This document shows, piece by piece, positions 1 to 64,000 of a stretch of DNA of 64,000 nt. This DNA comes from Euryarchaeota archaeon UBA86 (GTDB taxonomy: Archaea; Thermoplasmatota; Poseidoniia; Poseidoniales; Thalassarchaeaceae): positions 46,071 through 110,070 of the forward strand of contig DAQX01000026.1 of assembly GCA_002503055.1 (NCBI GenBank), read 5' to 3'. Under the pieces are notes generated by a model, which saw nothing but the letters and a program-made list of their open reading frames with translations, made no database searches and was not told the origin of the DNA. A program made the position numbers and the translations under genes. Within the stretch, counting starts at the first letter, position 1; every line of letters starts with the position of its first letter.

Positions 1-1
1 G

Positions 2-1345
2 AAGTTGACTGACCCCCGAGTCGGTGAGTTGTTGAATGGGCTGGAATCGAGAGATGATCTTGATGAGGTGCAATCGGCCAATGTCAGACTAGCAAGAGAA
101 TCATTCGACAAGGCGACCAAGCTTCCTACAGAATTTGTCGAAGAGATGGCGAAGCACCGCTCCAGATCTCAGATATCATGGTCCGAAGCCCGTGCCAAGG
201 ACGATTTTTCAATTTTCAGAGACGATTTGGAGAAGGCTATTGACATAGCTAGACGCAAGGCAGACTATTTGGGATATGATGAACTACGATATGACGCTCT
301 TCTTGATCAGTATGAAACTGGCCTAAGCGTAGCCAGAGTTGACCCTCTATTTGCGGGCCTTCGAGAAAATGTTGCTCCACTGATTAAGCAGGTCAAGGAG
401 AGTGGGGCTCGACCAGATATGTCTTGGGTCGAGGATAACAAATGGGAGCAATCGGGTCAGGAGGCTCTGAGTCAGGCTATTTCAGAGGCGATTGGTTTCG
501 ATTTCTCCGCCGGTAGACGAGATGCTTCTACTCATCCATTCTGCGGCGGGGCTAACCCAGATGATGTTCGATGGACTACTCGATACAACGAATCAGACCC
601 GTTCGGTTCACTATACGGCTCCATGCACGAGACTGGTCATGGAACCTATGAGCAAGGAAGGAGGCGTGATTTGGACTTCCAACCCGCTGGCGAGGCCAAT
701 GGCCTGGGGGTGCACGAGAGTCAAAGTAGGCTCTGGGAGAACCAGGTTGGGCGCTCGCTCGAATTCTGCGAATGGGCGCTTCCTCTATGGCAGCAGTGCT
801 TTCCAGAGAACATGGCTGGAGTTACTTCTGAGCAGTTGTGGCAAGCTGTCAATCTCGTTGAACCAAGTCTGATTCGAGTAGAGGCAGATGAAGCGACATA
901 CAATGTCCACATCATGATTCGATACGAGCTCGAGAAGAGGCTCATAGCTGGAGAAATCGAGGTCGATGACTTGCCGAATGCATGGGACGATATGTATGAG
1001 GAATTCCTCGGCATCAGGGCCCCCAACAGAACTCTAGGTGTTCTACAGGATATTCATTGGTCGATGGGTGCATTCGGTTACTTCCCAACTTACACTCTCG
1101 GCAACCTATACGCCGCTCAACTACTAGCAGCCGCGCGTGAGGACCTCTCTGACCACGATGAACAGATGCGCCGTGGAGAGTTTGATGCGCTTCTATCTTG
1201 GATGCGTGAGCATGTTCATCAGAGAGGAAGTATCCTCGAACCTGCAGATCTAATTGAAGAAGCCACAGGGTCGCCTCCTTCTCCTGATGCGTTTGTAGAC
1301 TATCTGCAAGATAAGGTGAAGCGCCTCTATGGATTGACTGCTTAG
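2..1345 (+). CDS. Carboxypeptidase Taq-like metallopeptidase (MEROPS M32); 5' end cut by the window edge
   Basis: It has the HExxH zinc site (MHETGHGTYEQG) plus HESQSRLWEN and IRVEADEATYNVHI, which are typical of M32 carboxypeptidases. The ORF is open to the window start. Confidence 0.9.
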   Translation, partial: KLTDPRVGELLNGLESRDDLDEVQSANVRLARESFDKATKLPTEFVEEMAKHRSRSQISWSEARAKDDFSIFRDDLEKAIDIARRKADYLGYDELRYDALLDQYETGLSVARVDPLFAGLRENVAPLIKQVKESGARPDMSWVEDNKWEQSGQEALSQAISEAIGFDFSAGRRDASTHPFCGGANPDDVRWTTRYNESDPFGSLYGSMHETGHGTYEQGRRRDLDFQPAGEANGLGVHESQSRLWENQVGRSLEFCEWALPLWQQCFPENMAGVTSEQLWQAVNLVEPSLIRVEADEATYNVHIMIRYELEKRLIAGEIEVDDLPNAWDDMYEEFLGIRAPNRTLGVLQDIHWSMGAFGYFPTYTLGNLYAAQLLAAAREDLSDHDEQMRRGEFDALLSWMREHVHQRGSILEPADLIEEATGSPPSPDAFVDYLQDKVKRLYGLTA

Positions 1346-1371
1346 GTGCAAACTACGATATTGGATGGTCC

Positions 1372-2439
1372 GTGTGTGAGAGCGTGACTGGCCTCGCTCT
1401 ATCTTCTGTCTCCTCGTTGAGAAGAGACATTGGAGATCGATGTACGGTTCTCCGAATACATGACGGGCGAGTCTATGCTGGCTCGCAAGAAGGAGTCTTT
1501 GCGTGCTGGAGTGAGGATTCTGGCGAGGCCCTCTGGAGAGTCAAAATGTCTGGTCCTCTCAGTGACATTGATTTTGGAGAAGATAGGGTGTATGTTGCTG
1601 AGTCATCGAAGTTACATTGTCTTGAAAACAGAGGAGGGGAGATTGTCTGGAGCATGGAGTTGGAGGGATCTAGCGATTATGTGATAGTGAATGACGGAGT
1701 CATCTGGGCCACCTCAAGTGTCTACGAGATTGAAATTGGAGACTACACTGAGTCGACGATATGGAAATTCAACAGTTCTGGCGAAGTCGAGAAGTTTTGG
1801 AATATCGACGAGAGGTGTTGGTTTTTGGGCCCATACAATGAGGGTTTGATTTTGGGTCTAGGAAGGCCTAGGTGTGGTGCTCTGAGAGTTCTAGATGATC
1901 TGATAGAGCATCTCGAAGTCGGCGGCAGTCCCGTCACCTGTGGGGCTGGTTTCGATAATCGAATTATTCTCGGCCAATCGGATGGGAGAGTCGCCGATAT
2001 TGGCAACGGTTCGGAGATGATGGGGGATTCGCCAACTAGTGCTGTCTTAGCGATGGATGATGGTGCAATAGCAGGTTTCGAAGATGGTAGAGTCATATCC
2101 AGTGATGGATGGAGTCATAACTCTAGAGGAGGGATCGCATCACTTTCTCTCGGGCCTTATCCAAGGGGTGAAGGGGCCGTTTGGATCTGTTTAGATGGCG
2201 GAGTGACGCTCCTGAACAAATCTACTGGGGACAATCTGCTAGAGTTAGGTCATGAGAGTAAGCTTTGGAAGTCAGATGCTAATGAGAGACTGATTGTGCT
2301 AGGGGATGCGGATGGAATCATTCACTTTGTAGAGGTGAATGTGCTCTCTCGGCGCCTTAGTGCTGACTCGGAGAATTTCGAAGATGATGCCAGGAAGAAT
2401 GAGATGATGGATAAATTAAGGGAACTGCGAAGTGTTTGA
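1372..2439 (+). CDS. PQQ-like/WD40-like beta-propeller repeat protein with a charged C-terminal tail
   Basis: A 355-aa ORF with repeated segments of the form 'G.V.A....G..lW' (VYAGSQEGVFACWSEDSGEALWRV, LHCLENRGGEIVWSM), as in BamB/PQQ propellers. I recognise no specific family. Confidence 0.45.
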   Translation: MCESVTGLALSSVSSLRRDIGDRCTVLRIHDGRVYAGSQEGVFACWSEDSGEALWRVKMSGPLSDIDFGEDRVYVAESSKLHCLENRGGEIVWSMELEGSSDYVIVNDGVIWATSSVYEIEIGDYTESTIWKFNSSGEVEKFWNIDERCWFLGPYNEGLILGLGRPRCGALRVLDDLIEHLEVGGSPVTCGAGFDNRIILGQSDGRVADIGNGSEMMGDSPTSAVLAMDDGAIAGFEDGRVISSDGWSHNSRGGIASLSLGPYPRGEGAVWICLDGGVTLLNKSTGDNLLELGHESKLWKSDANERLIVLGDADGIIHFVEVNVLSRRLSADSENFEDDARKNEMMDKLRELRSV

Positions 2440-2497
2440 GATACAGTGGAAATTAACATTCTATGACCCTTATTTCCGCTGTACTGCTCTAATATCT

Positions 2498-2512
2498 GGA
2501 AAGGTTTATTTA
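2498..2512 (+). promoter_or_regulatory. Archaeal BRE/TATA-like element (GGAAAGG-TTTATTTA) facing the purine-rich tract
   Basis: A purine-rich BRE-like heptamer sits directly 5' of the 8-nt TTTATTTA. The element is 60 nt after the stop of the upstream gene, and no recognisable CDS follows it. Confidence 0.3.
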
Positions 2513-2711
2513 CTGCCGCTTGCCCTGTGAACTTTGCCGCTTCTTTGAAGCCGGTGTGGGGGCGCTTCGGCGCGACCCGCGGGCCACAGAAACCGAGCCG
2601 CGAAAAAGCGGCGGTAGAACCCGAGATCTGGAAAGAGAACGGGAGATAGTCGGAACGCCATGTGGGCGGGAAGACGACGGGAGAACCGAAGAGGACGAAG
2701 GTGGAGAGAAC

Positions 2712-2745
2712 TGGAGAGAACTGGACGCAAGGAAAGGGAAGGAAA
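2712..2745 (+). repeat. 34-nt perfect direct repeat, copy A (TGGAGAGAACTGGACGCAAGGAAAGGGAAGGAAA)
   Basis: Read directly from the sequence and identical to 2901-2934. Copy A is flanked by 10-nt tandem duplications: AGAGAACTGG x2 at 2705-2724 and GGGAAGGAAA x2 at 2736-2755. Confidence 0.95.
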
Positions 2746-2900
2746 GGGAAGGAAACCGGAGGAAACGGAGGAGGAAGCTGAGGAAAAGCGAAACCGAACC
2801 GGCAACGGGGAAAACCAAAACCGAGGCAGAGTACTATCCCGAAGAGATACGCGTGGAAGGGGAAAAGAGATTGGAACTGGAAACGGCGTGGGGAACAAAG

Positions 2901-2934
2901 TGGAGAGAACTGGACGCAAGGAAAGGGAAGGAAA
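2901..2934 (+). repeat. 34-nt perfect direct repeat, copy B
   Basis: Identical to 2712-2745 and 189 nt downstream of it. Confidence 0.95.
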
Positions 2935-3311
2935 CGGAGGGAAACACGAGCGAACAAGGGCGGAGAGATCCGTGGAGGAAGTTGTATCGGACCGTGGAGA
3001 GAAATGGTGAGAATAGCCAGGAGAGGAAACGGAGAACGCGAAGAGGGAGGCGACCCCCTTGGAGAGAGAAGATGAGTGAAGTGAGAAATCACAGAGCGCG
3101 ACAAAAGAACCCTAGAGGTTCTGGAGGAGTCTACCCGGGGAAACCTGGGCCTTAGGGCCCAGGGGACACCCGGACCCTGCGGAGTAGAACGGAGGGGGGG
3201 AAGCTCCCCCATGTGCTGAACCCCTCCTGACTGCTCCCACCTGATCATCGGCCCATTAGTCCAATCGAAATCTAGCGTAGCATTTCTTGATGCTTGGATA
3301 ATGAGTTGATT

Positions 3312-4913
3312 CTACTCTCTTGGCCCAATCATTTCCTCAGCCCTGACCCATTGAGTAAATTCCTCATCGGTCAACATATCCAATTCGAGAGCGCTTTCCC
3401 TGAGAGTGGTTCCTTTCTCGTGGGCGTTCTTCGCAATCTTAGCAGCATTATCATAGCCGATGTGTGGATTTAGTGCGGTAACCAGCATAAGCGAGTTTTC
3501 TAGATGTCTTGCGATGTTGTCCTCATTGGCCTCTAACCCTGTAACGCACTTATCTGTGAAAGAACGACACGAGTCAGAAAGTAGCCTAATGCTGTGCAGG
3601 TAGTTATGGATCATCATCGGCTTGAACACATTTAGCTCAAAATTACCTTGGCTACCTCCTATTGAGAGAGCCGAATGATTTCCCATCACTTGGCAGCAGA
3701 CCATGGTGATAGCCTCTGACTGAGTTGGGTTGACCTTGCCTGGCATGATGCTAGATCCTGGCTCATTGGCGGGAAGAGCCAATTCGCCAAAACCGCACCG
3801 AGGTCCAGAACCTAGCCATCTGATGTCGTTGGCAATTTTCATCAGCGACACAGCCAGGGCGTTTAGACTGCCTGAAGCAGCCACTATTGCATCGTGAGCG
3901 GCTAGTTGGGCGAACTTATTCTCAGCGCTGACGAATGGCATCTCGGTCTTGTCGGCGATTCTCGCTGCCACCGCGTCAGCAAAGTCGGGATGGGTATTGA
4001 GTCCGGTTCCAACCGCAGTTCCTCCGAGAGCCAATTCAAGCAAGTCCTCAAGCGAATGCTCTAACCTAGAGATATCTGAATTCAACATAGAGACATAGCC
4101 ACTGAACTCTTGGCCCAGCGTAAGCGGTACTGCGTCCATCAGATGCGTTCTTCCAATCTTCACTATTCCAGTGAATCCCTTCGACTTCGCTTCCAACTCA
4201 TCTCGTAGATGTCTGACAGAAGGTAGCAGACGATGATATGTTTCCTCTGCGGCGGCAATATGCATGGCTGTAGGGAAAGTGTCGTTACTAGACTGAGCTC
4301 GGTTGACATGATCATTTGGGTGGACTGGCGTCTTGCTGCCAATGGTTCCGCCTGATATCTCAATGGCACGATTCGCGATGACTTCGTTTGAATTCATATT
4401 GGTCTGGGTTCCTGAACCAGTTTGCCATATTCTGAGTGGGAAGTGCTCATCCAATGAGCCTGATATCACTTCATCACAAGCGCTTGAAATGAGGGAGCCA
4501 ATGTCGGAGTCGAGGGCGCCGAGACTGACATTGGTCTCGGCTGCTGCTTGCTTGAGAATCCCAAAGGCCCGAATGATTGAGCGTGGCATTGTATCGTCTC
4601 CGATATCGAAGTTGATCAGGGACCTCGCTGTCTGAGCCCCATAGTAACGATCGGCTGGGACTTCGACTTCACCCATCGTATCCTTCTCGATTCTGATTGC
4701 GTCCGGTCTGGCCTTGGCACTACGCGAAGAGACAGGAGGGTCTGGTGGTCTCTCATCGGACTCAGAATCTAGTGATTCGTGGATCATTCTGACTATTGTC
4801 GCAGACCTACCGTCCTCTCTTCCCTTGCCGACTTTTCGATCTAACTTACGCGCTGTTTCCTCTGGTATACTGATGCTGATTATTCGACGGTCTCCCGCAC
4901 GGTGCTTTGCCAT
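3312..4913 (-). CDS. fumC: Class II fumarate hydratase with an N-terminal ribbon-helix-helix (CopG/NikR-like) extension
   Basis: It carries the fumarate-lyase signature [16 protein letters not shown], and [25 protein letters not shown] matches the FumC N-terminus. The first ~72 aa ([39 protein letters not shown]) follow a beta-alpha-alpha RHH pattern. Confidence 0.9.
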
Positions 4914-4970
4914 ACATTTGGCATTAATTAGTTATTAATAAACTCTATGATAGTCTGTCAGTAAGTCGTT

Positions 4971-5459
4971 TTATTCCGCCCTCTCAACCTTGATAATCTT
5001 CTGGGGATCATACGGTCTATCCCCTGGCTGAGTATCACAATTCTCGATTTTGTAGACTGTTTCCATTCCTTTCACAACTTTTCCGAACACGGCGTGGTTA
5101 CCATCGAGCCATGGCGTTGGCACAGTGGTCAGGAAGAACTGCGAGCCGCCAGTGTTGGGGCCAGCATTGGCCATCGAGAACAGTCCTGGGCTATCGTGCC
5201 TCTTGGCCAGTGCTGAGGTCTCACAGGGAATCTTCCAGCCGGGTCCTCCGGTTCCAGCTCTGCCGTTGTGAGGATCTCTTGAATGAGGGCAGCCTCCCTG
5301 GATCATGAAATTCTTGATGACTCTGTGGAAGTGAAGTCCGTCGTAGAACCCATCATCCACTAGTCTGAGGAAGTTTCCTGTGGTCTCTGGGCAGTCATCA
5401 GTGTAGAGTTCGATATCTATCGGCCCTGCGCTTGTCGTCATCCTAACTATGGTTTGCAT
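4971..5459 (-). CDS. Cyclophilin-type peptidyl-prolyl cis-trans isomerase
   Basis: FHRVIKNFMIQGG, GPNTGGSQFF and HAVFGKV are cyclophilin hallmarks. Confidence 0.9.
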   Translation of the reverse strand: MQTIVRMTTSAGPIDIELYTDDCPETTGNFLRLVDDGFYDGLHFHRVIKNFMIQGGCPHSRDPHNGRAGTGGPGWKIPCETSALAKRHDSPGLFSMANAGPNTGGSQFFLTTVPTPWLDGNHAVFGKVVKGMETVYKIENCDTQPGDRPYDPQKIIKVERAE

Positions 5460-5504
5460 GTGGTTGGCTACGACAAGTAGTCCAATAGCCTAACGATAGT
5501 TGAA

Positions 5505-6032
5505 TCACTCCTCGTTGGATAGATTTGCATTAATCTCCTGCAGCAAATCTCTAATCTCAACTAGGACATCATTTGATCCAGAAGATGGAGTAGGCGAAGG
5601 AGCTGAAACAAGAGAGTCCCTTTGTAGAAGGACGAGGTCACGGAATTGATCGGAGTTTTTCACGCCTGTGAGGATGAAAGGTGCTGCACCGGCTGTCTCA
5701 AACTGCATCCTGACAACTCCAAAGGCGTTGAGGATTGGGCCCTCGTGAATAGATACATCAGTGAGTTTGTCCAGAGGAATGTTTTGCTGTTTCTTGAACA
5801 ACCATCCCATACGCATGTTGATCGAACGATCCGTTAGGGCCCCGCTCATGTGCTCGTACTGCTTCTTGTGCACCAACCATCCAAATGGGAGCCATATCAG
5901 CATCAATGGTATTCCAATAATTGTAGAGAGAAGTCCTATATTGGCAGTCATCCACCAGTAAACGATAATTTTCCTATCGAATTCGACTGCCATTATTTTG
6001 CCGCTGTCTGCGTATCCTGGTTGTTCTTGCAT
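5505..6032 (-). CDS. Membrane protein with a bacterial PH domain (bPH_2 / YdbS-like)
   Basis: Two N-terminal hydrophobic helices are followed by a bPH_2-like segment, SINMRMGWLFKKQQNIPLDKLTDVSIHEGPILNAFGVVRMQFETAG. Confidence 0.55.
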   Translation of the reverse strand: MQEQPGYADSGKIMAVEFDRKIIVYWWMTANIGLLSTIIGIPLMLIWLPFGWLVHKKQYEHMSGALTDRSINMRMGWLFKKQQNIPLDKLTDVSIHEGPILNAFGVVRMQFETAGAAPFILTGVKNSDQFRDLVLLQRDSLVSAPSPTPSSGSNDVLVEIRDLLQEINANLSNEE

Positions 6033-6071
6033 GGATTTCGGAGTAGTGGTTATGTTATCATACCATTCTCT

Positions 6072-6467
6072 CTATGCCACCATTGAACCTGGCAATACTC
6101 CCTTCGGCAGTTCGAGTAGCCTGACTGTGCCGTCTGGATCTAGAGATCCAAGAACTAGGAACTGGGAGACGAATCCGGTTGGTAGAGTCTTGTCACCTAG
6201 ATTTACCGCGCCCACCACTGTACGCCCAATCAATTGCGCTCGTGAGTAATTGGTAATCTGGGCTGAGCTCCACAACTTTCCAATTACAGGGCCGAAGTCA
6301 ACATGGATCTTGTAAGATGGTTTGCGCATCTCGGGGAATTCCTCTACTTCGAGGATAATTCCAGTTCTCAAGTCCATTTCGAAGTACGCGGCCGCTCCGA
6401 TGTATTCCTTCTTGTCGAGTTTCTCAGGATGGTAGGGTTCGCTAGAGTCAATGATATGTTCACTCAT
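6072..6467 (-). CDS. csaA: tRNA-binding domain protein (CsaA/EMAP-like OB fold)
   Basis: KPSYKIHVDFGPVIGKLWSSAQITNY...LIGRTVVGAVNLGDK resembles the CsaA / Trbp111 tRNA-binding domain. Confidence 0.7.
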   Translation of the reverse strand: MSEHIIDSSEPYHPEKLDKKEYIGAAAYFEMDLRTGIILEVEEFPEMRKPSYKIHVDFGPVIGKLWSSAQITNYSRAQLIGRTVVGAVNLGDKTLPTGFVSQFLVLGSLDPDGTVRLLELPKGVLPGSMVA

Positions 6468-7055
6468 TCATTCACCCGTGACATCAGATCTAACGATGAG
6501 GGGTCTCAGGTCAACCCCTGCCTCAACGAAGGCCTCAGCCCCTCCTTCTTCACGATCTAGGATAGTAATGCAGGCGGCTACCTCGCAGCCCATCTCAGTC
6601 AGTCTAGCGGCTGCTTTGAGAGCCGACCCGCCTGTGGTCGTCACATCCTCTAGCAGTACAACTCTGTCGCCCTCGGACAAACTAGAGCCTTCGATTCCCG
6701 GTGGATTACCAGTCTTCCTTCCACCGCGCCCCTTGGGCTCCTTACGAACCATGAAACCGCGTAACTGCGAGCCTTTTCCTGCCTTGGCAATGGCGATCCC
6801 TGTGAGTGGAATTGCACCTAGCTCAAGGCCGCCAACCGCATCTACTCCTCCAATCTGTTCAACCTCATGGTGAATCAATACACCCAGCAGATGAGCACAG
6901 TCCGGATCCATCATCACCGGCTTCATGTCGAAGAAGTGAGGGCTAATCCTTCCACTGGCCAAAGTGAATGGGTCGTCGGGCGAATGGAGGTAGGCTAGTT
7001 CTCTAACACGCTCGACCAGTCGTACCCTCGCCTCGTCTGTATCCATCGTTGCCAT
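6468..7055 (-). CDS. pyrE: Orotate phosphoribosyltransferase
   Basis: The PRPP-binding loop VVLLEDVTTTGGSALKAA is present. The ORF runs to 7232, but the ATG at 7055 (MATMDTDEARV) gives a typical ~195-aa PyrE and removes the overlap with polD. Confidence 0.85.
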   Translation of the reverse strand: MATMDTDEARVRLVERVRELAYLHSPDDPFTLASGRISPHFFDMKPVMMDPDCAHLLGVLIHHEVEQIGGVDAVGGLELGAIPLTGIAIAKAGKGSQLRGFMVRKEPKGRGGRKTGNPPGIEGSSLSEGDRVVLLEDVTTTGGSALKAAARLTEMGCEVAACITILDREEGGAEAFVEAGVDLRPLIVRSDVTGE

Positions 7056-7230
7056 CGGCCTCTTCGGCTCGGCAGGGGTCGGATGAAGGTTCGCCCTGAG
7101 AGGACTATTCAACAGGCACATTGCAGTGAATGTTCTTGGACGGCCAACACCGGTGAGAGAATGTTCCGCAGCGGAGCGTGTTGTGATTAGGGTGGAAAAG
7201 GGGCGTCTCGCAGTATACGATCGGGCTCGC

Positions 7231-10200
7231 ATGGATAGTGAGCGCGATGCTTATCAGAAGCGATTGGATGTTCAAGCGGAAGAGGTCTACCAATTGGCTG
7301 GACAGGCTAGGTCACAGGGCCTAGACTTCTCTGATGATGTTGAGATTCCGCGTGCTGCGGACTTGGCGAGTAGGACTCAAAAATTGCTTGAGGATCCATA
7401 CCTCAAACCTAATCGAGAAAATCCAGATGTGGGCCCAATAGAAATTGAGAGTGAATTACGTGTGTTGCTAAAGTCTTCGGACAGAGAGACTGCAGCAATC
7501 GAAATTGCTCTGAAAGTAGCAAAGAGAATGCACGATCTTACAAGCGATATCGCTCAGGCGATTGATTCCGGCCTCAGGGTTGGTCTTGCAGTCCTAACTG
7601 AGGCAGTTCTGGTGGCTCCACTGGAAGGTATCGGCGAGGTTCGAATAATGAATAACGCCGATGGTTCCGAGTTTCTCTCAATCGACTATGCAGGCCCAAT
7701 CAGAGCAGCCGGAGGAACTGCTCAGGCTCTGGGGGTGCTAATTGGAGATATGATTCGTCGCGAGCTTGGCGTGGGTAGGTATGTTCCAACCACGCCAGAG
7801 GTCGAGCGTGTGAAGGAGGAGTTTGGTCTGTATCGAGTCGGTTTGCAGTACAAGCCACCTCCGGAAGAAATCGAAGTGATTGTTCGTGCCTGCCCTGTGA
7901 TGGTCAATGGAGAGGAGACCGAATCTCAGGAATGTGCAGGATACAAGGAAGTCAGGAACATCGTCAACAAGAACAACACACCTCGGACCAGAATAAGAGG
8001 AGGAGTTATGCTGGTCATAGGTGAGGGTCTTTGCCTCAAGGCTCCAAAAATCCTCAAGCATACAGAGAGGTTAAAGATTCCAGGTTGGGAATTTATCGCC
8101 CAGTTCGCAGGCAAGAGCAAAACCGATTCAGATGAGTCTGAGGAAATCAAACGCAGAGTGATTTCCAAGGTAGACCGATACATGGATGATGTAATTGCAG
8201 GTCGCCCAGTATTCGGTGAGCCTGGGGAGCCTGGTGGATTCAGACTGAGATATGGGAGGAGTCGTGCTACTGGCCTTGCTGCTGCTGGTTTCAACCCCGT
8301 TTCTATGGAAGCCCATGGAGGGTTCATCTCAGTAGGTACGCAACTTAAGACGGAGCGACCGGGTAAAGCATGCGCAGCGACTCCGTGCATCGATTTAGAC
8401 GGCCCAACAGTATTGTTGCGAGACGGTTCTTATCTAAGAATATCAACTATCGAACAGTGGCGAACTTCGTCTACCGAAGTAATTTCAATTTGGGACTCGG
8501 GAGAGGTTTTGTCGGGATTTGGCGAGTTCCTTGAGAATAACAAGGATCTTGTCCCATCTGGATACAATAGAGATTGGTGGGCAGCCGACCTTGCCGATGC
8601 GTTAGACCACCCCGATAAGGTTGAGTCGTTCGCTGCTATGCTAGGTGTAAATCGATCTTCACTACCTCCGGGAATCCCATTCAATGGAGCAATCCAGCGC
8701 GGAGGAGAGAACGATCTTGAGCGTAGTCTGAGAAAGAGAGATTGGCAACTTTACCTGCGTGATATGGAATTGAATTGGGAACAAGCCTGTCAAGCAGTGA
8801 AAGAGTATGGGGCTGCAGTCCCTCCACCGTGGAACTTCTGGTGGTCAGATATGCCGTTGTCATTCGCCCCTCAACTAATCGATGCGTTGTGCCAATCTGA
8901 AATCAATGGTGGGCGACTAAGAATGATTGGTGCTGCATCTGGTTGGTCTCATGACTCTCAATTTGAGAAGATTGATCTGCCAGCGCCTTCGACTGGTGAA
9001 TGGCCGCGATGGACTATGGTGCATGACCATGGGGTTGTCAAGTCCGCGCTGATGACTTTGGGTGTGGAGCATCATCACGATGATGGTGACATCGTGATTC
9101 CGGCCGCTTGGGAAGGATTGCTGGATGGTTTGGGTCTGGAGTTCGCAACGGGTACCATTCGTGTAGCAGTGGATGCAAGTCCTCACATCAGCGATAGATT
9201 ATCGAGAATTGGGGAAGCAACTGATACTATTGCCAAAGAAAATAAGAGGATGGAGGAAATTGAATCGGTTCGCTCCGTGGAAAGAATGCGGGCAGAAACT
9301 GCTGCCCGACAAAGAGGATTGGGGATTTCAGAAACTGATACAGAAGGCAGAGCTGCAGCAGAAGCAATCGAAGATCCTGGGCCTGATGATCCGTCCTTGC
9401 TCAAGGCCGCCTATACAATACTCGATGATCATGAGGTTGAGAGGGCGTTGTGGTTGGTCAGAAGGTTGTCCAATCTGAGATGGGAGGACTCCGTCCCATG
9501 CAGGGTTGGCTCCAGAATGGGTCGGCCGGAGAAAGCAGGGGTTCGCGAGATGAAACCAATGGTTCACGCTCTCTATCCAATAGGGGAGAGTGGTGGTCCG
9601 CAACGGCTCTTGGGCCAAGCCGCAGGAAAGGGTTCAATCCGTGTTGAGATGGGTCCACGGATATGCGACAAATGTGGCAAGGACACGCCCCATCTAAGAT
9701 GTCATCACCGTTTATCCGAGAGTGTTGAAGAATGCGGAGGTAGGACCAGTGTCCGGAAGAGAAGGGGCGACCACAATAGAAGGAGGATGGGTCAGAGGAC
9801 TAGCGTTCCTTTGAGTAAGATTGTAGAGACAAAGAGGAGGGCTTTGGGACTAAACAGAGTACCTGATAGAATCAAGGCGGTAAAGGGATTGATATCTATC
9901 GCTCAGACGCCTGAGCCTATCGAAAAAGGTATACTCCGGGCTAGGCATGGGGTGTCTGTATTCCGTGATGGGACATCTCGATACGATATGAGTGATGTTC
10001 CATTGACTCATTTCAAGCCAAGTGAGATAGGCACTCCTTGGCGGCGTCTATCTGAGTTAGGTTACTCTCACGATGTCTTCGGCGAGGCTTTGACCTCAGA
10101 TGAACAGATGTTGGAGTTGCTACCACAGGATTTTGTAGCATCTAGGTCTGCTAGACAGCATCTGCTTTCAACATGCCAATTCGTAGATGATTTGTTAATC

Positions 10201-11184
10201 AGATTCTACAAGATGAAGCCATTCTACGAAGCCACAGAAGAGTTGGATTTAGTTGGCCATCTTGGAATCGGACTGGCACCTCATACATCCGGTGGTGTGT
10301 TGTGTAGAATCATCGGTTGGACCGATGCTTCTGCTGGATACGCGCATCCCCTTTTCCACGCCGCAAAGAGAAGGAATTGTGATGGTGATGAGGACAGTCT
10401 AATGATGCTATTAGATGGCCTGCTAAACTTCTCCAAGACGATTTTGCCCTCGGGAAGAGGTGGAAGAATGGATGCTCCGCTGGTTCTGAGCACTAGAATC
10501 GATGCTAGTGAGATCGACAAGGAGGCTCTGAATGTAGACTGTGGATGGTCATACAACAAGGCCTTCTACGAGGGCACGAAGTCACAACCCCATCCTTCCG
10601 AGTTGGAGAATATAGTCGACTTGGTCGAAGGGAGGTTAGGTACTGTTGGCGAGGTTCGCGGCTATGGATGGACTCATGACTCGGGAGAGTTAGATGCGGG
10701 ACCAGCTAATTCTTCCTACAAGACTCTCGAGACGATGGAAGACAAAATGCTCGCGCAGTTGGCCATAGGTCGGCGCTTACGCTCGGTTAGTGCTGCTAGA
10801 GTAGCCTCCCAGGTCATCGAATCTCACTTCCTGCCTGACCTGCGTGGTAACCTAATGGCATTCACTAGACAGAAGGTTCGTTGCGTGAAATGCGGACATT
10901 CGTATCGAAGAATGCCTCTGGCTGGCAAGTGCATCCAGACCACTAGTAGTTCTGGCATAGGACTAGGTTCATCCCATGACGGTGGAACTCTGTGCGGAGG
11001 TAATGTGGTTCTGACCGTGTCCGAAGGTGCGGTTCGCAAATACATTAAGATCACAAGTGAAGTCATGGAGACTTACGGTGTCGACGATTATACCAAGCAG
11101 AGAGTCGGTTGGATGACAGACAGCGTAGATTCTCTGTTCAATGACGACAAGGTTACTGTGATGACTCTCGAGGACTTCATCTAG
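7231..11184 (+). CDS. polC: DNA polymerase II (PolD) large subunit DP2
   Basis: A >1300-aa ORF with DP2-type blocks: GEPGEPGGFRLRYGRSR, RPEKAG...MKP, HTSGGVLCRIIGWTDA, KRRNCDGDEDS and the C-terminal CVKCGHSYRRMPLAGKC...TVSEGAVRKY. I chose the start at ATG 7231 (MDSERDAYQKRL); the ORF is open from 7126. Confidence 0.95.
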   Translation: MDSERDAYQKRLDVQAEEVYQLAGQARSQGLDFSDDVEIPRAADLASRTQKLLEDPYLKPNRENPDVGPIEIESELRVLLKSSDRETAAIEIALKVAKRMHDLTSDIAQAIDSGLRVGLAVLTEAVLVAPLEGIGEVRIMNNADGSEFLSIDYAGPIRAAGGTAQALGVLIGDMIRRELGVGRYVPTTPEVERVKEEFGLYRVGLQYKPPPEEIEVIVRACPVMVNGEETESQECAGYKEVRNIVNKNNTPRTRIRGGVMLVIGEGLCLKAPKILKHTERLKIPGWEFIAQFAGKSKTDSDESEEIKRRVISKVDRYMDDVIAGRPVFGEPGEPGGFRLRYGRSRATGLAAAGFNPVSMEAHGGFISVGTQLKTERPGKACAATPCIDLDGPTVLLRDGSYLRISTIEQWRTSSTEVISIWDSGEVLSGFGEFLENNKDLVPSGYNRDWWAADLADALDHPDKVESFAAMLGVNRSSLPPGIPFNGAIQRGGENDLERSLRKRDWQLYLRDMELNWEQACQAVKEYGAAVPPPWNFWWSDMPLSFAPQLIDALCQSEINGGRLRMIGAASGWSHDSQFEKIDLPAPSTGEWPRWTMVHDHGVVKSALMTLGVEHHHDDGDIVIPAAWEGLLDGLGLEFATGTIRVAVDASPHISDRLSRIGEATDTIAKENKRMEEIESVRSVERMRAETAARQRGLGISETDTEGRAAAEAIEDPGPDDPSLLKAAYTILDDHEVERALWLVRRLSNLRWEDSVPCRVGSRMGRPEKAGVREMKPMVHALYPIGESGGPQRLLGQAAGKGSIRVEMGPRICDKCGKDTPHLRCHHRLSESVEECGGRTSVRKRRGDHNRRRMGQRTSVPLSKIVETKRRALGLNRVPDRIKAVKGLISIAQTPEPIEKGILRARHGVSVFRDGTSRYDMSDVPLTHFKPSEIGTPWRRLSELGYSHDVFGEALTSDEQMLELLPQDFVASRSARQHLLSTCQFVDDLLIRFYKMKPFYEATEELDLVGHLGIGLAPHTSGGVLCRIIGWTDASAGYAHPLFHAAKRRNCDGDEDSLMMLLDGLLNFSKTILPSGRGGRMDAPLVLSTRIDASEIDKEALNVDCGWSYNKAFYEGTKSQPHPSELENIVDLVEGRLGTVGEVRGYGWTHDSGELDAGPANSSYKTLETMEDKMLAQLAIGRRLRSVSAARVASQVIESHFLPDLRGNLMAFTRQKVRCVKCGHSYRRMPLAGKCIQTTSSSGIGLGSSHDGGTLCGGNVVLTVSEGAVRKYIKITSEVMETYGVDDYTKQRVGWMTDSVDSLFNDDKVTVMTLEDFI

Positions 11185-11936
11185 AATCCAATTTCTAGGA
11201 TATTCAGTACCTCGCTCATCCATTTCAGTTTCTCCAGCTTGGCATTCTCATCTGTAATTCCTGACCAACGCCCTACAACATCAGTACGAGTCCCCAGCAT
11301 GGAGATTGATTCTGCAGGAACGCCAATCGAGCGAACAATACAGGCAGCCCTGTCTCCATCGGTGAAACCCCCTGGGTTACTCATCCCTTCAATGGGTGAT
11401 TTGGTTTGATGAGTAAGTACCAAAGGAGGAGGGGTCGCGATGCGCGAGGCGTGTTCTAACAGTGTTGTCCAATCATTTACATTGTCGCCGTGTGCGTGTA
11501 AGAAAATCGGCTTACTACGCTCCACCGCCTCATAGGTTCCTTCTCCTCCATCGGCATCGCTTACAACACAAATTAGTCTCGACCACGCTCTCTCTGCCGT
11601 TGAAGCAGGTAGCATTGAGAAGACTCCTGCAGCCCCGTCAGCGGCTACCAACAAGGAAGGTTGCTCCAGAACTGCCTCAACCTCTTCTGGTTCTACTGCG
11701 GCGCCAAGAATTGCAACTTCGGTCTCGCGTAGAACCAATCTTCGAAATACAGTAGCGACATTGGCGGCTCGTTGCGATCTCTCCCATGACCTGATTTCAT
11801 GGGACTCTACTCGTTGAAGCAACTCTTGTGCGCTGGACAAGTCTTCGTTTGAGTCCCATCCAAAGTGCTTCCTGACATCGGATTGAATGGTGACAAGTCG
11901 AGTGTCCACGGGGTGTAGTTCAGTCGGCTTGTACAT
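11181..11936 (-). CDS. MptE-like 6-hydroxymethylpterin diphosphokinase (DUF115 family)
   Basis: VAILGAAVEPEE...LLVAADGAAGVF...VVSDADGG...FLHAHGDNVNDW matches the DUF115/MptE pattern. I chose the start at ATG 11936 to avoid overlapping priL; the ORF is open to 12029. Confidence 0.55.
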   Translation of the reverse strand: MYKPTELHPVDTRLVTIQSDVRKHFGWDSNEDLSSAQELLQRVESHEIRSWERSQRAANVATVFRRLVLRETEVAILGAAVEPEEVEAVLEQPSLLVAADGAAGVFSMLPASTAERAWSRLICVVSDADGGEGTYEAVERSKPIFLHAHGDNVNDWTTLLEHASRIATPPPLVLTHQTKSPIEGMSNPGGFTDGDRAACIVRSIGVPAESISMLGTRTDVVGRWSGITDENAKLEKLKWMSEVLNILEIGF

Positions 11937-11997
11937 GCGCCTGCTCCAGTAGAAGGACACGGTGAGTGTTGAATAACCCTCGTGAGTATCTGCTTTC

Positions 11998-13170
11998 ATG
12001 CCAATGCCATTGGCCCTTCCCAAAGTCATTGATGAGAGGTTGCTGGCTCGCTATCCATTTATGCCTCAGGGTAGGGAACATATGCGGCAGGTCCTAGAGA
12101 GAAATAGTGTCACAATCGAGGATCTGATTGAGGCCCCCTGGTTGGAAGAAGTAAGGACTAGGGGCAGGCTCAGATTGTTGGATAGTGTAATGCACAAGGA
12201 TGGGGTTGAATCCTCGGCCGAAGTCGATCTATCGACCGAAATTGGCCGGATGACGGAAGTACTGTCCTTTTTGCATGCAATGCTCGTAGTTTGTGCATCA
12301 TTCAACGAGAGGTTACTTGCTCGCTGGGTTGAGGGCGAGGCTAGTAGAGCCGATGCTTTATTCGGAGAAGATTTGGAGAATTTCGAATTAATTGCCTCGT
12401 CATACATTTCCGACATCCGTACTGAGCCACGGCAGGGAAGAGAAGAGCTAGTCTACTGGATTCCAATGGTTGACTTCATCGAACTATGTCCTAGGATTTC
12501 CGGCGCCTACTGGCACTTACCTAATCGCCCAGTTGAATATGGATGGGTGCGCATGGATCCTGCTGTTAGTGAGTCTAGTAGGCAGCGTACTGCAAGACTG
12601 TTGAAGGAGCGAGTCAGAGAGAATCTGACCGACGCTTGTATTGAAAGGATGAATCGAATGAGTGAGGAGTTTGCTGCTTTGTTTTCGGAGCCAGTGGATA
12701 GGATTACCTCGTTGCTCTCCGAGCAGGTTCAAGCAGAGATGCCGATGTCGGCGGCAGTCAGAGAGGATTGGCCGCCATGCTTCGAATCTGCAGTATCTGA
12801 ACTGAACCAAGGTGTCAATGTCAACCATGTCGGTCGTGTTTTCCTAGCGGCATTCTCAAAATCGATTGGACTTAGTCCGGAACAGACTTGTTCGTTCTTC
12901 GCTAATGCTCCCGACTATAGCGCTGAGACGACCGGATACCAAGTCAATCAGATATACGAGCGTGATTACACTCCACATGGCTGCGCGGCTCTCAAAACTT
13001 CGGCCCGGTGTCCTGTACAGCCAGGTGACGATAGGCTCTGTGATCAGGAGTGGTTGACACACCCTCTGAAGTATATTCGAGCCAAGCAAAGAAGTCGTTT
13101 CAGAGAGAGTTCGCAAGGCAGTCAAGAGTCTGAAGTTGTCGAGAGAGAGCCCGAGACGGCCAATTCTTGA
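11998..13170 (+). CDS. priL: DNA primase large subunit PriL
   Basis: The N-terminus reads YPFMPQGREHM. The C-terminal Fe-S domain pattern is WPPCFESAVSEL..GVNVNHVGRVFLAAFSKSIGLS...YQVNQIYERDYTPHGCAALKTSARCP. Confidence 0.8.
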   Translation: MPMPLALPKVIDERLLARYPFMPQGREHMRQVLERNSVTIEDLIEAPWLEEVRTRGRLRLLDSVMHKDGVESSAEVDLSTEIGRMTEVLSFLHAMLVVCASFNERLLARWVEGEASRADALFGEDLENFELIASSYISDIRTEPRQGREELVYWIPMVDFIELCPRISGAYWHLPNRPVEYGWVRMDPAVSESSRQRTARLLKERVRENLTDACIERMNRMSEEFAALFSEPVDRITSLLSEQVQAEMPMSAAVREDWPPCFESAVSELNQGVNVNHVGRVFLAAFSKSIGLSPEQTCSFFANAPDYSAETTGYQVNQIYERDYTPHGCAALKTSARCPVQPGDDRLCDQEWLTHPLKYIRAKQRSRFRESSQGSQESEVVEREPETANS

Positions 13171-13213
13171 TATGGGCAGTACCGCATCGCTGTTCAAATC
13201 GGATGAGTAGACC

Positions 13214-14383
13214 ATGGTGAGAACTCTCGTATTGACTGTAGATCGAGACAATGACCTCGGAGTCAAGGCAGGTATCAGAGGTCCCGTGGTAGGTCGTAAG
13301 GCTACTCTTTCGGCAGCCCTCAGACTGGGAATTGCTGACCCCGAGGAGTCCGATACCAATGCAATCTTGGGCGCCTTGCATCATCACGACCAGTTAGTCG
13401 AAGGTGCACAGGGTAATGATGAGGTAGAAATCGCTCTTCTAACCGGGGATGTCAGAGTCGGCCCCCGCAGTGACCGTGCTATTGCAATGCAACTCGATGA
13501 GGTGATTCAGGAGTTTCAGCCCGACTCTGCGGTTTTAGTTACAGATGGAGCGGACGATGAAGCATCTCTTCCCATAATCACATCTAGAGTTAGGGTTGAT
13601 CATGTCGAAAAGGTGATTGTGAGACAATCAAAGGGCATTGAGAGTACTTACTACTACATTGCCAAGGCTATTGATGATCCACGCTGGAGAGCTCGTCTAC
13701 TAGTCCCCGTGGCAGTATTCCTGATGATTTTTGGCCTGGGCCTAATTCTGCCAAACGGAGCGGCTCTAATCGGAGCCATGCCCCTTGTCGTTGGAATCTG
13801 GCTTCTGGCAAAAGGACTAGGTTGGGAGAGGCAGTTTGACCGTCTGATGATTGATATGAGAGAAAGTGCCACAGGAGGTATCTGGTCCTCATTGTTATGG
13901 GGTCTGTCCATTGTCTCGGTGTTGCTATCGGTTCTGACTGCGTATCAGGTGTTCTCGTCCAGTACTTCTGAGATAGCCGACTATGTAGCTGATTTGGGTT
14001 CTGAATTCGATGTAGATGCAGTCAATCGAGATATTGCTGTTTGGGCGATAGCGATTAATGAGGCCCTTACATGGATAGTTGTTGCAACATTCTCATTCAT
14101 GTTGTCCCTTGGTGTACTGCGCTGGAAAGAGGGTTCATTCACCGGACGAAGCGTGCTATTGTTAGGGCTGGGAGCGGTTGTTTACACCTTTACCAAAGCT
14201 GCTTTGGTCGTCATACTGGTAGAGATGGGTGGGTCGGATTTCAGTCTAGACTATCAGAGCGTTAGCGATACTTGGTTCACACCCGTGTTCACCATAGTTC
14301 TGTACTACCTACTGAGAACCGCGGTGATGTCGGTAACCGAAGACGAAGGAATGTCTGGAGAGGAGCGTTTCTGGGGTGTCTGA
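13214..14383 (+). CDS. DUF373-family archaeal integral membrane protein
   Basis: A soluble N-terminal segment (LVLTVDRDNDLGVKAGIRGPVVGR...LGIADPEESDTNA) is followed by about 6 predicted TM helices. I recall this pattern from DUF373. Confidence 0.5.
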   Translation: MVRTLVLTVDRDNDLGVKAGIRGPVVGRKATLSAALRLGIADPEESDTNAILGALHHHDQLVEGAQGNDEVEIALLTGDVRVGPRSDRAIAMQLDEVIQEFQPDSAVLVTDGADDEASLPIITSRVRVDHVEKVIVRQSKGIESTYYYIAKAIDDPRWRARLLVPVAVFLMIFGLGLILPNGAALIGAMPLVVGIWLLAKGLGWERQFDRLMIDMRESATGGIWSSLLWGLSIVSVLLSVLTAYQVFSSSTSEIADYVADLGSEFDVDAVNRDIAVWAIAINEALTWIVVATFSFMLSLGVLRWKEGSFTGRSVLLLGLGAVVYTFTKAALVVILVEMGGSDFSLDYQSVSDTWFTPVFTIVLYYLLRTAVMSVTEDEGMSGEERFWGV

Positions 14384-14818
14384 TTAGGTCTCGAATGTCG
14401 ATTCCATCATACATGCAGGGCATGTTACATTGATTGGCCTAATCTCTGGAATTGCTAGGGCTGCTCTGCAGTTAGGGCAAGTTATGGCTTGAGTGGCGTC
14501 CTTCTGTCGATCCAATCCTACATGACTTGGATCATACCTGAATCGATATCTATGAGAGTTATCTAAAAACTGCGGACTGCCTTCCTTTTCCTTCTTCGGA
14601 CGGCTAAAAATAGATTTTCTCTTTGGTGGCTCGGGAGTGTTTTCCTCGGTTGCTTGAAGGTTGTTGTTGAAACCATCTCCTTGGAAGGCATCGACCTGTG
14701 ATTGGATCTCTTCAACACTCATTCCCAACTCTCTGGATGCCTTATCGATTGCCAAATTCCTCTCATATTCAGATAGCCCGACGAAGTGCTGTAGAATAAC
14801 TGCGGGAATTCTCGACAT
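14384..14818 (-). CDS. Hypothetical zinc-ribbon protein
   Basis: The C-terminus has CPNCRAALAIPEIRPINVTCPAC (CxxC...CxxC). The ORF is open to 14896, so the start is uncertain; ATG 14818 leaves room for a promoter shared with nre. Confidence 0.4.
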   Translation of the reverse strand: MSRIPAVILQHFVGLSEYERNLAIDKASRELGMSVEEIQSQVDAFQGDGFNNNLQATEENTPEPPKRKSIFSRPKKEKEGSPQFLDNSHRYRFRYDPSHVGLDRQKDATQAITCPNCRAALAIPEIRPINVTCPACMMESTFET

Positions 14819-14916
14819 CTTTCTCACTCGTCGCAGCGCAATCATCCCTTTGAATGCCGCCATCATTCGTTCGATGAGCAGTATGCCTAAGAGCAATCGA
14901 TTTCGATTCTATCCTG

Positions 14917-16146
14917 ATGTTCCCTGAGTGTATAGACTGCAGGGGCACCAAGGGGTTGTGTGGAATTTCTCCTTGTCCCTTGCTGGCCGAGATCAGGTCC
15001 AAGCTTCCAACTACTGAGTCAAGTAGTGTGAGTGAGTTAGTGGGCCCCAGCCCGCCGTCTATGTTTGTCGGCAGACATGGCTATCCCGATGTTAGAGCCG
15101 GTCCGAGTGCGACCTGGGCTGCCGATGAGAGAGATATCCCGCAACTTGTTAGTGGGGACCCTGCCGATTTATTTGGCAGACCTCTGGAAGAGGTCGCTGC
15201 AAGGCACGCCAATCTGATTACAGGAGGTCAGGTGATGCGAGTCCGTAGTGCTCGAACGCCTGACCAGATGCTGGAGACGACTCAAGAGATTGCAATGGCG
15301 GACAAGAGTGTGGATGTGGAATTGGATTTCGCTCGGCCTATTGCTGTAGGCCGTAATCCTACATTCGATAGTATGAGTACTCCTCTAGGCCCTTCGGGAG
15401 AGGTTCTTCGAGCCGAGGTTGTAGGACATGCGAGTGTGCCACGTAAGGTTGATTCGATTGCAAATGAGAATGATTTGTTGGCCTTTGATGCGATTGATGA
15501 GTTGAGTTATGCGTCGATTGGAGAGGCTCAGATTTCACGTCTACTCTCTGCAGGTCTGCTAGGTAAGTCAGACAAAAGGAAACTAGTTCCTACTAGGTGG
15601 GGAATAACCGCTACTGATGATATGCTCAGTAAGCAGTTATGGGACAAGGTCAGACACTACCCTTCTATAGACAAAGTTCGTGTCTACGAGGCAACTTATC
15701 TTGACAATAGATTCCATGTTATCCTAACTCCGGGACTGTGGGCTTTCCATATGCTAGAGGCTTGGACCCGTGGAAGTGTCTGGACTGGTACAGGAAAGGT
15801 TCTGGGAGACTGGGAGGATCTTGAGCCTCGCAAGGAATATGCTAATCGAATCACGGGTGCCTACTATTCTGCTAGGCTTGGTGTGTTAGAGCATATGGAT
15901 TCAATTGGTCGTTCTGGGGCCTGTCTAATCTGGAGAGATATCGGTCCAGAGTACTGGGCTCCTGTGGGAGTCTGGCTAATCAGGGAGACTGTTCGTCATG
16001 CGATGAATAGTAATCCGAGGGAGTTCGACAATCTAGAGCAGGCGATAGCGTATGTTTCCCCAAGAGTCTCGGCCCCTGATGATTTGCGGAATAGTTGGTT
16101 TGTTAAACGTGGAAGGCAAATGAGACTGGATGCTTTTGCCGCCTAG
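14917..16146 (+). CDS. Nre-family archaeal DNA repair protein (Nre_N/Nre_C, DUF650/DUF651)
   Basis: The N-terminal Cys cluster CIDCRGTKGLCGISPCPLL is typical of Nre proteins, and the length (~410 aa) fits. The C-terminus QMRLDAFAA resembles a PIP box. Confidence 0.65.
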   Translation: MFPECIDCRGTKGLCGISPCPLLAEIRSKLPTTESSSVSELVGPSPPSMFVGRHGYPDVRAGPSATWAADERDIPQLVSGDPADLFGRPLEEVAARHANLITGGQVMRVRSARTPDQMLETTQEIAMADKSVDVELDFARPIAVGRNPTFDSMSTPLGPSGEVLRAEVVGHASVPRKVDSIANENDLLAFDAIDELSYASIGEAQISRLLSAGLLGKSDKRKLVPTRWGITATDDMLSKQLWDKVRHYPSIDKVRVYEATYLDNRFHVILTPGLWAFHMLEAWTRGSVWTGTGKVLGDWEDLEPRKEYANRITGAYYSARLGVLEHMDSIGRSGACLIWRDIGPEYWAPVGVWLIRETVRHAMNSNPREFDNLEQAIAYVSPRVSAPDDLRNSWFVKRGRQMRLDAFAA

Positions 16147-16787
16147 CGCGAACTGTCTAGAAAGTCGCCCACAATCTCGCTCTCGGCCTTTACCAATTGC
16201 TCTGCTACTGTAGATTTGGACAGACCTAACTTAGAGGCTAGTCCTCTGATTGAGATTTTCTTCGGAACCTCGTACCACCCATTCCTATGCGCCACCTTGA
16301 TTATCCTGTGTTGCTGCAAGGTCGGACCCTTCTGGACCATGCCCTCTGAGGACTTCGCAGAAGTGATTCTCTCCACAGGTACGGCTTCTCTTACTTCTCT
16401 TAGGAAGTTCACCATTGAGGACTGTCTGCCCGCTACCTGTATGATCAATCCATTCGATGTCAGGTTGGTTCCAGCCAGTAAAGTGAGGTCTCTAGACTCA
16501 AAGAAGCGACCTACAAGCTCCTGGTCAAATTCTAGAGATACTAAGTGATGAGTTAGATATTCAGTGGTCCACTCTTCTAATATTTCAACCACAGTAACTC
16601 CGCCGATTCTGAATCCTGGTGGAAGACAGTTGCCATCAGTGGTGATACATTCACACATTACCCTCAGGCGACCATCGATCTGGTCAAGGATTCCACGGTA
16701 ATCCCAACTTACTGCCTGTAGGGCCGCCTGAACCCTTTGGTCGTGTTCTATCGATGGGATTGAGCACTCGACTCTGACCGCCCTCAT
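16143..16787 (-). CDS. HTH_10 (bacterio-opsin activator-like) transcriptional regulator
   Basis: The C-terminus GWYEVPKKISIRGLASKLGLSKSTVAEQLVKAESEIVGDFL is the classic HTH_10 helix-turn-helix. Confidence 0.7.
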   Translation of the reverse strand: MRAVRVECSIPSIEHDQRVQAALQAVSWDYRGILDQIDGRLRVMCECITTDGNCLPPGFRIGGVTVVEILEEWTTEYLTHHLVSLEFDQELVGRFFESRDLTLLAGTNLTSNGLIIQVAGRQSSMVNFLREVREAVPVERITSAKSSEGMVQKGPTLQQHRIIKVAHRNGWYEVPKKISIRGLASKLGLSKSTVAEQLVKAESEIVGDFLDSSR

Positions 16788-16853
16788 CTTGACCCTCCTA
16801 GACCTGAGGCATCATATGTGGTTAAGAAAATGATTCATGCTTGTTCGGTGTGA

Positions 16854-19800
16854 TTAGTTCCTACGCCTTCTCGCTCTATCCTCGTTTTCCAATATGGCCT
16901 TAGCAACCTCAGGAGAGTAGCCAAGGTCAGACAGATCTCTGACCTGCTTGTCAGAATCTTCTGCGACATCAATGGTGATGGTCGAGTCACTCATTGTCTG
17001 CTCGACTGACCAAGTCTGGTCCTCCATATGGATACGTGAACGAGTAGTGCGAGCAGATATCACCATGCCCGCAAGGAGCAGTACTACCACGCTTGCAGCC
17101 ATCAATGTCATGAATGAATTACTGCGTAGAGTGTAGAGCAGTCTACCGGTAACTCGGTCATCCTCTAGAGAGTCCATACAACCATCTCCGTCTATGTCCG
17201 ATCCGGAGGAGGAGTCCCAATTGCTAAGGCCCAATGGGCAACTGTCAGATGTGTCAGGAACTCCGTCACCATCATCATCCCAATCCTCAGTTGCATCATC
17301 GCACCCATCTCTGTCGAAGTCTGAAGTCATACTGACAGTCTGAGGGCATGAGTCATGCTCGTCGAATACGCCATCTCCATCATCATCGAAGTCTACTGTA
17401 TCGATACATCCGTCTGAGTCGTAATCCTCCTCTAGAGTTGATACCCAAGTGGAGGTCGGATCTCCCTCGCAGTTGTCGTAAATTGATTCAATTCCGTCAT
17501 TGTCGAGATCTTTGTCCTCCGTGTTATCGTCGCAACCGTCCCCATCACTGTCCATATGTGATTCAGCAATTGCTGAGCTCCTGACACAGGCGTCATCCCA
17601 GTCTAAGTAGCCGTCATCGTCGTCATCGAGGTCTTCGTACTCATCGTGACAGCCGTCTGAATCCCAGTCATTGAGAGGCGTGGAGGTCCATCCGAGCATT
17701 CCAGTAGGGCAGTTGTCATCAATATCCAAGACCTCATCATTGTCCCTGTCAAAGTCCTCGGAATAGTCGTGACAACCGTCTGAGTCGTAATCGCTGGCTG
17801 GCTCTGAGAACCATACTGTCATGCCGGTAGGACACAAGTCATTGAGATCTGGAATCTGATCGTTATCGTCATCTAGGTCCTCAAGGTCATGGCAACCATC
17901 ACCATCGTGGTCAAACAGTAGACTGGTCCACCACGACATCCCTGATGGACATTCATCATCCACATCCAGATAGGGGTCGTTATCGTCATTGTCATCCTCA
18001 TCTGCATCTCGACATCCGTCGTTATCATTGTCTTCTGAAATTCCGGACCAGTACTGTGCTCCGTTTGGACACATGTCGAGGTGATTCGCGACCCCGTCAC
18101 CGTCGTTATCGGGATCCTCGTGCACATCGTCACAACCGTCATTGTCGAGGTCGATGTGCTCACCCATGTAGCCAGACGGGCAAGAGTCGTCGACATCTGG
18201 ATAGTCATCGTTGTCGTCATTAAGATCCTCAGTGGAGTCTCTGCAGCCATCGCCATCGTGGTCGGTGTCTACATCCGAGTACCAACCGGACTCACCAAAC
18301 TGACAGTCGTCATTGTAATCGAGAACTCCATCACCATCATCGTCATTCCAGTCTCCTTGATTGACTAGTTCGACTAGGAAAGTCTTGGTGGCGGAGGCTT
18401 CTTCCTTGCTGGACGAGGTCACAAAGACGGAGAGTTCGAAACTCTGATCCTCATTCACATCCTGTAGATCTGGGGCGCGGATGAATAAATTGAGATCTGC
18501 AGTAGATCCTTCGACAAGAGTTGTTGTGCTCTGATATGTATTCGAGAATCCAACTTCTAATTGCCAGTGATCAGGAGCATCAGAGGTGTCAGCTACAACA
18601 ATATCGCTGCCTCCGGGTATCTTGATTCCTCTCAACAGCATTCCGACTTCAGCAGACTGTCCGGGCTGGAATGTAATCTCATCATCCATTCCCGGGTCAA
18701 GTTCGATTGCCATGTTGTAGACATTCTCGGACCACATGCAGACATCCCACTTGTCCTCAGAGGTGGTGTCCTCAGAACAATCAGGGGTCGTCCAGATGAT
18801 GTCCCGGTTGGGCCAGTCGAAGTTGACTATTGGTTGCGAACTGGAGTCCAGTCCGGAGCCAAACACGCCCATCAGATTGTCATTGCTGGTAGTGATTACG
18901 CGAGTGTTGATGACACCGTACGCCTGGTCGAGCATTCTACCCAGAGGCATTTCACCATCAACCAACTGAGGAGAGAGGATTCTTGTCCACCTCAACTCAA
19001 CTCTACTGTTCTCATCATCGGTGTTCGGAGTGGACTCGAACCATGTGATGTGTATTGAGCCATCATTGTCGAAGTCGACTCTCGGATTAGAACCCCAAGT
19101 CATGTCAGAGCCCAGTACTGGAGAGTCCGAAACTACGGCGACCTCACTCATGTCTAGGCCGTCAGCCTCGCCGTCGAGTACTCCTGCTCGGTCGAGATCA
19201 ATCTGCATATAGTGGAGTTGTGATGGGCCGACCTTGCTAGGAATAACTGAGCGACCGTCGACCCAGACGACATGGATATTGCCAGCATCGTCGACATTGA
19301 CATCGGGGCTGGAACTCCAGCCATGTCCGTTGGTAAGTCTAGTGTCGTTGACTAGAACGAAGTGCCCGATAGTGCCCCATCCACCTCCGTCTTGCCAGAC
19401 ATAGTCCAATGAGGGTCCGATGTCCTCGACATACTGTCCCGTGACAGGATCAATGGATGTGGCTGGATCGCCTGGTTGCCAGGTGGACCGTGGATTGTTC
19501 AGAAGTGAGTATGGATTGAGTACAGTCAGGAAGGTCTCAGTGGAGCCTGTTGCCGTTGTTAGGGCTATTATTGACTGCACTAGAGCCTGCATTTCCTCAG
19601 TATAGTTGGCAAGTGGGATTGACACATCGTCTATCCAAGCAGAATCGCTTCCAGAACTGACACTTCCATCCTTGACATAGGTCCATTTCAGAGTGTGTTG
19701 ACCCAAAGATACTGGTGTCGAGAAATTACCACTTTGAGTGCCGGACCATTGCGCTAGTTGTACCCCATCAATAGAGAAGGTCAGGAAGTCGAAGTTGGCC

Positions 19801-22034
19801 TCCGAAGAGACATTGTATGCGAAACTCAGTGTTCCGTTCGACATGACTCCGGTGAACTCTAGGCTTGTGCTCTCGCCATCTGAAATATCTCCCGATCTAG
19901 CAGAGTATGTTCCCGAAATGGGGGTCGAAGACGGATTTGTGGCCGAGACATACGCGTAGTCTGCAGAAACCGATGTGCCGCCGTCTCCATAGGTGTCATT
20001 CAGGTAGATTGTATAGTTGCCAGCACCAGTGAAACTCACCAGCACTCCGTTGTAGTGGTTGTACACTGAGCTGCTGTTGAACGATGCCACAGTTCCATCT
20101 GGCATAACGACATCCATGCTGAACTCAGACGCCCACCCGTCCACGGTCACGGTTAGATCGACTGTTTCTCCGGCTGGGTGAGTATAGTTACAGGACAGAG
20201 AGTAAAACGATGGGTTACCAGCTGAACCACCAATGTCGCACAGATTCGCTTGTGAGTATACAATGCCGTTGTTGGCCGCTTCAACAAACCATGAGTTGTT
20301 CGCGTTACCGGATAGTCCCCAACCATTACTCAGATATCCCGACTCGAAATCGCCCTCGAAGTTGGCCATGTTGTCTGTCGGATAGAGGAACATGTCTCCT
20401 CCAGCGTCTGTGGTGTTGACTGCTGAATCGTCGCAGGTTCTGTCATGGATTCCTGTCGTATTACTCGCACACTGGGCTAGGTCCATCATGTGCGAGCGTA
20501 CATGGGTGTCGTTGGCCCATATCGTGCTTGCTCCATATGATGTGGTTCCAGCAACTGGAATTGGAATTATGCCAGCGCTTACGCAAGCGTCGTGGGCCTC
20601 GCTGATACTTTGGTAGTCATCGGCTTCCTGGGCCTGCGCCCCATTACCAGAGCCTCCGAATGGACCCTCATCAGAGACCGGAATAATCAGCTTGGTCGCG
20701 TTTGGGTTCCACTGGTGATCTACAGCGGTGGCAGGATCTCCTGGGGTCATGCCGGAGTTGTCGCGCCACGAGAGGCAAGCCCAAGTCGAGCCTGGTCCCC
20801 ACATCTCACTATTGTAGCCCCAGTCCGATGGAATGGACAGTGAGGAATTGTTGTACATGACTGCACCTAGAGTGCGAATCCCTCCAGTGGTGTCGGAGGC
20901 GTTCTGGCCTAGATATGTCGATCTTGGTCCTTCTGTACCGCTCCCTCCGACAATGTAACCATCCTCGCAGTTCTTGTGGCTAGAGGCGTGATACATGGTT
21001 CCGCTTAGTGCGTACAGTGTCTCTAGGACTGTTATACTGGCTGCCTCTAGCATGGGCTTGACCCCTTGGAAGTACTCACCGCTGGTCAAATTACCACCGT
21101 AGAATACAGCGCACATGTCTCTCCATTCCTCGGTCATAGAACCGGATGTATCGAGTAGTCCCACATACTCAACAAGGCTTCCGCGGGTATCTTCCCAGAC
21201 CACTATTACTGTGTTGTTTGTCCCCATTGATACTGCTGGATTACCCTTGAAACCTAGTGCGGGCGTGATGATTGAGTTGTTGATCTGTACTGCGAAATTT
21301 CCGGATGAGTCATAGGTCAACATGGTGTAATAAATCAGAGGAGTGCCAAAGTACAATCCCTGAGGATCGTATGTGTCGACCCATACGACATGAGCACCGT
21401 CATAGGAGTCGATTGCTATGTCCGGGTCGTTACGCACTCCGGTGCCGTCGGCAACTGTGTAGGATGCTAGTGTCATATTGGCAATGTCGCCGGAGTCGCC
21501 GTCGCGGTCATCCTGTGAAGGGTCGAGTAGTACATACAGAATTTCTATGTCAGTAATCGCCCAAACAATGTGGGCTCGCCTGTTTGAGTCGACCACAAGG
21601 GATGGGCTAGAGATTGATGTCGAATTGTTGGCCCCAATGAGAGTATTGGAAATCAATACGGTGTCGACGCCATTGGTCGAAATTAGTGCGTATTGTAGCA
21701 ACGGCTGAGAGCCGTTCTCGACCCAAACAATGTGAACTCTGCTGAGGTCATCCATCACGCCTGTAATCTCAACTGGGTTAGATGTGTTAAGGTTCGACAT
21801 GATGGTCTGGGTGGCGCTATCATTCAGTGTGTTATTCGCTGTCTCATTACGAGTCTCGGACGGTTCGAGGAACGAGACATCGGTGGACAATGAAGGAGCG
21901 AATAAGGAAGCCAACATGATAGATGTCAGGAATATTGTAAGTTGTTTCTTTCTGGTATTGAGAATCCTATCATTTCTAGTTGGCAGGGTGTATCTGTCTT
22001 GGGCGGGCTGTCGAACCATGCTTCGGCAGGGCAC
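16854..22034 (-). CDS. Giant membrane-anchored surface protein with propeller-like repeats, a vWA domain, jelly-roll modules and thrombospondin type-3-like Ca-binding repeats
   Basis: There is an N-terminal signal/anchor (LTIFLTSIMLASLFAPSLS). The motif xHxVWxD recurs (VHIVWVE, AHIVWAI, AHVVWVD, VIVVWED, IHVVWVDG, IHITWFES). A vWA MIDAS motif (LLDTSGSM) is present. About 10 DxDxDGCxD..ED.DDD repeats follow, then a C-terminal TM helix (LMAASVVVLLLAGMVISA) and a ~75-aa cytoplasmic tail. Confidence 0.85.
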   Translation of the reverse strand: MPCRSMVRQPAQDRYTLPTRNDRILNTRKKQLTIFLTSIMLASLFAPSLSTDVSFLEPSETRNETANNTLNDSATQTIMSNLNTSNPVEITGVMDDLSRVHIVWVENGSQPLLQYALISTNGVDTVLISNTLIGANNSTSISSPSLVVDSNRRAHIVWAITDIEILYVLLDPSQDDRDGDSGDIANMTLASYTVADGTGVRNDPDIAIDSYDGAHVVWVDTYDPQGLYFGTPLIYYTMLTYDSSGNFAVQINNSIITPALGFKGNPAVSMGTNNTVIVVWEDTRGSLVEYVGLLDTSGSMTEEWRDMCAVFYGGNLTSGEYFQGVKPMLEAASITVLETLYALSGTMYHASSHKNCEDGYIVGGSGTEGPRSTYLGQNASDTTGGIRTLGAVMYNNSSLSIPSDWGYNSEMWGPGSTWACLSWRDNSGMTPGDPATAVDHQWNPNATKLIIPVSDEGPFGGSGNGAQAQEADDYQSISEAHDACVSAGIIPIPVAGTTSYGASTIWANDTHVRSHMMDLAQCASNTTGIHDRTCDDSAVNTTDAGGDMFLYPTDNMANFEGDFESGYLSNGWGLSGNANNSWFVEAANNGIVYSQANLCDIGGSAGNPSFYSLSCNYTHPAGETVDLTVTVDGWASEFSMDVVMPDGTVASFNSSSVYNHYNGVLVSFTGAGNYTIYLNDTYGDGGTSVSADYAYVSATNPSSTPISGTYSARSGDISDGESTSLEFTGVMSNGTLSFAYNVSSEANFDFLTFSIDGVQLAQWSGTQSGNFSTPVSLGQHTLKWTYVKDGSVSSGSDSAWIDDVSIPLANYTEEMQALVQSIIALTTATGSTETFLTVLNPYSLLNNPRSTWQPGDPATSIDPVTGQYVEDIGPSLDYVWQDGGGWGTIGHFVLVNDTRLTNGHGWSSSPDVNVDDAGNIHVVWVDGRSVIPSKVGPSQLHYMQIDLDRAGVLDGEADGLDMSEVAVVSDSPVLGSDMTWGSNPRVDFDNDGSIHITWFESTPNTDDENSRVELRWTRILSPQLVDGEMPLGRMLDQAYGVINTRVITTSNDNLMGVFGSGLDSSSQPIVNFDWPNRDIIWTTPDCSEDTTSEDKWDVCMWSENVYNMAIELDPGMDDEITFQPGQSAEVGMLLRGIKIPGGSDIVVADTSDAPDHWQLEVGFSNTYQSTTTLVEGSTADLNLFIRAPDLQDVNEDQSFELSVFVTSSSKEEASATKTFLVELVNQGDWNDDDGDGVLDYNDDCQFGESGWYSDVDTDHDGDGCRDSTEDLNDDNDDYPDVDDSCPSGYMGEHIDLDNDGCDDVHEDPDNDGDGVANHLDMCPNGAQYWSGISEDNDNDGCRDADEDDNDDNDPYLDVDDECPSGMSWWTSLLFDHDGDGCHDLEDLDDDNDQIPDLNDLCPTGMTVWFSEPASDYDSDGCHDYSEDFDRDNDEVLDIDDNCPTGMLGWTSTPLNDWDSDGCHDEYEDLDDDDDGYLDWDDACVRSSAIAESHMDSDGDGCDDNTEDKDLDNDGIESIYDNCEGDPTSTWVSTLEEDYDSDGCIDTVDFDDDGDGVFDEHDSCPQTVSMTSDFDRDGCDDATEDWDDDGDGVPDTSDSCPLGLSNWDSSSGSDIDGDGCMDSLEDDRVTGRLLYTLRSNSFMTLMAASVVVLLLAGMVISARTTRSRIHMEDQTWSVEQTMSDSTITIDVAEDSDKQVRDLSDLGYSPEVAKAILENEDRARRRRN
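17150..18350 (-). repeat. Coding tandem array of about 10 thrombospondin type-3-like acidic repeats (~37-40 aa each) inside the adhesin gene
   Basis: Repeated units such as DTDHDGDGCRDSTEDLNDDNDDYPDVDDSCP, SDYDSDGCHDYSEDFDRDNDEVLDIDDNCP and EEDYDSDGCIDTVDFDDDGDGVFDEHDSCP. Boundaries are approximate. Confidence 0.8.
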
Positions 22035-22105
22035 AGTAAGAGGTTAGTAGGGCCACCGGACATGTCCGATAAAGACGATTTTTGATGAGTTTGTTGAATA
22101 TTGGC

Positions 22106-23380
22106 TCATCCGTTCTGTAGAGCCTTAATCCTGTCCTGATGAATCTTCTCCCACGGGAAATGGCCGTCCTCTGTTGGACTGCGGCCGAAGTGTCCGCCTG
22201 AAGCTGTGACGAGGTATATTGGTCGCTTCAGGTCAAGGTCTCGAATCATCGCGGCTGGCCTCCAGTCGAATGCACTCTGGATTCTCCTCGATAGTTCTAG
22301 GTCAGAGATAGTTCCCGTTCCAAAGGTGTTGACAAGTAATCCAATTGGCCGTGCTACTCCGATTGCATAGGAGACTTGGACTTCGCAACGGTCTGCCAGT
22401 CCTGCTGCTACGACATGCTTCGCAGCCCATCTAGCATGGTATGCTGCAGTGCGATCTACTTTGGAAGGGTCCTTGCCACTGAATGCTCCTCCGCCATGCA
22501 TTCCTCCCCCATATGTATCGACGATGATTTTGCGGCCTGTGAGTCCGGCATCTGAGTAGGGTCCACCAGGATCGGGGAAGGACCCAGTGCCATTGACTAT
22601 CAGTTTGGAAGTATCGAATCCTTTGAGCCAGCGCTCAGGGATTGCATGCTTGACCACATGCTCCCAAACTTTGTCTCGAATGAACTGCCTCTGGCCCTCC
22701 TCATTTGGAGAGAATCCGCCTGCGTCTTTCGCGTGCTGTACTGCGATGACGATTGTATCTACAGTTTCTGGGTAGCGTCCCCCGTCCCCATTCTCTATTC
22801 GATCGCTGTCCAGCCTTACCGAGACCTGGCTCTTACCATCAGGTCTCATCCAAGGAATCTCGCCAGTGTCCTGTATCATGTCTAATCTACGAGTGAGTCT
22901 TTGAGAAAGGGCGGCTGCTATTGGGAAATGTCGTCCACTGAGCTCATCAGTATCCTCTGTTTCATTACAAGCGAATCCGAACATTATGCCCTGATCGCCT
23001 GCGCCCTGAGATTCTATGTCCCCATCCACTCCCTGACTGATGTACTGAGATTGAGTTGTGATGTATGTGTGAACCTCACAAAGTTCTGTAGAAGTCGCGT
23101 CCATTCCAATAGTGTGATCGTTGTAACCAATTGAAGTGGCGGTGTCTCGCGCTATGGCCTCGTAGTCTGGAGTGCTTCCTGCTAGACTGACTTCTCCGGC
23201 AAGGACAATGGCAGCCTTGCCTTCGACTCCCTTTACCATTGTCTCGACTGCTACTCTTGCATTGGAATCAATACTCAAACAGGCATCGAGGATGGCATCT
23301 GAGATCGCATCACAGAGCTTGTCGGGATGTCCTGATGCAACGGATTCCGCTGTAGTGATTGGAGGAATCGTGTCAGTCAT
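22106..23380 (-). CDS. metK: S-adenosylmethionine synthetase, bacterial/eukaryotic MetK type
   Basis: GHPDKLCDAISDAILDA, GAGDQGIMFGFA, GGGAFSGKDPSKVDRTAAY and VSYAIGVARP are canonical MetK blocks. Confidence 0.95.
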   Translation of the reverse strand: MTDTIPPITTAESVASGHPDKLCDAISDAILDACLSIDSNARVAVETMVKGVEGKAAIVLAGEVSLAGSTPDYEAIARDTATSIGYNDHTIGMDATSTELCEVHTYITTQSQYISQGVDGDIESQGAGDQGIMFGFACNETEDTDELSGRHFPIAAALSQRLTRRLDMIQDTGEIPWMRPDGKSQVSVRLDSDRIENGDGGRYPETVDTIVIAVQHAKDAGGFSPNEEGQRQFIRDKVWEHVVKHAIPERWLKGFDTSKLIVNGTGSFPDPGGPYSDAGLTGRKIIVDTYGGGMHGGGAFSGKDPSKVDRTAAYHARWAAKHVVAAGLADRCEVQVSYAIGVARPIGLLVNTFGTGTISDLELSRRIQSAFDWRPAAMIRDLDLKRPIYLVTASGGHFGRSPTEDGHFPWEKIHQDRIKALQNG

Positions 23381-23453
23381 GCTTTGCCGAGAGGGTGTCT
23401 ATTCAAGAAGGCCGCGACCGCAGCAGCGAAAACCGATGTGCTGATCGCGGTGC

Positions 23454-23699
23454 ATGGGCGGCATAGAGGCAGAGATCGTCTGGTGCGGTGATGAGAAGCG
23501 AGCACGCAGTCTCTTGGCAGCAATCTCTCCTGATGATCCAGACTCCTTTGAAGCAGAAATTTCTGGAGAAGGAGATTCTGCAGAACTCAAGATTATTGTC
23601 TCAGGAGAGAAATTGGAGACGGTGCGCTCAACAGTGGACGATTTATTGGCCTGTCTGGCCGCGGCAGAGTCTAGTCTAGATGTCAGCGATTCTTCGTGA
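23454..23699 (+). CDS. Pcc1/CTAG-like KEOPS complex subunit
   Basis: An 81-aa protein following the pattern EAEIVWCGDEKRARSLLAAISPDD....AELKIIVSGEKLETVRSTVDDLLACLAAAE, which fits the Pcc1 fold signature (A..i..al.P......l.i...a.d...lR...n..l..l). Confidence 0.55.
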   Translation: MGGIEAEIVWCGDEKRARSLLAAISPDDPDSFEAEISGEGDSAELKIIVSGEKLETVRSTVDDLLACLAAAESSLDVSDSS

Positions 23700-24708
23700 G
23701 GGTTTTGGCAGCGGCCCTGCCAGTATCCACCGCAGCATCGCTCAGGTGATAGTCAGAAATCACATGCGCTCCCGCCAGACCAATTCCCGATTCAACATGT
23801 AGAGCAGTGTCCACGCGCTGCTCATGCGAGCAGGGGTGGAGCATCACAGATTCGGTAGAGCGTCTCACAGAAGTCATGTTCCTCCATCCCGAACAGCGGG
23901 AGTCTAGTATTTCCTTGATTTTAGTGAGAGCATCTGGCCCCTCGCCTGACAGGTTTACTGCATGAAGAATGGTGCAGGAATCGGGGTCTGCCCTCTCTGG
24001 AATGCGGTCCGGAGAGGTCATGTCAACGGCAATGACTCCTGATTCCTCATCAAACAGCCCCGAGTACGGCCTCATCGGCCTGCCCTCTAGTGCTACATCG
24101 AGTGCTGCTACCCTGTGCTCGGTACACTCGTGTAGTGGAGTTGCGTCCAGACCCGCAGTCTCCAGTAATTTTGCAGACAAAATTGGAGGAGTCGCAAGTA
24201 CTACTGCATCACACTCGATTTCCTTACCCGAGATTCTTACAGAAGATATTTTTCCTGAATTGAGATTGAATGATTCTGCAGTACTTCCTGGATCGAAAGT
24301 CACGCCAACCTGGTTTGCGGCTGCAATCATTCTTCCTACTAAACTCGACCAACCTCCTCTGGGAATAACGAATTGTGGAATATTGTTGGCTATGTTATCT
24401 GTCGACATTGTGGTTAATACTTCCAGCGCTCGCTTCTTATCGCATCCAATCGGGTTGAAACTGTGTACATCCCACCTCTGTCCCAGAACTCTGGGTGCTC
24501 GTAGTTTCCTCAGAAGTTGATTCATTGCGCCCTTGCGTCTAAGCAGGTGCAAACCCGGATCGAGTAACCACTTCGAGTTCTCCCTCATCCTAACGCGTCC
24601 GCCTAGGATATCTCTCTGCTCTACCAGCATCACTTCGTGGCCGTCTGCGGCCAATTGAACTGAAGCGGCCAGGCCTGCGACTCCCCCGCCTACGACAATG
24701 CTGCGCAT
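23683..24708 (-). CDS. FAD-dependent oxidoreductase (amine oxidase / phytoene desaturase-like superfamily)
   Basis: The N-terminal dinucleotide fold reads MRSIVVGGGVAGLAASVQLAADGHEVMLVEQRDILGGR. I cannot assign a substrate. Confidence 0.7.
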   Translation of the reverse strand: MRSIVVGGGVAGLAASVQLAADGHEVMLVEQRDILGGRVRMRENSKWLLDPGLHLLRRKGAMNQLLRKLRAPRVLGQRWDVHSFNPIGCDKKRALEVLTTMSTDNIANNIPQFVIPRGGWSSLVGRMIAAANQVGVTFDPGSTAESFNLNSGKISSVRISGKEIECDAVVLATPPILSAKLLETAGLDATPLHECTEHRVAALDVALEGRPMRPYSGLFDEESGVIAVDMTSPDRIPERADPDSCTILHAVNLSGEGPDALTKIKEILDSRCSGWRNMTSVRRSTESVMLHPCSHEQRVDTALHVESGIGLAGAHVISDYHLSDAAVDTGRAAAKTLTKNR

Positions 24709-24733
24709 TGGATTCGCGTGGTGGTGCAGTCAA

Positions 24734-25690
24734 ATGACGTTTCGGACCATTGAAGGAGGGGTTTCGATACGTAGTGGTGTGAGCGAGTTGCCGCATGACC
24801 GTTCTGGGATGCTGTGGTCCGAGGCTGGGCCTTCGGCCATGTTTACTGAATCAATGGATAGGTGGATTGGTTCTATGATATCAGATGATCACGGTGAAGG
24901 AGATGGTCCAGAAACAGTGGTTGAGGCAGAAATGGTGTCGAAATCAATTGGTATCTTGTGTGGTAATTCGGTCGCAGAAAGGTTACTCCAGTCATATTTC
25001 CCTGACTGCTCTGTTGAGTGGTCGGTCGGAGAGGGAGGAGAGGTTTCTCCGGGTCTTTGTGTAGCATTATTGCAAGGTCCTGCTCGCAGTATTTTACAAC
25101 TCGAGAGGATTCTTCTCAATCTTGTCGGTAGACTATCCGGCATTGCGACCAATGCATCTCAGTGGAGTAAAGCGGCGGGTTCTCTTCATGTCGCAGCCAC
25201 ACGCAAAACGGCCTGGGGTCTTCTTGACAAGTGGGCAGTACACATTGGTGGAGGATTGACGCACAGGCTCAATCGTAGTGATGCTATGATGCTCAAAGAG
25301 AATGACATTGCAGCGATGCTCGAAGATGGTGAGGTGTCGACCGATGCAATCACTAGGATAGTTTCTCAGCTGCCAACTGAGAATGAGTCGTTTACTACTG
25401 TCGAAGTCAGGAATGTCGACGAGGTGATGGCAGCGGCACGAGCATGGGGTGATCGAGACAGTAGACTTGTATTGATGCTAGATAACATGGACCCATCTGA
25501 TGCGAGTGGAGTAATCAGTTCACTTATGGAAGAGGGTTTGCGAGAGCGTTGTGTGCTAGAGGGTTCAGGCGGAGTCAAAATGGAGTCTCTGTCAAAATGG
25601 TTAGATTGTGGGGTTGATGTGGTGTCGTCGAGTCGCCTGAATCTAGGCGTCACTCCAATCGATTTCTCGATTCTTGTAAGAGGTAGTTGA
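24734..25690 (+). CDS. nadC: Nicotinate-nucleotide pyrophosphorylase (quinolinate phosphoribosyltransferase)
   Basis: ATRKTAWGLLDKWAVHIGGGLTHRLNRSDAMMLKENDI and MLDNM...EGSGGV match NadC. The start is uncertain: the ORF is open from 24698, and ATGs at 24734 and 24809 are both possible. Confidence 0.8.
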   Translation: MTFRTIEGGVSIRSGVSELPHDRSGMLWSEAGPSAMFTESMDRWIGSMISDDHGEGDGPETVVEAEMVSKSIGILCGNSVAERLLQSYFPDCSVEWSVGEGGEVSPGLCVALLQGPARSILQLERILLNLVGRLSGIATNASQWSKAAGSLHVAATRKTAWGLLDKWAVHIGGGLTHRLNRSDAMMLKENDIAAMLEDGEVSTDAITRIVSQLPTENESFTTVEVRNVDEVMAAARAWGDRDSRLVLMLDNMDPSDASGVISSLMEEGLRERCVLEGSGGVKMESLSKWLDCGVDVVSSSRLNLGVTPIDFSILVRGS

Positions 25691-26476
25691 ATGGCAGATA
25701 TTCCAGATAGTCATCCTCGCAAGGCATCTTTGATGGCTAGGCAAAGTCTAGTTGAAGCAGCAGCACAAGGCCTGCTGGCAGAATCAGCTATGATTGCTCA
25801 CGGAAGAGGAGAGGCGTTCGACTATCTGCTTGGAGAGAAGACATCAGGTTCGGCTAGAATTGCAGTTCGCGAAACTGCTGCCCGTTTGTTGGAAGCAGAA
25901 AGGCCTGTGATTTCCCTAAATGGAAACACAGTTGTACTCGCTGGAGAGCAGGCAATTCGTGCTGCTGCAATACTTGGATGTCCAGTAGAAGTCAACATCT
26001 ACTACCGAACTCCGCAGCGTATGGACAAACTGATTTCGGCCCTAGAGGATATTCGAGTAAAGGTTGCAAGCGATGGTACTCCAGCAGGCTGGAAAGGATC
26101 TGAGTGGCCTGATTCTGTAAATTCGGTTGAGATTCTTGGGGGAGATGGAGACGGCCGAATTGAGGGTCTCGAAGGACCGCGTGCAATTTGTAGTTCTCGA
26201 GGAATCGAGGTAGCCGATACTGTACTCGTGCCTCTAGAAGATGGTGATCGCTGTGAGGTATTGGTTGCTCTTGGAAAGCAAGTTTTGGTAATCGATCTCA
26301 ATCCACTTTCTAGGACTGCTAGAATGGCTCATGTTACTATCGTGGATGAAGTCAGTCGTGCAATGTCGGAACTCTGTATCGCCCTTACCGAAGGCCCGAA
26401 AGTATCCGATTGGGACAATAACCAGTCTCTGCGAGATGCGTTAGCAATTATGGCTGAAGCATCTGAATTGATTTAA
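25691..26476 (+). CDS. Archaeal phosphopantothenate synthetase (4-phosphopantoate--beta-alanine ligase)
   Basis: HPRKASLMARQSLVEAAAQGLLAESAMIAHGRGEAFDYLLGEKT...RPVISLNGNTVVLAGE matches the archaeal PPS (COG1701) N-terminal block as I recall it. Confidence 0.7.
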   Translation: MADIPDSHPRKASLMARQSLVEAAAQGLLAESAMIAHGRGEAFDYLLGEKTSGSARIAVRETAARLLEAERPVISLNGNTVVLAGEQAIRAAAILGCPVEVNIYYRTPQRMDKLISALEDIRVKVASDGTPAGWKGSEWPDSVNSVEILGGDGDGRIEGLEGPRAICSSRGIEVADTVLVPLEDGDRCEVLVALGKQVLVIDLNPLSRTARMAHVTIVDEVSRAMSELCIALTEGPKVSDWDNNQSLRDALAIMAEASELI

Positions 26477-27657
26477 TGAAACTCTTGTTGGATTAAGTTT
26501 TCACATCGATTAGCAATAGCTTCACCGACATCTGAGGTGCTAGCATTACCGCCGAGATCATAGGTGACAATTTCCCCTTCCTCGAAGTGTTGCTGGATTG
26601 CTTGTTGTAGGATGTCCGCACATTTATCCAAATCCTCATCTTTCTTTCTGTAGGCTAGTGCTTCGAACATTAGTTGGACTGACTGAAGCATAGCAATCGG
26701 ATTGACAACATTCTGACCGGTATACTTTGGTGCTGATCCATGGACTGGTTCAAACATCATGTGCTTAGGTCCCATGTTGGCACTGGCGGCCATTCCCAGA
26801 CCCCCTTGCAATACGCTTGCTAGGTCAGTTGCAATGTCTCCAAACATGTTTGGAAGAACCACTACATCGAGGTCTTCTGGATTCCTCATCAACCACATAG
26901 TGAATGCATCAATGTATGCGGCATCGGTGTCAATATCGGGATTCGCTTCTGATATTTCGGTGAATATTTTCCTGAATAACCTGCATCCTCGGGTGACATT
27001 TGACTTATCGACACATGTTACTGATTGGGCTGTTCCCAACTTGTTCTCACGGTGACGAGCAAGGTCGAATGCGAAATTGATTACTCGCTCGCTCCCCTTA
27101 CGAGAAATTGGTCTGGGATCCCATGCTACCTCTCCATCTAGACCCGGAAACTCTTCGATTACGATTGGTTCGTCCTTCTCGCCCTTGGCTTTCTGCTCCA
27201 TACGTCGTAGCAGTGAGTGGTAAAGTCCCTCTGTATTTTCTCTAATCATGACCATATCCACATGTTCTGGTTGCCAAACTTGTTGGTGCACTCCGTGGAC
27301 TTTGTGTTGAACGCCTGGATAGAGTTTGATTGGACGAACATTCGCGTACAGCCTTAGGCCACTCCGTAGCCCAAGGATGACTTGACCACCGGCCATGTCT
27401 CCATTCGGTAATCTAGCGCCTGGCCATCCTATAGCGCCCAGTAGAATTGCGTCAGAATTATCTCTACAATGCTCGAATGAACCCTCGGGCCATTCTTCTC
27501 CGGTTTCCAAGTAATACTGTCCTCCGCATGGAATATCTGTGATTTCGAAGGATACGGGACTATGCTGTTGGAAGACATCGATCACCCTTAGCGCCTCGGC
27601 CATAACTTCTGGCCCTGTTCCGTCGCCGGCCAAGACCGTGAGGCGGTAACCAGTCAT
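26473..27657 (-). CDS. Isocitrate/isopropylmalate/tartrate dehydrogenase family oxidoreductase
   Basis: LTVLAGDGTGPEV, IRENTEGLY and NMFGDIATDLASVLQGGLGMAASANMG are family signatures. The substrate is not resolved. I chose ATG 27657; the ORF is open to 27681. Confidence 0.85.
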   Translation of the reverse strand: MTGYRLTVLAGDGTGPEVMAEALRVIDVFQQHSPVSFEITDIPCGGQYYLETGEEWPEGSFEHCRDNSDAILLGAIGWPGARLPNGDMAGGQVILGLRSGLRLYANVRPIKLYPGVQHKVHGVHQQVWQPEHVDMVMIRENTEGLYHSLLRRMEQKAKGEKDEPIVIEEFPGLDGEVAWDPRPISRKGSERVINFAFDLARHRENKLGTAQSVTCVDKSNVTRGCRLFRKIFTEISEANPDIDTDAAYIDAFTMWLMRNPEDLDVVVLPNMFGDIATDLASVLQGGLGMAASANMGPKHMMFEPVHGSAPKYTGQNVVNPIAMLQSVQLMFEALAYRKKDEDLDKCADILQQAIQQHFEEGEIVTYDLGGNASTSDVGEAIANRCENLIQQEFH

Positions 27658-27756
27658 GAGTCGTTGGCACTTGTTCATCATTCATCAATACAACCCTCAA
27701 ATTCGCTGTGGGTTCTAGGCGATAATTGATAGACGGTCACCACGAACCAGCGAAAC

Positions 27757-28365
27757 ATGGACCGTCAACCCGAGGATGGAAGCGAAAGCCCACGGATAGA
27801 TGTCAGGTCTCTACCTGATTCTGTTGCGAGGCTGTGGGAGACTATGCTCAGGCTAGATCCTTCGTGGGATCTTTCCGAGTGGTTGGACAAGAGAGCCACA
27901 GATGAATTGGAGTTAGTAGAGAGTCACCTTGGAAGAGAGAGGCTCCGATTGGAACAGAGACTACACCGAATCGAGACTCTCGTCAAGAGGTTGCGACGTC
28001 AGCGCGAAGTCGTCGAGCGTTCAACTTGGATAGATCCGCATCAGAAAAATCTCTTTGATGTTTATGAGAAAAATGCAGAGAAGGAGGAATCGCGACAAGA
28101 TGTAGTTGAGGGAGAAGCTGCCGTTGACTTTGGCTCTCTTGACACTGATGATGATCCATTCCTAGCTATTGTCTCAGAGCACATTTTAGGGCTGATTGAA
28201 GAGTCAATAGAGAGTGGTGAGGAACAACTCCATTTCGACCGATTAGTGGCCGAACTGGAAGGTTTTGGGATAAGAACCGACGAGATTGATGAAGCGGTCG
28301 CTTGGTTACTACACCGTCGAGTAATCATTGAATTGGAAGAGGATTCTTTCGGACTGAACGGTTGA
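27757..28365 (+). CDS. Hypothetical acidic coiled-coil protein with a possible C-terminal winged-helix
   Basis: A 202-aa ORF in a co-directional cluster. It has a central heptad-like charged segment and the C-terminus FDRLVAELEGFGIRTDEIDEAVAWLLHRRVIIELEED. I recognise no family. Confidence 0.4.
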   Translation: MDRQPEDGSESPRIDVRSLPDSVARLWETMLRLDPSWDLSEWLDKRATDELELVESHLGRERLRLEQRLHRIETLVKRLRRQREVVERSTWIDPHQKNLFDVYEKNAEKEESRQDVVEGEAAVDFGSLDTDDDPFLAIVSEHILGLIEESIESGEEQLHFDRLVAELEGFGIRTDEIDEAVAWLLHRRVIIELEEDSFGLNG

Positions 28366-28428
28366 TTTTGTTCGCAACCGATTAACAAGCATTCAAAGAA
28401 GGGTAGCGATTCCGCTAATCGTAGTACC

Positions 28429-30408
28429 ATGTCAAGTGTCGCTTCGGGGTGGTACGCACGCCTCGATCATGTATGTCCTGATCGTGTTGAGCAGCTCGAA
28501 AAGTGGATTGATTCTTGGGAAGAAGCTGTGCTCCACAGAATGCCAATTGCTGCCACTATGCCGGGCTCGTGGCCGACTCTTCCTGCCGGACTAATCTCAG
28601 ATCCTGGGGCGGTTCTAGAACACCTTCTGGCCCGACACGAGGCTGTTAGTGATGGTCGCTCACCAAGAGGTGCTTATTCCACCCCTGACAGATTGGTTCG
28701 TGCAGTTTTGGCTGACGAACTCAAGGGTCATTCGAAAAGCACCAAGGAGCCTCCCTCGACTCTCTCTTTGGCTGCAATGCCACCCGCATTCAGGGCTTAT
28801 GCCGAGAAGTTGAATCAAACCGCCCTCAGTGGCTCCGAGGAGGCTTCGGAAGGTGCCATTCTGGCTGGAGAGATTACTCGTACTGGTGTACCTATTCCTT
28901 TCTGTGATCCGGCGGCCTCTGGAGGAGTTGTCCCGAGCAGTTTGTTGAGAATCCACATTTCACGGTGTGAGAATTTGTCTGTGGAGCAAGCCCGCGAGGA
29001 TACTCTTCGACTACTGCGTGGCCTACAGATATCTGATCCATCGCGAATCGCGGTGACTTGTACTCGCAGACGAATCTTGTTGGTGCTTGCCCGCTCGGGA
29101 TTAGTAGACTTGCAGGGAGATGGAGATAGTGAGCGCATAGGCCGCAAAGAGGTTGAGGAGGTTCTGGAGTCTAGTGTTGTACAAGTCGATGCACTGAGAG
29201 ATAGTTGGCCATGGAAGGAGTCCCCTCGTCTGCTAGTCAGTAGACCTCCATGGCTTCGTATCAAGGATAGGTTCAGAGGTCATCTCGATGGCAGCGAGCT
29301 GAGGAAGAAATTGTCAAGGTCATTGCGTAACACTACTGAGAGTGACGGGAGTAAGAGATTCTCTGCTCTCAGGGGCAATGTGAATCTGTACAGGTTGTAC
29401 ATTGAGAGATCTTTGCAGCTTGTACGAGAAGGTGGAAAGGTCCGCATGATTGTTCCTGATACGGTCCTGAGAGAGAAGAGTAGTATTGCTCTCCGGAAGA
29501 TGATTGTAGAGCAGAATCAATGGATCTCCTCTTGGTGGATCCCTGAACCCCAGAGAATTTTCCCAGGAACCTCGCAGGGCGTTTCCGTAATCGGATTAGA
29601 GGTTGGTGGAAAGACTGAAATGATGACCAGTTTCGGGCCACTAAGAGCTGATGACATCTCAACCAAGACTGGCTTGGACAATAGTTCACCATTCATAGAA
29701 ATGGAGCGTGGCCCTTGGTCGGTTTGGACCGATATGACCTGGGCTGTCCCCCGCATGCCGCGCGATGATTTCTCTCGTAGAGCCGTACTCAAGGCGATTG
29801 GTGATCTAGCTGATCAGCCTAGACTCGGAGAGGAAGGTAACTGGCTCAACCCTAGTGATGAGCCGATTCGAGTCAGAGTTGGAGAAGTTGATCAATCGAA
29901 GTGGTCCTCGGACATCGGCTGTTGGAACGAAAGTAGTGATGGGGTCCCGTTCATCAGAGGTAGTCACTTCTTACTTGAAGACGGTAGAGTCAGTATCCGC
30001 CACCCGGCTTATGATGACAGCATCGAAGATGGTGCTACTGAGAGAACACATGCTCTCTGGGCTGGCCCAATAGAGGCCAAGGGGGTGTCTCGAGTTGCCT
30101 GTCAAGCTATTGTGAACGCTCAGAAGGAGCGTCGCCTTCGATGGGCTGTAGTGCCGCCCGACTGCGTGTTGGGGAACTCGGTAAATTACCTCGAATTACC
30201 AGAGGTTGTTCTAGATGGTCTGGCCGAAGAGCATGGTGGTGTGGATCAAGGCCTGCTGTCTCTAGCAGAGCAACTCAATTCTAATGTTCTGGACCTGTGG
30301 TCTAGGGCTTGGGCTGCTAACAACAATGTCAACAATTACGAGATCGAGAGTTTGCCTCTGCCGCCTCCTTCCACTGATGGTACCCTGAATTACGAATTGA
30401 GGCAGTAA
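28429..30408 (+). CDS. Eco57I/TaqI-like (gamma-class N6-adenine) methyltransferase homologue with non-canonical catalytic motif
   Basis: RGAYSTPDRLVRAVL resembles the G.yYTP motif. The motif I-like FCDPAASGG lies at 28906-28926. Motif IV reads SRPPW (29239-29253) instead of NPPY/W. NLYRLYIERSLQLVREGGKVRMIVPDTVLREKSSIALRKMIV is the typical post-motif-IV block, and the C-terminal ~280 aa look like a target-recognition domain. Confidence 0.6.
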   Translation: MSSVASGWYARLDHVCPDRVEQLEKWIDSWEEAVLHRMPIAATMPGSWPTLPAGLISDPGAVLEHLLARHEAVSDGRSPRGAYSTPDRLVRAVLADELKGHSKSTKEPPSTLSLAAMPPAFRAYAEKLNQTALSGSEEASEGAILAGEITRTGVPIPFCDPAASGGVVPSSLLRIHISRCENLSVEQAREDTLRLLRGLQISDPSRIAVTCTRRRILLVLARSGLVDLQGDGDSERIGRKEVEEVLESSVVQVDALRDSWPWKESPRLLVSRPPWLRIKDRFRGHLDGSELRKKLSRSLRNTTESDGSKRFSALRGNVNLYRLYIERSLQLVREGGKVRMIVPDTVLREKSSIALRKMIVEQNQWISSWWIPEPQRIFPGTSQGVSVIGLEVGGKTEMMTSFGPLRADDISTKTGLDNSSPFIEMERGPWSVWTDMTWAVPRMPRDDFSRRAVLKAIGDLADQPRLGEEGNWLNPSDEPIRVRVGEVDQSKWSSDIGCWNESSDGVPFIRGSHFLLEDGRVSIRHPAYDDSIEDGATERTHALWAGPIEAKGVSRVACQAIVNAQKERRLRWAVVPPDCVLGNSVNYLELPEVVLDGLAEEHGGVDQGLLSLAEQLNSNVLDLWSRAWAANNNVNNYEIESLPLPPPSTDGTLNYELRQ

Positions 30409-30549
30409 AATCTCTACTTTGAGTCATTTCTAGGAAAAATAATTCCATTTACCTGCGAAATTACTGCATATGACCAAACACTCTATTATCCTAAGGCTCA
30501 GTAAGCGGAGCATTCCATCGCGCAAGCATTGGCATAAGAGGCAGAAGTA

Positions 30550-31110
30550 ATGGGAATCAATCCAAAGATTGGCATCACCGGACTGCCTCGCTCAGGCAAG
30601 TCAGCCGTACTGGACAAGGTCGTCAGTATGCTCGCCGAAGAACAAGGTGCGGGTTCTGAAATTAGTGTCATTGGTGGGATGAGAAGTGAAGCCATCATTG
30701 AGAACGGTGAGCGTGTTGGTTACGCCTGCATAGACATCGCCACAGGAGAAAGTGGGGTGATGGCTCATCGAGAGATAGACTCTCGAAACAGAATTCTCGG
30801 ATATGGAATAGATCCTACTGAAATCGATAGGGTCGGTGTTCCGGCCATCCGCAACGCGATTGGGAACTGCGAGGTGTTGGTAATTGATGAGGTGGGTAAG
30901 TTCACCGTAGAGAGTGAAGGATTCGTTGATGCAGTCAGGGAGGCTTTGGAATACGATATGCCCACACTGTTGACCCTACACAAGAAGAGTCGTCATCCAC
31001 TCCTACAAGACATACGAAGAAGAGATGATGGGCGCATTCTAGAAGTCACTCCAGTCAACAGGGCCCTGCTTCCATACAAGGTACTCAAGCTGATTAGCGA
31101 GAAGCCATGA
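30550..31110 (+). CDS. P-loop nucleoside-triphosphatase, THEP1/MJ1559-like (NTPase_1)
   Basis: The Walker A motif is KIGITGLPRSGKSAV, the Walker B motif is VLVIDEVGKFTVESEGF, and the size (~186 aa) fits. Confidence 0.65.
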   Translation: MGINPKIGITGLPRSGKSAVLDKVVSMLAEEQGAGSEISVIGGMRSEAIIENGERVGYACIDIATGESGVMAHREIDSRNRILGYGIDPTEIDRVGVPAIRNAIGNCEVLVIDEVGKFTVESEGFVDAVREALEYDMPTLLTLHKKSRHPLLQDIRRRDDGRILEVTPVNRALLPYKVLKLISEKP

Positions 31111-31129
31111 ATCTGCGGTCAAGTTATGC

Positions 31130-31525
31130 GTGGAATGCCGTTGCGCATCCATGGATTCACCGGCTGGTCGAACTCGCAGAGTTCTGATAGGCTTCGCAGT
31201 TCCGTTGTACATACTAACCGCTCTCTCGCTCGCAGAGGGTAGGATTTCGTTACTTTCCGACGAATCGCCAGTAGATTCCTCACTCGCTCCCCTATTTGCT
31301 GGGCTCGCGATTCTGGCCACCCTGCTCCAGGCATACATCGGCTGGCTAGGAGATAAATCTCATGGCTCCTCAAGATTGGATTCCCTGATTAGTCGCGAGG
31401 AAGAGGGTGAGATGCTCCAGAGGCTGCGCCGGGAGCAGCATGAAGCGGATGTTGCCAGCATGGGTTCTGCATGGGCAGAAATGGAAAAGGAGCACCTAGA
31501 GAAGTCACTAGGAGAGGAAGAGTGA
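31130..31525 (+). CDS. Hypothetical membrane protein with a charged C-terminal helix
   Basis: Two hydrophobic segments (VLIGFAVPLYILTALSLA, LAPLFAGLAILATLLQAYIGWL) are followed by an E/R-rich tail. Confidence 0.35.
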   Translation: MECRCASMDSPAGRTRRVLIGFAVPLYILTALSLAEGRISLLSDESPVDSSLAPLFAGLAILATLLQAYIGWLGDKSHGSSRLDSLISREEEGEMLQRLRREQHEADVASMGSAWAEMEKEHLEKSLGEEE

Positions 31526-31572
31526 GTATCGAAACCTTCACCCCCTGAATGCATTACCGAGGTACGAGAAAT

Positions 31573-31956
31573 ATGAGTGAAGTACCAGACAACCTGCATT
31601 ACACCGAGTCTCACGAGTGGATTAGAATCGAAGGTGACAAGGTAATAGTGGGCATCACCGACTACGCCCAAGATGCATTGACTGATGTGGTTTGGGTCGA
31701 ATTGGCTGAGATAGGTGCCAAGATAGGTGCCATGGAGCCATGTGCTAGTGTCGAGTCGGTCAAATCAGTCAGTGAAATCTATGCACCGGTCGCTGGAGAA
31801 ATTGTTGAGTCCAATGAGGCTCTGGAGGACGCTCCTGAGATAATCAATCAGGACCCGTATGGTGAGGGTTGGATTTTCGCCCTGAGGATGGACGATGCTT
31901 CTCAGATTGAAGGTCTGCTTGATGCGGCTACATACTCCGGTCTGATTGGAGACTGA
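31573..31956 (+). CDS. gcvH: Glycine cleavage system H protein
   Basis: YTESHEWIRIEGD, GITDYAQDAL and the lipoyl-lysine context VESVKSVSEIYAPVAGEIVESN are present. I chose ATG 31573. Confidence 0.9.
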   Translation: MSEVPDNLHYTESHEWIRIEGDKVIVGITDYAQDALTDVVWVELAEIGAKIGAMEPCASVESVKSVSEIYAPVAGEIVESNEALEDAPEIINQDPYGEGWIFALRMDDASQIEGLLDAATYSGLIGD

Positions 31957-31958
31957 AG

Positions 31959-32495
31959 ATGGTGGATTCACCCCTACACATCTATGTCGATGGGTCGTGT
32001 GAAGAGAACCGAAATGTCACAGCAAGCACCCCTGCTGGATGGGGTTTCTGTGTAGTGGACGGTGATAGTGGGATTGGCCGTGGGAGCGGGGATGTCATCG
32101 CCGAGCGTTCAGGACCGGTAGTTACAGATCCTTCAAAGAATGGGTACCTAGGAGCAGAAGTTGGTTCGAACAACACAGCAGAACTCACCGCGATTGCTCA
32201 TGCAGCCAGATGGATACTAAGTCAACCAGAGGGCGGAGTTGTAGTAATCAGGGGAGATTCACAATACGCTCTCAATATTGCCTCAGGAGAGTGGCGGGCT
32301 AAGGCCAACCAAGATCTGGCCGAGTCAGTGAGGGTTTTGTGGCAGGAGGTGGATTCTGTACGAGGTTTGAGGGGCGAGCATGTTCGCGCTCACCGAGGAC
32401 ACAGGTGGAACGAGAGAGCAGACCATCTCGCTTTCAGGGCGATGCAGGGAGATTCTCCTCTGCCATTGCAATTCTGGAAGCCTGGTCGGCGCTGA
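31959..32495 (+). CDS. rnhA: Ribonuclease HI (type 1 RNase H)
   Basis: IYVDGSC, NNTAELTAIAHAARW, IRGDSQYALN and HVRAHRGHRWNERADHLA give the DEDD catalytic pattern of RNase HI. Confidence 0.85.
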   Translation: MVDSPLHIYVDGSCEENRNVTASTPAGWGFCVVDGDSGIGRGSGDVIAERSGPVVTDPSKNGYLGAEVGSNNTAELTAIAHAARWILSQPEGGVVVIRGDSQYALNIASGEWRAKANQDLAESVRVLWQEVDSVRGLRGEHVRAHRGHRWNERADHLAFRAMQGDSPLPLQFWKPGRR

Positions 32496-32963
32496 CTATT
32501 CCGAATCTGAAAGCGTGCCTACGCTAAGATAGACATAGGCTCCATTTAGCAAGGCCAGTAGTCCGACAAGAGTCAGAATAAGGCCTGTTGGTTTAGGTAG
32601 TGCTTCTTCGACAACATTTCCTGCTAACCATGCTGCAGCGATAATCGCAAGTCCTGCCGCTATCACACTTCTGGAAGAGCCTTCGGGATCCTGCCAAAGA
32701 TCCATCCAAGGAACCAGACCTTTGCGCTTGAAGGTCAGCCTGTACCAAGCGGCGTATAGGAAAACAAGACCAGTTAGCCCGATTATGCCCAAAGTGAATG
32801 ACTCAGCATCCCATGGCCCTGCGGGAGCCAATTTCACTGTCAGGGTGTTGAGTAGCAAGATGCTGCCGATGGCTGCGTGGGCCCTCCATTCAGGTCCGGC
32901 CTGGTCCTCCATGCAAGGACGAGGTGGTGTCTGCGCTTGAAATCCGCGCAGCGATGGAGTCAT
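32496..32963 (-). CDS. Hypothetical integral membrane protein
   Basis: A 155-aa ORF with about 4 hydrophobic helices. I recognise no family. Confidence 0.4.
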   Translation of the reverse strand: MTPSLRGFQAQTPPRPCMEDQAGPEWRAHAAIGSILLLNTLTVKLAPAGPWDAESFTLGIIGLTGLVFLYAAWYRLTFKRKGLVPWMDLWQDPEGSSRSVIAAGLAIIAAAWLAGNVVEEALPKPTGLILTLVGLLALLNGAYVYLSVGTLSDSE

Positions 32964-32987
32964 GAGTGACCTCTCGCAGCGAGATTC

Positions 32988-33932
32988 GTGGAGTATTCAA
33001 TCAGTATCGAAGATGTCTTCGCCGCCGCAGCCAGATTGGATGGGATTGTGAAGCGTACTCCCGTGGTATCAGCCGAGGGTATTGACAAAATTGCAGGTAG
33101 ACAGGTACTGATGAAGTGCGAGAATCTGCAGCATATTGGGGCGTTCAAGTTCAGAGGGGCAACAAATGCTGTGATTATGCTTGGTGATGCGGCCGAGAAA
33201 GGCGTATGCACCCACAGTAGTGGTAATCATGCACAAGCTCTCTCAATGGCAGCTAAGAATAGAGGAGTCGATGCGTACATTGTGATGCCAAAAACCGCAC
33301 CTAGAGTCAAGGTTCTCGGAGTTAAGAATCAAGGTGCTGAGTTAACTTTCTGTGAGCCCACTCTAGAGGCTAGAGAAGCTACTGCCGGAGAAATCATCGA
33401 TAGAACCGGGGCCGCTCTGGTTCATCCATACGATAACCCGGATGTGATTGCTGGCCAGGGAACAGCCGCCCTCGAGTTCTTCCAACAGGCCGGTGAACTC
33501 GATGCCGTTGTCTCACCAGTGGGAGGTGGCGGGTTGATGTCCGGGACCAGTGTTGCCATTAGGGCATTGACCCCCGAGGCCCGAATTTTCGGTGCTGAGC
33601 CAGAGGGAGCAGATGATGCTGCAAGATCTCTAGAGGCGGATGAATTCCTGCCACAGACTGGTCCTGACACGATTTGTGATGGTCTTCTTACTAGTATGGG
33701 TGAGCACACCTGGCCGATTATTAGGGATCATCTGGAAACTATTGTCAGGGTCTCAGACGAGGAGGTGGTCGAGGCGATGCGTTTGATTTTGGATAATTTA
33801 GGAATGGTCGTCGAGCCCAGTGGTGCGGCCTCTCTAGCCGCTGTCCTCACTCCTGAGTTCAAGGAACTGGAAGGAATTGACAGAGTCGGTGTGATTCTCT
33901 CAGGAGGGAATGTCGATTCCCTTCCGTTTTGA
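32988..33932 (+). CDS. PLP-dependent threonine/serine dehydratase (serine racemase-like)
   Basis: The PLP-lysine block [28 protein letters not shown] and the glycine loop [11 protein letters not shown] are present. Confidence 0.85.
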
Positions 33933-35763
33933 TGATAATATAGAGGTAGAGAAGTTGAGTGGAATTAGGACTAGAGCGGTGTTGCTGGTCTTGGTATTCG
34001 CCTCGGCGCCACTATCGGGGTGTCTTGGTAGCCAGACAGAGAAGCCTGAGCCCGAGGATAATCACTGGCTTCCTGATGTAGAAGATAGATCTGGTATGAT
34101 TTACAGAGCAGACGATGTTTTCTCTAGAGTCTCTTGGAATGGTTCCCATCTGATTGACGAGGTTCGCTCGGTTTATGTCCCAGTGCCAGAAATCGATGCT
34201 TCAGATGGTGGTGCAGGAGTAACTGGCGGGGCCGAGGTTCACCTTGGTCTGTGGTTGCCCGTAATCGAGGGGTGCGACTGGGGGGCGGCAGAGGTTCCCG
34301 AAGATTGCAAGGTTCCGGTTCTAGCCGAGATAGGCCCCTACTACAATGATGGAGATGTAGACGCATTGACACCCGCCGACCGTCTCGGACGATTTCTAAT
34401 CGAGAATTTCGTTCCTCATGGATATGGAGTGGCTCAGGTCTCCGTCTTCGGGACGGGTGAGTCGAACCATTGTATGGATCTGATGGGGTATGATGAGCAG
34501 GCAGGAATCAAGGCGGCTGTGGACTGGCTTGGGACTCAGCCGTGGTCAAATGGTCGTGTTGGTGCAATTGGTAAGTCGTACGACGGTAGTACACCATGGA
34601 ATGCCGCTGCTGCGGGATCCGATTATCTCGCCACCATCGTGCCTATGTCGGGTCTGATAGGTGTTCATGATTTGATGTGGAGAAACGGTAGCATGGAGTT
34701 TCGAGGGGCAATCATGCACAACGGTGTCTACGGTTCTTTTGGGCTTGATGGAGACTCCGGAGATATTGAGAACGCATGTGAGGGGTATCTGGAAGGATAT
34801 TACGCAGGACCTGCTGCTTACATGACCGGTGACAACCTAGCTTGGCTAGGCTCGGATTACTGGGAAGAGCGGCATTTCCTCACACCTGCGCTAGATGTTT
34901 ACGAGGGATCGATATACATCATTCACGGAATGCAAGATTGGAATGTGGACCCTCATATGGCGTTCCCTGTACATCAGATGTCAATTGATGCTGGGTTCGA
35001 TGTCAAGGGGCTGTATGGACAATGGGGTCACGACTATCCAGACCGTGTGAGTGGGCACTCGGGTTTGTCTAGCGGGCGGGGGGCCGAGGCATATCCGTAC
35101 ACACTGAGATGGGATTGGGCAGATGATTTGCTGGAATGGTTCGATTACTACCTTCGAGATATTGGCCCACAACCGAGGCTGATTGCCGAGATTCAGGACA
35201 ATATGGGCGGCTGGAGAGTTGAGTCGACCTATCCGCCCGAGGATGTTGAGTGGATGATGATAGGTATGGATGAGTGTGAAATCCTGCTTGGTGGGTCTAC
35301 TGTGACTTCAAGCAGCCAGACCAGAATTGAATGTCCAGTGTTCGAGCAAGAGACTCGCATAGTGGGAACTCCAACTTTCCATGTCGAGGCGCAGATAGGA
35401 CTGTTTGCAACCTCTGGGCATCTATTCGTGGAAATGGTAAGAACTTCTGACGAGATGCATCTCGGGCATGCTGTAATGGATTTGCGATTTCATGCGGGTG
35501 GCAAGGAAGGTGAAACATTGTTTCCAGGAAGTACTGTCATTGCGAAGATGGAGTTCTTCGGAATGGATGTTGTAGTGCCTGCAGGCGATGGTGTGACTCT
35601 ACTGATTACTCAAACTGGAGAGGATTATGTGCCTAGTCCGGTATCGGCACAGCCAGTCTCAATATCGCTCGACTCGATGAGTATTCTAGGTCTGTCGACA
35701 ATCAATCGAACCTGTTCTGACCTGTTCTTACCGCCAATGCAAGAAGCGTATCCATTTTGCTGA
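33910..35763 (+). CDS. Secreted CocE/NonD (X-Pro dipeptidyl-peptidase S15) family hydrolase, probable lipoprotein
   Basis: A signal peptide with a lipobox-like LSGC is followed by the nucleophile elbow [20 protein letters not shown] and GQWGHDYP, consistent with the S15 alpha/beta fold plus a C-terminal jelly-roll. Confidence 0.65.
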
Positions 35764-35799
35764 GTCAACTAATAGGGCACCCTATGAAACAGGAAATTA

Positions 35800-35873
35800 T
35801 GGAGCACGGGCCGGGATTTGCACCCGGGTCCACGGATCTGCAGTCCGTTGCATAGCTACTCTGCCACCCGTGC
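35800..35873 (-). tRNA. tRNA-Cys (anticodon GCA), with genomically encoded CCA
   Basis: Folded by hand. The acceptor stem GCACGGG/CCCGTGC has 7 perfect pairs. U8 is present and the D arm is GCAG..TGC. The anticodon arm is ACGGA-CTGCAGA-TCCGT. The variable loop is 4 nt. The T arm is CCGGG-TGCAAAT-CCCGG. The discriminator is U73, the Cys identity element, followed by CCA. Confidence 0.85.
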
Positions 35874-35909
35874 AGCGACCTCCCGAGCCGAGAGCCCCCC
35901 TTGAAGGGT

Positions 35910-37076
35910 ATGTTCATCTCCTTTGAGCCACCCGTAGACGGTATGCCTCGTATCTCATCACGGTATGAGGGACTTGGTGTGGGGTTCGCTCCATACCTGC
36001 AACCTCCTGGACCAGGAGTGGTCAGATGGACGGTAGGTGAGCCTGGATTCGATACTCCCGACGAGGTGATTGAGGAGACAATTTCGGCCCTCAAAGACGG
36101 CGAGACAAAGTATACTCGAGGCGCAGGCTCGATGGAGCTATGTCAAGCAGTATCTGACTACCTAGCTAAGCATCACGGTATTGATGTCGGTGCAGAAGAT
36201 GTGGTGATTACTCCTGGGGCCAAGCAGGCTCTCCTATACTCCTTCCTGATGACAACCATGCCCGGAGATGAAGCAATTCTACTAGCCCCCGCTTGGGCTT
36301 CTTATGAGCCGATGCTCAAACTAATTGGTGCGGTTCCGGTTAATGTGCCAGTACGGCGAGACAATTTCCATCCAGACATGGATGCAATTAGAGGAGCGAT
36401 AACCGACAAGACTCGAATGATTCTCATCAACTCCCCGTGCAATCCTACTGGGGCTGTATTTACTCCCGAAGAGTTGCAGGAGATTGTTGACATAGCAGTG
36501 GAGCATGATCTGTGGATTGTCTCAGACGAAATCTACGCGAGGTTGGTCTGGATGGATTATCCTCATGTCTCTCCTTACGCTCTACCGGGAGGAGGGGATC
36601 GGACTCTAATCGTCAATGGTTGGTCGAAGTCATGGGCCATGACTGGTATGCGACTTGGTTTCCTAACCGGTCCCTCCAATGCGATGAAATCCGGAGTCAA
36701 AAGTCAGGCCAACTCTGCCTCTCATGTCCCTACTTTCTTGATGCGAGCAGCTGCCGTCGCTCTAGGTTGTGATGACTCTGTTGAGATGTTCAATAGCGAG
36801 TATATCAAGCGCCGTGAGATAATGACAGATGGCCTCTCTGAGATTCCCGGTTTGAGGGTTGTCGAGCCTGAGGGAGCGTTCTATGTATTCGTCGATGTCA
36901 CAGGTACTGGGATGACTGACATCGAGTTCGCTGATGGGGCTTTGGAAGCGGGGGTTCAACTCATTCCAGCATCACTAATTACTGGTGGTGCTGGTTTCGT
37001 ACGCATCTCGTATGCTGCTGACGAAGAGGCAATTCACGAGGGTTTGCGCAGGCTGAAGGCTTGGCTACTTGATTAG
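35910..37076 (+). CDS. Class I/II pyridoxal-phosphate aminotransferase (aspartate aminotransferase-like)
   Basis: GEPGFDTP, NSPCNPTGAVFT, DEIYARL and the PLP lysine block SKSWAMTGMRLGF are present. The start is ambiguous (35901 TTG, 35910 ATG or 35943 ATG). Confidence 0.85.
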   Translation: MFISFEPPVDGMPRISSRYEGLGVGFAPYLQPPGPGVVRWTVGEPGFDTPDEVIEETISALKDGETKYTRGAGSMELCQAVSDYLAKHHGIDVGAEDVVITPGAKQALLYSFLMTTMPGDEAILLAPAWASYEPMLKLIGAVPVNVPVRRDNFHPDMDAIRGAITDKTRMILINSPCNPTGAVFTPEELQEIVDIAVEHDLWIVSDEIYARLVWMDYPHVSPYALPGGGDRTLIVNGWSKSWAMTGMRLGFLTGPSNAMKSGVKSQANSASHVPTFLMRAAAVALGCDDSVEMFNSEYIKRREIMTDGLSEIPGLRVVEPEGAFYVFVDVTGTGMTDIEFADGALEAGVQLIPASLITGGAGFVRISYAADEEAIHEGLRRLKAWLLD

Positions 37077-37111
37077 TCACCTTGAAATCGGCAAATCAAC
37101 GAGGTCTCCAT

Positions 37112-37486
37112 ATGGGCGGCGCTGATGCACGTGGCGGACATGTTGTCCTCGACTACATCCAATACTCGCCGCCCGTCGAGAGAGATGGTGATTGGATGCT
37201 ACAGTTGTTGAGGGACTGTGTCCATAGAGCTGGCGTCAGAGAAGTCCACTCTCATGTGGAGCAATTCGATGGAACTGAGAGTCCGCCTGGGTTCGCCGCT
37301 GTCGTGCTAATAGACGAGAGTCATGTCAGTGCGCACTGTTACTCCGAGAGTGGTCTACTGGCAATTGATATCTTCACCTGCGGAGATAGTGATCCGGTTG
37401 CTCTCGCAGATGACATTCATCGTGGGGTTGCGGAAGCTGTACCCAGAATTGAGTTGGCGGGAAGGAAAGTGCTCGACAGGTTCTGA
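37112..37486 (+). CDS. speH: Pyruvoyl-dependent S-adenosylmethionine decarboxylase proenzyme (SpeH type)
   Basis: VLIDESHVSAHCYSESGLLAIDIFTCG contains the ES self-cleavage site and the DiFTCG block. With ATG 37112 as the start, the protein is ~124 aa. Confidence 0.8.
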   Translation: MGGADARGGHVVLDYIQYSPPVERDGDWMLQLLRDCVHRAGVREVHSHVEQFDGTESPPGFAAVVLIDESHVSAHCYSESGLLAIDIFTCGDSDPVALADDIHRGVAEAVPRIELAGRKVLDRF

Positions 37487-37495
37487 GGTGTGTGT

Positions 37496-38443
37496 ATGTC
37501 TGTTCGTGACTTCATCGACAGCAACTATCGACACTTCAATTCTGGAGTGCTTGCTGACTGTGCATCCTCTCTGCGCTCTTTCCTAAAACAAGATGGTCGC
37601 CTAATGGTGACTCTTGCCGGTGCGATGTCGACTGCTGAGATTGGTAGGACATTAGCGCCTGCGATTAAGGCTCAGCGAGTGCATGCAATTTGCTGTACTG
37701 GGGCGAATTTAGAGGAGGATTTGTTTGGATTGTTGGCGCGTTCGAGCTACGAGAGTATAGGTGATTGGAGACAATTGACTGCTCAGGATGAGACTGGTCT
37801 GCTCGAGCGCGGAATGAATCGTATCACCGATGTAGCCATTCCCGAAGATGAGGCAATTAGAGGTGTCGAGGGTCCACTGATGGCTCTATGGGAAGATGCA
37901 GAAGCCGCTGGAGATAGTAGATTCCCTCATGAATTCCTATACGACTTGCTGTTGCATGGTAATCTGGAGTTCGATGGTAATCCTGAACATTCCTGGCTGA
38001 TGGCTGCAGCGGATGCAAACCTACCAATCTTCACTCCAGGATGGGAGGACAGTACACTGGGCAACATTCTCGCTGCTAGAGTTCTCGACTGTTCATTGAA
38101 AGGCCCGGGTATTGTCAAGGGCGGACTGGAGGCTATGCAGGCACTTGCGGATTGGTATAGAGAGGATGATTCGCCCACAGGTATGCTACAGGTCGGAGGA
38201 GGAATTGCGGGTGACTTTGCAATCTCCGTAGTTCCGATGTTGAGGCAGGATGCGAAAGTGGATGTGCCACTATGGGCTTGGTTCGCACAGATTTCAGAGT
38301 CTAGGCCCTCGTACGGAGGTTATTCAGGAGCACCTCCTAACGAGAAGATTAGTTGGGGTAAGATCTCAGAAGATACCCCTCGATTTGTGATAGAGTCGGA
38401 TGCAACTATCGTATTGCCACTATTATTGGCAGCTCTAGAATAG
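37496..38443 (+). CDS. dys: Deoxyhypusine synthase
   Basis: TLAGAMSTAEIGRTLAPAIKAQRVHAICCTGANLEEDLF and GGGIAGDF match the DHS family, and the size (~315 aa) fits. Confidence 0.85.
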   Translation: MSVRDFIDSNYRHFNSGVLADCASSLRSFLKQDGRLMVTLAGAMSTAEIGRTLAPAIKAQRVHAICCTGANLEEDLFGLLARSSYESIGDWRQLTAQDETGLLERGMNRITDVAIPEDEAIRGVEGPLMALWEDAEAAGDSRFPHEFLYDLLLHGNLEFDGNPEHSWLMAAADANLPIFTPGWEDSTLGNILAARVLDCSLKGPGIVKGGLEAMQALADWYREDDSPTGMLQVGGGIAGDFAISVVPMLRQDAKVDVPLWAWFAQISESRPSYGGYSGAPPNEKISWGKISEDTPRFVIESDATIVLPLLLAALE

Positions 38444-39676
38444 GTCAGCGTAGTTATCACACTGCTCGCTGATTCGAATGAGTTGGTTGTACTTCGCTGT
38501 GCGATCACTCCTGGCTGGAGCTCCGGTCTTGATCTGGCCAGCGTTGGTCCCTACTGCTAGGTCCGATATCATGTGATCAGAGGTTTCTCCAGAGCGGTGG
38601 CTGATGACGGTGGCAAATCCTGCTGAGCGAGCCATCTCGATTACACGCATCGTCTCACTCACTGTGCCAATCTGATTGAGTTTGATGAGAATTGCATTGC
38701 TAGCCCCCTCTGCTATTCCCTTCGATAGTCTGGTTGGGTTGGTCACATACAAATCGTCCCCTACCACTTGTACTCTGTGACCTTCCCTGATAGTGAACTC
38801 GGACCAAGCCCCCCAGTCGTCCTCCCCGAAGGCATCCTCGAGAGATACAATCGGATAGTTGTCAAGCCAAGACGAGTACAATTGGCCGAGTTCAGAACCC
38901 GACAATATATCTCCATCAATGTGGTAGCCGTCTTCTAAGCAGAACTCCTGAGCTGCGCAGTCTAGAGCGATTGAGACTTGATCTCCGGGGATATATCCAG
39001 CCCCGGTGATTGCGCTCAGCACGAGTCTGAGTCCGTCTTCATTGCGAGGAAGGTTTGGTGCGAACCCCCCTTCGTCTCCTATTCCTCCCAGTAGTCCTTC
39101 TTCCTTGAGTACTGACTTGAGTGAATGATAGATTTCCACACCCGCACGCAGTGCATCGGAGAACGAATTGAATCCGTGTGGAACTACCATGAACTCCTGG
39201 ATGTCTACATTCGAAGTTGCATGAGCCCCGCCATTGAGTATATTCATCTGTGGTACTGGAATACTACTCGGTCCATCTCCTGCTATATGCTCCCAGAGTG
39301 ATTTGGATGAGGCTGCTCTGAGGCATGCCATCGAAACTCCTAGCATTGCATTGGCGCCCAGTCTAGCCTTATTCTCTGTTCCATCGAGTGAGATGAGTAC
39401 GGCATCAATTCCTTCCTGATCTGTAACATCCATTCCAATCAATGCATCGCGAATCTCGCCGTTGACATTTGCAACAGCTGAAGTTACTCCTTTACCTACC
39501 CATTTGTCGCCGCCATCTCGTAGTTCAATCGCCTCGTAACTGCCAGTGCTGGCGCCCGATGGAACCGCTGCGCGTCCCTGTAATTGTCCATCTATGTAAC
39601 AGTCGACTTCTACTGTAGGATTGCCTCGTGAGTCTAGAATGGCTCGGGCGGAGAGGTCGCTGATAGCGCCACTCAT
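38435..39676 (-). CDS. eno: Enolase (phosphopyruvate hydratase)
   Basis: ILDSRGNPTVEVD, SHRSGETSD and IKTGAPARSDRTAKYNQLIRI are present. I chose ATG 39676; the ORF is open to 39706. Confidence 0.95.
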   Translation of the reverse strand: MSGAISDLSARAILDSRGNPTVEVDCYIDGQLQGRAAVPSGASTGSYEAIELRDGGDKWVGKGVTSAVANVNGEIRDALIGMDVTDQEGIDAVLISLDGTENKARLGANAMLGVSMACLRAASSKSLWEHIAGDGPSSIPVPQMNILNGGAHATSNVDIQEFMVVPHGFNSFSDALRAGVEIYHSLKSVLKEEGLLGGIGDEGGFAPNLPRNEDGLRLVLSAITGAGYIPGDQVSIALDCAAQEFCLEDGYHIDGDILSGSELGQLYSSWLDNYPIVSLEDAFGEDDWGAWSEFTIREGHRVQVVGDDLYVTNPTRLSKGIAEGASNAILIKLNQIGTVSETMRVIEMARSAGFATVISHRSGETSDHMISDLAVGTNAGQIKTGAPARSDRTAKYNQLIRISEQCDNYADLF

Positions 39677-39724
39677 TGATTCGGCGACCTGTCGTCTGCC
39701 TCTCAAGGTTGCGATTGTAGGAAA

Positions 39725-40258
39725 TCACGAGTTGAGCCAACTCAACCAACGAGCGACACGGCTCTGAACCTCTGGTACTTCCATCTCAGAGCGACAGTTG
39801 TGCTCCCAGCAAAGTTGCTCCTCAGTGGGAGAGATTGAGAATAATTCAGCGCGAAACAATACACCATCGTGCTCGCTACATTTCTCGCGGTTGTCATCCA
39901 CAAAGCAGTGCAGAAGATGCTTGGGGAAGTGTTGCATCTTACCGTTGGATGGGGAGCATAACATAACACTCCTCTCTAGGAATAGAAGTGAGTCCCCCGT
40001 ACTTGCATCAACCTCATGCCCAAGTATCTTAGTAGCGGTCAAGAGTGATGCGACATCGACATTGTACCACTGGGTCTGAGTCGATGGTATGTCAAGCTCT
40101 GAGACATCGTCGAGGTATTCCTGTACACGAAGTTGACTTGTCGTCTCCTCGCCCGACATCGTATACGGATTTACGCCATCCCATTTGAACGCAACTTTCG
40201 TGTTGTGTAGAAATATACTACAGATTCCGGAAAGATTTGTGAATCGGTTTTCACACAT
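39725..40258 (-). CDS. Hypothetical Cys/His-containing protein
   Basis: A 177-aa ORF with no recognisable family. It has scattered Cys/His residues (HLLHCFVDDNREKCSEHD, CWEHNC). The start is uncertain. Confidence 0.35.
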   Translation of the reverse strand: MCENRFTNLSGICSIFLHNTKVAFKWDGVNPYTMSGEETTSQLRVQEYLDDVSELDIPSTQTQWYNVDVASLLTATKILGHEVDASTGDSLLFLERSVMLCSPSNGKMQHFPKHLLHCFVDDNREKCSEHDGVLFRAELFSISPTEEQLCWEHNCRSEMEVPEVQSRVARWLSWLNS

Positions 40259-40302
40259 AGAGCACTCAAACTACAAATAAGGGTCTATTTTCGGCGCAAC
40301 CC

Positions 40303-40725
40303 ATGGTTGAGGTAGACAGTCTTGATAGAGCCATTTTAGGAGTATTACGTGACTCAGCGAGAGCGCCCTTTGTCGATATTGCAAAGCAGGTTGGAGTGAC
40401 CGAACGAACGGTCAGAACACGCATGCGCAGGTTGGAGGAAGAGGGGGTTGTCCGAGGCTATACAATCAGAGAAGCAGGAATCGGGCTTACCGCTTTGGTT
40501 CGGCTCAAGATTGGTCCAGGAACTGAGATTGGAACGCTTGCTGGGGAGTTCTCGGCATGGCCGGGTGTTGAGTGTGTTTACGAGGTTAGCGGGGATGCGG
40601 ATCTGGTAGCTGTCGTACATGTCGATGACACGGTGGCACTACGCGGGCTGCTCGATGAGATGTGGTTGGCTGCGCCGGGAGAGATTAGTTCGACACAAAC
40701 CGAGTTGGTGCTCGAGCAGTACTGA
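40303..40725 (+). CDS. Lrp/AsnC family transcriptional regulator
   Basis: LDRAILGVLRDSARAPFVDIAKQVGVTERTVRTRMRRLEEEGVVRGY forms the HTH, followed by a C-terminal RAM/ACT-like domain. Confidence 0.85.
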   Translation: MVEVDSLDRAILGVLRDSARAPFVDIAKQVGVTERTVRTRMRRLEEEGVVRGYTIREAGIGLTALVRLKIGPGTEIGTLAGEFSAWPGVECVYEVSGDADLVAVVHVDDTVALRGLLDEMWLAAPGEISSTQTELVLEQY

Positions 40726-41562
40726 TTACGGCTTTCGCATCAAGATTCTTTGGTAGGCCATAGAACCGCTCACAAAGCCCTCGTAGACGGGTGTTCCTTT
40801 CAGACCCGCAAAGGTCTCGAAACTTCTCCTTACGGACTTGGGTACATTGTCCTCAATTGCTTTCATCTTCTGTTCATTTATTTGATCTAGGGCTGTGATG
40901 ACTTCTTGTACCACATCAGTCGACTCAACTATCTCAAAGCCTTTTGACTGAAATAACCCGGGTAGCGATGCCATAGTATCAGCGTCTCGTAGGTCTGTCC
41001 AGCAGAACATCCCTCCTGTCCTGAGCACTCTGTATGCTTGCTCTACGAAGGCCGACATATCGCCGTAGCAATGAGAAGATTCGACATTGTATACAACATC
41101 GAAACACTCGTTTTCGAATGGAAGATCCTGGGCGTTACCTTCGATAAATTCTAGATTGGTCTGATTAGCATACCATCGCTTGCAATGACTGACTGCCTCG
41201 GCTGAGAAATCGACTCCTACCAATCTGACAGGGGAATGTGTCTTGGCGATCCAACTTGCTCCCCCTCCTCGGCCCGAGCCGACCTCGAGTACTTCTCGTC
41301 CTTCGAGATCGACGCCTCTGATATTCATCGAGTATAGTTGGATGAACATCCTATTGGGTTCATCTTCATTTTCGAGTTTGGGGCCATTGCCATCCTCGAA
41401 GCCGTAATTCATGAATTGGAATTCAGATTGATCATTCGCTTTGGCGAGTTTTTGATACCACCATTTCCACATCCGATTCTGGACTCTGGCTGGAGCGAAT
41501 CTCAGTATCATAACGAAGAATCTAGCAGGTAGACCCATCTTTTTGGGGCTTGCCACGCGCAT
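40726..41562 (-). CDS. Class I SAM-dependent methyltransferase
   Basis: Motif I is VLEVGSGRGGGASW, followed by the post-I and motif II/III pattern (VGVDFS..., FDVVYNVESSHCY, LRTGGMF). Confidence 0.8.
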   Translation of the reverse strand: MRVASPKKMGLPARFFVMILRFAPARVQNRMWKWWYQKLAKANDQSEFQFMNYGFEDGNGPKLENEDEPNRMFIQLYSMNIRGVDLEGREVLEVGSGRGGGASWIAKTHSPVRLVGVDFSAEAVSHCKRWYANQTNLEFIEGNAQDLPFENECFDVVYNVESSHCYGDMSAFVEQAYRVLRTGGMFCWTDLRDADTMASLPGLFQSKGFEIVESTDVVQEVITALDQINEQKMKAIEDNVPKSVRRSFETFAGLKGTPVYEGFVSGSMAYQRILMRKP

Positions 41563-41569
41563 GTGGCAC

Positions 41570-42124
41570 CTACATCTTCCACTTCACAGAGCAGCCGATA
41601 CTGTCCGTCCTCTGAACAGAAACTGAGTCTCCTGCAGCCACCTCGTCAATTGCATCTGCTAGTTCTGAGGTTGAAGCGTGGGATGGATCTCGTGGTGAGT
41701 CGTCGAGACGCCCACGGTAGACGACAGTGCCTTCGGAGTCTAGCATGTAGAATTCGGGGGTACGCTCTGCGCCGTATGCACTGGCAATCTCCTGACTTTC
41801 GTCGTGCAGGTATGAGTAGCCCATGCCGCGATTGGCTCGCTTGACCATGTTCTCCCACGAATCAGATTCGTAGTTGATTGGGTCGTTGGAATTGATTCCT
41901 ACAAACCCCATGCCACTGGAGGCTGCCTTAGCTGCGATATACTCGATTCTTCCTTCTGAACCCACGACATAGGGACAGTGGTTGCAGGTGAAGGCGATGA
42001 TGGTCCCGTTCTCGCCCATTGCGTCGCTCAGGCTCATCGATTCACCACCTATTGCTGGGTTGGCATTCGGTAGTTCGAATTGTGGTGCTGTATCTCCTGG
42101 CTCTATCCCTTTAGGTCCCGGCAT
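41570..42124 (-). CDS. Thioredoxin-fold thiol-disulfide oxidoreductase (AhpC/TSA / TlpA-like)
   Basis: APQFELPN...IIAFTCNHCPYV contains a CxxC redox motif in a redoxin context. I chose ATG 42124 to avoid overlapping the upstream TPR gene. Confidence 0.7.
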   Translation of the reverse strand: MPGPKGIEPGDTAPQFELPNANPAIGGESMSLSDAMGENGTIIAFTCNHCPYVVGSEGRIEYIAAKAASSGMGFVGINSNDPINYESDSWENMVKRANRGMGYSYLHDESQEIASAYGAERTPEFYMLDSEGTVVYRGRLDDSPRDPSHASTSELADAIDEVAAGDSVSVQRTDSIGCSVKWKM

Positions 42125-42150
42125 GATTCGGCGGGGGGATGGGAAGCAGT

Positions 42151-44451
42151 TCAACTCTCTGTCTGCGGCCTTGCACTGGGCGGTTCTACCGAGCCTTTGC
42201 ATTCCTCTAGTCTGCGGCGGGCCAAGCGGTGTTCTGGATCAACATCGAGTACCTTTCTCCATGCCGCCGCAGCGTCTCTGCTCTCGCCTGTCTCATGCAG
42301 TATTGCAGCTATCCTGAGCCTAGCATCAATATGATGGGGGTCGTTTGCTGCGGCGTTCTCGAAGTCTTGCTTGGCATCCTCAATCCTACCGAAGTCGAGG
42401 TATAGCAAACCGCGCTGGTACCATGCATCCGAATGAGTTGCGTCGATTTGAAGTGCGGCGTTGAGAGGTTTCTCTGCCTGCTCCGGTCGGCCTCTTGCAA
42501 TTAGGCAGGTCCCAAGATGAACCAGTGCCATCGTGTGCTCGGGCTTGTACTCCAATAGCGTACGAAGTTCGGCCCCCGCATCTTCCCAGTCGCCATTGCT
42601 CATCTGAATCTCTGCTCTCCTTAATCGAGCAATGTTGAGTTCTGGATATGCGGACACTAAGTGATCAGCATCATCGAGTGCTGATGCTAGATCTCCCTTG
42701 AGCAGCAATGCCGAGCAGCGGTTGAGTCTGGCACGAACATGTTCGGGTTCAGTAGCAATGACTCTGGAGAATAGTGAGATGGCTTCTGTGAGTCTGTTCT
42801 GGCGAGCTGCAATCAGCCCTCGAACAAATGGAATTGAATTGTGGTCATTGAGTAGGGTAGCTGCCTCAGCGATTAGTGTATCGGCCTGCTCAAGCTTTCC
42901 AATATCAAGACATAGTTGAGCTTCCTCAAGTGGTATTGATGGATGTTCGGGAATTAGTCTGCGGGCTCTAGTCAGTGCAACCTCTGCCTCATTGCTCGCA
43001 CCTTGGTAGCGAAGTGCTCTGGCCCGGCCTAGCCATGCAAGGCCGTTTTCTCTGTCTCTTTCTATCGCAGCATCAAATGCGACCATTGCATCGAGTAGAA
43101 TTATCTGGTCGTGGTTGCCTGTACTGTCTCGCTCAATCTCTGACTCAAGTAAGTGTAGTCTGCCATCCATCACATGCATTGCAGCGCTTTCCCAAGCCTC
43201 CGGAGGAGCTTCATCTAGAACCTTGCGAGACCAGTCTGGAGAGTCTGCTCTCAGCAGAACCAGGCTCAGTCGCGCCCTAGCCTCTGTATCTTCTGGGTTA
43301 GTCTCTAGGCGCTCTTCTAGTACTGCTCTAGCAGCGTCCAGTCTGCCGGTGTTCTCGAATATCTCGGACTCCAGTAGTACGCCATATTCTCCTAGTGATG
43401 TCGCCCTTCGAATACTCTGTAATGCCTCCTTGGTCCTCTCCTGATCTGCTGAGAGCAGTTTGGCTTGAAGCAACCATGCCTCACCGTTGTCAGGATTCGT
43501 TTCTATTGCCTTCTCAACTGATTCAAGGGCAACTTGAATCTCTCCAATTAGCAAGAGTTTTGCTGCTTTATCGAGCCAGCCTGAGGATGTTTCCGGGTCG
43601 ACTTTTGTCGGGTCAATCTCTGCGTTTACTTCCCGGGCCCGATGAACTATTTCTGAAATCTCGGTCTGAGCCAGAGTTGTGTCAAACTCAACCCCTATGG
43701 CATCAAGTCTGAGTTTGTTGCGTTCTGTCCTCTCATCATCAGTTCCTGTCAATAACAACGCCTGTTCCTTGAGAACTGCAACATCGTCCGGTTCTACCGC
43801 TAGGAGCCTCTCTAGTGTTCTGTCCAGCGCCTCGATATCGCCCTCTTCACGGTGAATCGCTGCAAGTGAGCGTAGTGCGTCTGCGTCTTCGGCGCTGAGA
43901 TAATGTGCTCTCTGATAGAAGTCGGAGGCTCGCATCTTACGATCGACTGCGTGGAATAGTTCGCCCATCCTGCGATGTTCGCCGCCGTTCAATTCGAGGT
44001 CTTCTGAGTGCATCTCCGACTCATTGAGTATCGCATCCAGTCGCTCGACCAAAGGAAGTAGACCGGGTACGACTTCCTTGTTGCCATCATCATCAGCTAG
44101 CCCGGGGTAATGATCTAGGATGGTCCGGGCAGCATGGGTTGCGATTGCCACTGCCTCGTTGGAGCTGATGTTGATTCCTTGCTGGAAGAGTAAGTCTTCT
44201 GCCGACTCAAGAGATTTGTGAGCATCTAGTAGTCCCTGAACCTCGGGAGTTTCGCTGAGTACTGTATCTACTCCTCTAGACAAAAGGTCTAGTCGTTGGG
44301 AAGTGTACGACAAATCGCCCTGGAGGGAGCCCATCTTCTCCCTCATCCTCTCACGCTGACGCAGCACCGCCTGGTGTCTGAGCCACAGAGTGAGTAGGGC
44401 TATGCCTAGGAGGGCGTAGAGTGCTAGAACACCCATTGTGATGTTTTCCAT
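42151..44451 (-). CDS. Membrane-anchored tetratricopeptide (TPR) repeat protein
   Basis: An N-terminal TM helix (GVLALYALLGIALLTLWL) is followed by many 34-aa TPR-like units (e.g. AWLGRARALRYQGASNEAEVALTRARRLIPEH, AWYQRGLLYLDFGRIEDAKQDFENAAANDPHH). Confidence 0.8.
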   Translation of the reverse strand: MENITMGVLALYALLGIALLTLWLRHQAVLRQRERMREKMGSLQGDLSYTSQRLDLLSRGVDTVLSETPEVQGLLDAHKSLESAEDLLFQQGINISSNEAVAIATHAARTILDHYPGLADDDGNKEVVPGLLPLVERLDAILNESEMHSEDLELNGGEHRRMGELFHAVDRKMRASDFYQRAHYLSAEDADALRSLAAIHREEGDIEALDRTLERLLAVEPDDVAVLKEQALLLTGTDDERTERNKLRLDAIGVEFDTTLAQTEISEIVHRAREVNAEIDPTKVDPETSSGWLDKAAKLLLIGEIQVALESVEKAIETNPDNGEAWLLQAKLLSADQERTKEALQSIRRATSLGEYGVLLESEIFENTGRLDAARAVLEERLETNPEDTEARARLSLVLLRADSPDWSRKVLDEAPPEAWESAAMHVMDGRLHLLESEIERDSTGNHDQIILLDAMVAFDAAIERDRENGLAWLGRARALRYQGASNEAEVALTRARRLIPEHPSIPLEEAQLCLDIGKLEQADTLIAEAATLLNDHNSIPFVRGLIAARQNRLTEAISLFSRVIATEPEHVRARLNRCSALLLKGDLASALDDADHLVSAYPELNIARLRRAEIQMSNGDWEDAGAELRTLLEYKPEHTMALVHLGTCLIARGRPEQAEKPLNAALQIDATHSDAWYQRGLLYLDFGRIEDAKQDFENAAANDPHHIDARLRIAAILHETGESRDAAAAWRKVLDVDPEHRLARRRLEECKGSVEPPSARPQTES

Positions 44452-44519
44452 CCAGCCGCAGCGGAACTGCACGACTTTTGATGGCTTCTGCGGATTCAAA
44501 GGCTGACGCGGCCATTGTA

Positions 44520-44538
44520 GGCGGGACTATGTCCCGCC
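44520..44538. terminator. Perfect 8-bp inverted repeat with a 3-nt spacer (GGCGGGAC-TAT-GTCCCGCC), 21 nt downstream of the dnaG stop
   Basis: Read directly from the sequence. It lies between dnaG and the next co-directional gene. No adjacent T-run is present, so a terminator role is tentative. Confidence 0.3.
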
Positions 44539-44558
44539 GGAAGACCGATTATTTCCAT

Positions 44559-45725
44559 TCAGATATTCTCTGTTGAGAAAGCCTGTACGCCGGCCTTTCG
44601 GGTTACGGTTCCTACTGAAGTTCCTAGCACATTTTCGATGCCGGCTCCTGAAGCCAAATCAAAGATTCGTGCAGTGACCTTGCCAGCGAAGACTAGGCCC
44701 TGAGCATTCTCAGAGGAGTTCAGTGCGGTCTCAAGGCTGCGTGCCCCGATTGGTTCCGAACCGGTCCCGTCCGATTGAACGATGACAGCTTGGTTGCGCT
44801 TCAGACCATCGAGCATTCCTGCCCATGCCTTGATTTCCTCGGGGGCCTCAAGTGCTTCCTGTCCACGCCCTACTGATCGATCGTCGTCAATTTTGATTTC
44901 CTTCTGGATTCTAGCGACTACCTTTCCGGCAGTCTCTTTCTGAGCCAGGGCCTTCGTTACGACCTTCATTTCGAGGTGTTCAACCTCTCGACTGGTCGGT
45001 GCGAAAGCAACATGTGTCAGGCTGTTTCCAAGTTCTCCACTAATCTCCATGAGTAGTAGTTTTCCGCCGCGGTCACCATCAAGGAAGGCTGTCACCGTCT
45101 TCTTGCCCTTGGCAAGTTTGGCTAGTTCCGGATTGATTCCGGAACCCATGGTGGCAATGGCGTTCTTGATGTCGTACTTCAGCAGGTTTCGTACATCGTT
45201 GCGACCCTCGACGATGATAATCGCCTCAGATTCACTGACGTTTGGTCCTGCGGTCATTCCTTTGTATTCAGATTCTTTCTCCAGATTAAGGACTGTGCGA
45301 ACCTCATCGAGGATGTTTCTCGACTCGTCGGCACCTGAGTTGACGATATCTAGCAGGAGTTGTTTGGCCCTGTCGATTACCGTATCCTTCTTGGCTGAGC
45401 GGATGTTCTCGATTCGCTTTACCTTGATGACTGACTTGCAGGGTCCAATCCTGTCGATTGTCTCCAATGCTGCGCCAATCACCGCGGTGCTAACTTGGTC
45501 AATAGAAGAAGAGAGTTGAATCTCCCCGTTCACCTTGCCCTTGTGCTGGTGTAGTATTACGTCGACATGGCCGATTCTTCCGGTTCGCTGCAGCTTGCGC
45601 AGTTGTAGCTCCTCACCGAGTAATCCCTCGGTTTGGCCGAAAATCGCCCCTACGACGTCTTTGCGCGCGACTGTTCCGTCTGTGCGGATTGTCGCGTGTA
45701 TCACGTATTTTCCTTCGTTTGTCAT
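44559..45725 (-). CDS. dnaG: Archaeal DnaG-type primase (Toprim domain; exosome-associated)
   Basis: KYVIHATIRTDGTVARKDVVGAIFGQTEGLLGEELQLRKLQRTGRIGHVDV is the hallmark archaeal DnaG N-terminus. The Toprim blocks IIVEGRNDV and FLDGDRGG are also present. Confidence 0.9.
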   Translation of the reverse strand: MTNEGKYVIHATIRTDGTVARKDVVGAIFGQTEGLLGEELQLRKLQRTGRIGHVDVILHQHKGKVNGEIQLSSSIDQVSTAVIGAALETIDRIGPCKSVIKVKRIENIRSAKKDTVIDRAKQLLLDIVNSGADESRNILDEVRTVLNLEKESEYKGMTAGPNVSESEAIIIVEGRNDVRNLLKYDIKNAIATMGSGINPELAKLAKGKKTVTAFLDGDRGGKLLLMEISGELGNSLTHVAFAPTSREVEHLEMKVVTKALAQKETAGKVVARIQKEIKIDDDRSVGRGQEALEAPEEIKAWAGMLDGLKRNQAVIVQSDGTGSEPIGARSLETALNSSENAQGLVFAGKVTARIFDLASGAGIENVLGTSVGTVTRKAGVQAFSTENI

Positions 45726-45948
45726 TGTATATTCTCCTTAGGCTCTCGGCCCCACTTTCGGGGCCTCGCTCCCGGTTTTCGCCAATTGGCGGTTCGGTGG
45801 ATGGGCGCAAAACGCCCGCGAGTGTGGCAGAGTACCTGCAATCCGTGCGACTCGGGTACCCTTCATGAACGCTACTGTTTGGTTAGTCGACTATTATCGA
45901 TAGTAGATGTTCGCGAGGAATTAAGGTACTCGGCGCCAATCGCATTGC

Positions 45949-46419
45949 ATGGAGGCGGGCATTGGGGATTGTCTGGAGGTTTTCCGTGGGGCCACAAGAT
46001 TGGCCTTACGTGACGGTCATCTCTCAAACGGCGAGAAGCGTCTTCTAGTCAAGTTGGCTCATGTACTTAGATTGGAGGAGGATGAGCCTCGAATGGTGTA
46101 TGATTCAGTGATTGAGAACACAGAGCAACTCATGGGTGGCAGAGAATTGGGTGATCAAGAGAAAATGATGGTATACGAGCAGGTGTTAGAGGCCGTGCTG
46201 ATTCACACTGACAGATCTGAGGACGAATTAATGATGGTTGCCTATTTGCGAAAGGCTTTCCAGATTAGTGATGCAGAGCATCGAGCCATCACTCGCAGTC
46301 TAGACCGTCAGTTGGAACAGACAATTCATCGCAATGTATTGCAGGATTTCCGCATGCGTCTCGATGACACCATGGAGAAGATTGGTGGCATCTTCGACCG
46401 AATTGGGATACAGATTTGA
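45949..46419 (+). CDS. Hypothetical protein, possibly TerB-like
   Basis: The 156-aa sequence LRDGHLSNGEKRLLVKLAHVLRLEEDEPRMVY is reminiscent of TerB/DjlA N-terminal helical repeats. This is a weak assignment. Confidence 0.35.
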   Translation: MEAGIGDCLEVFRGATRLALRDGHLSNGEKRLLVKLAHVLRLEEDEPRMVYDSVIENTEQLMGGRELGDQEKMMVYEQVLEAVLIHTDRSEDELMMVAYLRKAFQISDAEHRAITRSLDRQLEQTIHRNVLQDFRMRLDDTMEKIGGIFDRIGIQI

Positions 46420-46426
46420 GGTTCTT

Positions 46427-47077
46427 ATGGCCCAGACCGAATCGCTTGATGAATTCCTCGATTCTCAGCCTCTACGAATCCACCGTTCTGACCGTAAATT
46501 GGCCAAGATGGTTCGTGAGGCATACCCCATTGGAGTTCCTGCTCTAATCATGAAATCAAGTACCGACCGATTGGGTGAATCCGCGGGATACGAGTTTCAC
46601 CTCGGAACGCCCGATGAGCTTCTCCGGCGATTGGCATCCTGGTTGCTCACCGGAGCATTGGACGATCAACGAATCCTCTTGCGTTTGGTTGGTCGACTTT
46701 GGGCACGGCATGGACGTGAGGATGTTGCTCTAGCAGCCTTGCTGTTAGCCAATCTAGATCATGCTTCGCTGGGCACGGACCCTTGGCAGGTGCTTTCCTC
46801 TTCAATTCGAGAGACTGAGCCTGCAGAAGCCCTGTTACTGAGTATTGAGGAATTGGTCCGGGCTGGTCGTGAGATTCCTGCTGATGAAGTCGTAATAGGC
46901 TGGTGCCAGACTAGGCGAGTAGATGGGCATCTGGCAATATTGGTGGCACATGCGGGCTCTCTCAATGCACAACGCCCGAGTGAAGGTGTGCTTGAGGCCT
47001 TAGGCACTGTCGAGATTCCTACCGGAGATTCACTACTTGGTAGAATAATGGACAGAATGGTTTCATCGCAAGCGTAG
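46427..47077 (+). CDS. Hypothetical helical-repeat protein
   Basis: A ~216-aa ORF starting at ATG 46427 (MAQTESLDEF), alpha-helical and Leu/Ala-rich. I recognise no family. Confidence 0.4.
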   Translation: MAQTESLDEFLDSQPLRIHRSDRKLAKMVREAYPIGVPALIMKSSTDRLGESAGYEFHLGTPDELLRRLASWLLTGALDDQRILLRLVGRLWARHGREDVALAALLLANLDHASLGTDPWQVLSSSIRETEPAEALLLSIEELVRAGREIPADEVVIGWCQTRRVDGHLAILVAHAGSLNAQRPSEGVLEALGTVEIPTGDSLLGRIMDRMVSSQA

Positions 47078-47109
47078 TACTGATGTTTGTTGACGATAGC
47101 GGGTGAGGC

Positions 47110-47319
47110 ATGAGTAGTCGTCTGCTACCCTCGGATGATCCGATTGCAGAGCAGGTCCTAGAATGGACCATTCAGCGTGATGCTCAAGATATTCGGCAGT
47201 TAATGCGATGGATGGAAACCAAGCGCTCTAGAAAAGATAGGGCTGCATTACTGAATCGTTCTCTGGACTTGATGGATGAAATTCAGCATGCGCTACGCCG
47301 ACTCGATGAGCTACGGTGA
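47110..47319 (+). CDS. Small hypothetical protein
   Basis: A 69-aa ORF that fits the gap between neighbouring genes and ends 4 nt before the mobA ATG. I recognise no family. Confidence 0.3.
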   Translation: MSSRLLPSDDPIAEQVLEWTIQRDAQDIRQLMRWMETKRSRKDRAALLNRSLDLMDEIQHALRRLDELR

Positions 47320-47323
47320 TTGC

Positions 47324-47887
47324 ATGAGGTCACTGATACTCGCTGGAGGGCGCTCATCGAGAATGGGTCGCGATAAGGCATTGATTGAAATTGATGGTGA
47401 GGCTTGCATCGCGCGCATTGCTATGGCCTTGGCTGAAGCGGGGCGTGAGCCGATTCGAATTGCGGTGGCAGAACCTGAGGATGTCGAATCTTATGGTGCG
47501 GTTATTGACCCACAGATAGAAGTCGAATGGGTGTTGGATGCTGAGCCTTATTCGGGCCCAATTGAAGCGTTAGTTGAGGCCTTTGAAGATCCATTGATTG
47601 TGTCGGAAACAATTCAACTTGCCCCTGTAGATGTTCCTTGGGTAGAATCGGGACTATTCGTATCACTCGAGGATGCTTTGGCTTCCTCGGACTTTCTAGT
47701 CATGCCGAGTGATGGTGTTTGGAATCACCCCTTACTGGCTTTAGTTCGACCAGATTTGGTTCTCAGTAGGCTTGTTTCAGGTGATCGTAGGCCCCTCCAC
47801 TTGCAGTTCGCAGAAATGCCGCACTCAATTCTGCTCGAGGATGCTGAGATGCTCAGGAATGTCAATCAACCTGAGGATCTAAAGTGA
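47324..47887 (+). CDS. mobA: Molybdenum cofactor guanylyltransferase
   Basis: The N-terminal block LILAGGRSSRMGRDKALIEIDGEA is typical of MobA, and the size from ATG 47324 (~187 aa) fits. Confidence 0.75.
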   Translation: MRSLILAGGRSSRMGRDKALIEIDGEACIARIAMALAEAGREPIRIAVAEPEDVESYGAVIDPQIEVEWVLDAEPYSGPIEALVEAFEDPLIVSETIQLAPVDVPWVESGLFVSLEDALASSDFLVMPSDGVWNHPLLALVRPDLVLSRLVSGDRRPLHLQFAEMPHSILLEDAEMLRNVNQPEDLK

Positions 47888-48511
47888 AATCTGGCCCGAA
47901 CAAAGTCTGTCCAGGGTTTCAGGATACAACACATGCTCAACTTGTTTGATTCTCTCTTGCAGTGAGGTCTCATCGTCTCCTTCGTTCACATCGACTTGTA
48001 CCTGAGCGAGTATTGGGCCTGTATCTACACCCTCGTCGACCATATGTACGGTACAACCAGACACGTCAACACCTGCTGTGAGTACATCGCGGTGCGCATG
48101 AGCGCCCGGGAAATCTGGGAGTAATGAAGGATGTATGTTGACTAATCTCCCCTTCCAGCGTCTCACAAACCAAGGTGTCAGGATTCGCATATAACCGCTG
48201 AGTACGACTAGTTCGATGTCATGCTCCCCTAGTGCTGCATGCACCAGTCTTTCATGGGTGACGCGTCGCTCCTTGGCTTCGGCTTCCATAGGTATGGGAA
48301 TTCCTAGACTTGGGACACCTGCATCAATGCTGTGCTGTAGACCATCAGCATCCTCTTTGTCTGCGATGACCAATGTTGTTTGGTGTGTCCTCGAGGTCCT
48401 CTGATATTGGAGTAGTGCGGCCAATCCAGAGCCGCCCCCAGAAATCATTACAGCGACTCTGATTGGGTCTTCAAGTGAGCCTGTTCTCGGCAGTACGAAG
48501 TCGTCGCTCAT
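47879..48511 (-). CDS. purN: Phosphoribosylglycinamide formyltransferase
   Basis: VMISGGGSGLAALL, GYMRILTPWFVRRWKGRLVNIHPSLLPDFPGAHA and TVHMVDEGVDTGPIL are present. The ORF is open to 48556; I chose ATG 48511. Confidence 0.85.
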   Translation of the reverse strand: MSDDFVLPRTGSLEDPIRVAVMISGGGSGLAALLQYQRTSRTHQTTLVIADKEDADGLQHSIDAGVPSLGIPIPMEAEAKERRVTHERLVHAALGEHDIELVVLSGYMRILTPWFVRRWKGRLVNIHPSLLPDFPGAHAHRDVLTAGVDVSGCTVHMVDEGVDTGPILAQVQVDVNEGDDETSLQERIKQVEHVLYPETLDRLCSGQISL

Positions 48512-48605
48512 GACCACTACGAGGGCAGGTAGGGCTTGAGAATTGGGGATAGGCATCTAAGGTCGAACACTCGGTTTTATCGCTATAATCCGGCCGCGAG
48601 ATATT

Positions 48606-49091
48606 GTGGAACGCCTTCAGACCATTGATGAGGTAGTCGAGAAGTACTGTGTCGCCAGCAGCCCCGCGAAGAGCAAGTTCTATGTCGGCCTAGGGATGAT
48701 GTTTCTTGGATTCGCTGTAATCGGCATCTGGGTTCCCGGCTGGCCGACTGTATCATGGGCGGTTCCAGCCGCATTCCTATTCTCAATGTCCAGCGAAAAG
48801 ATGTTCAGGATGACTCTGACAAATCGCTACTTCGGGGTTGCCATGTTCGAGTATTATGCTACAGGTAAGACCATTCCTAAGCATGCCAAGTACGGTACTG
48901 TAGGCCTTATTGCAGGCATGACTTCTGTCTCATCATATTTCGTATGGTTCGTATCAACAAAGGGCGAGGGGGTGCTTAACGACCCCTCTTCTTGGAATGG
49001 CGAAGATCCTGGATTCGGTGCTGCTACTGTCATACTTGTAGGCCTGATTGGTATGTGGTATGTCGGACTTAAGGTTCCGACCAGAGAGTAG
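48606..49091 (+). CDS. Small membrane protein, possibly DUF454/YbaN-like
   Basis: A 161-aa protein with about 4 TM helices. LGFAVIGIWVPGWPTVSWAVPAAFLFSMSSEKMF resembles the YbaN N-terminus. It has a GTG start. Confidence 0.4.
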   Translation: MERLQTIDEVVEKYCVASSPAKSKFYVGLGMMFLGFAVIGIWVPGWPTVSWAVPAAFLFSMSSEKMFRMTLTNRYFGVAMFEYYATGKTIPKHAKYGTVGLIAGMTSVSSYFVWFVSTKGEGVLNDPSSWNGEDPGFGAATVILVGLIGMWYVGLKVPTRE

Positions 49092-49094
49092 ATT

Positions 49095-49889
49095 ATGTCT
49101 AGTATTGTGGTGCAAGGACACCGATTCCATTACCTTGAACATGCGGGCGAAGGAGTGCCGGTCCTACTGCTCTGTAGTACCGGATTAGACTCGAGGCAAT
49201 GGAACGACTTATTGCCGATGTTGGGCAAAAGGGGGGCGATTTGTCTTCACTATCTTTGCTACCCTATGACGGATAGCTGGACTGGCGAAGAAGAAATTGA
49301 TTCTTCATTAGACTATGATGCTGCAGAGGTTCTTCTTCTCAATCAAAGTGGTGCGGTGGACATAATTGCACACTCTTATGGGGGATTCATTGCATTGAGA
49401 TTGGCTAAAAATCACCCAGATAGGATTCGTAGAATAGCCATCCATGAACCTACGGTCTGGGGCTGTCTACAACATACAAACAAGGACGAATTGAAGAATG
49501 AATTTGGAGAAGTCGTTGAGACCTTCTTCACGGAAGGATTGCAACCGGAAGAATTCCTACAAGACTTCGTAGATTACTGGAACGATATTGGCACTTGGGA
49601 ATTGATGCCCGAACATAGGAAACAGATGTGGAGGAATCTGCAACCAAAGATACTGAGTGAGGTGCGTCTGCTGTGCTATGATAAGACTCCTCCATCATAC
49701 TATTCTTCCATACGTCATCCAATCCTGATTACTCTCAGTAAAGAGACACCCCCTCATCAATTTGAGGCTTGTACGATTCTTTCATCGATACTTGAGAATG
49801 TGAGAGTAGTCGATGTACCTGGAGGACACATGGGAGTAATTACCAGATCCCAAGTAGTAATGCCACATCTGGCTAATTGGGTTGAGTAG
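49095..49889 (+). CDS. Alpha/beta-fold hydrolase
   Basis: The nucleophile elbow IIAHSYGGFIA is present, together with an N-terminal HG-like oxyanion segment (VPVLLLCSTG) and a C-terminal GGHMG. Confidence 0.7.
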   Translation: MSSIVVQGHRFHYLEHAGEGVPVLLLCSTGLDSRQWNDLLPMLGKRGAICLHYLCYPMTDSWTGEEEIDSSLDYDAAEVLLLNQSGAVDIIAHSYGGFIALRLAKNHPDRIRRIAIHEPTVWGCLQHTNKDELKNEFGEVVETFFTEGLQPEEFLQDFVDYWNDIGTWELMPEHRKQMWRNLQPKILSEVRLLCYDKTPPSYYSSIRHPILITLSKETPPHQFEACTILSSILENVRVVDVPGGHMGVITRSQVVMPHLANWVE

Positions 49890-49890
49890 T

Positions 49891-50625
49891 CTAGTCCTTG
49901 GGTCCCCAAGGAGTAATCTGTCGCGTGAGGCCGAGCCTGTGTGTGAATAAGAATCTCAGATTGAGTAATCCGTCCCCCCATGTATTGATTTCAGCCTCGC
50001 CAACACGAGGGCGGTAAGGGACGCTGATCTCTTTGGTATTCTGCTTGCCCAGATAGCGTCGTGCGCGAATCTTGAATTCCTGTGACAGTGGCATTCCGTC
50101 GTGCTTTGGCCTAATGCGCTCGTCCTCGAAAATCGACTTACGGAATACCCACATGCCGCTTTGTGAGTCGTGTATTCCGTACCAATAGAGTATCTTGGCT
50201 GTTGTAGAAAGAACCCAGTTACCAAACCCGTGCACTCCTGGCATGGCTCCCTCTTCTGCTCTGCGTAACCTGTCGCAGGTAATCCACTGTAAATTTTCGC
50301 TGACTAACTTGTGAACCAAGTCTGGGACCTCTTCGCCTGGATATGTACAGTCAGCGTCCATGGTGACGATGATATCTCCGGCGGCCATTGCAAAACCGGT
50401 CTTGTATGCCCTACCGTATCCCTTGCGAGGCTCTAGATAGACAGTAGCGCCCTCTGATTCTGCCAGTTCCCTAGTGCGGTCAGTCGAGTTACCATCGACA
50501 ATCAAGAAGTCGAGTTTGTCGCACCAACCATCGTTTGGAACTGAACGAATCGTGTCGACGATGGCTGCCTCCTCGTTGCGGGTCGGAATGACCACGGTCA
50601 CATGTACAGGTAGAGTCTCGGCCAT
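49891..50625 (-). CDS. Family 2 glycosyltransferase (dolichyl-phosphate sugar synthase-like)
   Basis: VTVVIPTRNEEAAI, LIVDGNSTDRT and VTMDADCTYP (DxD) are present. I chose ATG 50625; the ORF is open to 50799. Confidence 0.8.
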   Translation of the reverse strand: MAETLPVHVTVVIPTRNEEAAIVDTIRSVPNDGWCDKLDFLIVDGNSTDRTRELAESEGATVYLEPRKGYGRAYKTGFAMAAGDIIVTMDADCTYPGEEVPDLVHKLVSENLQWITCDRLRRAEEGAMPGVHGFGNWVLSTTAKILYWYGIHDSQSGMWVFRKSIFEDERIRPKHDGMPLSQEFKIRARRYLGKQNTKEISVPYRPRVGEAEINTWGDGLLNLRFLFTHRLGLTRQITPWGPKD

Positions 50626-50730
50626 GCTATCGAAGTCGCCCACCCAAGTCCTCGTTTTGAACAATACGAATCGCTGCCCCGGGGTCGTGCTCTTGAAATG
50701 CGGGCGCTGAGCCGCGAATACGGCGATTCC

Positions 50731-51966
50731 ATGCATATAGCGATGCTGTCGGCCGAATATCCCCCCCGCTGGGGCGGAATGGGCTCTACTGTGTACCATC
50801 TATCAGCTTCACTAGCCGCGAGAGGTCATCAAGTGACTGTGATTACTCGCTCAGGAGGAGGAGGCAGTCCGCCCAGTATCGAGGGCGTTGATGTAGTCAG
50901 TGTAGGCTGGCTTCCAATTCCAATGGCGTTCACTCGCTCCTACGGGAGAAGTGCTCTGAGGGCCCTAAAGCGAGTGCATGCCAGCAGTCCTGTCGATGTG
51001 GTGCACTTGCACTGTCCGATGATCTCTTGGTCGGCCAAGCAATTTCGTGATTGTAGAAACTCAGTGGCTCCGGTAGTCTCGTCTCTGCACGGATCTTGGC
51101 TAGGGGAAAGAGATGGTTTGGTCGAAGCGTCGAAGAACAAGGAAGCAGCAGTATGGGCCAATCCAAACGATTTGGCCATCCTTATGACTGCTAAACACTA
51201 TGCCGGATTTGAACGCGCTGCAGTTAGAGAGTCGAGTATTTGTGTGGCCAATTCTCAGGCGACCAAGCAGGATTTTATGCAGCGCTACTCGCCTCCTAAG
51301 AACTGGGATTGTGAAGTCGTTCATTGGGGGGTTGACACGAGTATTTTCGTGCCATTGCACGGGGATGATGAGGATGCGATGGCAACCCATGAGGTAATTC
51401 GTACTAGATACGATGTGGTTTCCTCTGACTCGCGGCTTTTGTTGGCTGTTGGAAGACTCGCTGCGAGGAAGGGTTACTCATCTCTTCTCAGAGGCTTTGC
51501 TAGAGTTCACGCCTCTGCTCCCGCGACCCGTTTGGTAATCGTTGGCAGGGGCCATCTACGTTCCAGACTCAATCGTTTGGCCAAGTCTCTAGGAGTTGGC
51601 GAATCTGTCTACTTTGAGCCTGGAATGCCATTTGAAGAGTTAGCCGAGTTGTTCCGCTCGGCCGACTTAGTTGTCTATCCATCGTACTACGAAGGACAGG
51701 GATTAATTCCTCTCGAGGCGATGGCTTCCGGTACCCCGGTTGTCACAGTCAATCACGGACCATTGCCGGAAATGGTGGATGATAGTGTCGGGAGTCTTTT
51801 CACGATGGCAGATGAGGAATCTATGGCTGAAGCAATTCTGACTGAATTGAATTCGGATGCAGCCCTCAATGGCAAGGGAGACAATGGTAGGAGAAGAGTG
51901 CTGGAGAGTTTTACTTACGAAGGGAATTCCGAGAGTTTCGAAGCCATTTACGGAAGAGCCAAGTGA
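50731..51966 (+). CDS. Family 4 glycosyltransferase (GT-B, Glycos_transf_1)
   Basis: MHIAMLSAEYPPRWGGMGSTVYHLS is the N-terminal GT4 motif, and PSYYEGQGLIPLEAMASGTPVV is the E(x7)E block. Confidence 0.85.
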   Translation: MHIAMLSAEYPPRWGGMGSTVYHLSASLAARGHQVTVITRSGGGGSPPSIEGVDVVSVGWLPIPMAFTRSYGRSALRALKRVHASSPVDVVHLHCPMISWSAKQFRDCRNSVAPVVSSLHGSWLGERDGLVEASKNKEAAVWANPNDLAILMTAKHYAGFERAAVRESSICVANSQATKQDFMQRYSPPKNWDCEVVHWGVDTSIFVPLHGDDEDAMATHEVIRTRYDVVSSDSRLLLAVGRLAARKGYSSLLRGFARVHASAPATRLVIVGRGHLRSRLNRLAKSLGVGESVYFEPGMPFEELAELFRSADLVVYPSYYEGQGLIPLEAMASGTPVVTVNHGPLPEMVDDSVGSLFTMADEESMAEAILTELNSDAALNGKGDNGRRRVLESFTYEGNSESFEAIYGRAK

Positions 51967-52025
51967 GGGCCGGTGTCGGGGAATTATTCATTCGTTAGTC
52001 ACGCTAGCGTACCAGAGGGAGAGTC

Positions 52026-53087
52026 ATGGGGGAGAGACAAAATCTGAAGGATTTGGATGCGGGAACAGTAGCTAATGTCGGTATCATTCTACTGGTGGCA
52101 GTACTTGCAATCAAGGAACTTGAGTCGATTATTCAACCCCTGATTATTGCAATTCTACTATTCCTGCTGATTCGACCCGCTGCGCAGTGGATTGAAGATC
52201 GTCCGATTATGCAGAAGTATGCTCATCCATTGATGCCGTATGGCGTTCTTGTAGTGATTTTGTTCGTTGTATTGTGGGTTGCTTCGCAGTTGCTTTACTC
52301 CAACCTCACAGCATTCACAGAAGAAATCCCCGCTCTAACTGATCAACTCAATGATAAGTTGGCTTGGATTGAGGAGTTAGAAGTCAGAGGATACTCGTTC
52401 GATGTCAGTGGAGTAACTGCGCTGATTAGTCTGGACACCATCAACAACTACCTGACTGGTTTCGTCGGCTCGCTTGCAAGTTTCACCGCTAGCGCGGTGA
52501 CAGTACTGATTTTCCTTCTATTCATCATCCTCGAGGCAGAGACACTGCCTCGACGGCTCAAGGCGGCTTATCCGGAAGATGTTGAGAGGATTGAGGCGGT
52601 TGCTAGTTCGTCTGGGGAGGGTATCAACACCTATGTGGTAACTCGCGCGACGGTTGCCTTAGGACAGGCAGTAGTAGCAGGCTTCGTACTTTGGTGGCTA
52701 GGTATTCCGGGTTGGTTCATGTGGGCTTCTATCACCTTCATGATGGACTTCATCCCATATGTGGGGGCACTAATTTCTCTCATACCGCCAATCTTCCTAG
52801 GCTTCATCGTACTAAGTCCGACTTGGGCGATTGGATTGATTCTGATTCTAGTACTCAACCAGCAGGCTTGGGGGGCTATTGTTGAGCCTCAGTTGGCGGG
52901 TCAGAGGCTAGACATGTCGCCAATTGTTCTACTGCTGCTAGTTGCATTCTGGGGCTGGGCGTGGGGAGTGATGGGTATGGTTCTAGGAGTTCCTCTTGCT
53001 GTAATCATGAAGATTGCACTTGAGTCGGACCCAAGGACTCGTCCAATTGCGCTAATGTTGTCTAGAGATCCGTCCCCTCCAGAGTGA
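52026..53087 (+). CDS. AI-2E (PerM/UPF0118) family transporter
   Basis: A polytopic membrane protein of about 350 aa carrying FMMDFIPYVGALISLIPPI, which is characteristic of AI-2E family proteins. Confidence 0.6.
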   Translation: MGERQNLKDLDAGTVANVGIILLVAVLAIKELESIIQPLIIAILLFLLIRPAAQWIEDRPIMQKYAHPLMPYGVLVVILFVVLWVASQLLYSNLTAFTEEIPALTDQLNDKLAWIEELEVRGYSFDVSGVTALISLDTINNYLTGFVGSLASFTASAVTVLIFLLFIILEAETLPRRLKAAYPEDVERIEAVASSSGEGINTYVVTRATVALGQAVVAGFVLWWLGIPGWFMWASITFMMDFIPYVGALISLIPPIFLGFIVLSPTWAIGLILILVLNQQAWGAIVEPQLAGQRLDMSPIVLLLLVAFWGWAWGVMGMVLGVPLAVIMKIALESDPRTRPIALMLSRDPSPPE

Positions 53088-53097
53088 TGGGTTTTGA

Positions 53098-53697
53098 TTA
53101 CGCTCTCTCAACCATTACAGCGAGTATTCCGTCGGCTCCAATTCTCACGGTCTCAGATTGCGAGACATTGTGCAGCCCCTTGGTGGAAAGTGAAAACTCA
53201 GAGCCGTGTATTTCCCACTGGGCTCCTTCGATTTGCACATTGCTGCACGAAGTGAGTGCGAAAACCGAGAATTGAGTTCCCTCGCTGATTATCAATTCTC
53301 TTTCCTCAGAATGAATTCTGTGAGTGATTGAATCCCTGTGATGCAACCGGATTGAGGGGCCTGGTAGAGCTTCGCAAAGTGCAGCCCAATTGCCCAGTTG
53401 ATGGCTACTTGAACCGCCATCGCATCCTACGACATCAATCTCCTGGAATCCTCTTTGAGCAAGGAGGTTGAGAGATTTCACAAGATCGCTACTCGACTGG
53501 TCGGCAAGTTCGGTCATCTCTCCGTCCCAGTTCTCAGAGATGGAGTCCAAATCACCGAGTACCTCAGAAACATCATATCCAGATTGAGATGCTTTGTCAG
53601 CACCTCCGTCGATTCCGAATATGGCGGCTCCGTCGACTAATCCAGCTAGGATGGTATCAGAGGGCGGGTCGCCATTACACCATACTAGGGCGCGCAC
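53098..53697 (-). CDS. Thiamine pyrophosphokinase
   Basis: ALVWCNGDPP, IFGIDGGADK and VLGDLDS match the TPK catalytic domain pattern, and a small C-terminal beta domain follows. Confidence 0.65.
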   Translation of the reverse strand: MRALVWCNGDPPSDTILAGLVDGAAIFGIDGGADKASQSGYDVSEVLGDLDSISENWDGEMTELADQSSSDLVKSLNLLAQRGFQEIDVVGCDGGSSSHQLGNWAALCEALPGPSIRLHHRDSITHRIHSEERELIISEGTQFSVFALTSCSNVQIEGAQWEIHGSEFSLSTKGLHNVSQSETVRIGADGILAVMVERA

Positions 53698-53701
53698 TCA
53701 C

Positions 53702-54733
53702 TCACCTCTTCCTCGCGGTGACTCTGCCCTCTACCACGAGGTCGACATCGTTGAGTTCGATTGTGGGGTCGAGCATGACTCCGCGAACATGAATACCGAC
53801 ATTGGCTGAACCCCCTAGAGCTGAATTGTCACCAAATCCGAAGTATGCCGCACCACGTACAACTTGGTCCTCTAGGCGCTTGCCAGATATCTTGGCTCTG
53901 GGATTCATACCAAAGCCAAATTCTGCTACTGTATTGACCAAATTCGCTCGACTGGGGCGTAGTCCAACTCTGGCCTCGTCTAGAACTTCCTGCAACTTTC
54001 CAGCCGTCTCGCCCCCGGAAATACCTACGACCAAACCATCCTCGACGAGGAACGTGATTGGTTCTTCGAGTAGAGCCCCTTCCCAAGACCCGTCAATTAC
54101 AATCTTGCCACTCATCGATTGTTCCTGAGGCAATACGAATACCTTGCCGGCTGGTAAGTTGGTAACTTGGCCCGGACGATTGCAGATGCCGTTGTCTTCC
54201 AGTACCCATCTAGCACCGGTTCGAAATCTGATATCAGTTCCAGCCTCAGTAGTAACTCTGACATCGCGCCGCCTTCGGAGAAGTGGGTTCAGTCCGGATA
54301 TCTCTTTCTGCAAGGCGTTGTAATCAGCAGTCATTCCACCTGAAGCCATCATCTCCTGTGTAATTCCTGGCATCGAGGCAATTCTGGCACCTTCACGGGA
54401 CGAGGTTAATCTTGCTCTGGTATGAGTGAGTGAGTTCTTAGTGGCTAGCAGTACTACATTCTGTCGTCTCATGAGGTCTCCGACCGAGGCCGGTGGCTCG
54501 TTGCCCTGCATGTGACTGCGTGGCATCATCATCATCAGGATACGATCAGTTACTTCGGATGCGGCCTCGTAAAGAGCCCGGCCGACCTCTGAAGTTGTAG
54601 GATCGGTCACGACCAGCACATTCTCATGTGGTCTTACTTGCATACATGTGCGGATTACCGAGCGGGCAGCGGTAAGCATCTCCTCCTCGAGGTCTTCCTC
54701 ATCGGCCTCTGCTTGGTCCTGCTCCTCGGACAT
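53702..54733 (-). CDS. M29 (aminopeptidase T/AmpS-like) metallo-aminopeptidase
   Basis: NLPAGKVFVLPQEQSMSGKIVIDGS, VAEFGFGMNP and YFGFGDN resemble thermophilic M29 aminopeptidases. Confidence 0.6.
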   Translation of the reverse strand: MSEEQDQAEADEEDLEEEMLTAARSVIRTCMQVRPHENVLVVTDPTTSEVGRALYEAASEVTDRILMMMMPRSHMQGNEPPASVGDLMRRQNVVLLATKNSLTHTRARLTSSREGARIASMPGITQEMMASGGMTADYNALQKEISGLNPLLRRRRDVRVTTEAGTDIRFRTGARWVLEDNGICNRPGQVTNLPAGKVFVLPQEQSMSGKIVIDGSWEGALLEEPITFLVEDGLVVGISGGETAGKLQEVLDEARVGLRPSRANLVNTVAEFGFGMNPRAKISGKRLEDQVVRGAAYFGFGDNSALGGSANVGIHVRGVMLDPTIELNDVDLVVEGRVTARKR

Positions 54734-54780
54734 CTCTCTCGACCCGTGATGAGAGTTCCGTTATTCAAGACAACTATGTC

Positions 54781-55689
54781 ATGTCAAATCATCTCACCAT
54801 GCCAGTCATAGGTAGAGCAGAGCTGCGCATAGTGATGGAAGGGGTCCGTACGGTACGCATCGTGGCCGCTCTAGCAGTGGCCGCTATGCTTGCCGGAGGT
54901 TGGATGATGAATGTCTCTTCTGACAATCAGCCACTCGATTTCGTTGAAGATGAAGCCAGGGGCGAAGCGGGAGCCTTTGCCGATACTGCTCCAGAAGAAG
55001 ACAGTCGCGAGGGAGATGATGGGGGGGAGCCTGAAGCCGAGCAAAATCAAGGTGAAGAGGAGGAGGACGATGTTTTGCCCGAACAGTTAATCGCTGGTGG
55101 GGCGGGGGCGTTAGGATCTCTTCTAATCGGCTCTGCGTTCTTTGAATTCATCAAAGTCACTGTACTGGTTGCTCTGGTCTCTCCTATGCTCGCGAGGATG
55201 AAGAGTAATCGCGAAGATATGTTGACTCGTGGTAGATTGCTAGGTTATCTGGAGGCTAATCCTGGGATTCACTTCTCTGCACTTAGAGACGCGCTTGGGC
55301 TTGCCAACGGTGTTACGGCCTACCACTTGAATTTCCTCGAGTCGTCAGGTCAAATCATCTCATGGAGAGATGGTAAGCTGCGTCGCTATGCTATTTCGAG
55401 TCTGACAAAAGAAGAAGTAAGCAAAATCAGAAATCCGATTTCAGGGACTAGGTTGGCTATTCTCGAGGTATTAGCAGATACTGGAAATCTAGGAATGTCG
55501 GGCCCGGACATCAGTAAAAAGTTGCAAATCTCTAGGCAATTGCTTAGTCACCACCTTTCTGAATTGAGGAATGGTGGTATGGTTGAGGCTGCTTCGGAAT
55601 CCAGAAGACCGAATTGGAAAGTCTCTAACTCAGGTCTTGATGCTCTCACGGCATCAAAGGAAGTCTCTCGCATAGAGGCGGGGGCTTGA
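54781..55689 (+). CDS. Membrane-tethered double winged-helix (ArsR/MarR-like) regulator
   Basis: It has two hydrophobic helices (IVAALAVAAMLAGGWMM and GALGSLLIGSAFFEFIKVTVLVALV) on either side of an acidic loop. Two wHTH-like units follow: LLGYLEANPGIHFSALRDALGLANGVTAYHLNFLESSGQI and LAILEVLADTGNLGMSGPDISKKLQISRQLLSHHLSELRNGGMV. Confidence 0.55.
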   Translation: MSNHLTMPVIGRAELRIVMEGVRTVRIVAALAVAAMLAGGWMMNVSSDNQPLDFVEDEARGEAGAFADTAPEEDSREGDDGGEPEAEQNQGEEEEDDVLPEQLIAGGAGALGSLLIGSAFFEFIKVTVLVALVSPMLARMKSNREDMLTRGRLLGYLEANPGIHFSALRDALGLANGVTAYHLNFLESSGQIISWRDGKLRRYAISSLTKEEVSKIRNPISGTRLAILEVLADTGNLGMSGPDISKKLQISRQLLSHHLSELRNGGMVEAASESRRPNWKVSNSGLDALTASKEVSRIEAGA

Positions 55690-55737
55690 CTTTGAGAGAT
55701 GCCAAAGGTAATTGCTTGAAGTCAAGCCCGTCATAGT

Positions 55738-57210
55738 GTGCGCGCAGCCCCCTCTATGGTCGTCATACTGATGCTCTCGGCATCCCTAACAGGATGTTTT
55801 GGAGATGATGCTGTAGCGCCCGAGCCTGACGAAGAGGGTTTGCCTCAAGGCTGGTTTGTCACCGGGGCTGATGGTCTTCCGGTAGATGTCGAAGCACTCA
55901 ATCTCAGCTTTGTGTTCAGTAATGTAGGTGAGGATGGTGCTGAGCCTAGCATTGGCATCACATCAAGTGGTTGCATGTTCTTCACAGCGTTTGAGAAGGT
56001 GATGCGTTCGTGTGACTATGGGCAGTCATGGGAGCACATGAACTCAATCTGGCAGCATCCTTCTACTAGCGACCCATGGCTATGGGTCGACCCGGTGACT
56101 GACCGTATCTTCGATGTTCAGATGGTCGGTCTGCTGACTACATGGATTGCCTGGAGCGATGATGATGGTGTTAACTGGCTAGGTAATCCGCATGACTCGG
56201 GGCCGATTCCTCTTAATGATCACATCAAACTCGGGTCGGGCCCATGGACAGATGACGGGTATGGTTTGGCTGGAGGTCTGACAAGTAACATCTACGAGAC
56301 CGCTGTGTACTTCTGTTACAACAAAGGAGTTGGAATCTTCTGCTACACGAGTTTCGATGGAGGAGCTAGTTTCCAGTTTGGAGGACAAGTGTTTGGCCTA
56401 GTTACTACTAATGGAGGGTTGCATGGCGCCATTACCACAGCACCTGATGGGACTGTGTATGTCACCCCTAGAGTAGCCACACCCACAATCGTATTCTCGA
56501 AAGATAACGGCTTCAGTTGGGAGCAAAGGACGATGGGTGAAGATGTGGGCACGCCCAATCCACGCAAGAACTCTGAAGTTGCAACAGATAGTGAGTCTAA
56601 CGCTTACCATGTTTGGGTGGGGGCTGATCATGGAATCTACATGTCACGCAGTACCGATTCGGGCAACACTTGGGAGCAAGAGAGTGCACGGCTCAGTCCT
56701 GCTGAGGTAATCTCGACAACATTCCCTCACATAGATGCTGGAGACCCTGGAAGAATTGCAATCACCTACTTAGGAAGTGAGAATGGTAGTGCGCTGAACA
56801 CATCGAATATCGATGGTGTTGCATGGGATGGTAATCCACACTACGCACCCGCCAATGTCAGCTATTACCTGTACATCACATACAGCCTCAATGCACTCGA
56901 CCCCGAACCAGTGTTCCATACAGTCAGAGTCTCTCCCGACCCAGTGCAGGTAGGAAGTATCTGCCTGAATAGTGGTGATTGTAGGGATATCGGTGGCTCT
57001 AACCGCAATCTCCTCGACTTCAATGACCTACACATTGACAGAGAAGGTAGAGTGTATGTGGCCTTCGCAGATGGATGTATCGACTCATGCGCGAGCAGTA
57101 ACAATTCGACTCCGGAAGACTCTCGCGGAAGGCTAGGTGCGGTTTACTATCTGGGAAGTGGTCCAAGTCTATTCGAATCTGTAGGTGATCTTGCAGAGTT
57201 TGAAATGTAG
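55738..57210 (+). CDS. Secreted BNR/Asp-box repeat (sialidase-like beta-propeller) lipoprotein
   Basis: A signal peptide with the lipobox LTGC is followed by Asp-box motifs SCDYGQSWE, SDDDGVNW, SFDGGASF, SKDNGFSWE and STDSGNTWE. Confidence 0.6.
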   Translation: MRAAPSMVVILMLSASLTGCFGDDAVAPEPDEEGLPQGWFVTGADGLPVDVEALNLSFVFSNVGEDGAEPSIGITSSGCMFFTAFEKVMRSCDYGQSWEHMNSIWQHPSTSDPWLWVDPVTDRIFDVQMVGLLTTWIAWSDDDGVNWLGNPHDSGPIPLNDHIKLGSGPWTDDGYGLAGGLTSNIYETAVYFCYNKGVGIFCYTSFDGGASFQFGGQVFGLVTTNGGLHGAITTAPDGTVYVTPRVATPTIVFSKDNGFSWEQRTMGEDVGTPNPRKNSEVATDSESNAYHVWVGADHGIYMSRSTDSGNTWEQESARLSPAEVISTTFPHIDAGDPGRIAITYLGSENGSALNTSNIDGVAWDGNPHYAPANVSYYLYITYSLNALDPEPVFHTVRVSPDPVQVGSICLNSGDCRDIGGSNRNLLDFNDLHIDREGRVYVAFADGCIDSCASSNNSTPEDSRGRLGAVYYLGSGPSLFESVGDLAEFEM

Positions 57211-57270
57211 AGGTATGGATTGTACCCCAAGAAAGTGAATGATTATACATTCTTACCGTTATGATAGTCC

Positions 57271-58248
57271 ATGAAGAAGCAAACAATGACCATCTTGGCC
57301 GCGGTCGCGGTTCTACTACTAATGACACAAACAGTCGTTGCAGATGACCATGAGGAGGCCACTGAAGGAGAATCCAATGTGATAATCGATGTTGTCCTAC
57401 CATTATCCTTGGCTTTCATTATGTTTTCACTGGGGTTGGGATTAACAACATCTGATTTTGGTTTGGTTTTTACCGAGCCCAAAGCCTTCGCGATTGGGAT
57501 AACAAATCAGATGTTAGTTCTGCCAATTATTGGTTTCAGTGTTGCCACAATACTGGGTCTATCTGGAGAGATGGCAGTGGGCCTGATGATTCTCGCTTGT
57601 TGTCCAGGTGGTGTGACTTCAAACATCTTGACGAAGCTTGCAAAAGGAGACACTGCTCTTTCAATTTCATACACCGCCGTAGTTAGCGTAGTCACAGTAA
57701 TCTCTCTTCCTCTGATTATTGGTTTCTCGATGGATCATTTCATGGGCGAGGCTGCCCCTGACATCGACATTCTCAGTTTAGGAGTTACAATGTTCATGTT
57801 GACCGCACTACCGGTGACGGTTGGTATGCTGATGCGAAGATATTCTCCAGACCGGACTGATAAGATTGAGCCGCGGGCGAGTAAACTTGCTGCAGGACTG
57901 TTTGTCATCATTGTGATTGCTGCAATAGTTAGTGAATTTGATACTTTGATGGACAACTTGGGCACCTTGGGCCCTGCAGTCATTATTCTCAATGTGGTAA
58001 TGTTGGGAATAGGATGGAGCAGTGCCTCAGTATTCGGATTGAATGAGCAGCGAGCTACCACCGTGGCTATCGAGAGCGGTATACAAAATGCGTCTGTAGG
58101 GATAACCGTTGGTGGGTTGATTTTGGCGCCGACTGCAGGTGCTACACTTTCCACTTTGAGTCTTCCTTCGGGAGTATATGGCGTGCTGATGTACCTCGTG
58201 ATTGCTCCGTTCTTATTCTGGCGAAGGAACAGTTCAGTGCAAGAATAG
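57271..58248 (+). CDS. Bile acid:sodium symporter (BASS) family transporter
   Basis: A polytopic protein with LACCPGGVTSNILT and ESGIQNASVGI, which are typical of the SBF/BASS family. Confidence 0.8.
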   Translation: MKKQTMTILAAVAVLLLMTQTVVADDHEEATEGESNVIIDVVLPLSLAFIMFSLGLGLTTSDFGLVFTEPKAFAIGITNQMLVLPIIGFSVATILGLSGEMAVGLMILACCPGGVTSNILTKLAKGDTALSISYTAVVSVVTVISLPLIIGFSMDHFMGEAAPDIDILSLGVTMFMLTALPVTVGMLMRRYSPDRTDKIEPRASKLAAGLFVIIVIAAIVSEFDTLMDNLGTLGPAVIILNVVMLGIGWSSASVFGLNEQRATTVAIESGIQNASVGITVGGLILAPTAGATLSTLSLPSGVYGVLMYLVIAPFLFWRRNSSVQE

Positions 58249-59817
58249 TCGGGTGCTTGTGAAAAGCATCGCCATGCCATGCTCATTGGCGGCATCGATT
58301 GAATCCTGATCTCTCATTGAGCCCCCTGGTTGAACGACTGTTGCCACACCAATCTCATGCGCTGTGTCGATTCCGTCTCGGAATGGGAAGAATGCGTCTG
58401 ACACCATCATCGATCCCCTTGCCCTGTCGCCAGCCCTGCGAGCGGCTATCCTGACTGCCTCAACCCTGCTGGTCTGTCCCGGTCCCACACCGACAGTGGC
58501 ACATCCGGTTTCTGTTCTAGCAACGAGAAGAATCGCGTTCGACTTCACTTCTGCGAGTACGGTTGAGCCGAAGCGAGCGAGTGCTACTTCCGAGTCATCG
58601 GTCTGTTTGTCGGTGACGCACTTGACTTGCCCCCAGTCGATTCCTGGGGGGCCTTGGACTTGAGCCAGCCAGCCACCATCGAGTTGCCGCAATCTAACCT
58701 CTTCTACACGGGGTTCGATGGGGTTGAGTGTTAGCATTCTGCGGTTCTTCTTGGATGACAGAATCTCGAGTGCTTCTGGCTTGTAGCCAGGTGCTATCAT
58801 GCACTCAAAGAAGTGATCACCAATGGCCTCGGCTGTTGCTTTCTCAACTGTCTGGGTGAATGAGATGACGCATCCGAAAGCACTCTCTGGATCGCTTGCA
58901 AGTGCATTCTTCCATGCTCCAACTTGTGTTTGGTCAACTGCAGCACCGCAAGGGTTGGTGTGCTTGATGATTACACATGAATGTGGCTCATTGGAACAGG
59001 TGACTTGTAGTGAGCGTGCGAGTTTGAGAGCCCCGTCTAAGTCGAGATAGTTGTTGTAAGAAAGTGGCTTACCCCCATGCTGAACTGCAGCAGCAAGGCC
59101 CGTGAACTCGCCGGCTGCAGGATAGAATGCTGCAGGCTGGTGCGGGTTCTCGCCGTAGCGTAGGCTCGTTTGCTCGCCAGTAGAGAGATGGATGCGTGAG
59201 GGTATATCCTGACCGATGAATCGGTTCTCCAACTCATTGGATACTGCTGCATCATAGGCGGCTGTAGTCTGAAATGCAGCAAGGGCCAGACTCTGCCTTT
59301 CCTCTTGGGAAACACCGGATGGGTTGCCGTCTGCCTGTGCCAATGAATCTAGTACCCCTGAATACTGAGTGGGGTCGGTTAGTACGACGACATCGGCATG
59401 GTTCTTTGCAGCGGAGCGTACCATAGTCGGGCCACCGATGTCAATCATCTCGATGAGTTCTGAATTAGAAACGGGTGGGATACGCGCAGCAGTGTCTTCG
59501 AATGGATAGAGATTGATGCAAACCAAATCAATGGTACCATATCCGAGTTCGGCCAGCATGGACATGTCATCCTCATTGTTGCGTCGTGCTAGTATGCCAC
59601 CATGCACTGCTGGATGGAGTGTCTTGACGCGACCATCGAAGACTTCCGGGTGTCCGGTTGCCTCTGAAACATCAGTGACTTCTAGGCCCGCTTCCCGCAG
59701 TGTGCGAGCGGTGCCACCGGTAGACAATATCTGCCAACCCAAGGCAGATAGTGACCTGCCTAAATCGATGATGCCTTCCTTGTCCCATACGCTGAGTAGC
59801 GCGCATGGTTGTGCCAT
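58234..59817 (-). CDS. purH: Bifunctional AICAR transformylase / IMP cyclohydrolase
   Basis: ALLSVWDKEGI, GGTA..L...G, GRVKTLHP.VHGGIL, KHTNPCGAA and SDAFFPFRDGID are present. Confidence 0.95.
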   Translation of the reverse strand: MAQPCALLSVWDKEGIIDLGRSLSALGWQILSTGGTARTLREAGLEVTDVSEATGHPEVFDGRVKTLHPAVHGGILARRNNEDDMSMLAELGYGTIDLVCINLYPFEDTAARIPPVSNSELIEMIDIGGPTMVRSAAKNHADVVVLTDPTQYSGVLDSLAQADGNPSGVSQEERQSLALAAFQTTAAYDAAVSNELENRFIGQDIPSRIHLSTGEQTSLRYGENPHQPAAFYPAAGEFTGLAAAVQHGGKPLSYNNYLDLDGALKLARSLQVTCSNEPHSCVIIKHTNPCGAAVDQTQVGAWKNALASDPESAFGCVISFTQTVEKATAEAIGDHFFECMIAPGYKPEALEILSSKKNRRMLTLNPIEPRVEEVRLRQLDGGWLAQVQGPPGIDWGQVKCVTDKQTDDSEVALARFGSTVLAEVKSNAILLVARTETGCATVGVGPGQTSRVEAVRIAARRAGDRARGSMMVSDAFFPFRDGIDTAHEIGVATVVQPGGSMRDQDSIDAANEHGMAMLFTSTRLFLH

Positions 59818-59859
59818 GTGGATGCGTGTGTGCGAGGGACTTGAAGAGTTCGTACGCGA

Positions 59860-61428
59860 CTAGTCTCCTCGAGCGGAGATTACCTGATCTATCCTGAGCA
59901 TGCTCATTGCTGTCTCAGTTGCTGACTCTAGTCCTTCCTCAATGACTGCCCTAGGATGCCAGACGCCTATTGTTGGGCCTACGGTGCCTTCGGGAGTGAT
60001 GCCCGTGAATACATCCTCGTTTGCTGCCGCTCTCAATTCGAGAATGCGGTCGAGTGTATCTCCTCCAGAGTTCTCGACCAATGTAGCCGGGATAATCTCG
60101 AGGGCTCGAGCGTAGGCGTCCATCGCCAGTCTTGCTCGCCCCGGTTCTTTCTCGGATGCGTGACGAACAGCTGCCGCCATCCTAGTGTGGATCGATCCGG
60201 CTCCTGGGAGTAACTCATTGTCTGCTAGAGCGATTGAAGATGCCCTGAGTGAATCATGTAGGCCTCGAATAATCTCCTCAGTGGCGGTGTCCCCTCCCCC
60301 TCCGACCTCGATAGTCACTGTTCTTGGGTTAAGGCACCCATCAATTCGGATGATGTCCTCAACCTGGTCTGAAGCTTCTCTCCTCTCCCAGTCTAGTGAC
60401 CCGCATACTCCTAAATCCTCGGCAACGATGTCGAGTATTGAATCGACAATATTTGCTCCTGTTGCCTCTGCGGAGTTCCTGAGTTCTGATTCATCTAACT
60501 CACCAACCGCGATGATATCGGAGTCAGAGAGTCTGTGTAGAATGTCGCGGTCTACTTCTCCAGAGCATAGAACAACTCCAGCCCCGCTGGAGATTACAGC
60601 ATCTGCAATTGCATCTTTGCGTGACTTTTCTGCGTCTACAAACGAGTCGAGTTGGTCGGCACTGGTGATTTTAATCTCGGCGTTTCTAGTCATCGAGCGG
60701 ATCTTCAAATCACCCCCCAGTACGGCGACCTTAGCGTTCTCAAGGTGATTTGGAAGATTGTCCATCAAAACTCTTCGATTGACAACAACACCTCGGATAA
60801 GCCTCGAGTCTCTCAGACCGCCTGTACCGGTCTTGAACATCGCAACATGCTCGGCAGAAGCATTCTCACGGTTTTCAGCAAGTACGCTGAGAGCCTCCGA
60901 GATAATTGCTGAGAAGTGTTCCAATGCAGCCTCTGCGCCCTTTCCACGAAGTGCGGTCTCAGCGACTGCGGTGAGCCTGTCCTCAGAGGCGTCTCGGGTA
61001 TCGATATCCATCTGCTCGATACAGGTGTTAAGACCCAGTCTGTATCCTTCTACGAGTGTTAGTGGATGCAAACCCTTGCGAAGCAGGTTGTTGGCCTCCT
61101 CAAGCAGAGCTCCACAAAGAAGCATGGTCGTTGTGACGCCGTCTCCACAGGCTTCCTCCTGTGAGTTGCCCATTGAGACCATCATCTTGGCAGCGGGGTG
61201 CTTGACCATCAGTTCGGCCACAATCTTAGCTCCGTCATTGGTTATGGCTGTGTTGCCATCGGTCTTGTACAGCATCTTGTCCAAACCGCGTGGACCCAAA
61301 GTAGGCTTCAGAAGGTCAGAAAATACCCTTGCTGCGGCAATTAGTTTCTCCTGAACATCTGTGCCGCTGGTAACCGTAGTATTGGGATTGACAATCACCA
61401 CCGGTGGTTTGCCCGCACCCTCGCTCAT
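59860..61428 (-). CDS. ths: Thermosome subunit (group II chaperonin)
   Basis: TLGPRGLDKML, ITNDGAKIV, GDGTTT and the overall CCT/thermosome pattern are present in a 522-aa protein. Confidence 0.95.
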   Translation of the reverse strand: MSEGAGKPPVVIVNPNTTVTSGTDVQEKLIAAARVFSDLLKPTLGPRGLDKMLYKTDGNTAITNDGAKIVAELMVKHPAAKMMVSMGNSQEEACGDGVTTTMLLCGALLEEANNLLRKGLHPLTLVEGYRLGLNTCIEQMDIDTRDASEDRLTAVAETALRGKGAEAALEHFSAIISEALSVLAENRENASAEHVAMFKTGTGGLRDSRLIRGVVVNRRVLMDNLPNHLENAKVAVLGGDLKIRSMTRNAEIKITSADQLDSFVDAEKSRKDAIADAVISSGAGVVLCSGEVDRDILHRLSDSDIIAVGELDESELRNSAEATGANIVDSILDIVAEDLGVCGSLDWERREASDQVEDIIRIDGCLNPRTVTIEVGGGGDTATEEIIRGLHDSLRASSIALADNELLPGAGSIHTRMAAAVRHASEKEPGRARLAMDAYARALEIIPATLVENSGGDTLDRILELRAAANEDVFTGITPEGTVGPTIGVWHPRAVIEEGLESATETAMSMLRIDQVISARGD

Positions 61429-61435
61429 GGATTCG

Positions 61436-61454
61436 GGCGACCCTAGGGGTCGCC
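61436..61454. promoter_or_regulatory. Perfect 8-bp inverted repeat GGCGACCC-TAG-GGGTCGCC between the TATA-like box and the start codon of the thermosome gene
   Basis: Read directly from the sequence. It begins 8 nt upstream of the ths ATG (61428), so it overlaps the expected transcription start or leader. Confidence 0.4.
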
Positions 61455-61471
61455 ATGAATGCTTTGAGTGG

Positions 61472-61478
61472 ATAAATA
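61472..61478 (-). promoter_or_regulatory. TATA-like box (TATTTAT on the minus strand) for the thermosome gene
   Basis: The AT-rich heptamer lies about 44-50 nt upstream of the ths ATG. This spacing suits an archaeal TATA box plus a short leader. Confidence 0.35.
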
Positions 61479-61530
61479 CCAGAAAAATGGTGAATCGGGA
61501 GACAATATCTATCCGTTCTAAGGATAGGCA

Positions 61531-62490
61531 ATGGTCATGAGAAGAGATGCTGTAGTGGTGACTCTTATCCTATTGGTTGGGACAATCGGTGCATTCGTCC
61601 CAGTATCTTCAGCTCAGGCTGGTATATTCCCTGAAGTAAACCTGACCTGCGAAGAACCAACAGAGGAAATGGAGGTTTATCCTGGAGCAACTAGGACGGT
61701 GTTGGTTAACTGTAAACTAGAAAATCCAACCTCATATAACGAGCAGGTCGACATCACAATACAGGCTGGTGCATTTGCAGCAGCAGGACCTCAATCGGCC
61801 ACAGTTGCGGGAAATTCTGAGTTGGATTTCCAAGTTGTGTTTAGAGGAGAGGAGACGCAAAGCCCCGGTCAATTCCCGGTCAATATTACCGCTAAGGTTG
61901 TTCAAGCGAATGGAATCGATGTTAGCTTGTTCACCTCTGAAGAGAGCGTTGAACTCATGATTGAGGTTGCTGCTTTCGTCAGTTGTCAGCAAAACTTGGG
62001 ACAAGGTGGAGGTACACTGGAAGCGGGACAATTAATCGTTTTCTCAACCTCGATATCTTGTACTAGTAATGAGGATTCGACCACCAAATTTCGCCTTGTG
62101 ATGATATCAGACAACGGCGATTCTTCTTGGCCTTCCGGGTTCGTGGATCAAAGTGCGACATGTGAAATTCAGATTCAAGCTGGTGGCTCCTCAAATAACT
62201 GCCAATTCCAGATTACGACTCCCTCGAATCTCGCAGATACCTGGGAAGGGTGTATCGTCGTATTAGAACAGGATTGGGATACTCCCGATTCTTGTCCTAG
62301 TTACAGGATTGATATCAAAGTAGAGCCGAAAACTATCGGAATAGGGGCTTTAGAATTAACTGGAAATAACTCTATTTTTGGAGAGTATGAAGAAGAGTTT
62401 CCGATAATTATCGGTGGAGTTGCTGTAGTTCTAGTGCTCACTATCCTAGTAGTAGTGATTCGTCGAAGGCGTCGCTCATTCGACGATTAG
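61531..62490 (+). CDS. Secreted, C-terminally anchored surface protein (hypothetical)
   Basis: It has an N-terminal signal (VVVTLILLVGTIGAFVPVSSAQA) and Thr/Ser/Cys-rich beta-type domains. The C-terminus has a TM helix followed by the basic stop-transfer sequence RRRRRS. Confidence 0.5.
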   Translation: MVMRRDAVVVTLILLVGTIGAFVPVSSAQAGIFPEVNLTCEEPTEEMEVYPGATRTVLVNCKLENPTSYNEQVDITIQAGAFAAAGPQSATVAGNSELDFQVVFRGEETQSPGQFPVNITAKVVQANGIDVSLFTSEESVELMIEVAAFVSCQQNLGQGGGTLEAGQLIVFSTSISCTSNEDSTTKFRLVMISDNGDSSWPSGFVDQSATCEIQIQAGGSSNNCQFQITTPSNLADTWEGCIVVLEQDWDTPDSCPSYRIDIKVEPKTIGIGALELTGNNSIFGEYEEEFPIIIGGVAVVLVLTILVVVIRRRRRSFDD

Positions 62491-62826
62491 AACATGCCAT
62501 CTGAGTGAAAGTGCTGCAGCTAGACCTATGGCAAGAGCGGGGGCTAGTGGCCACCCAAATGTATTGGTGAACATTGCAAACAGGAGTAGTGTTGCTGCAC
62601 CGGTGGATGTCACATCGACTAGTGTGTCTCTAGAGAAACCAGACTGGTTGGTTATGTGGTCTCGATTCTTGATTGCGAGTGCGATTAGGGCCAAAGCGCC
62701 TACTAAAATCAGATGCCCTACGACCCACCCCATGGAGGCCCCAAAAGCCGCATCGAGAGTGTCTTGGAAACCTCCCAATACAGATGAGGCGAGGTCGACC
62801 ATGTCGCCGCGAGAGGAAGTCCGCAC
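62476..62826 (-). CDS. Small hypothetical membrane protein
   Basis: A 116-aa protein with three hydrophobic helices. It converges on the previous gene with a 15-nt overlap. I recognise no family. Confidence 0.3.
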   Translation of the reverse strand: MRTSSRGDMVDLASSVLGGFQDTLDAAFGASMGWVVGHLILVGALALIALAIKNRDHITNQSGFSRDTLVDVTSTGAATLLLFAMFTNTFGWPLAPALAIGLAAALSLRWHVLIVE

Positions 62827-62876
62827 TTGAATTAAATGACCGAAGCCCCTTATCGTGCGTACCCAATCGTGGCCTT

Positions 62877-64000
62877 GTGAGCGAAGACAAGCAGAGGTTG
62901 CTCGTTGTCAAAGCGGCCATGGTCGCGAATGGTGGTGCAGCTCGCGATCTAATGCGTAATCTGCCTCACATAGCCGAGCGATTTGAGGTCAAATTCGCAT
63001 GCCTTAATCTGCTCGATTCGCAGCGTTCTGAACTTTTGTCGAATGGTATACCAGTGCTCGAACCTGTTAACCAATGGAAGGCAGGCGAGGGTTTGCTAAA
63101 CGAGATTACAGCTGGCCAAGAGCGTAGCGCGGCTACTGCCTGGAAAAGGCATGAGCAAGTACTTGATGCAATCCAGTGGGCCGATTCTATTCATCTCACA
63201 GGAGGTAATGGATCGATGGAGTTCCCGGCCTTCGTACCTGCGGACAAACCCCTACATTTGCACTATCTAGAGTCTAAACCCGGTATCCATGATGATGTCA
63301 GCCACCTCAATCCGGACGGTAGTGGTGGCTGGAGACCGGGGCTGATGCATATTCTGCAGACGATGCAGAGGAGGCGGATTGAGAAATCCTTCAGAGGTTT
63401 TGCTGAGAATCCCCTATGGACTGTGTCTGCAAACTCCGGGTTCTCTGCAAGTAATCTACAGCGAATATACGGAATCAAAGGCGGGGTTCTATATCCATCT
63501 GTTGATCTTTCAGAGTTCTCCAGGGTTGCTACCGCTACTGAAGGTGATTCGATTGGTAATCTAGGGTTGTCTGAAGGAGAATATGCTGTAACAGTCGGAC
63601 GATTATCTCGATTCAAGGGAATTTACGAGGCTGTCGAACATCTTGTAGGAAGTGGATTGGGACTCGTGGTAATTGGAGGAGGAAAAGAGAGTGAAAACGC
63701 TGCACTTCGGAGTTATGGAGAGAGAAATGGTGTTTCAGTCAAAGTACTCTCGGGGCTCAATATGCCAGTTATGCTAGCAGTCATGAGAGGTTCGGCAGCA
63801 GTAATTGGCCTAGCTCACGGAGAGGCTTTCGGTTTGACCCCCATTGAAGCAATGGCTCTAGGGGTTCCTCCAGTTTTTGTCAATGAAGGAGGATATACCG
63901 AAACGGTGGTTGACCAACTGAATGGCAGACTGGTCGAGAGAGGAGATATTGATGCTTGGAATCGTGCGCTCGAACAAGCTCGGGATTCTGGCACTAGGGA
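62877..64000 (+). CDS. Family 4 glycosyltransferase, 3' end beyond the window (not in the supplied ORF track)
   Basis: My own translation of this frame is open from 62877 (GTG) or 62919 (ATG) to the window end. It contains VGRLSRFKG and HGEAFGLTPIEAMALGVPPVFVNEGG, the Glycos_transf_1 E(x7)E region. Confidence 0.75.
   Translation, partial: MSEDKQRLLVVKAAMVANGGAARDLMRNLPHIAERFEVKFACLNLLDSQRSELLSNGIPVLEPVNQWKAGEGLLNEITAGQERSAATAWKRHEQVLDAIQWADSIHLTGGNGSMEFPAFVPADKPLHLHYLESKPGIHDDVSHLNPDGSGGWRPGLMHILQTMQRRRIEKSFRGFAENPLWTVSANSGFSASNLQRIYGIKGGVLYPSVDLSEFSRVATATEGDSIGNLGLSEGEYAVTVGRLSRFKGIYEAVEHLVGSGLGLVVIGGGKESENAALRSYGERNGVSVKVLSGLNMPVMLAVMRGSAAVIGLAHGEAFGLTPIEAMALGVPPVFVNEGGYTETVVDQLNGRLVERGDIDAWNRALEQARDSGTR

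Follow-up and report, generated by a model that had tools for sequence, protein, structure and literature searches.

The marine Group II archaea (Poseidoniales), which have not been brought into culture, count among the most abundant surface-ocean microbes. Besides rRNA, RNase P RNA and SRP RNA, we are aware of very few large, conserved archaeal noncoding RNAs. Archaeal RNase P RNA and SRP (7S) RNA are universal, structured, and conserved above most protein genes; in the former the conserved regions CR-I and CR-V pair as helix P4, and the latter has Alu-domain helices and a helix 8 with a GNAR loop and conserved internal loops. In bacteria, CsrB/CsrC and RsmX/Y/Z are noncoding RNAs with their own promoter that carry many GGA motifs, in a number that varies between species, and bind many copies of one protein; we know of no CsrA-type partner in archaea. 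Repeated, often purine-rich modules also serve as multivalent protein-binding platforms in satellite III GGAAU repeats, the Xist A-repeat and NORAD. A further group of large RNAs, comprising OLE, GOLLD, ROOL and raiA, consists of conserved, lineage-restricted molecules of several hundred nucleotides with many covarying helices and no obvious function (PMC12286853, PMC9723947).

The locus described here lies in a 64-kb stretch of archaeal DNA, hereafter the window. A plus-strand propeller gene ends at 2439 and fumC, on the minus strand, ends at 3312, so that the convergent pair leaves an 872-bp gap (2440-3311). This is the longest ORF-free gap of the window, the next real one being ~220 bp; a rival 608-bp gap in a crude gene call (45726-46333) was set aside, as it holds a 156-aa ORF. 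The 480 nt at 2641-3120 contain 38 T, 189 G, 180 A and 73 C on the plus strand. Gap length, runner-up and T count had all been given in a first, sequence-only reading of this DNA and were reproduced by our recount. In 300-nt windows the purine fraction reaches its maximum, 0.80, in the gap, against a mean of 0.50 (sd 0.05) for the window, and never exceeds 0.68 elsewhere in the 64 kb, making the gap its only strongly purine-skewed tract. Over 500 nt of the element the GC skew is ~+0.44 and the AT skew reaches +0.75.

We are highly confident that this gap holds a functional noncoding RNA gene, while its transcript, ends and abundance are inferred in the absence of expression data, and it very probably represents an undescribed RNA family. 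The reading as a whole, a stand-alone plus-strand noncoding RNA gene from ~2536 to 3243 or slightly beyond (~710-760 nt), is the one we favour and consider probable, with less assurance. The features on which it is built are as follows.

2445-2484, strand unassigned: inverted repeat ACAGTGGAAAT ... ATTTCCGCTGT, just after the propeller stop codon and upstream of the promoter.
2498-2512, plus strand: BRE/TATA-like element GGAAAGG-TTTATTTA, with the TATA-like box at 2505-2512; promoter function inferred.
2536-3243, plus strand: conserved noncoding RNA body, from the predicted start G2536 to the last invariant motif, CTGCTCCCACCTG (3231-3243).
2550-2587, plus strand: 5' helix of 14 pairs, capped by a GCGC-UUCG-GCGC hairpin (2562-2573).
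2593-2617, plus strand: hairpin CCG-GCCGC-GAAAAA-GCGGC-CGG, with compensatory changes.
2620-2643, plus strand: helix CCCG/CGGG enclosing an inner stem (2627-2629 with 2634-2636), with covariation.
2649-2675, plus strand: hairpin GUC...CGCC-AUGUG-GGCG...GAC, 100% paired and nearly invariant.
2701-2757, plus strand: purine module 1, GUGGAGAGAACUGGAGAGAACUGGACGCAAGGAAAGGGAAGGAAAGGGAAGGAAACC, with direct and 10-nt tandem repeats.
2799-2808, plus strand: hairpin CCG-GCAA-CGG inside the purine-rich region, two pairs compensated.
2899-2943, plus strand: purine module 2, which repeats module 1 in shortened form, with an exact 22-nt match to it.
2994-3034, plus strand: degenerate third module, GUGGAGAGAAAUGGUGAGAAU...AGGAGAGGAAACGGAG, with 3 mismatches; relatives have a full module here.
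3106-3122, plus strand: hairpin AGAAC-CCUAGAG-GUUCU, compensatory changes at 3 of 5 pairs.
3125-3178, plus strand: nested helices, with AGGAGUCU/GGACCCU (3125-3132 with 3172-3178).
3137-3139 with 3169-3171, plus strand: nested helix GGG/CCC, supported by covariation.
3144-3163, plus strand: 8-bp hairpin CCUGGGCC-UUAG-GGCCCAGG (stem 3144-3151/3156-3163), supported by covariation.
3181-3237, plus strand: terminal 3' domain, GGAGU/GCUCC (3181-3185 with 3233-3237) around an inner helix with loop CUCCCCCAUGUGC.
3244-3311, plus strand: tail of low conservation that reaches the fumC stop codon and may hold the 3' end (undetermined).

The same element is present between the same two genes in ~70 marine archaeal contigs, which answers the earlier suggestion that a similar tract be sought there in relatives. 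The order propeller gene, element, convergent fumC was seen in loci L001, L003-L022 and L086-L088, and 61 metagenome loci with this gene order were retrieved by an exact, invariant 25-mer. Any range beyond carriers of the 25-mer therefore falls outside the sample. The most divergent database matches to the pseudo-protein, sought as distant RNA homologues, still have the exact 25-mer, so the known range of the element was not widened. It was absent from a viral contig collection. From the loci recovered, the element appears to be specific to one clade of marine Group II archaea.

Compared with L001, the element is 96.5% identical at the DNA level and the flanking genes 82-89%. Against more distant relatives the RNA domains retain 82-94% nucleotide identity, whereas the neighbours fall to 74-81% (fumC), 72-81% (M32) and 60-67% (propeller gene). 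The propeller gene is fast-evolving, with protein identities among relatives of 43-62%. Among relatives the 5' and 3' motifs lie 527 to 872 nt apart. As judged by this comparison, purifying selection on the element is stronger than on the neighbouring housekeeping genes. That an RNA gene of ~0.7 kb varies less than fumarase or a core peptidase implies that its function is important and so far unrecognised.

The locus currently stands in public databases as a wrong-strand hypothetical protein. Gene calls place a 296-aa product here on the minus strand, for which 137 database 'homologues' can be found, some with full-length coverage, and several frames contain long ORFs. A protein gene could therefore be proposed, either the plus-strand 211-aa E/R/K/G-rich ORF (2520-3155), which the first reading had offered as a possible charged protein, or a minus-strand P/S/F/L-rich ORF of 296/308 aa. 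Open frames are, however, expected from the composition, since few T on one strand make stop codons rare. The five ORFs listed in the first reading do exist, but its six simultaneously stop-free frames were an overstatement, because within 2641-3120 only one plus and one minus frame lack stops entirely and the other four have 1-4 each. By phase, the variable columns number 32/37/39 and 25/26/29 (p = 0.70 and 0.85), an even spread; 3-nt periodic substitution, proposed as a check, is thus not found. Indels among relatives are mostly of 1, 2, 8, 19 or 25 nt, that is, not multiples of three, and 1-nt and 2-nt indels separate lineages within the best-conserved parts. The 211-aa frame is broken by a TAG in L001, the ATG of a 116-aa ORF is TAG in other lineages, and the called 'proteins', with partial coverage, are anywhere between 163 and 341 aa long. 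A Pfam search of the region's ORFs matched no family, and coding would leave the compensatory base-pair changes described below unexplained. Together the phase statistics, the indels and the lack of a Pfam match rule out coding on either strand, and we give a protein gene practically no credence. As far as sequence comparison can tell, the region is not coding and not translated. With this the charged 211-aa protein is refuted, the remark that T is avoided at synonymous third positions loses its meaning, and the public annotation needs correcting.

Both end domains meet the criterion for a structured noncoding RNA, namely compensatory pairs beyond those of shifted-partner controls. In the 3' domain 97.9% of cells are paired and 10 of 38 pairs are compensatory, against 0-4 with slid partners; in the 5' domain the corresponding values are 98.3% and 7 of 76, against 1-4. 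In all, 17 base pairs carry compensatory changes. The covariation score was reached by 0/500 shuffles in the 3' domain and by 0/500 in the 5' domain. As the sequences are related, a shuffle control can be exceeded without structure, and more weight falls on the slid-partner control and on how many pairs are compensated. Many helices are neither supported nor refuted by covariation because they are invariant. The plus strand is favoured by 612 G-U cells, which the minus strand would turn into A-C, and by alignment-fold energies of -111.9 vs -101.4 and -161.7 vs -126.4 (plus vs minus). The single-sequence folding z-score (-1.9) is not convincing alone. By these comparisons, a 5' part (~140 nt) and a 3' part (~140 nt) form hairpins and nested helices that compensatory mutations have kept. 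Covariation had been named as a test in the sequence-only reading, whose main inference, a plus-strand, undescribed RNA of ~0.75 kb with structured ends and a purine-rich core, is supported by the comparison, with transcription not shown.

Within the 5' domain, the helix at 2550-2587 is 99.6% paired in 48 distinct sequences, its sole change being G-C to G-U; almost invariant, it is compatible with the structure and uninformative. The hairpin at 2593-2617 has changed from G-C to C-G in 14 sequences and from C-G to U-A in 5. Both hairpins first recognised here by eye, GCGC-UUCG-GCGC (2562-2573) and GCCGC-GAAAAA-GCGGC (2597-2612), are present. Two pairs of the inner stem of the 2620-2643 helix show compensatory changes, and six lineages have an 8-nt insertion in its loop. 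An alignment-fold helix between the 5' leader and 2880-2896 was rejected, two of its pairs having 6 and 14 broken cells; on our reading of the alignment, a local hairpin at 2539-2551 suits the variation better. A terminal 5'-3' helix (2553-2564 with 3232-3242) is possible and, being invariant, cannot be tested by covariation.

In the 3' domain, the hairpin at 3106-3122 offers, as one example of compensation, 26 sequences with G-C and 11 with A-U. Across 3125-3178, helices 3 and 4 have compensated pairs (C-G 26, U-A 8, U-G 4), the UUAG loop of the 3144-3163 hairpin is replaced by GAGA or GAAA in relatives, and seven sequences carry an additional 19-nt hairpin with a GAAA loop after 3171. Inside the terminal domain, a G-run/C-run helix (3189-3198 with 3221-3232), supported by covariation at 3193-3198/3221-3226, encloses an invariant loop. 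Four pairs of this domain are compensated (A-U 26/G-C 12; G-C 26/A-U 12; G-C 25/U-A 9; C-G 26/G-C 5), and the window copy has one local A-C mismatch, CGGAGGGG vs CGGGAGGG in close relatives. The 3' stems first reported at 3106-3122 and 3144-3163 are therefore present, but two others, a GAAA-loop hairpin at 3134-3149 and one at 3194-3210, find no support: they are possible in the window sequence, yet 155/500 shuffles reach the observed value and 9-14 cells are broken at single pairs across relatives. The tail varies between lineages in sequence and length, with only a GCGKAGCRUUUY block recurring. It includes a short U-rich run, and AGCAU-UUCUUG-AUGCU (3279-3294) could form a stem.

The Rfam search proposed on first reading found no match in the region or in homologous loci. 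With Rfam 15 (4227 models) and a score at or above the gathering threshold as the criterion, the sole match in the 64-kb window was a tRNA at 35803-35873. At E up to 10 and with permissive filters, 2300-3450 gave best E values of 6.1-9.7, to unrelated miRNA and snoRNA models, and 8 homologous loci gave no match at the gathering threshold. A tRNA/tmRNA scan returned only one tRNA-Cys, far from the element, and a literature search including preprints found no description of it. We considered whether the element is a divergent or expanded RNase P RNA or SRP RNA with a purine-rich insertion: both conserved ends together measure ~280 nt, near the size of those RNAs, and conservation exceeds that of the neighbouring protein genes. 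The element also contains two short strings, ACAGAAACCGAGCC and GAGGAGUCUACCC, which we take to recall RNase P motifs. Read directly, however, these strings stand in the wrong order, are not complementary and form no P4 helix, and the second pairs locally in the consensus structure (GGAGUCU with GGACCCU). Neither RNase P nor SRP models of Rfam matched at E up to 10, and none matched in the 8 homologous loci at the gathering threshold. No archaeal SRP helix-8 motif was seen in the element, which agrees with the earlier failure to find RNase P CR-I or SRP helix-8 motifs. An RNase P or SRP origin is thus scarcely credible.

Upstream of the RNA body, the BRE/TATA-like element read at 2498-2512 from the window alone is present, conserved and faces into the tract. 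Its TATA-like box is kept as TTTATGTA, TTTAAGTG, TTTAATTA or TTTATTTA in 52/53 sequences, at a constant 19 nt from a conserved CCTG (2524-2527) in 49/52. The predicted start lies ~27 nt past the centre of the box, at the onset of invariant sequence. The case for independent transcription consists of this box at a fixed distance; the 5' end is only predicted and there are no transcript data. Short database contigs that might have been metatranscriptome assemblies were discounted, as both examined are metagenome scaffolds and give no expression evidence. A scan for bacterial-type promoters and terminators, not designed for archaea, returned nothing relevant.

The position of the element allows another reading, in which it is not an independent gene but the propeller mRNA's long structured 3' UTR, a processing product of that mRNA, or a collision buffer for convergent transcription. 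In every case the element comes after the propeller gene, on its strand and only ~95 nt past its stop codon, with a partly conserved hairpin in between and no classical terminator detected there by the bacterial-type scan. A UTR or buffer does not account for a BRE/TATA-like box placed at a fixed distance just before the invariant sequence begins, or for an element far more conserved than the propeller gene itself, and a mere spacer needs neither conserved primary sequence nor covarying helices. We consider this reading improbable and retain the stand-alone gene. The inverted repeat at 2445-2484 may be an mRNA 3' hairpin of the propeller gene or a regulator-binding site, and its role is uncertain. 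Conservation across all lineages is limited to its inner 5-7 bp (GGAAAU/AUUUCC), and the outer pairs can form in just 28-45% of sequences. In some lineages it reads TCCAGTGGAAAT, resembling the Pyrococcus mini-ORB sequence 'TTCCAGTGGAACT' (PMC1904270).

Between the folded ends lie the purine modules, with a consensus of ~55 nt (GUGGAGAGAACYGGAGAGAACUGGACGMAAGGAARGGGAAGGAARGGGAAGGAAR) and a copy number of 1-6 among 59 homologues. Purines make up 84% of module 1, and in 48 distinct sequences 63% of the module's columns do not vary, vs 70% in the folded 5' part. The comparison indicates that the module is conserved in primary sequence, not in composition alone, on a par with the folded parts. Small conserved hairpins separate the modules. 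The one at 2799-2808 is CCC-UUCG-GGG in other lineages, and this exchange of a GNRA loop for a UUCG loop points to selection on RNA. Predicted pairing probability drops only moderately, to 0.30-0.41 in purine-dense stretches vs ~0.5 elsewhere. Allowing G-quadruplexes shifted the folding energy by 0 to -13 kcal/mol and involved <=14 G positions, so that, of the single-stranded or G-quadruplex-prone core first envisaged, the G-quadruplex part is only weakly predicted. No other copies of the module were found within the 64-kb window. As to targets in trans, complementary 11- to 13-mers elsewhere in the window numbered 26, 3 and 1 vs ~21, 5 and 1.3 expected, which is chance level.

Such a tract could instead act as DNA, as an H-DNA/triplex tract, a 10-bp-phased array of protein sites or part of a replication origin. 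It has 10-bp periodic repeats and many GGAA/TTCC motifs, the upstream inverted repeat is mini-ORB-like in some lineages, and genes for the PolD large subunit, the primase large subunit and Nre lie within 13 kb. Conserved 10-nt periodicity with strict sequence conservation could also fit a role of DNA or of an RNA-DNA hybrid. DNA recognition, however, does not predict covarying hairpins with exchanged tetraloops within and either side of the tract. Because of these hairpins a pure DNA-level role, including the triplex/H-DNA alternative raised in the sequence-only reading, is unlikely; the purine repeats, as we read them, are also not the perfect mirror repeats that classical H-DNA needs. An origin is further opposed by a G+C of 0.55-0.60 without an A+T-rich unwinding element, by flanking genes that converge on the element rather than diverge, and by the lack of an Orc1/Cdc6 domain in ten large ORFs at 6.4-25.7 kb (downstream side only). 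There is only a single weak mini-ORB-like inverted pair, and a lone mini-ORB is insufficient for stable Cdc6 binding (PMC1904270). Without ORB clusters, an A+T-rich element or Orc1/Cdc6 in the ORFs examined, a replication origin found no support, and for a DNA-level function in general we see a very slight chance.

A transcript acting through its template DNA, by a stable R-loop that might prime DNA synthesis or mark the locus, is marginally less implausible. The GC and AT skews over 500 nt would favour it, such G-rich, purine-skewed composition being typical of R-loop-forming transcripts, and DNA replication genes are nearby. Conserved folded end domains and inter-module hairpins suggest a free, folded RNA instead; there is no direct evidence of a hybrid, and module copy-number variation would have no obvious role.

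For the stand-alone RNA gene we can sketch a possible mechanism. Transcription would start ~25 nt past the conserved BRE/TATA-like box, and the folded ends would confer stability and a defined architecture. The purine modules would be mostly single-stranded, as almost no pyrimidines are available for pairing, and as repeated units could offer multiple equivalent binding sites to a sequence-specific partner, for which an RNA-binding protein is the likeliest candidate. The RNA might then serve as a multivalent scaffold or sponge whose dosage is set by module copy number. No binding partner has been identified, and this inferred mechanism is a tentative proposal that may well prove wrong. Somewhat more doubtful is the broader idea of a first large 'ornate' class of archaea-specific noncoding RNA, an RNP scaffold in the most abundant planktonic archaea of the ocean, with 1-6 single-stranded modules that would bind and titrate a global RNA-binding regulator or a part of the translation machinery.

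The described systems resemble the element in part. Archaeal RNase P and SRP RNAs approximate its folded ends combined in size, but they are universal, whereas the element is lineage-restricted and lacks their defining motifs. The eukaryotic repeat RNAs (satellite III, Xist A-repeat, NORAD) belong to another domain, show no homology and are much longer, and their modules, unlike those of the element, are not set between compact covarying end domains. With OLE, GOLLD, ROOL and raiA the element shares size class, comparative discovery, high conservation, covarying helices and lineage restriction. Those RNAs are bacterial or phage-borne, represented in Rfam by models that do not match the element, and densely paired throughout, whereas the element is archaeal, and a weakly pairing purine tract with a variable number of repeats takes up about half of it. 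We know of no described prokaryotic RNA class in which folded ends occur together with purine-only modules that are conserved in sequence and variable in number. As the CsrB/Rsm sponges repeat GGA motifs, so the element repeats purine modules, 1-6 of them, between hairpins. CsrB/Rsm RNAs are bacterial and shorter (100-400 nt), with GGA mainly in hairpin loops, and their Rfam models do not match the element. In the element GGA is very frequent because of composition, and the repeated unit is the ~55-nt module rather than a loop motif, strongly conserved in sequence and lying mostly outside hairpins. By this analogy the resemblance is one of logic only, not of family membership. If the proposed role is true, the element would be an independently evolved archaeal counterpart of the bacterial Csr/Rsm sponge logic, and it gives work on archaeal multivalent RNA platforms a concrete system.

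The plus-strand propeller gene, which encodes a PQQ-like beta-propeller protein (Pfam PQQ_2), ends at 2439 and minus-strand fumC ends at 3312. The 872 bp that separate them (2440-3311) form the window's longest stretch without a plausible ORF, the next being about 220 bp, as the sequence-only reading had stated; another apparent gap, of 608 bp, harbours a 156-aa ORF, leaving only ~220 bp. That reading's count of 38 T per 480 nt at 2641-3120 was exact, and the ORFs and hairpins that it named are all present. Its claim that three frames on each strand are simultaneously open in the core held for one plus and one minus frame; the remaining frames are not stop-free. In 300-nt windows the purine fraction peaks at 0.80 in the element, against a window-wide mean of 0.50 (sd 0.05), and is at most 0.68 everywhere else in the 64 kb.

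Three genes of a replication and repair cluster (7126-16146) lie close to the element and mark the host organism as archaeal:

7126-11184, PolD large subunit
11998-13170, primase large subunit
14917-16146, Nre

A DUF373 gene is located between the genes of this cluster. Elsewhere, a 1725-aa ORF (16854-22034, minus strand) encodes a very large uncharacterised protein, unmatched in Pfam at E up to 1e-5, and tRNA-Cys (GCA) at 35800-35873 on the minus strand is the sole window RNA recognised by Rfam or ARAGORN. Fumarase C itself (3312-4913, minus strand) is extended at its N-terminus by ~70 aa, where residues 12-48 weakly match a ribbon-helix-helix (CopG-like) domain (RHH_1, E = 0.003). In the related contig L013 the gene calls at the counterpart region (2315-3920) are split in two, an RHH ORF of 52 aa and, after it, a fumarase of 486 aa. 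It is unusual for a TCA-cycle enzyme to carry a DNA-binding domain or to have one split off.

Searching species-representative genomes with the propeller protein recovered a single relative, 'Euryarchaeota archaeon UBA220' (a MAG, here L001), whose gene order at the element is that of the window. L001, the sole relative from this source, contains two runs of N (~6200-6500 and 8020-8408), one in the propeller gene and one inside the RNA gene, which leaves part of the purine core unreadable. An exact-protein look-up of the window's fumC gave ten near-identical marine contigs, several labelled TARA. Gene callers assign a 296-aa ORF, publicly labelled 'hypothetical protein', to the minus strand of the gap (2322-3212), where it shares 118 nt with the end of the propeller gene. 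Used as a query against 5.8 billion predicted proteins, this pseudo-protein returned 137 matches with identity down to ~40%, including 'Candidatus Poseidoniales archaeon' and 'marine group II/III euryarchaeote' records; such minus-strand calls over the RNA gene look like mis-annotations caused by the scarcity of stop codons. Every more distant match whose DNA was retrieved had the order fumC, gap, propeller, M32 peptidase, VIT1. A further 61 metagenome loci were identified by an invariant 25-mer at 2553-2577, in the 5' part, which had no occurrence in the viral contig collection. Given enough flank, each locus was preceded by the propeller gene in the same orientation and followed by fumC in the opposite one, the single exception being a short contig with neither neighbour detectable. 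A similar tract between these two genes, which the earlier reading had suggested looking for, is found in L001, the marine contigs and the metagenome loci.

We evaluated the suggestion that a 211-aa ORF (2520-3155, plus strand) is a real, highly charged protein using alignments of the 5' domain (A2, 49 sequences) and the 3' domain (A1, 39 sequences). Variable columns were spread evenly over the three phases (32/37/39, p = 0.70, and 25/26/29, p = 0.85, respectively), showing no 3-nt periodic substitution. Indels within the conserved parts are mostly 1, 2, 8, 19 or 25 nt, in combinations that differ by lineage. A G-to-A change in L001 at the position of window 2902 places a TAG in the 211-aa frame, and the ATG that starts a 116-aa ORF in the window is TAG in other lineages. 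None of the three ORFs tested in the gap matched a Pfam family. On these grounds the protein-coding reading was rejected, and the open frames are attributed to base composition. The element is better conserved than the neighbouring genes, and the propeller protein is merely 43-62% identical in the five more distant lineages.

Nucleotide identity of the window to its relatives
L001: element 96.5%; M32 peptidase 88.8%; propeller gene 81.7%
Five more distant lineages: element 5' and 3' domains 82-94%; fumC 74-81%; M32 peptidase 72-81%; propeller gene 60-67%

The element is organised on the plus strand as follows:

~2536-2675, 5' domain, five hairpins or helices
~2676-3100, purine-rich tract bearing a repeated module
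2701-2757 and 2899-2943, good module copies
2994-3034, degenerate third copy
3106-3243, 3' domain: one hairpin, then a unit of three nested helices and a terminal unit of two
3244-3311, poorly conserved tail

Both end domains have consensus structures supported by covariation. In the 3' domain (A1, window 3078-3255; 38 pairs, 97.9% of cells paired), 10 of the 38 pairs changed on both sides, compared with 0-4 when partners were slid by 1-3 columns; in the 5' domain (A2, window 2533-2857; 76 pairs, 98.3% of cells paired), 7 of 76 were compensated versus 1-4. Neither covariation score was reached in any of 500 shuffles. Many helices are invariant and so uninformative either way. In relatives, GCCGC-GAAAAA-GCGGC is replaced by GCCCC-GAAAGA-GGGGC, CCG-GCAA-CGG by CCC-UUCG-GGG, and CCUGGGCC-UUAG-GGCCCAGG by CCCGGGCC-GAGA-GGCCCGGG; seven sequences carry an additional GAAA-loop hairpin of 19 nt that itself contains compensated pairs. 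Such hairpin and loop exchanges are typical of RNA.

Two of the 3' hairpins proposed earlier, 3134-3149 and 3194-3210, did not outperform shuffled controls and had single pairs with 9-14 broken cells; covariation is carried by helices that compete with them. At 3134-3163 two foldings that share 3144-3149 are mutually exclusive: the 8-bp CCUGGGCC-UUAG-GGCCCAGG hairpin, which covaries, and CCCGGG-GAAA-CCUGGG, which is still 96% compatible across relatives. An alternative conformer containing the latter at 3134-3149 cannot be excluded. Separately, window 3190-3199 reads CGGAGGGGGGG where the closest relatives, L003 and L006, read CGGGAGGGGGG; the resulting single A-C mismatch in an otherwise covarying helix may reflect genuine variation or misassembly of a G-run.

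The helices hold 612 G-U cells, which on the minus strand would be A-C mismatches, and reverse-complement alignments fold with clearly worse energies. A conserved TATA-like box (TTTAWKTR, 2505-2512), preceded by a purine-rich BRE-like stretch, stands at a fixed distance from a conserved CCTG in 49 of 52 sequences. Invariant sequence begins at ~2536, some 27 nt past the centre of the box, which is where archaeal promoters would generally place a start site. Judged from these alignments, the element is a plus-strand structured RNA, its expression being unproven. A processed 3' UTR of the propeller mRNA is not ruled out, but is disfavoured by the conserved TATA-like box and by the element being so much better conserved than the propeller gene. 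An inverted repeat (2445-2484) separates the stop codon of the propeller gene from the RNA promoter, and just its inner GGAAAU/AUUUCC is retained in all lineages; it could bind a regulator or form a hairpin at an mRNA 3' end, and in some lineages reads TCCAGTGGAAAT, resembling a Pyrococcus mini-ORB. A role for the gap as functional homopurine DNA or a replication origin is unlikely, given RNA-type covariation within a G+C-rich tract that lacks an A+T-rich element, a single weak mini-ORB-like pair, and no Orc1/Cdc6 gene in the large ORFs of the 6.4-25.7 kb interval.

The module has the consensus GUGGAGAGAACYGGAGAGAACUGGACGMAAGGAARGGGAAGGAARGGGAAGGAAR, with an internal 10-nt periodicity. Across 59 distinct homologues its copy number ranges from 1 to 6, and the length between terminal motifs (527-872 nt) follows it. 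Copies within one RNA can share lineage-specific changes (in contig L046, one is common to all four copies after the first), which indicates recent duplication of ~110-nt units, each a module plus a small hairpin. Module conservation (63% of columns invariant, mean major-allele frequency 0.96) is near that of the folded 5' part (70%, 0.955), implying constraint on sequence beyond composition.

Together these comparisons show a plus-strand element that is structured, untranslated and under strong constraint, with a modular purine core whose copy number varies. The original observation is confirmed, and conservation, covariation and the absent coding signal support its main interpretation. We consider the element very probably a functional noncoding RNA gene, pending proof of expression. 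We infer that the RNA would be stable and driven by a promoter of its own, with folded ends that organise and protect it while the modules are displayed as repeated, equivalent, sequence-specific binding sites. Being nearly pyrimidine-free, the modules are predicted to be less paired (0.30-0.41) than the remainder (~0.5). A scaffold or sponge role is our tentative suggestion, by analogy: multivalent protein-binding RNAs such as CsrB/RsmZ are typified by reiterated units, copy-number variation and strictly conserved sequence. A search of the other 61 kb for base-pairing targets found complementary 11- to 13-mers only as often as chance predicts, and predicted G-quadruplex support is weak. Strand composition would be compatible with action through an R-loop, but the elaborate folded domains argue against it.

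A divergent RNase P or SRP RNA finds support neither in Rfam nor in motif logic. No Rfam 15 family matched the element, in line with the novelty claimed for it, and neither literature searches nor a preprint check turned up a description. We rate the RNA as a new class, with the caveat that it has yet to be seen expressed and that its range beyond the clade bearing the 25-mer is unknown. Among known RNAs, the bacterial Csr/Rsm sponges, to which it does not belong, come nearest in working logic; in standing, as a large, conserved and enigmatic RNA, it is closest to bacterial OLE, GOLLD, ROOL and raiA, while being a member of none.
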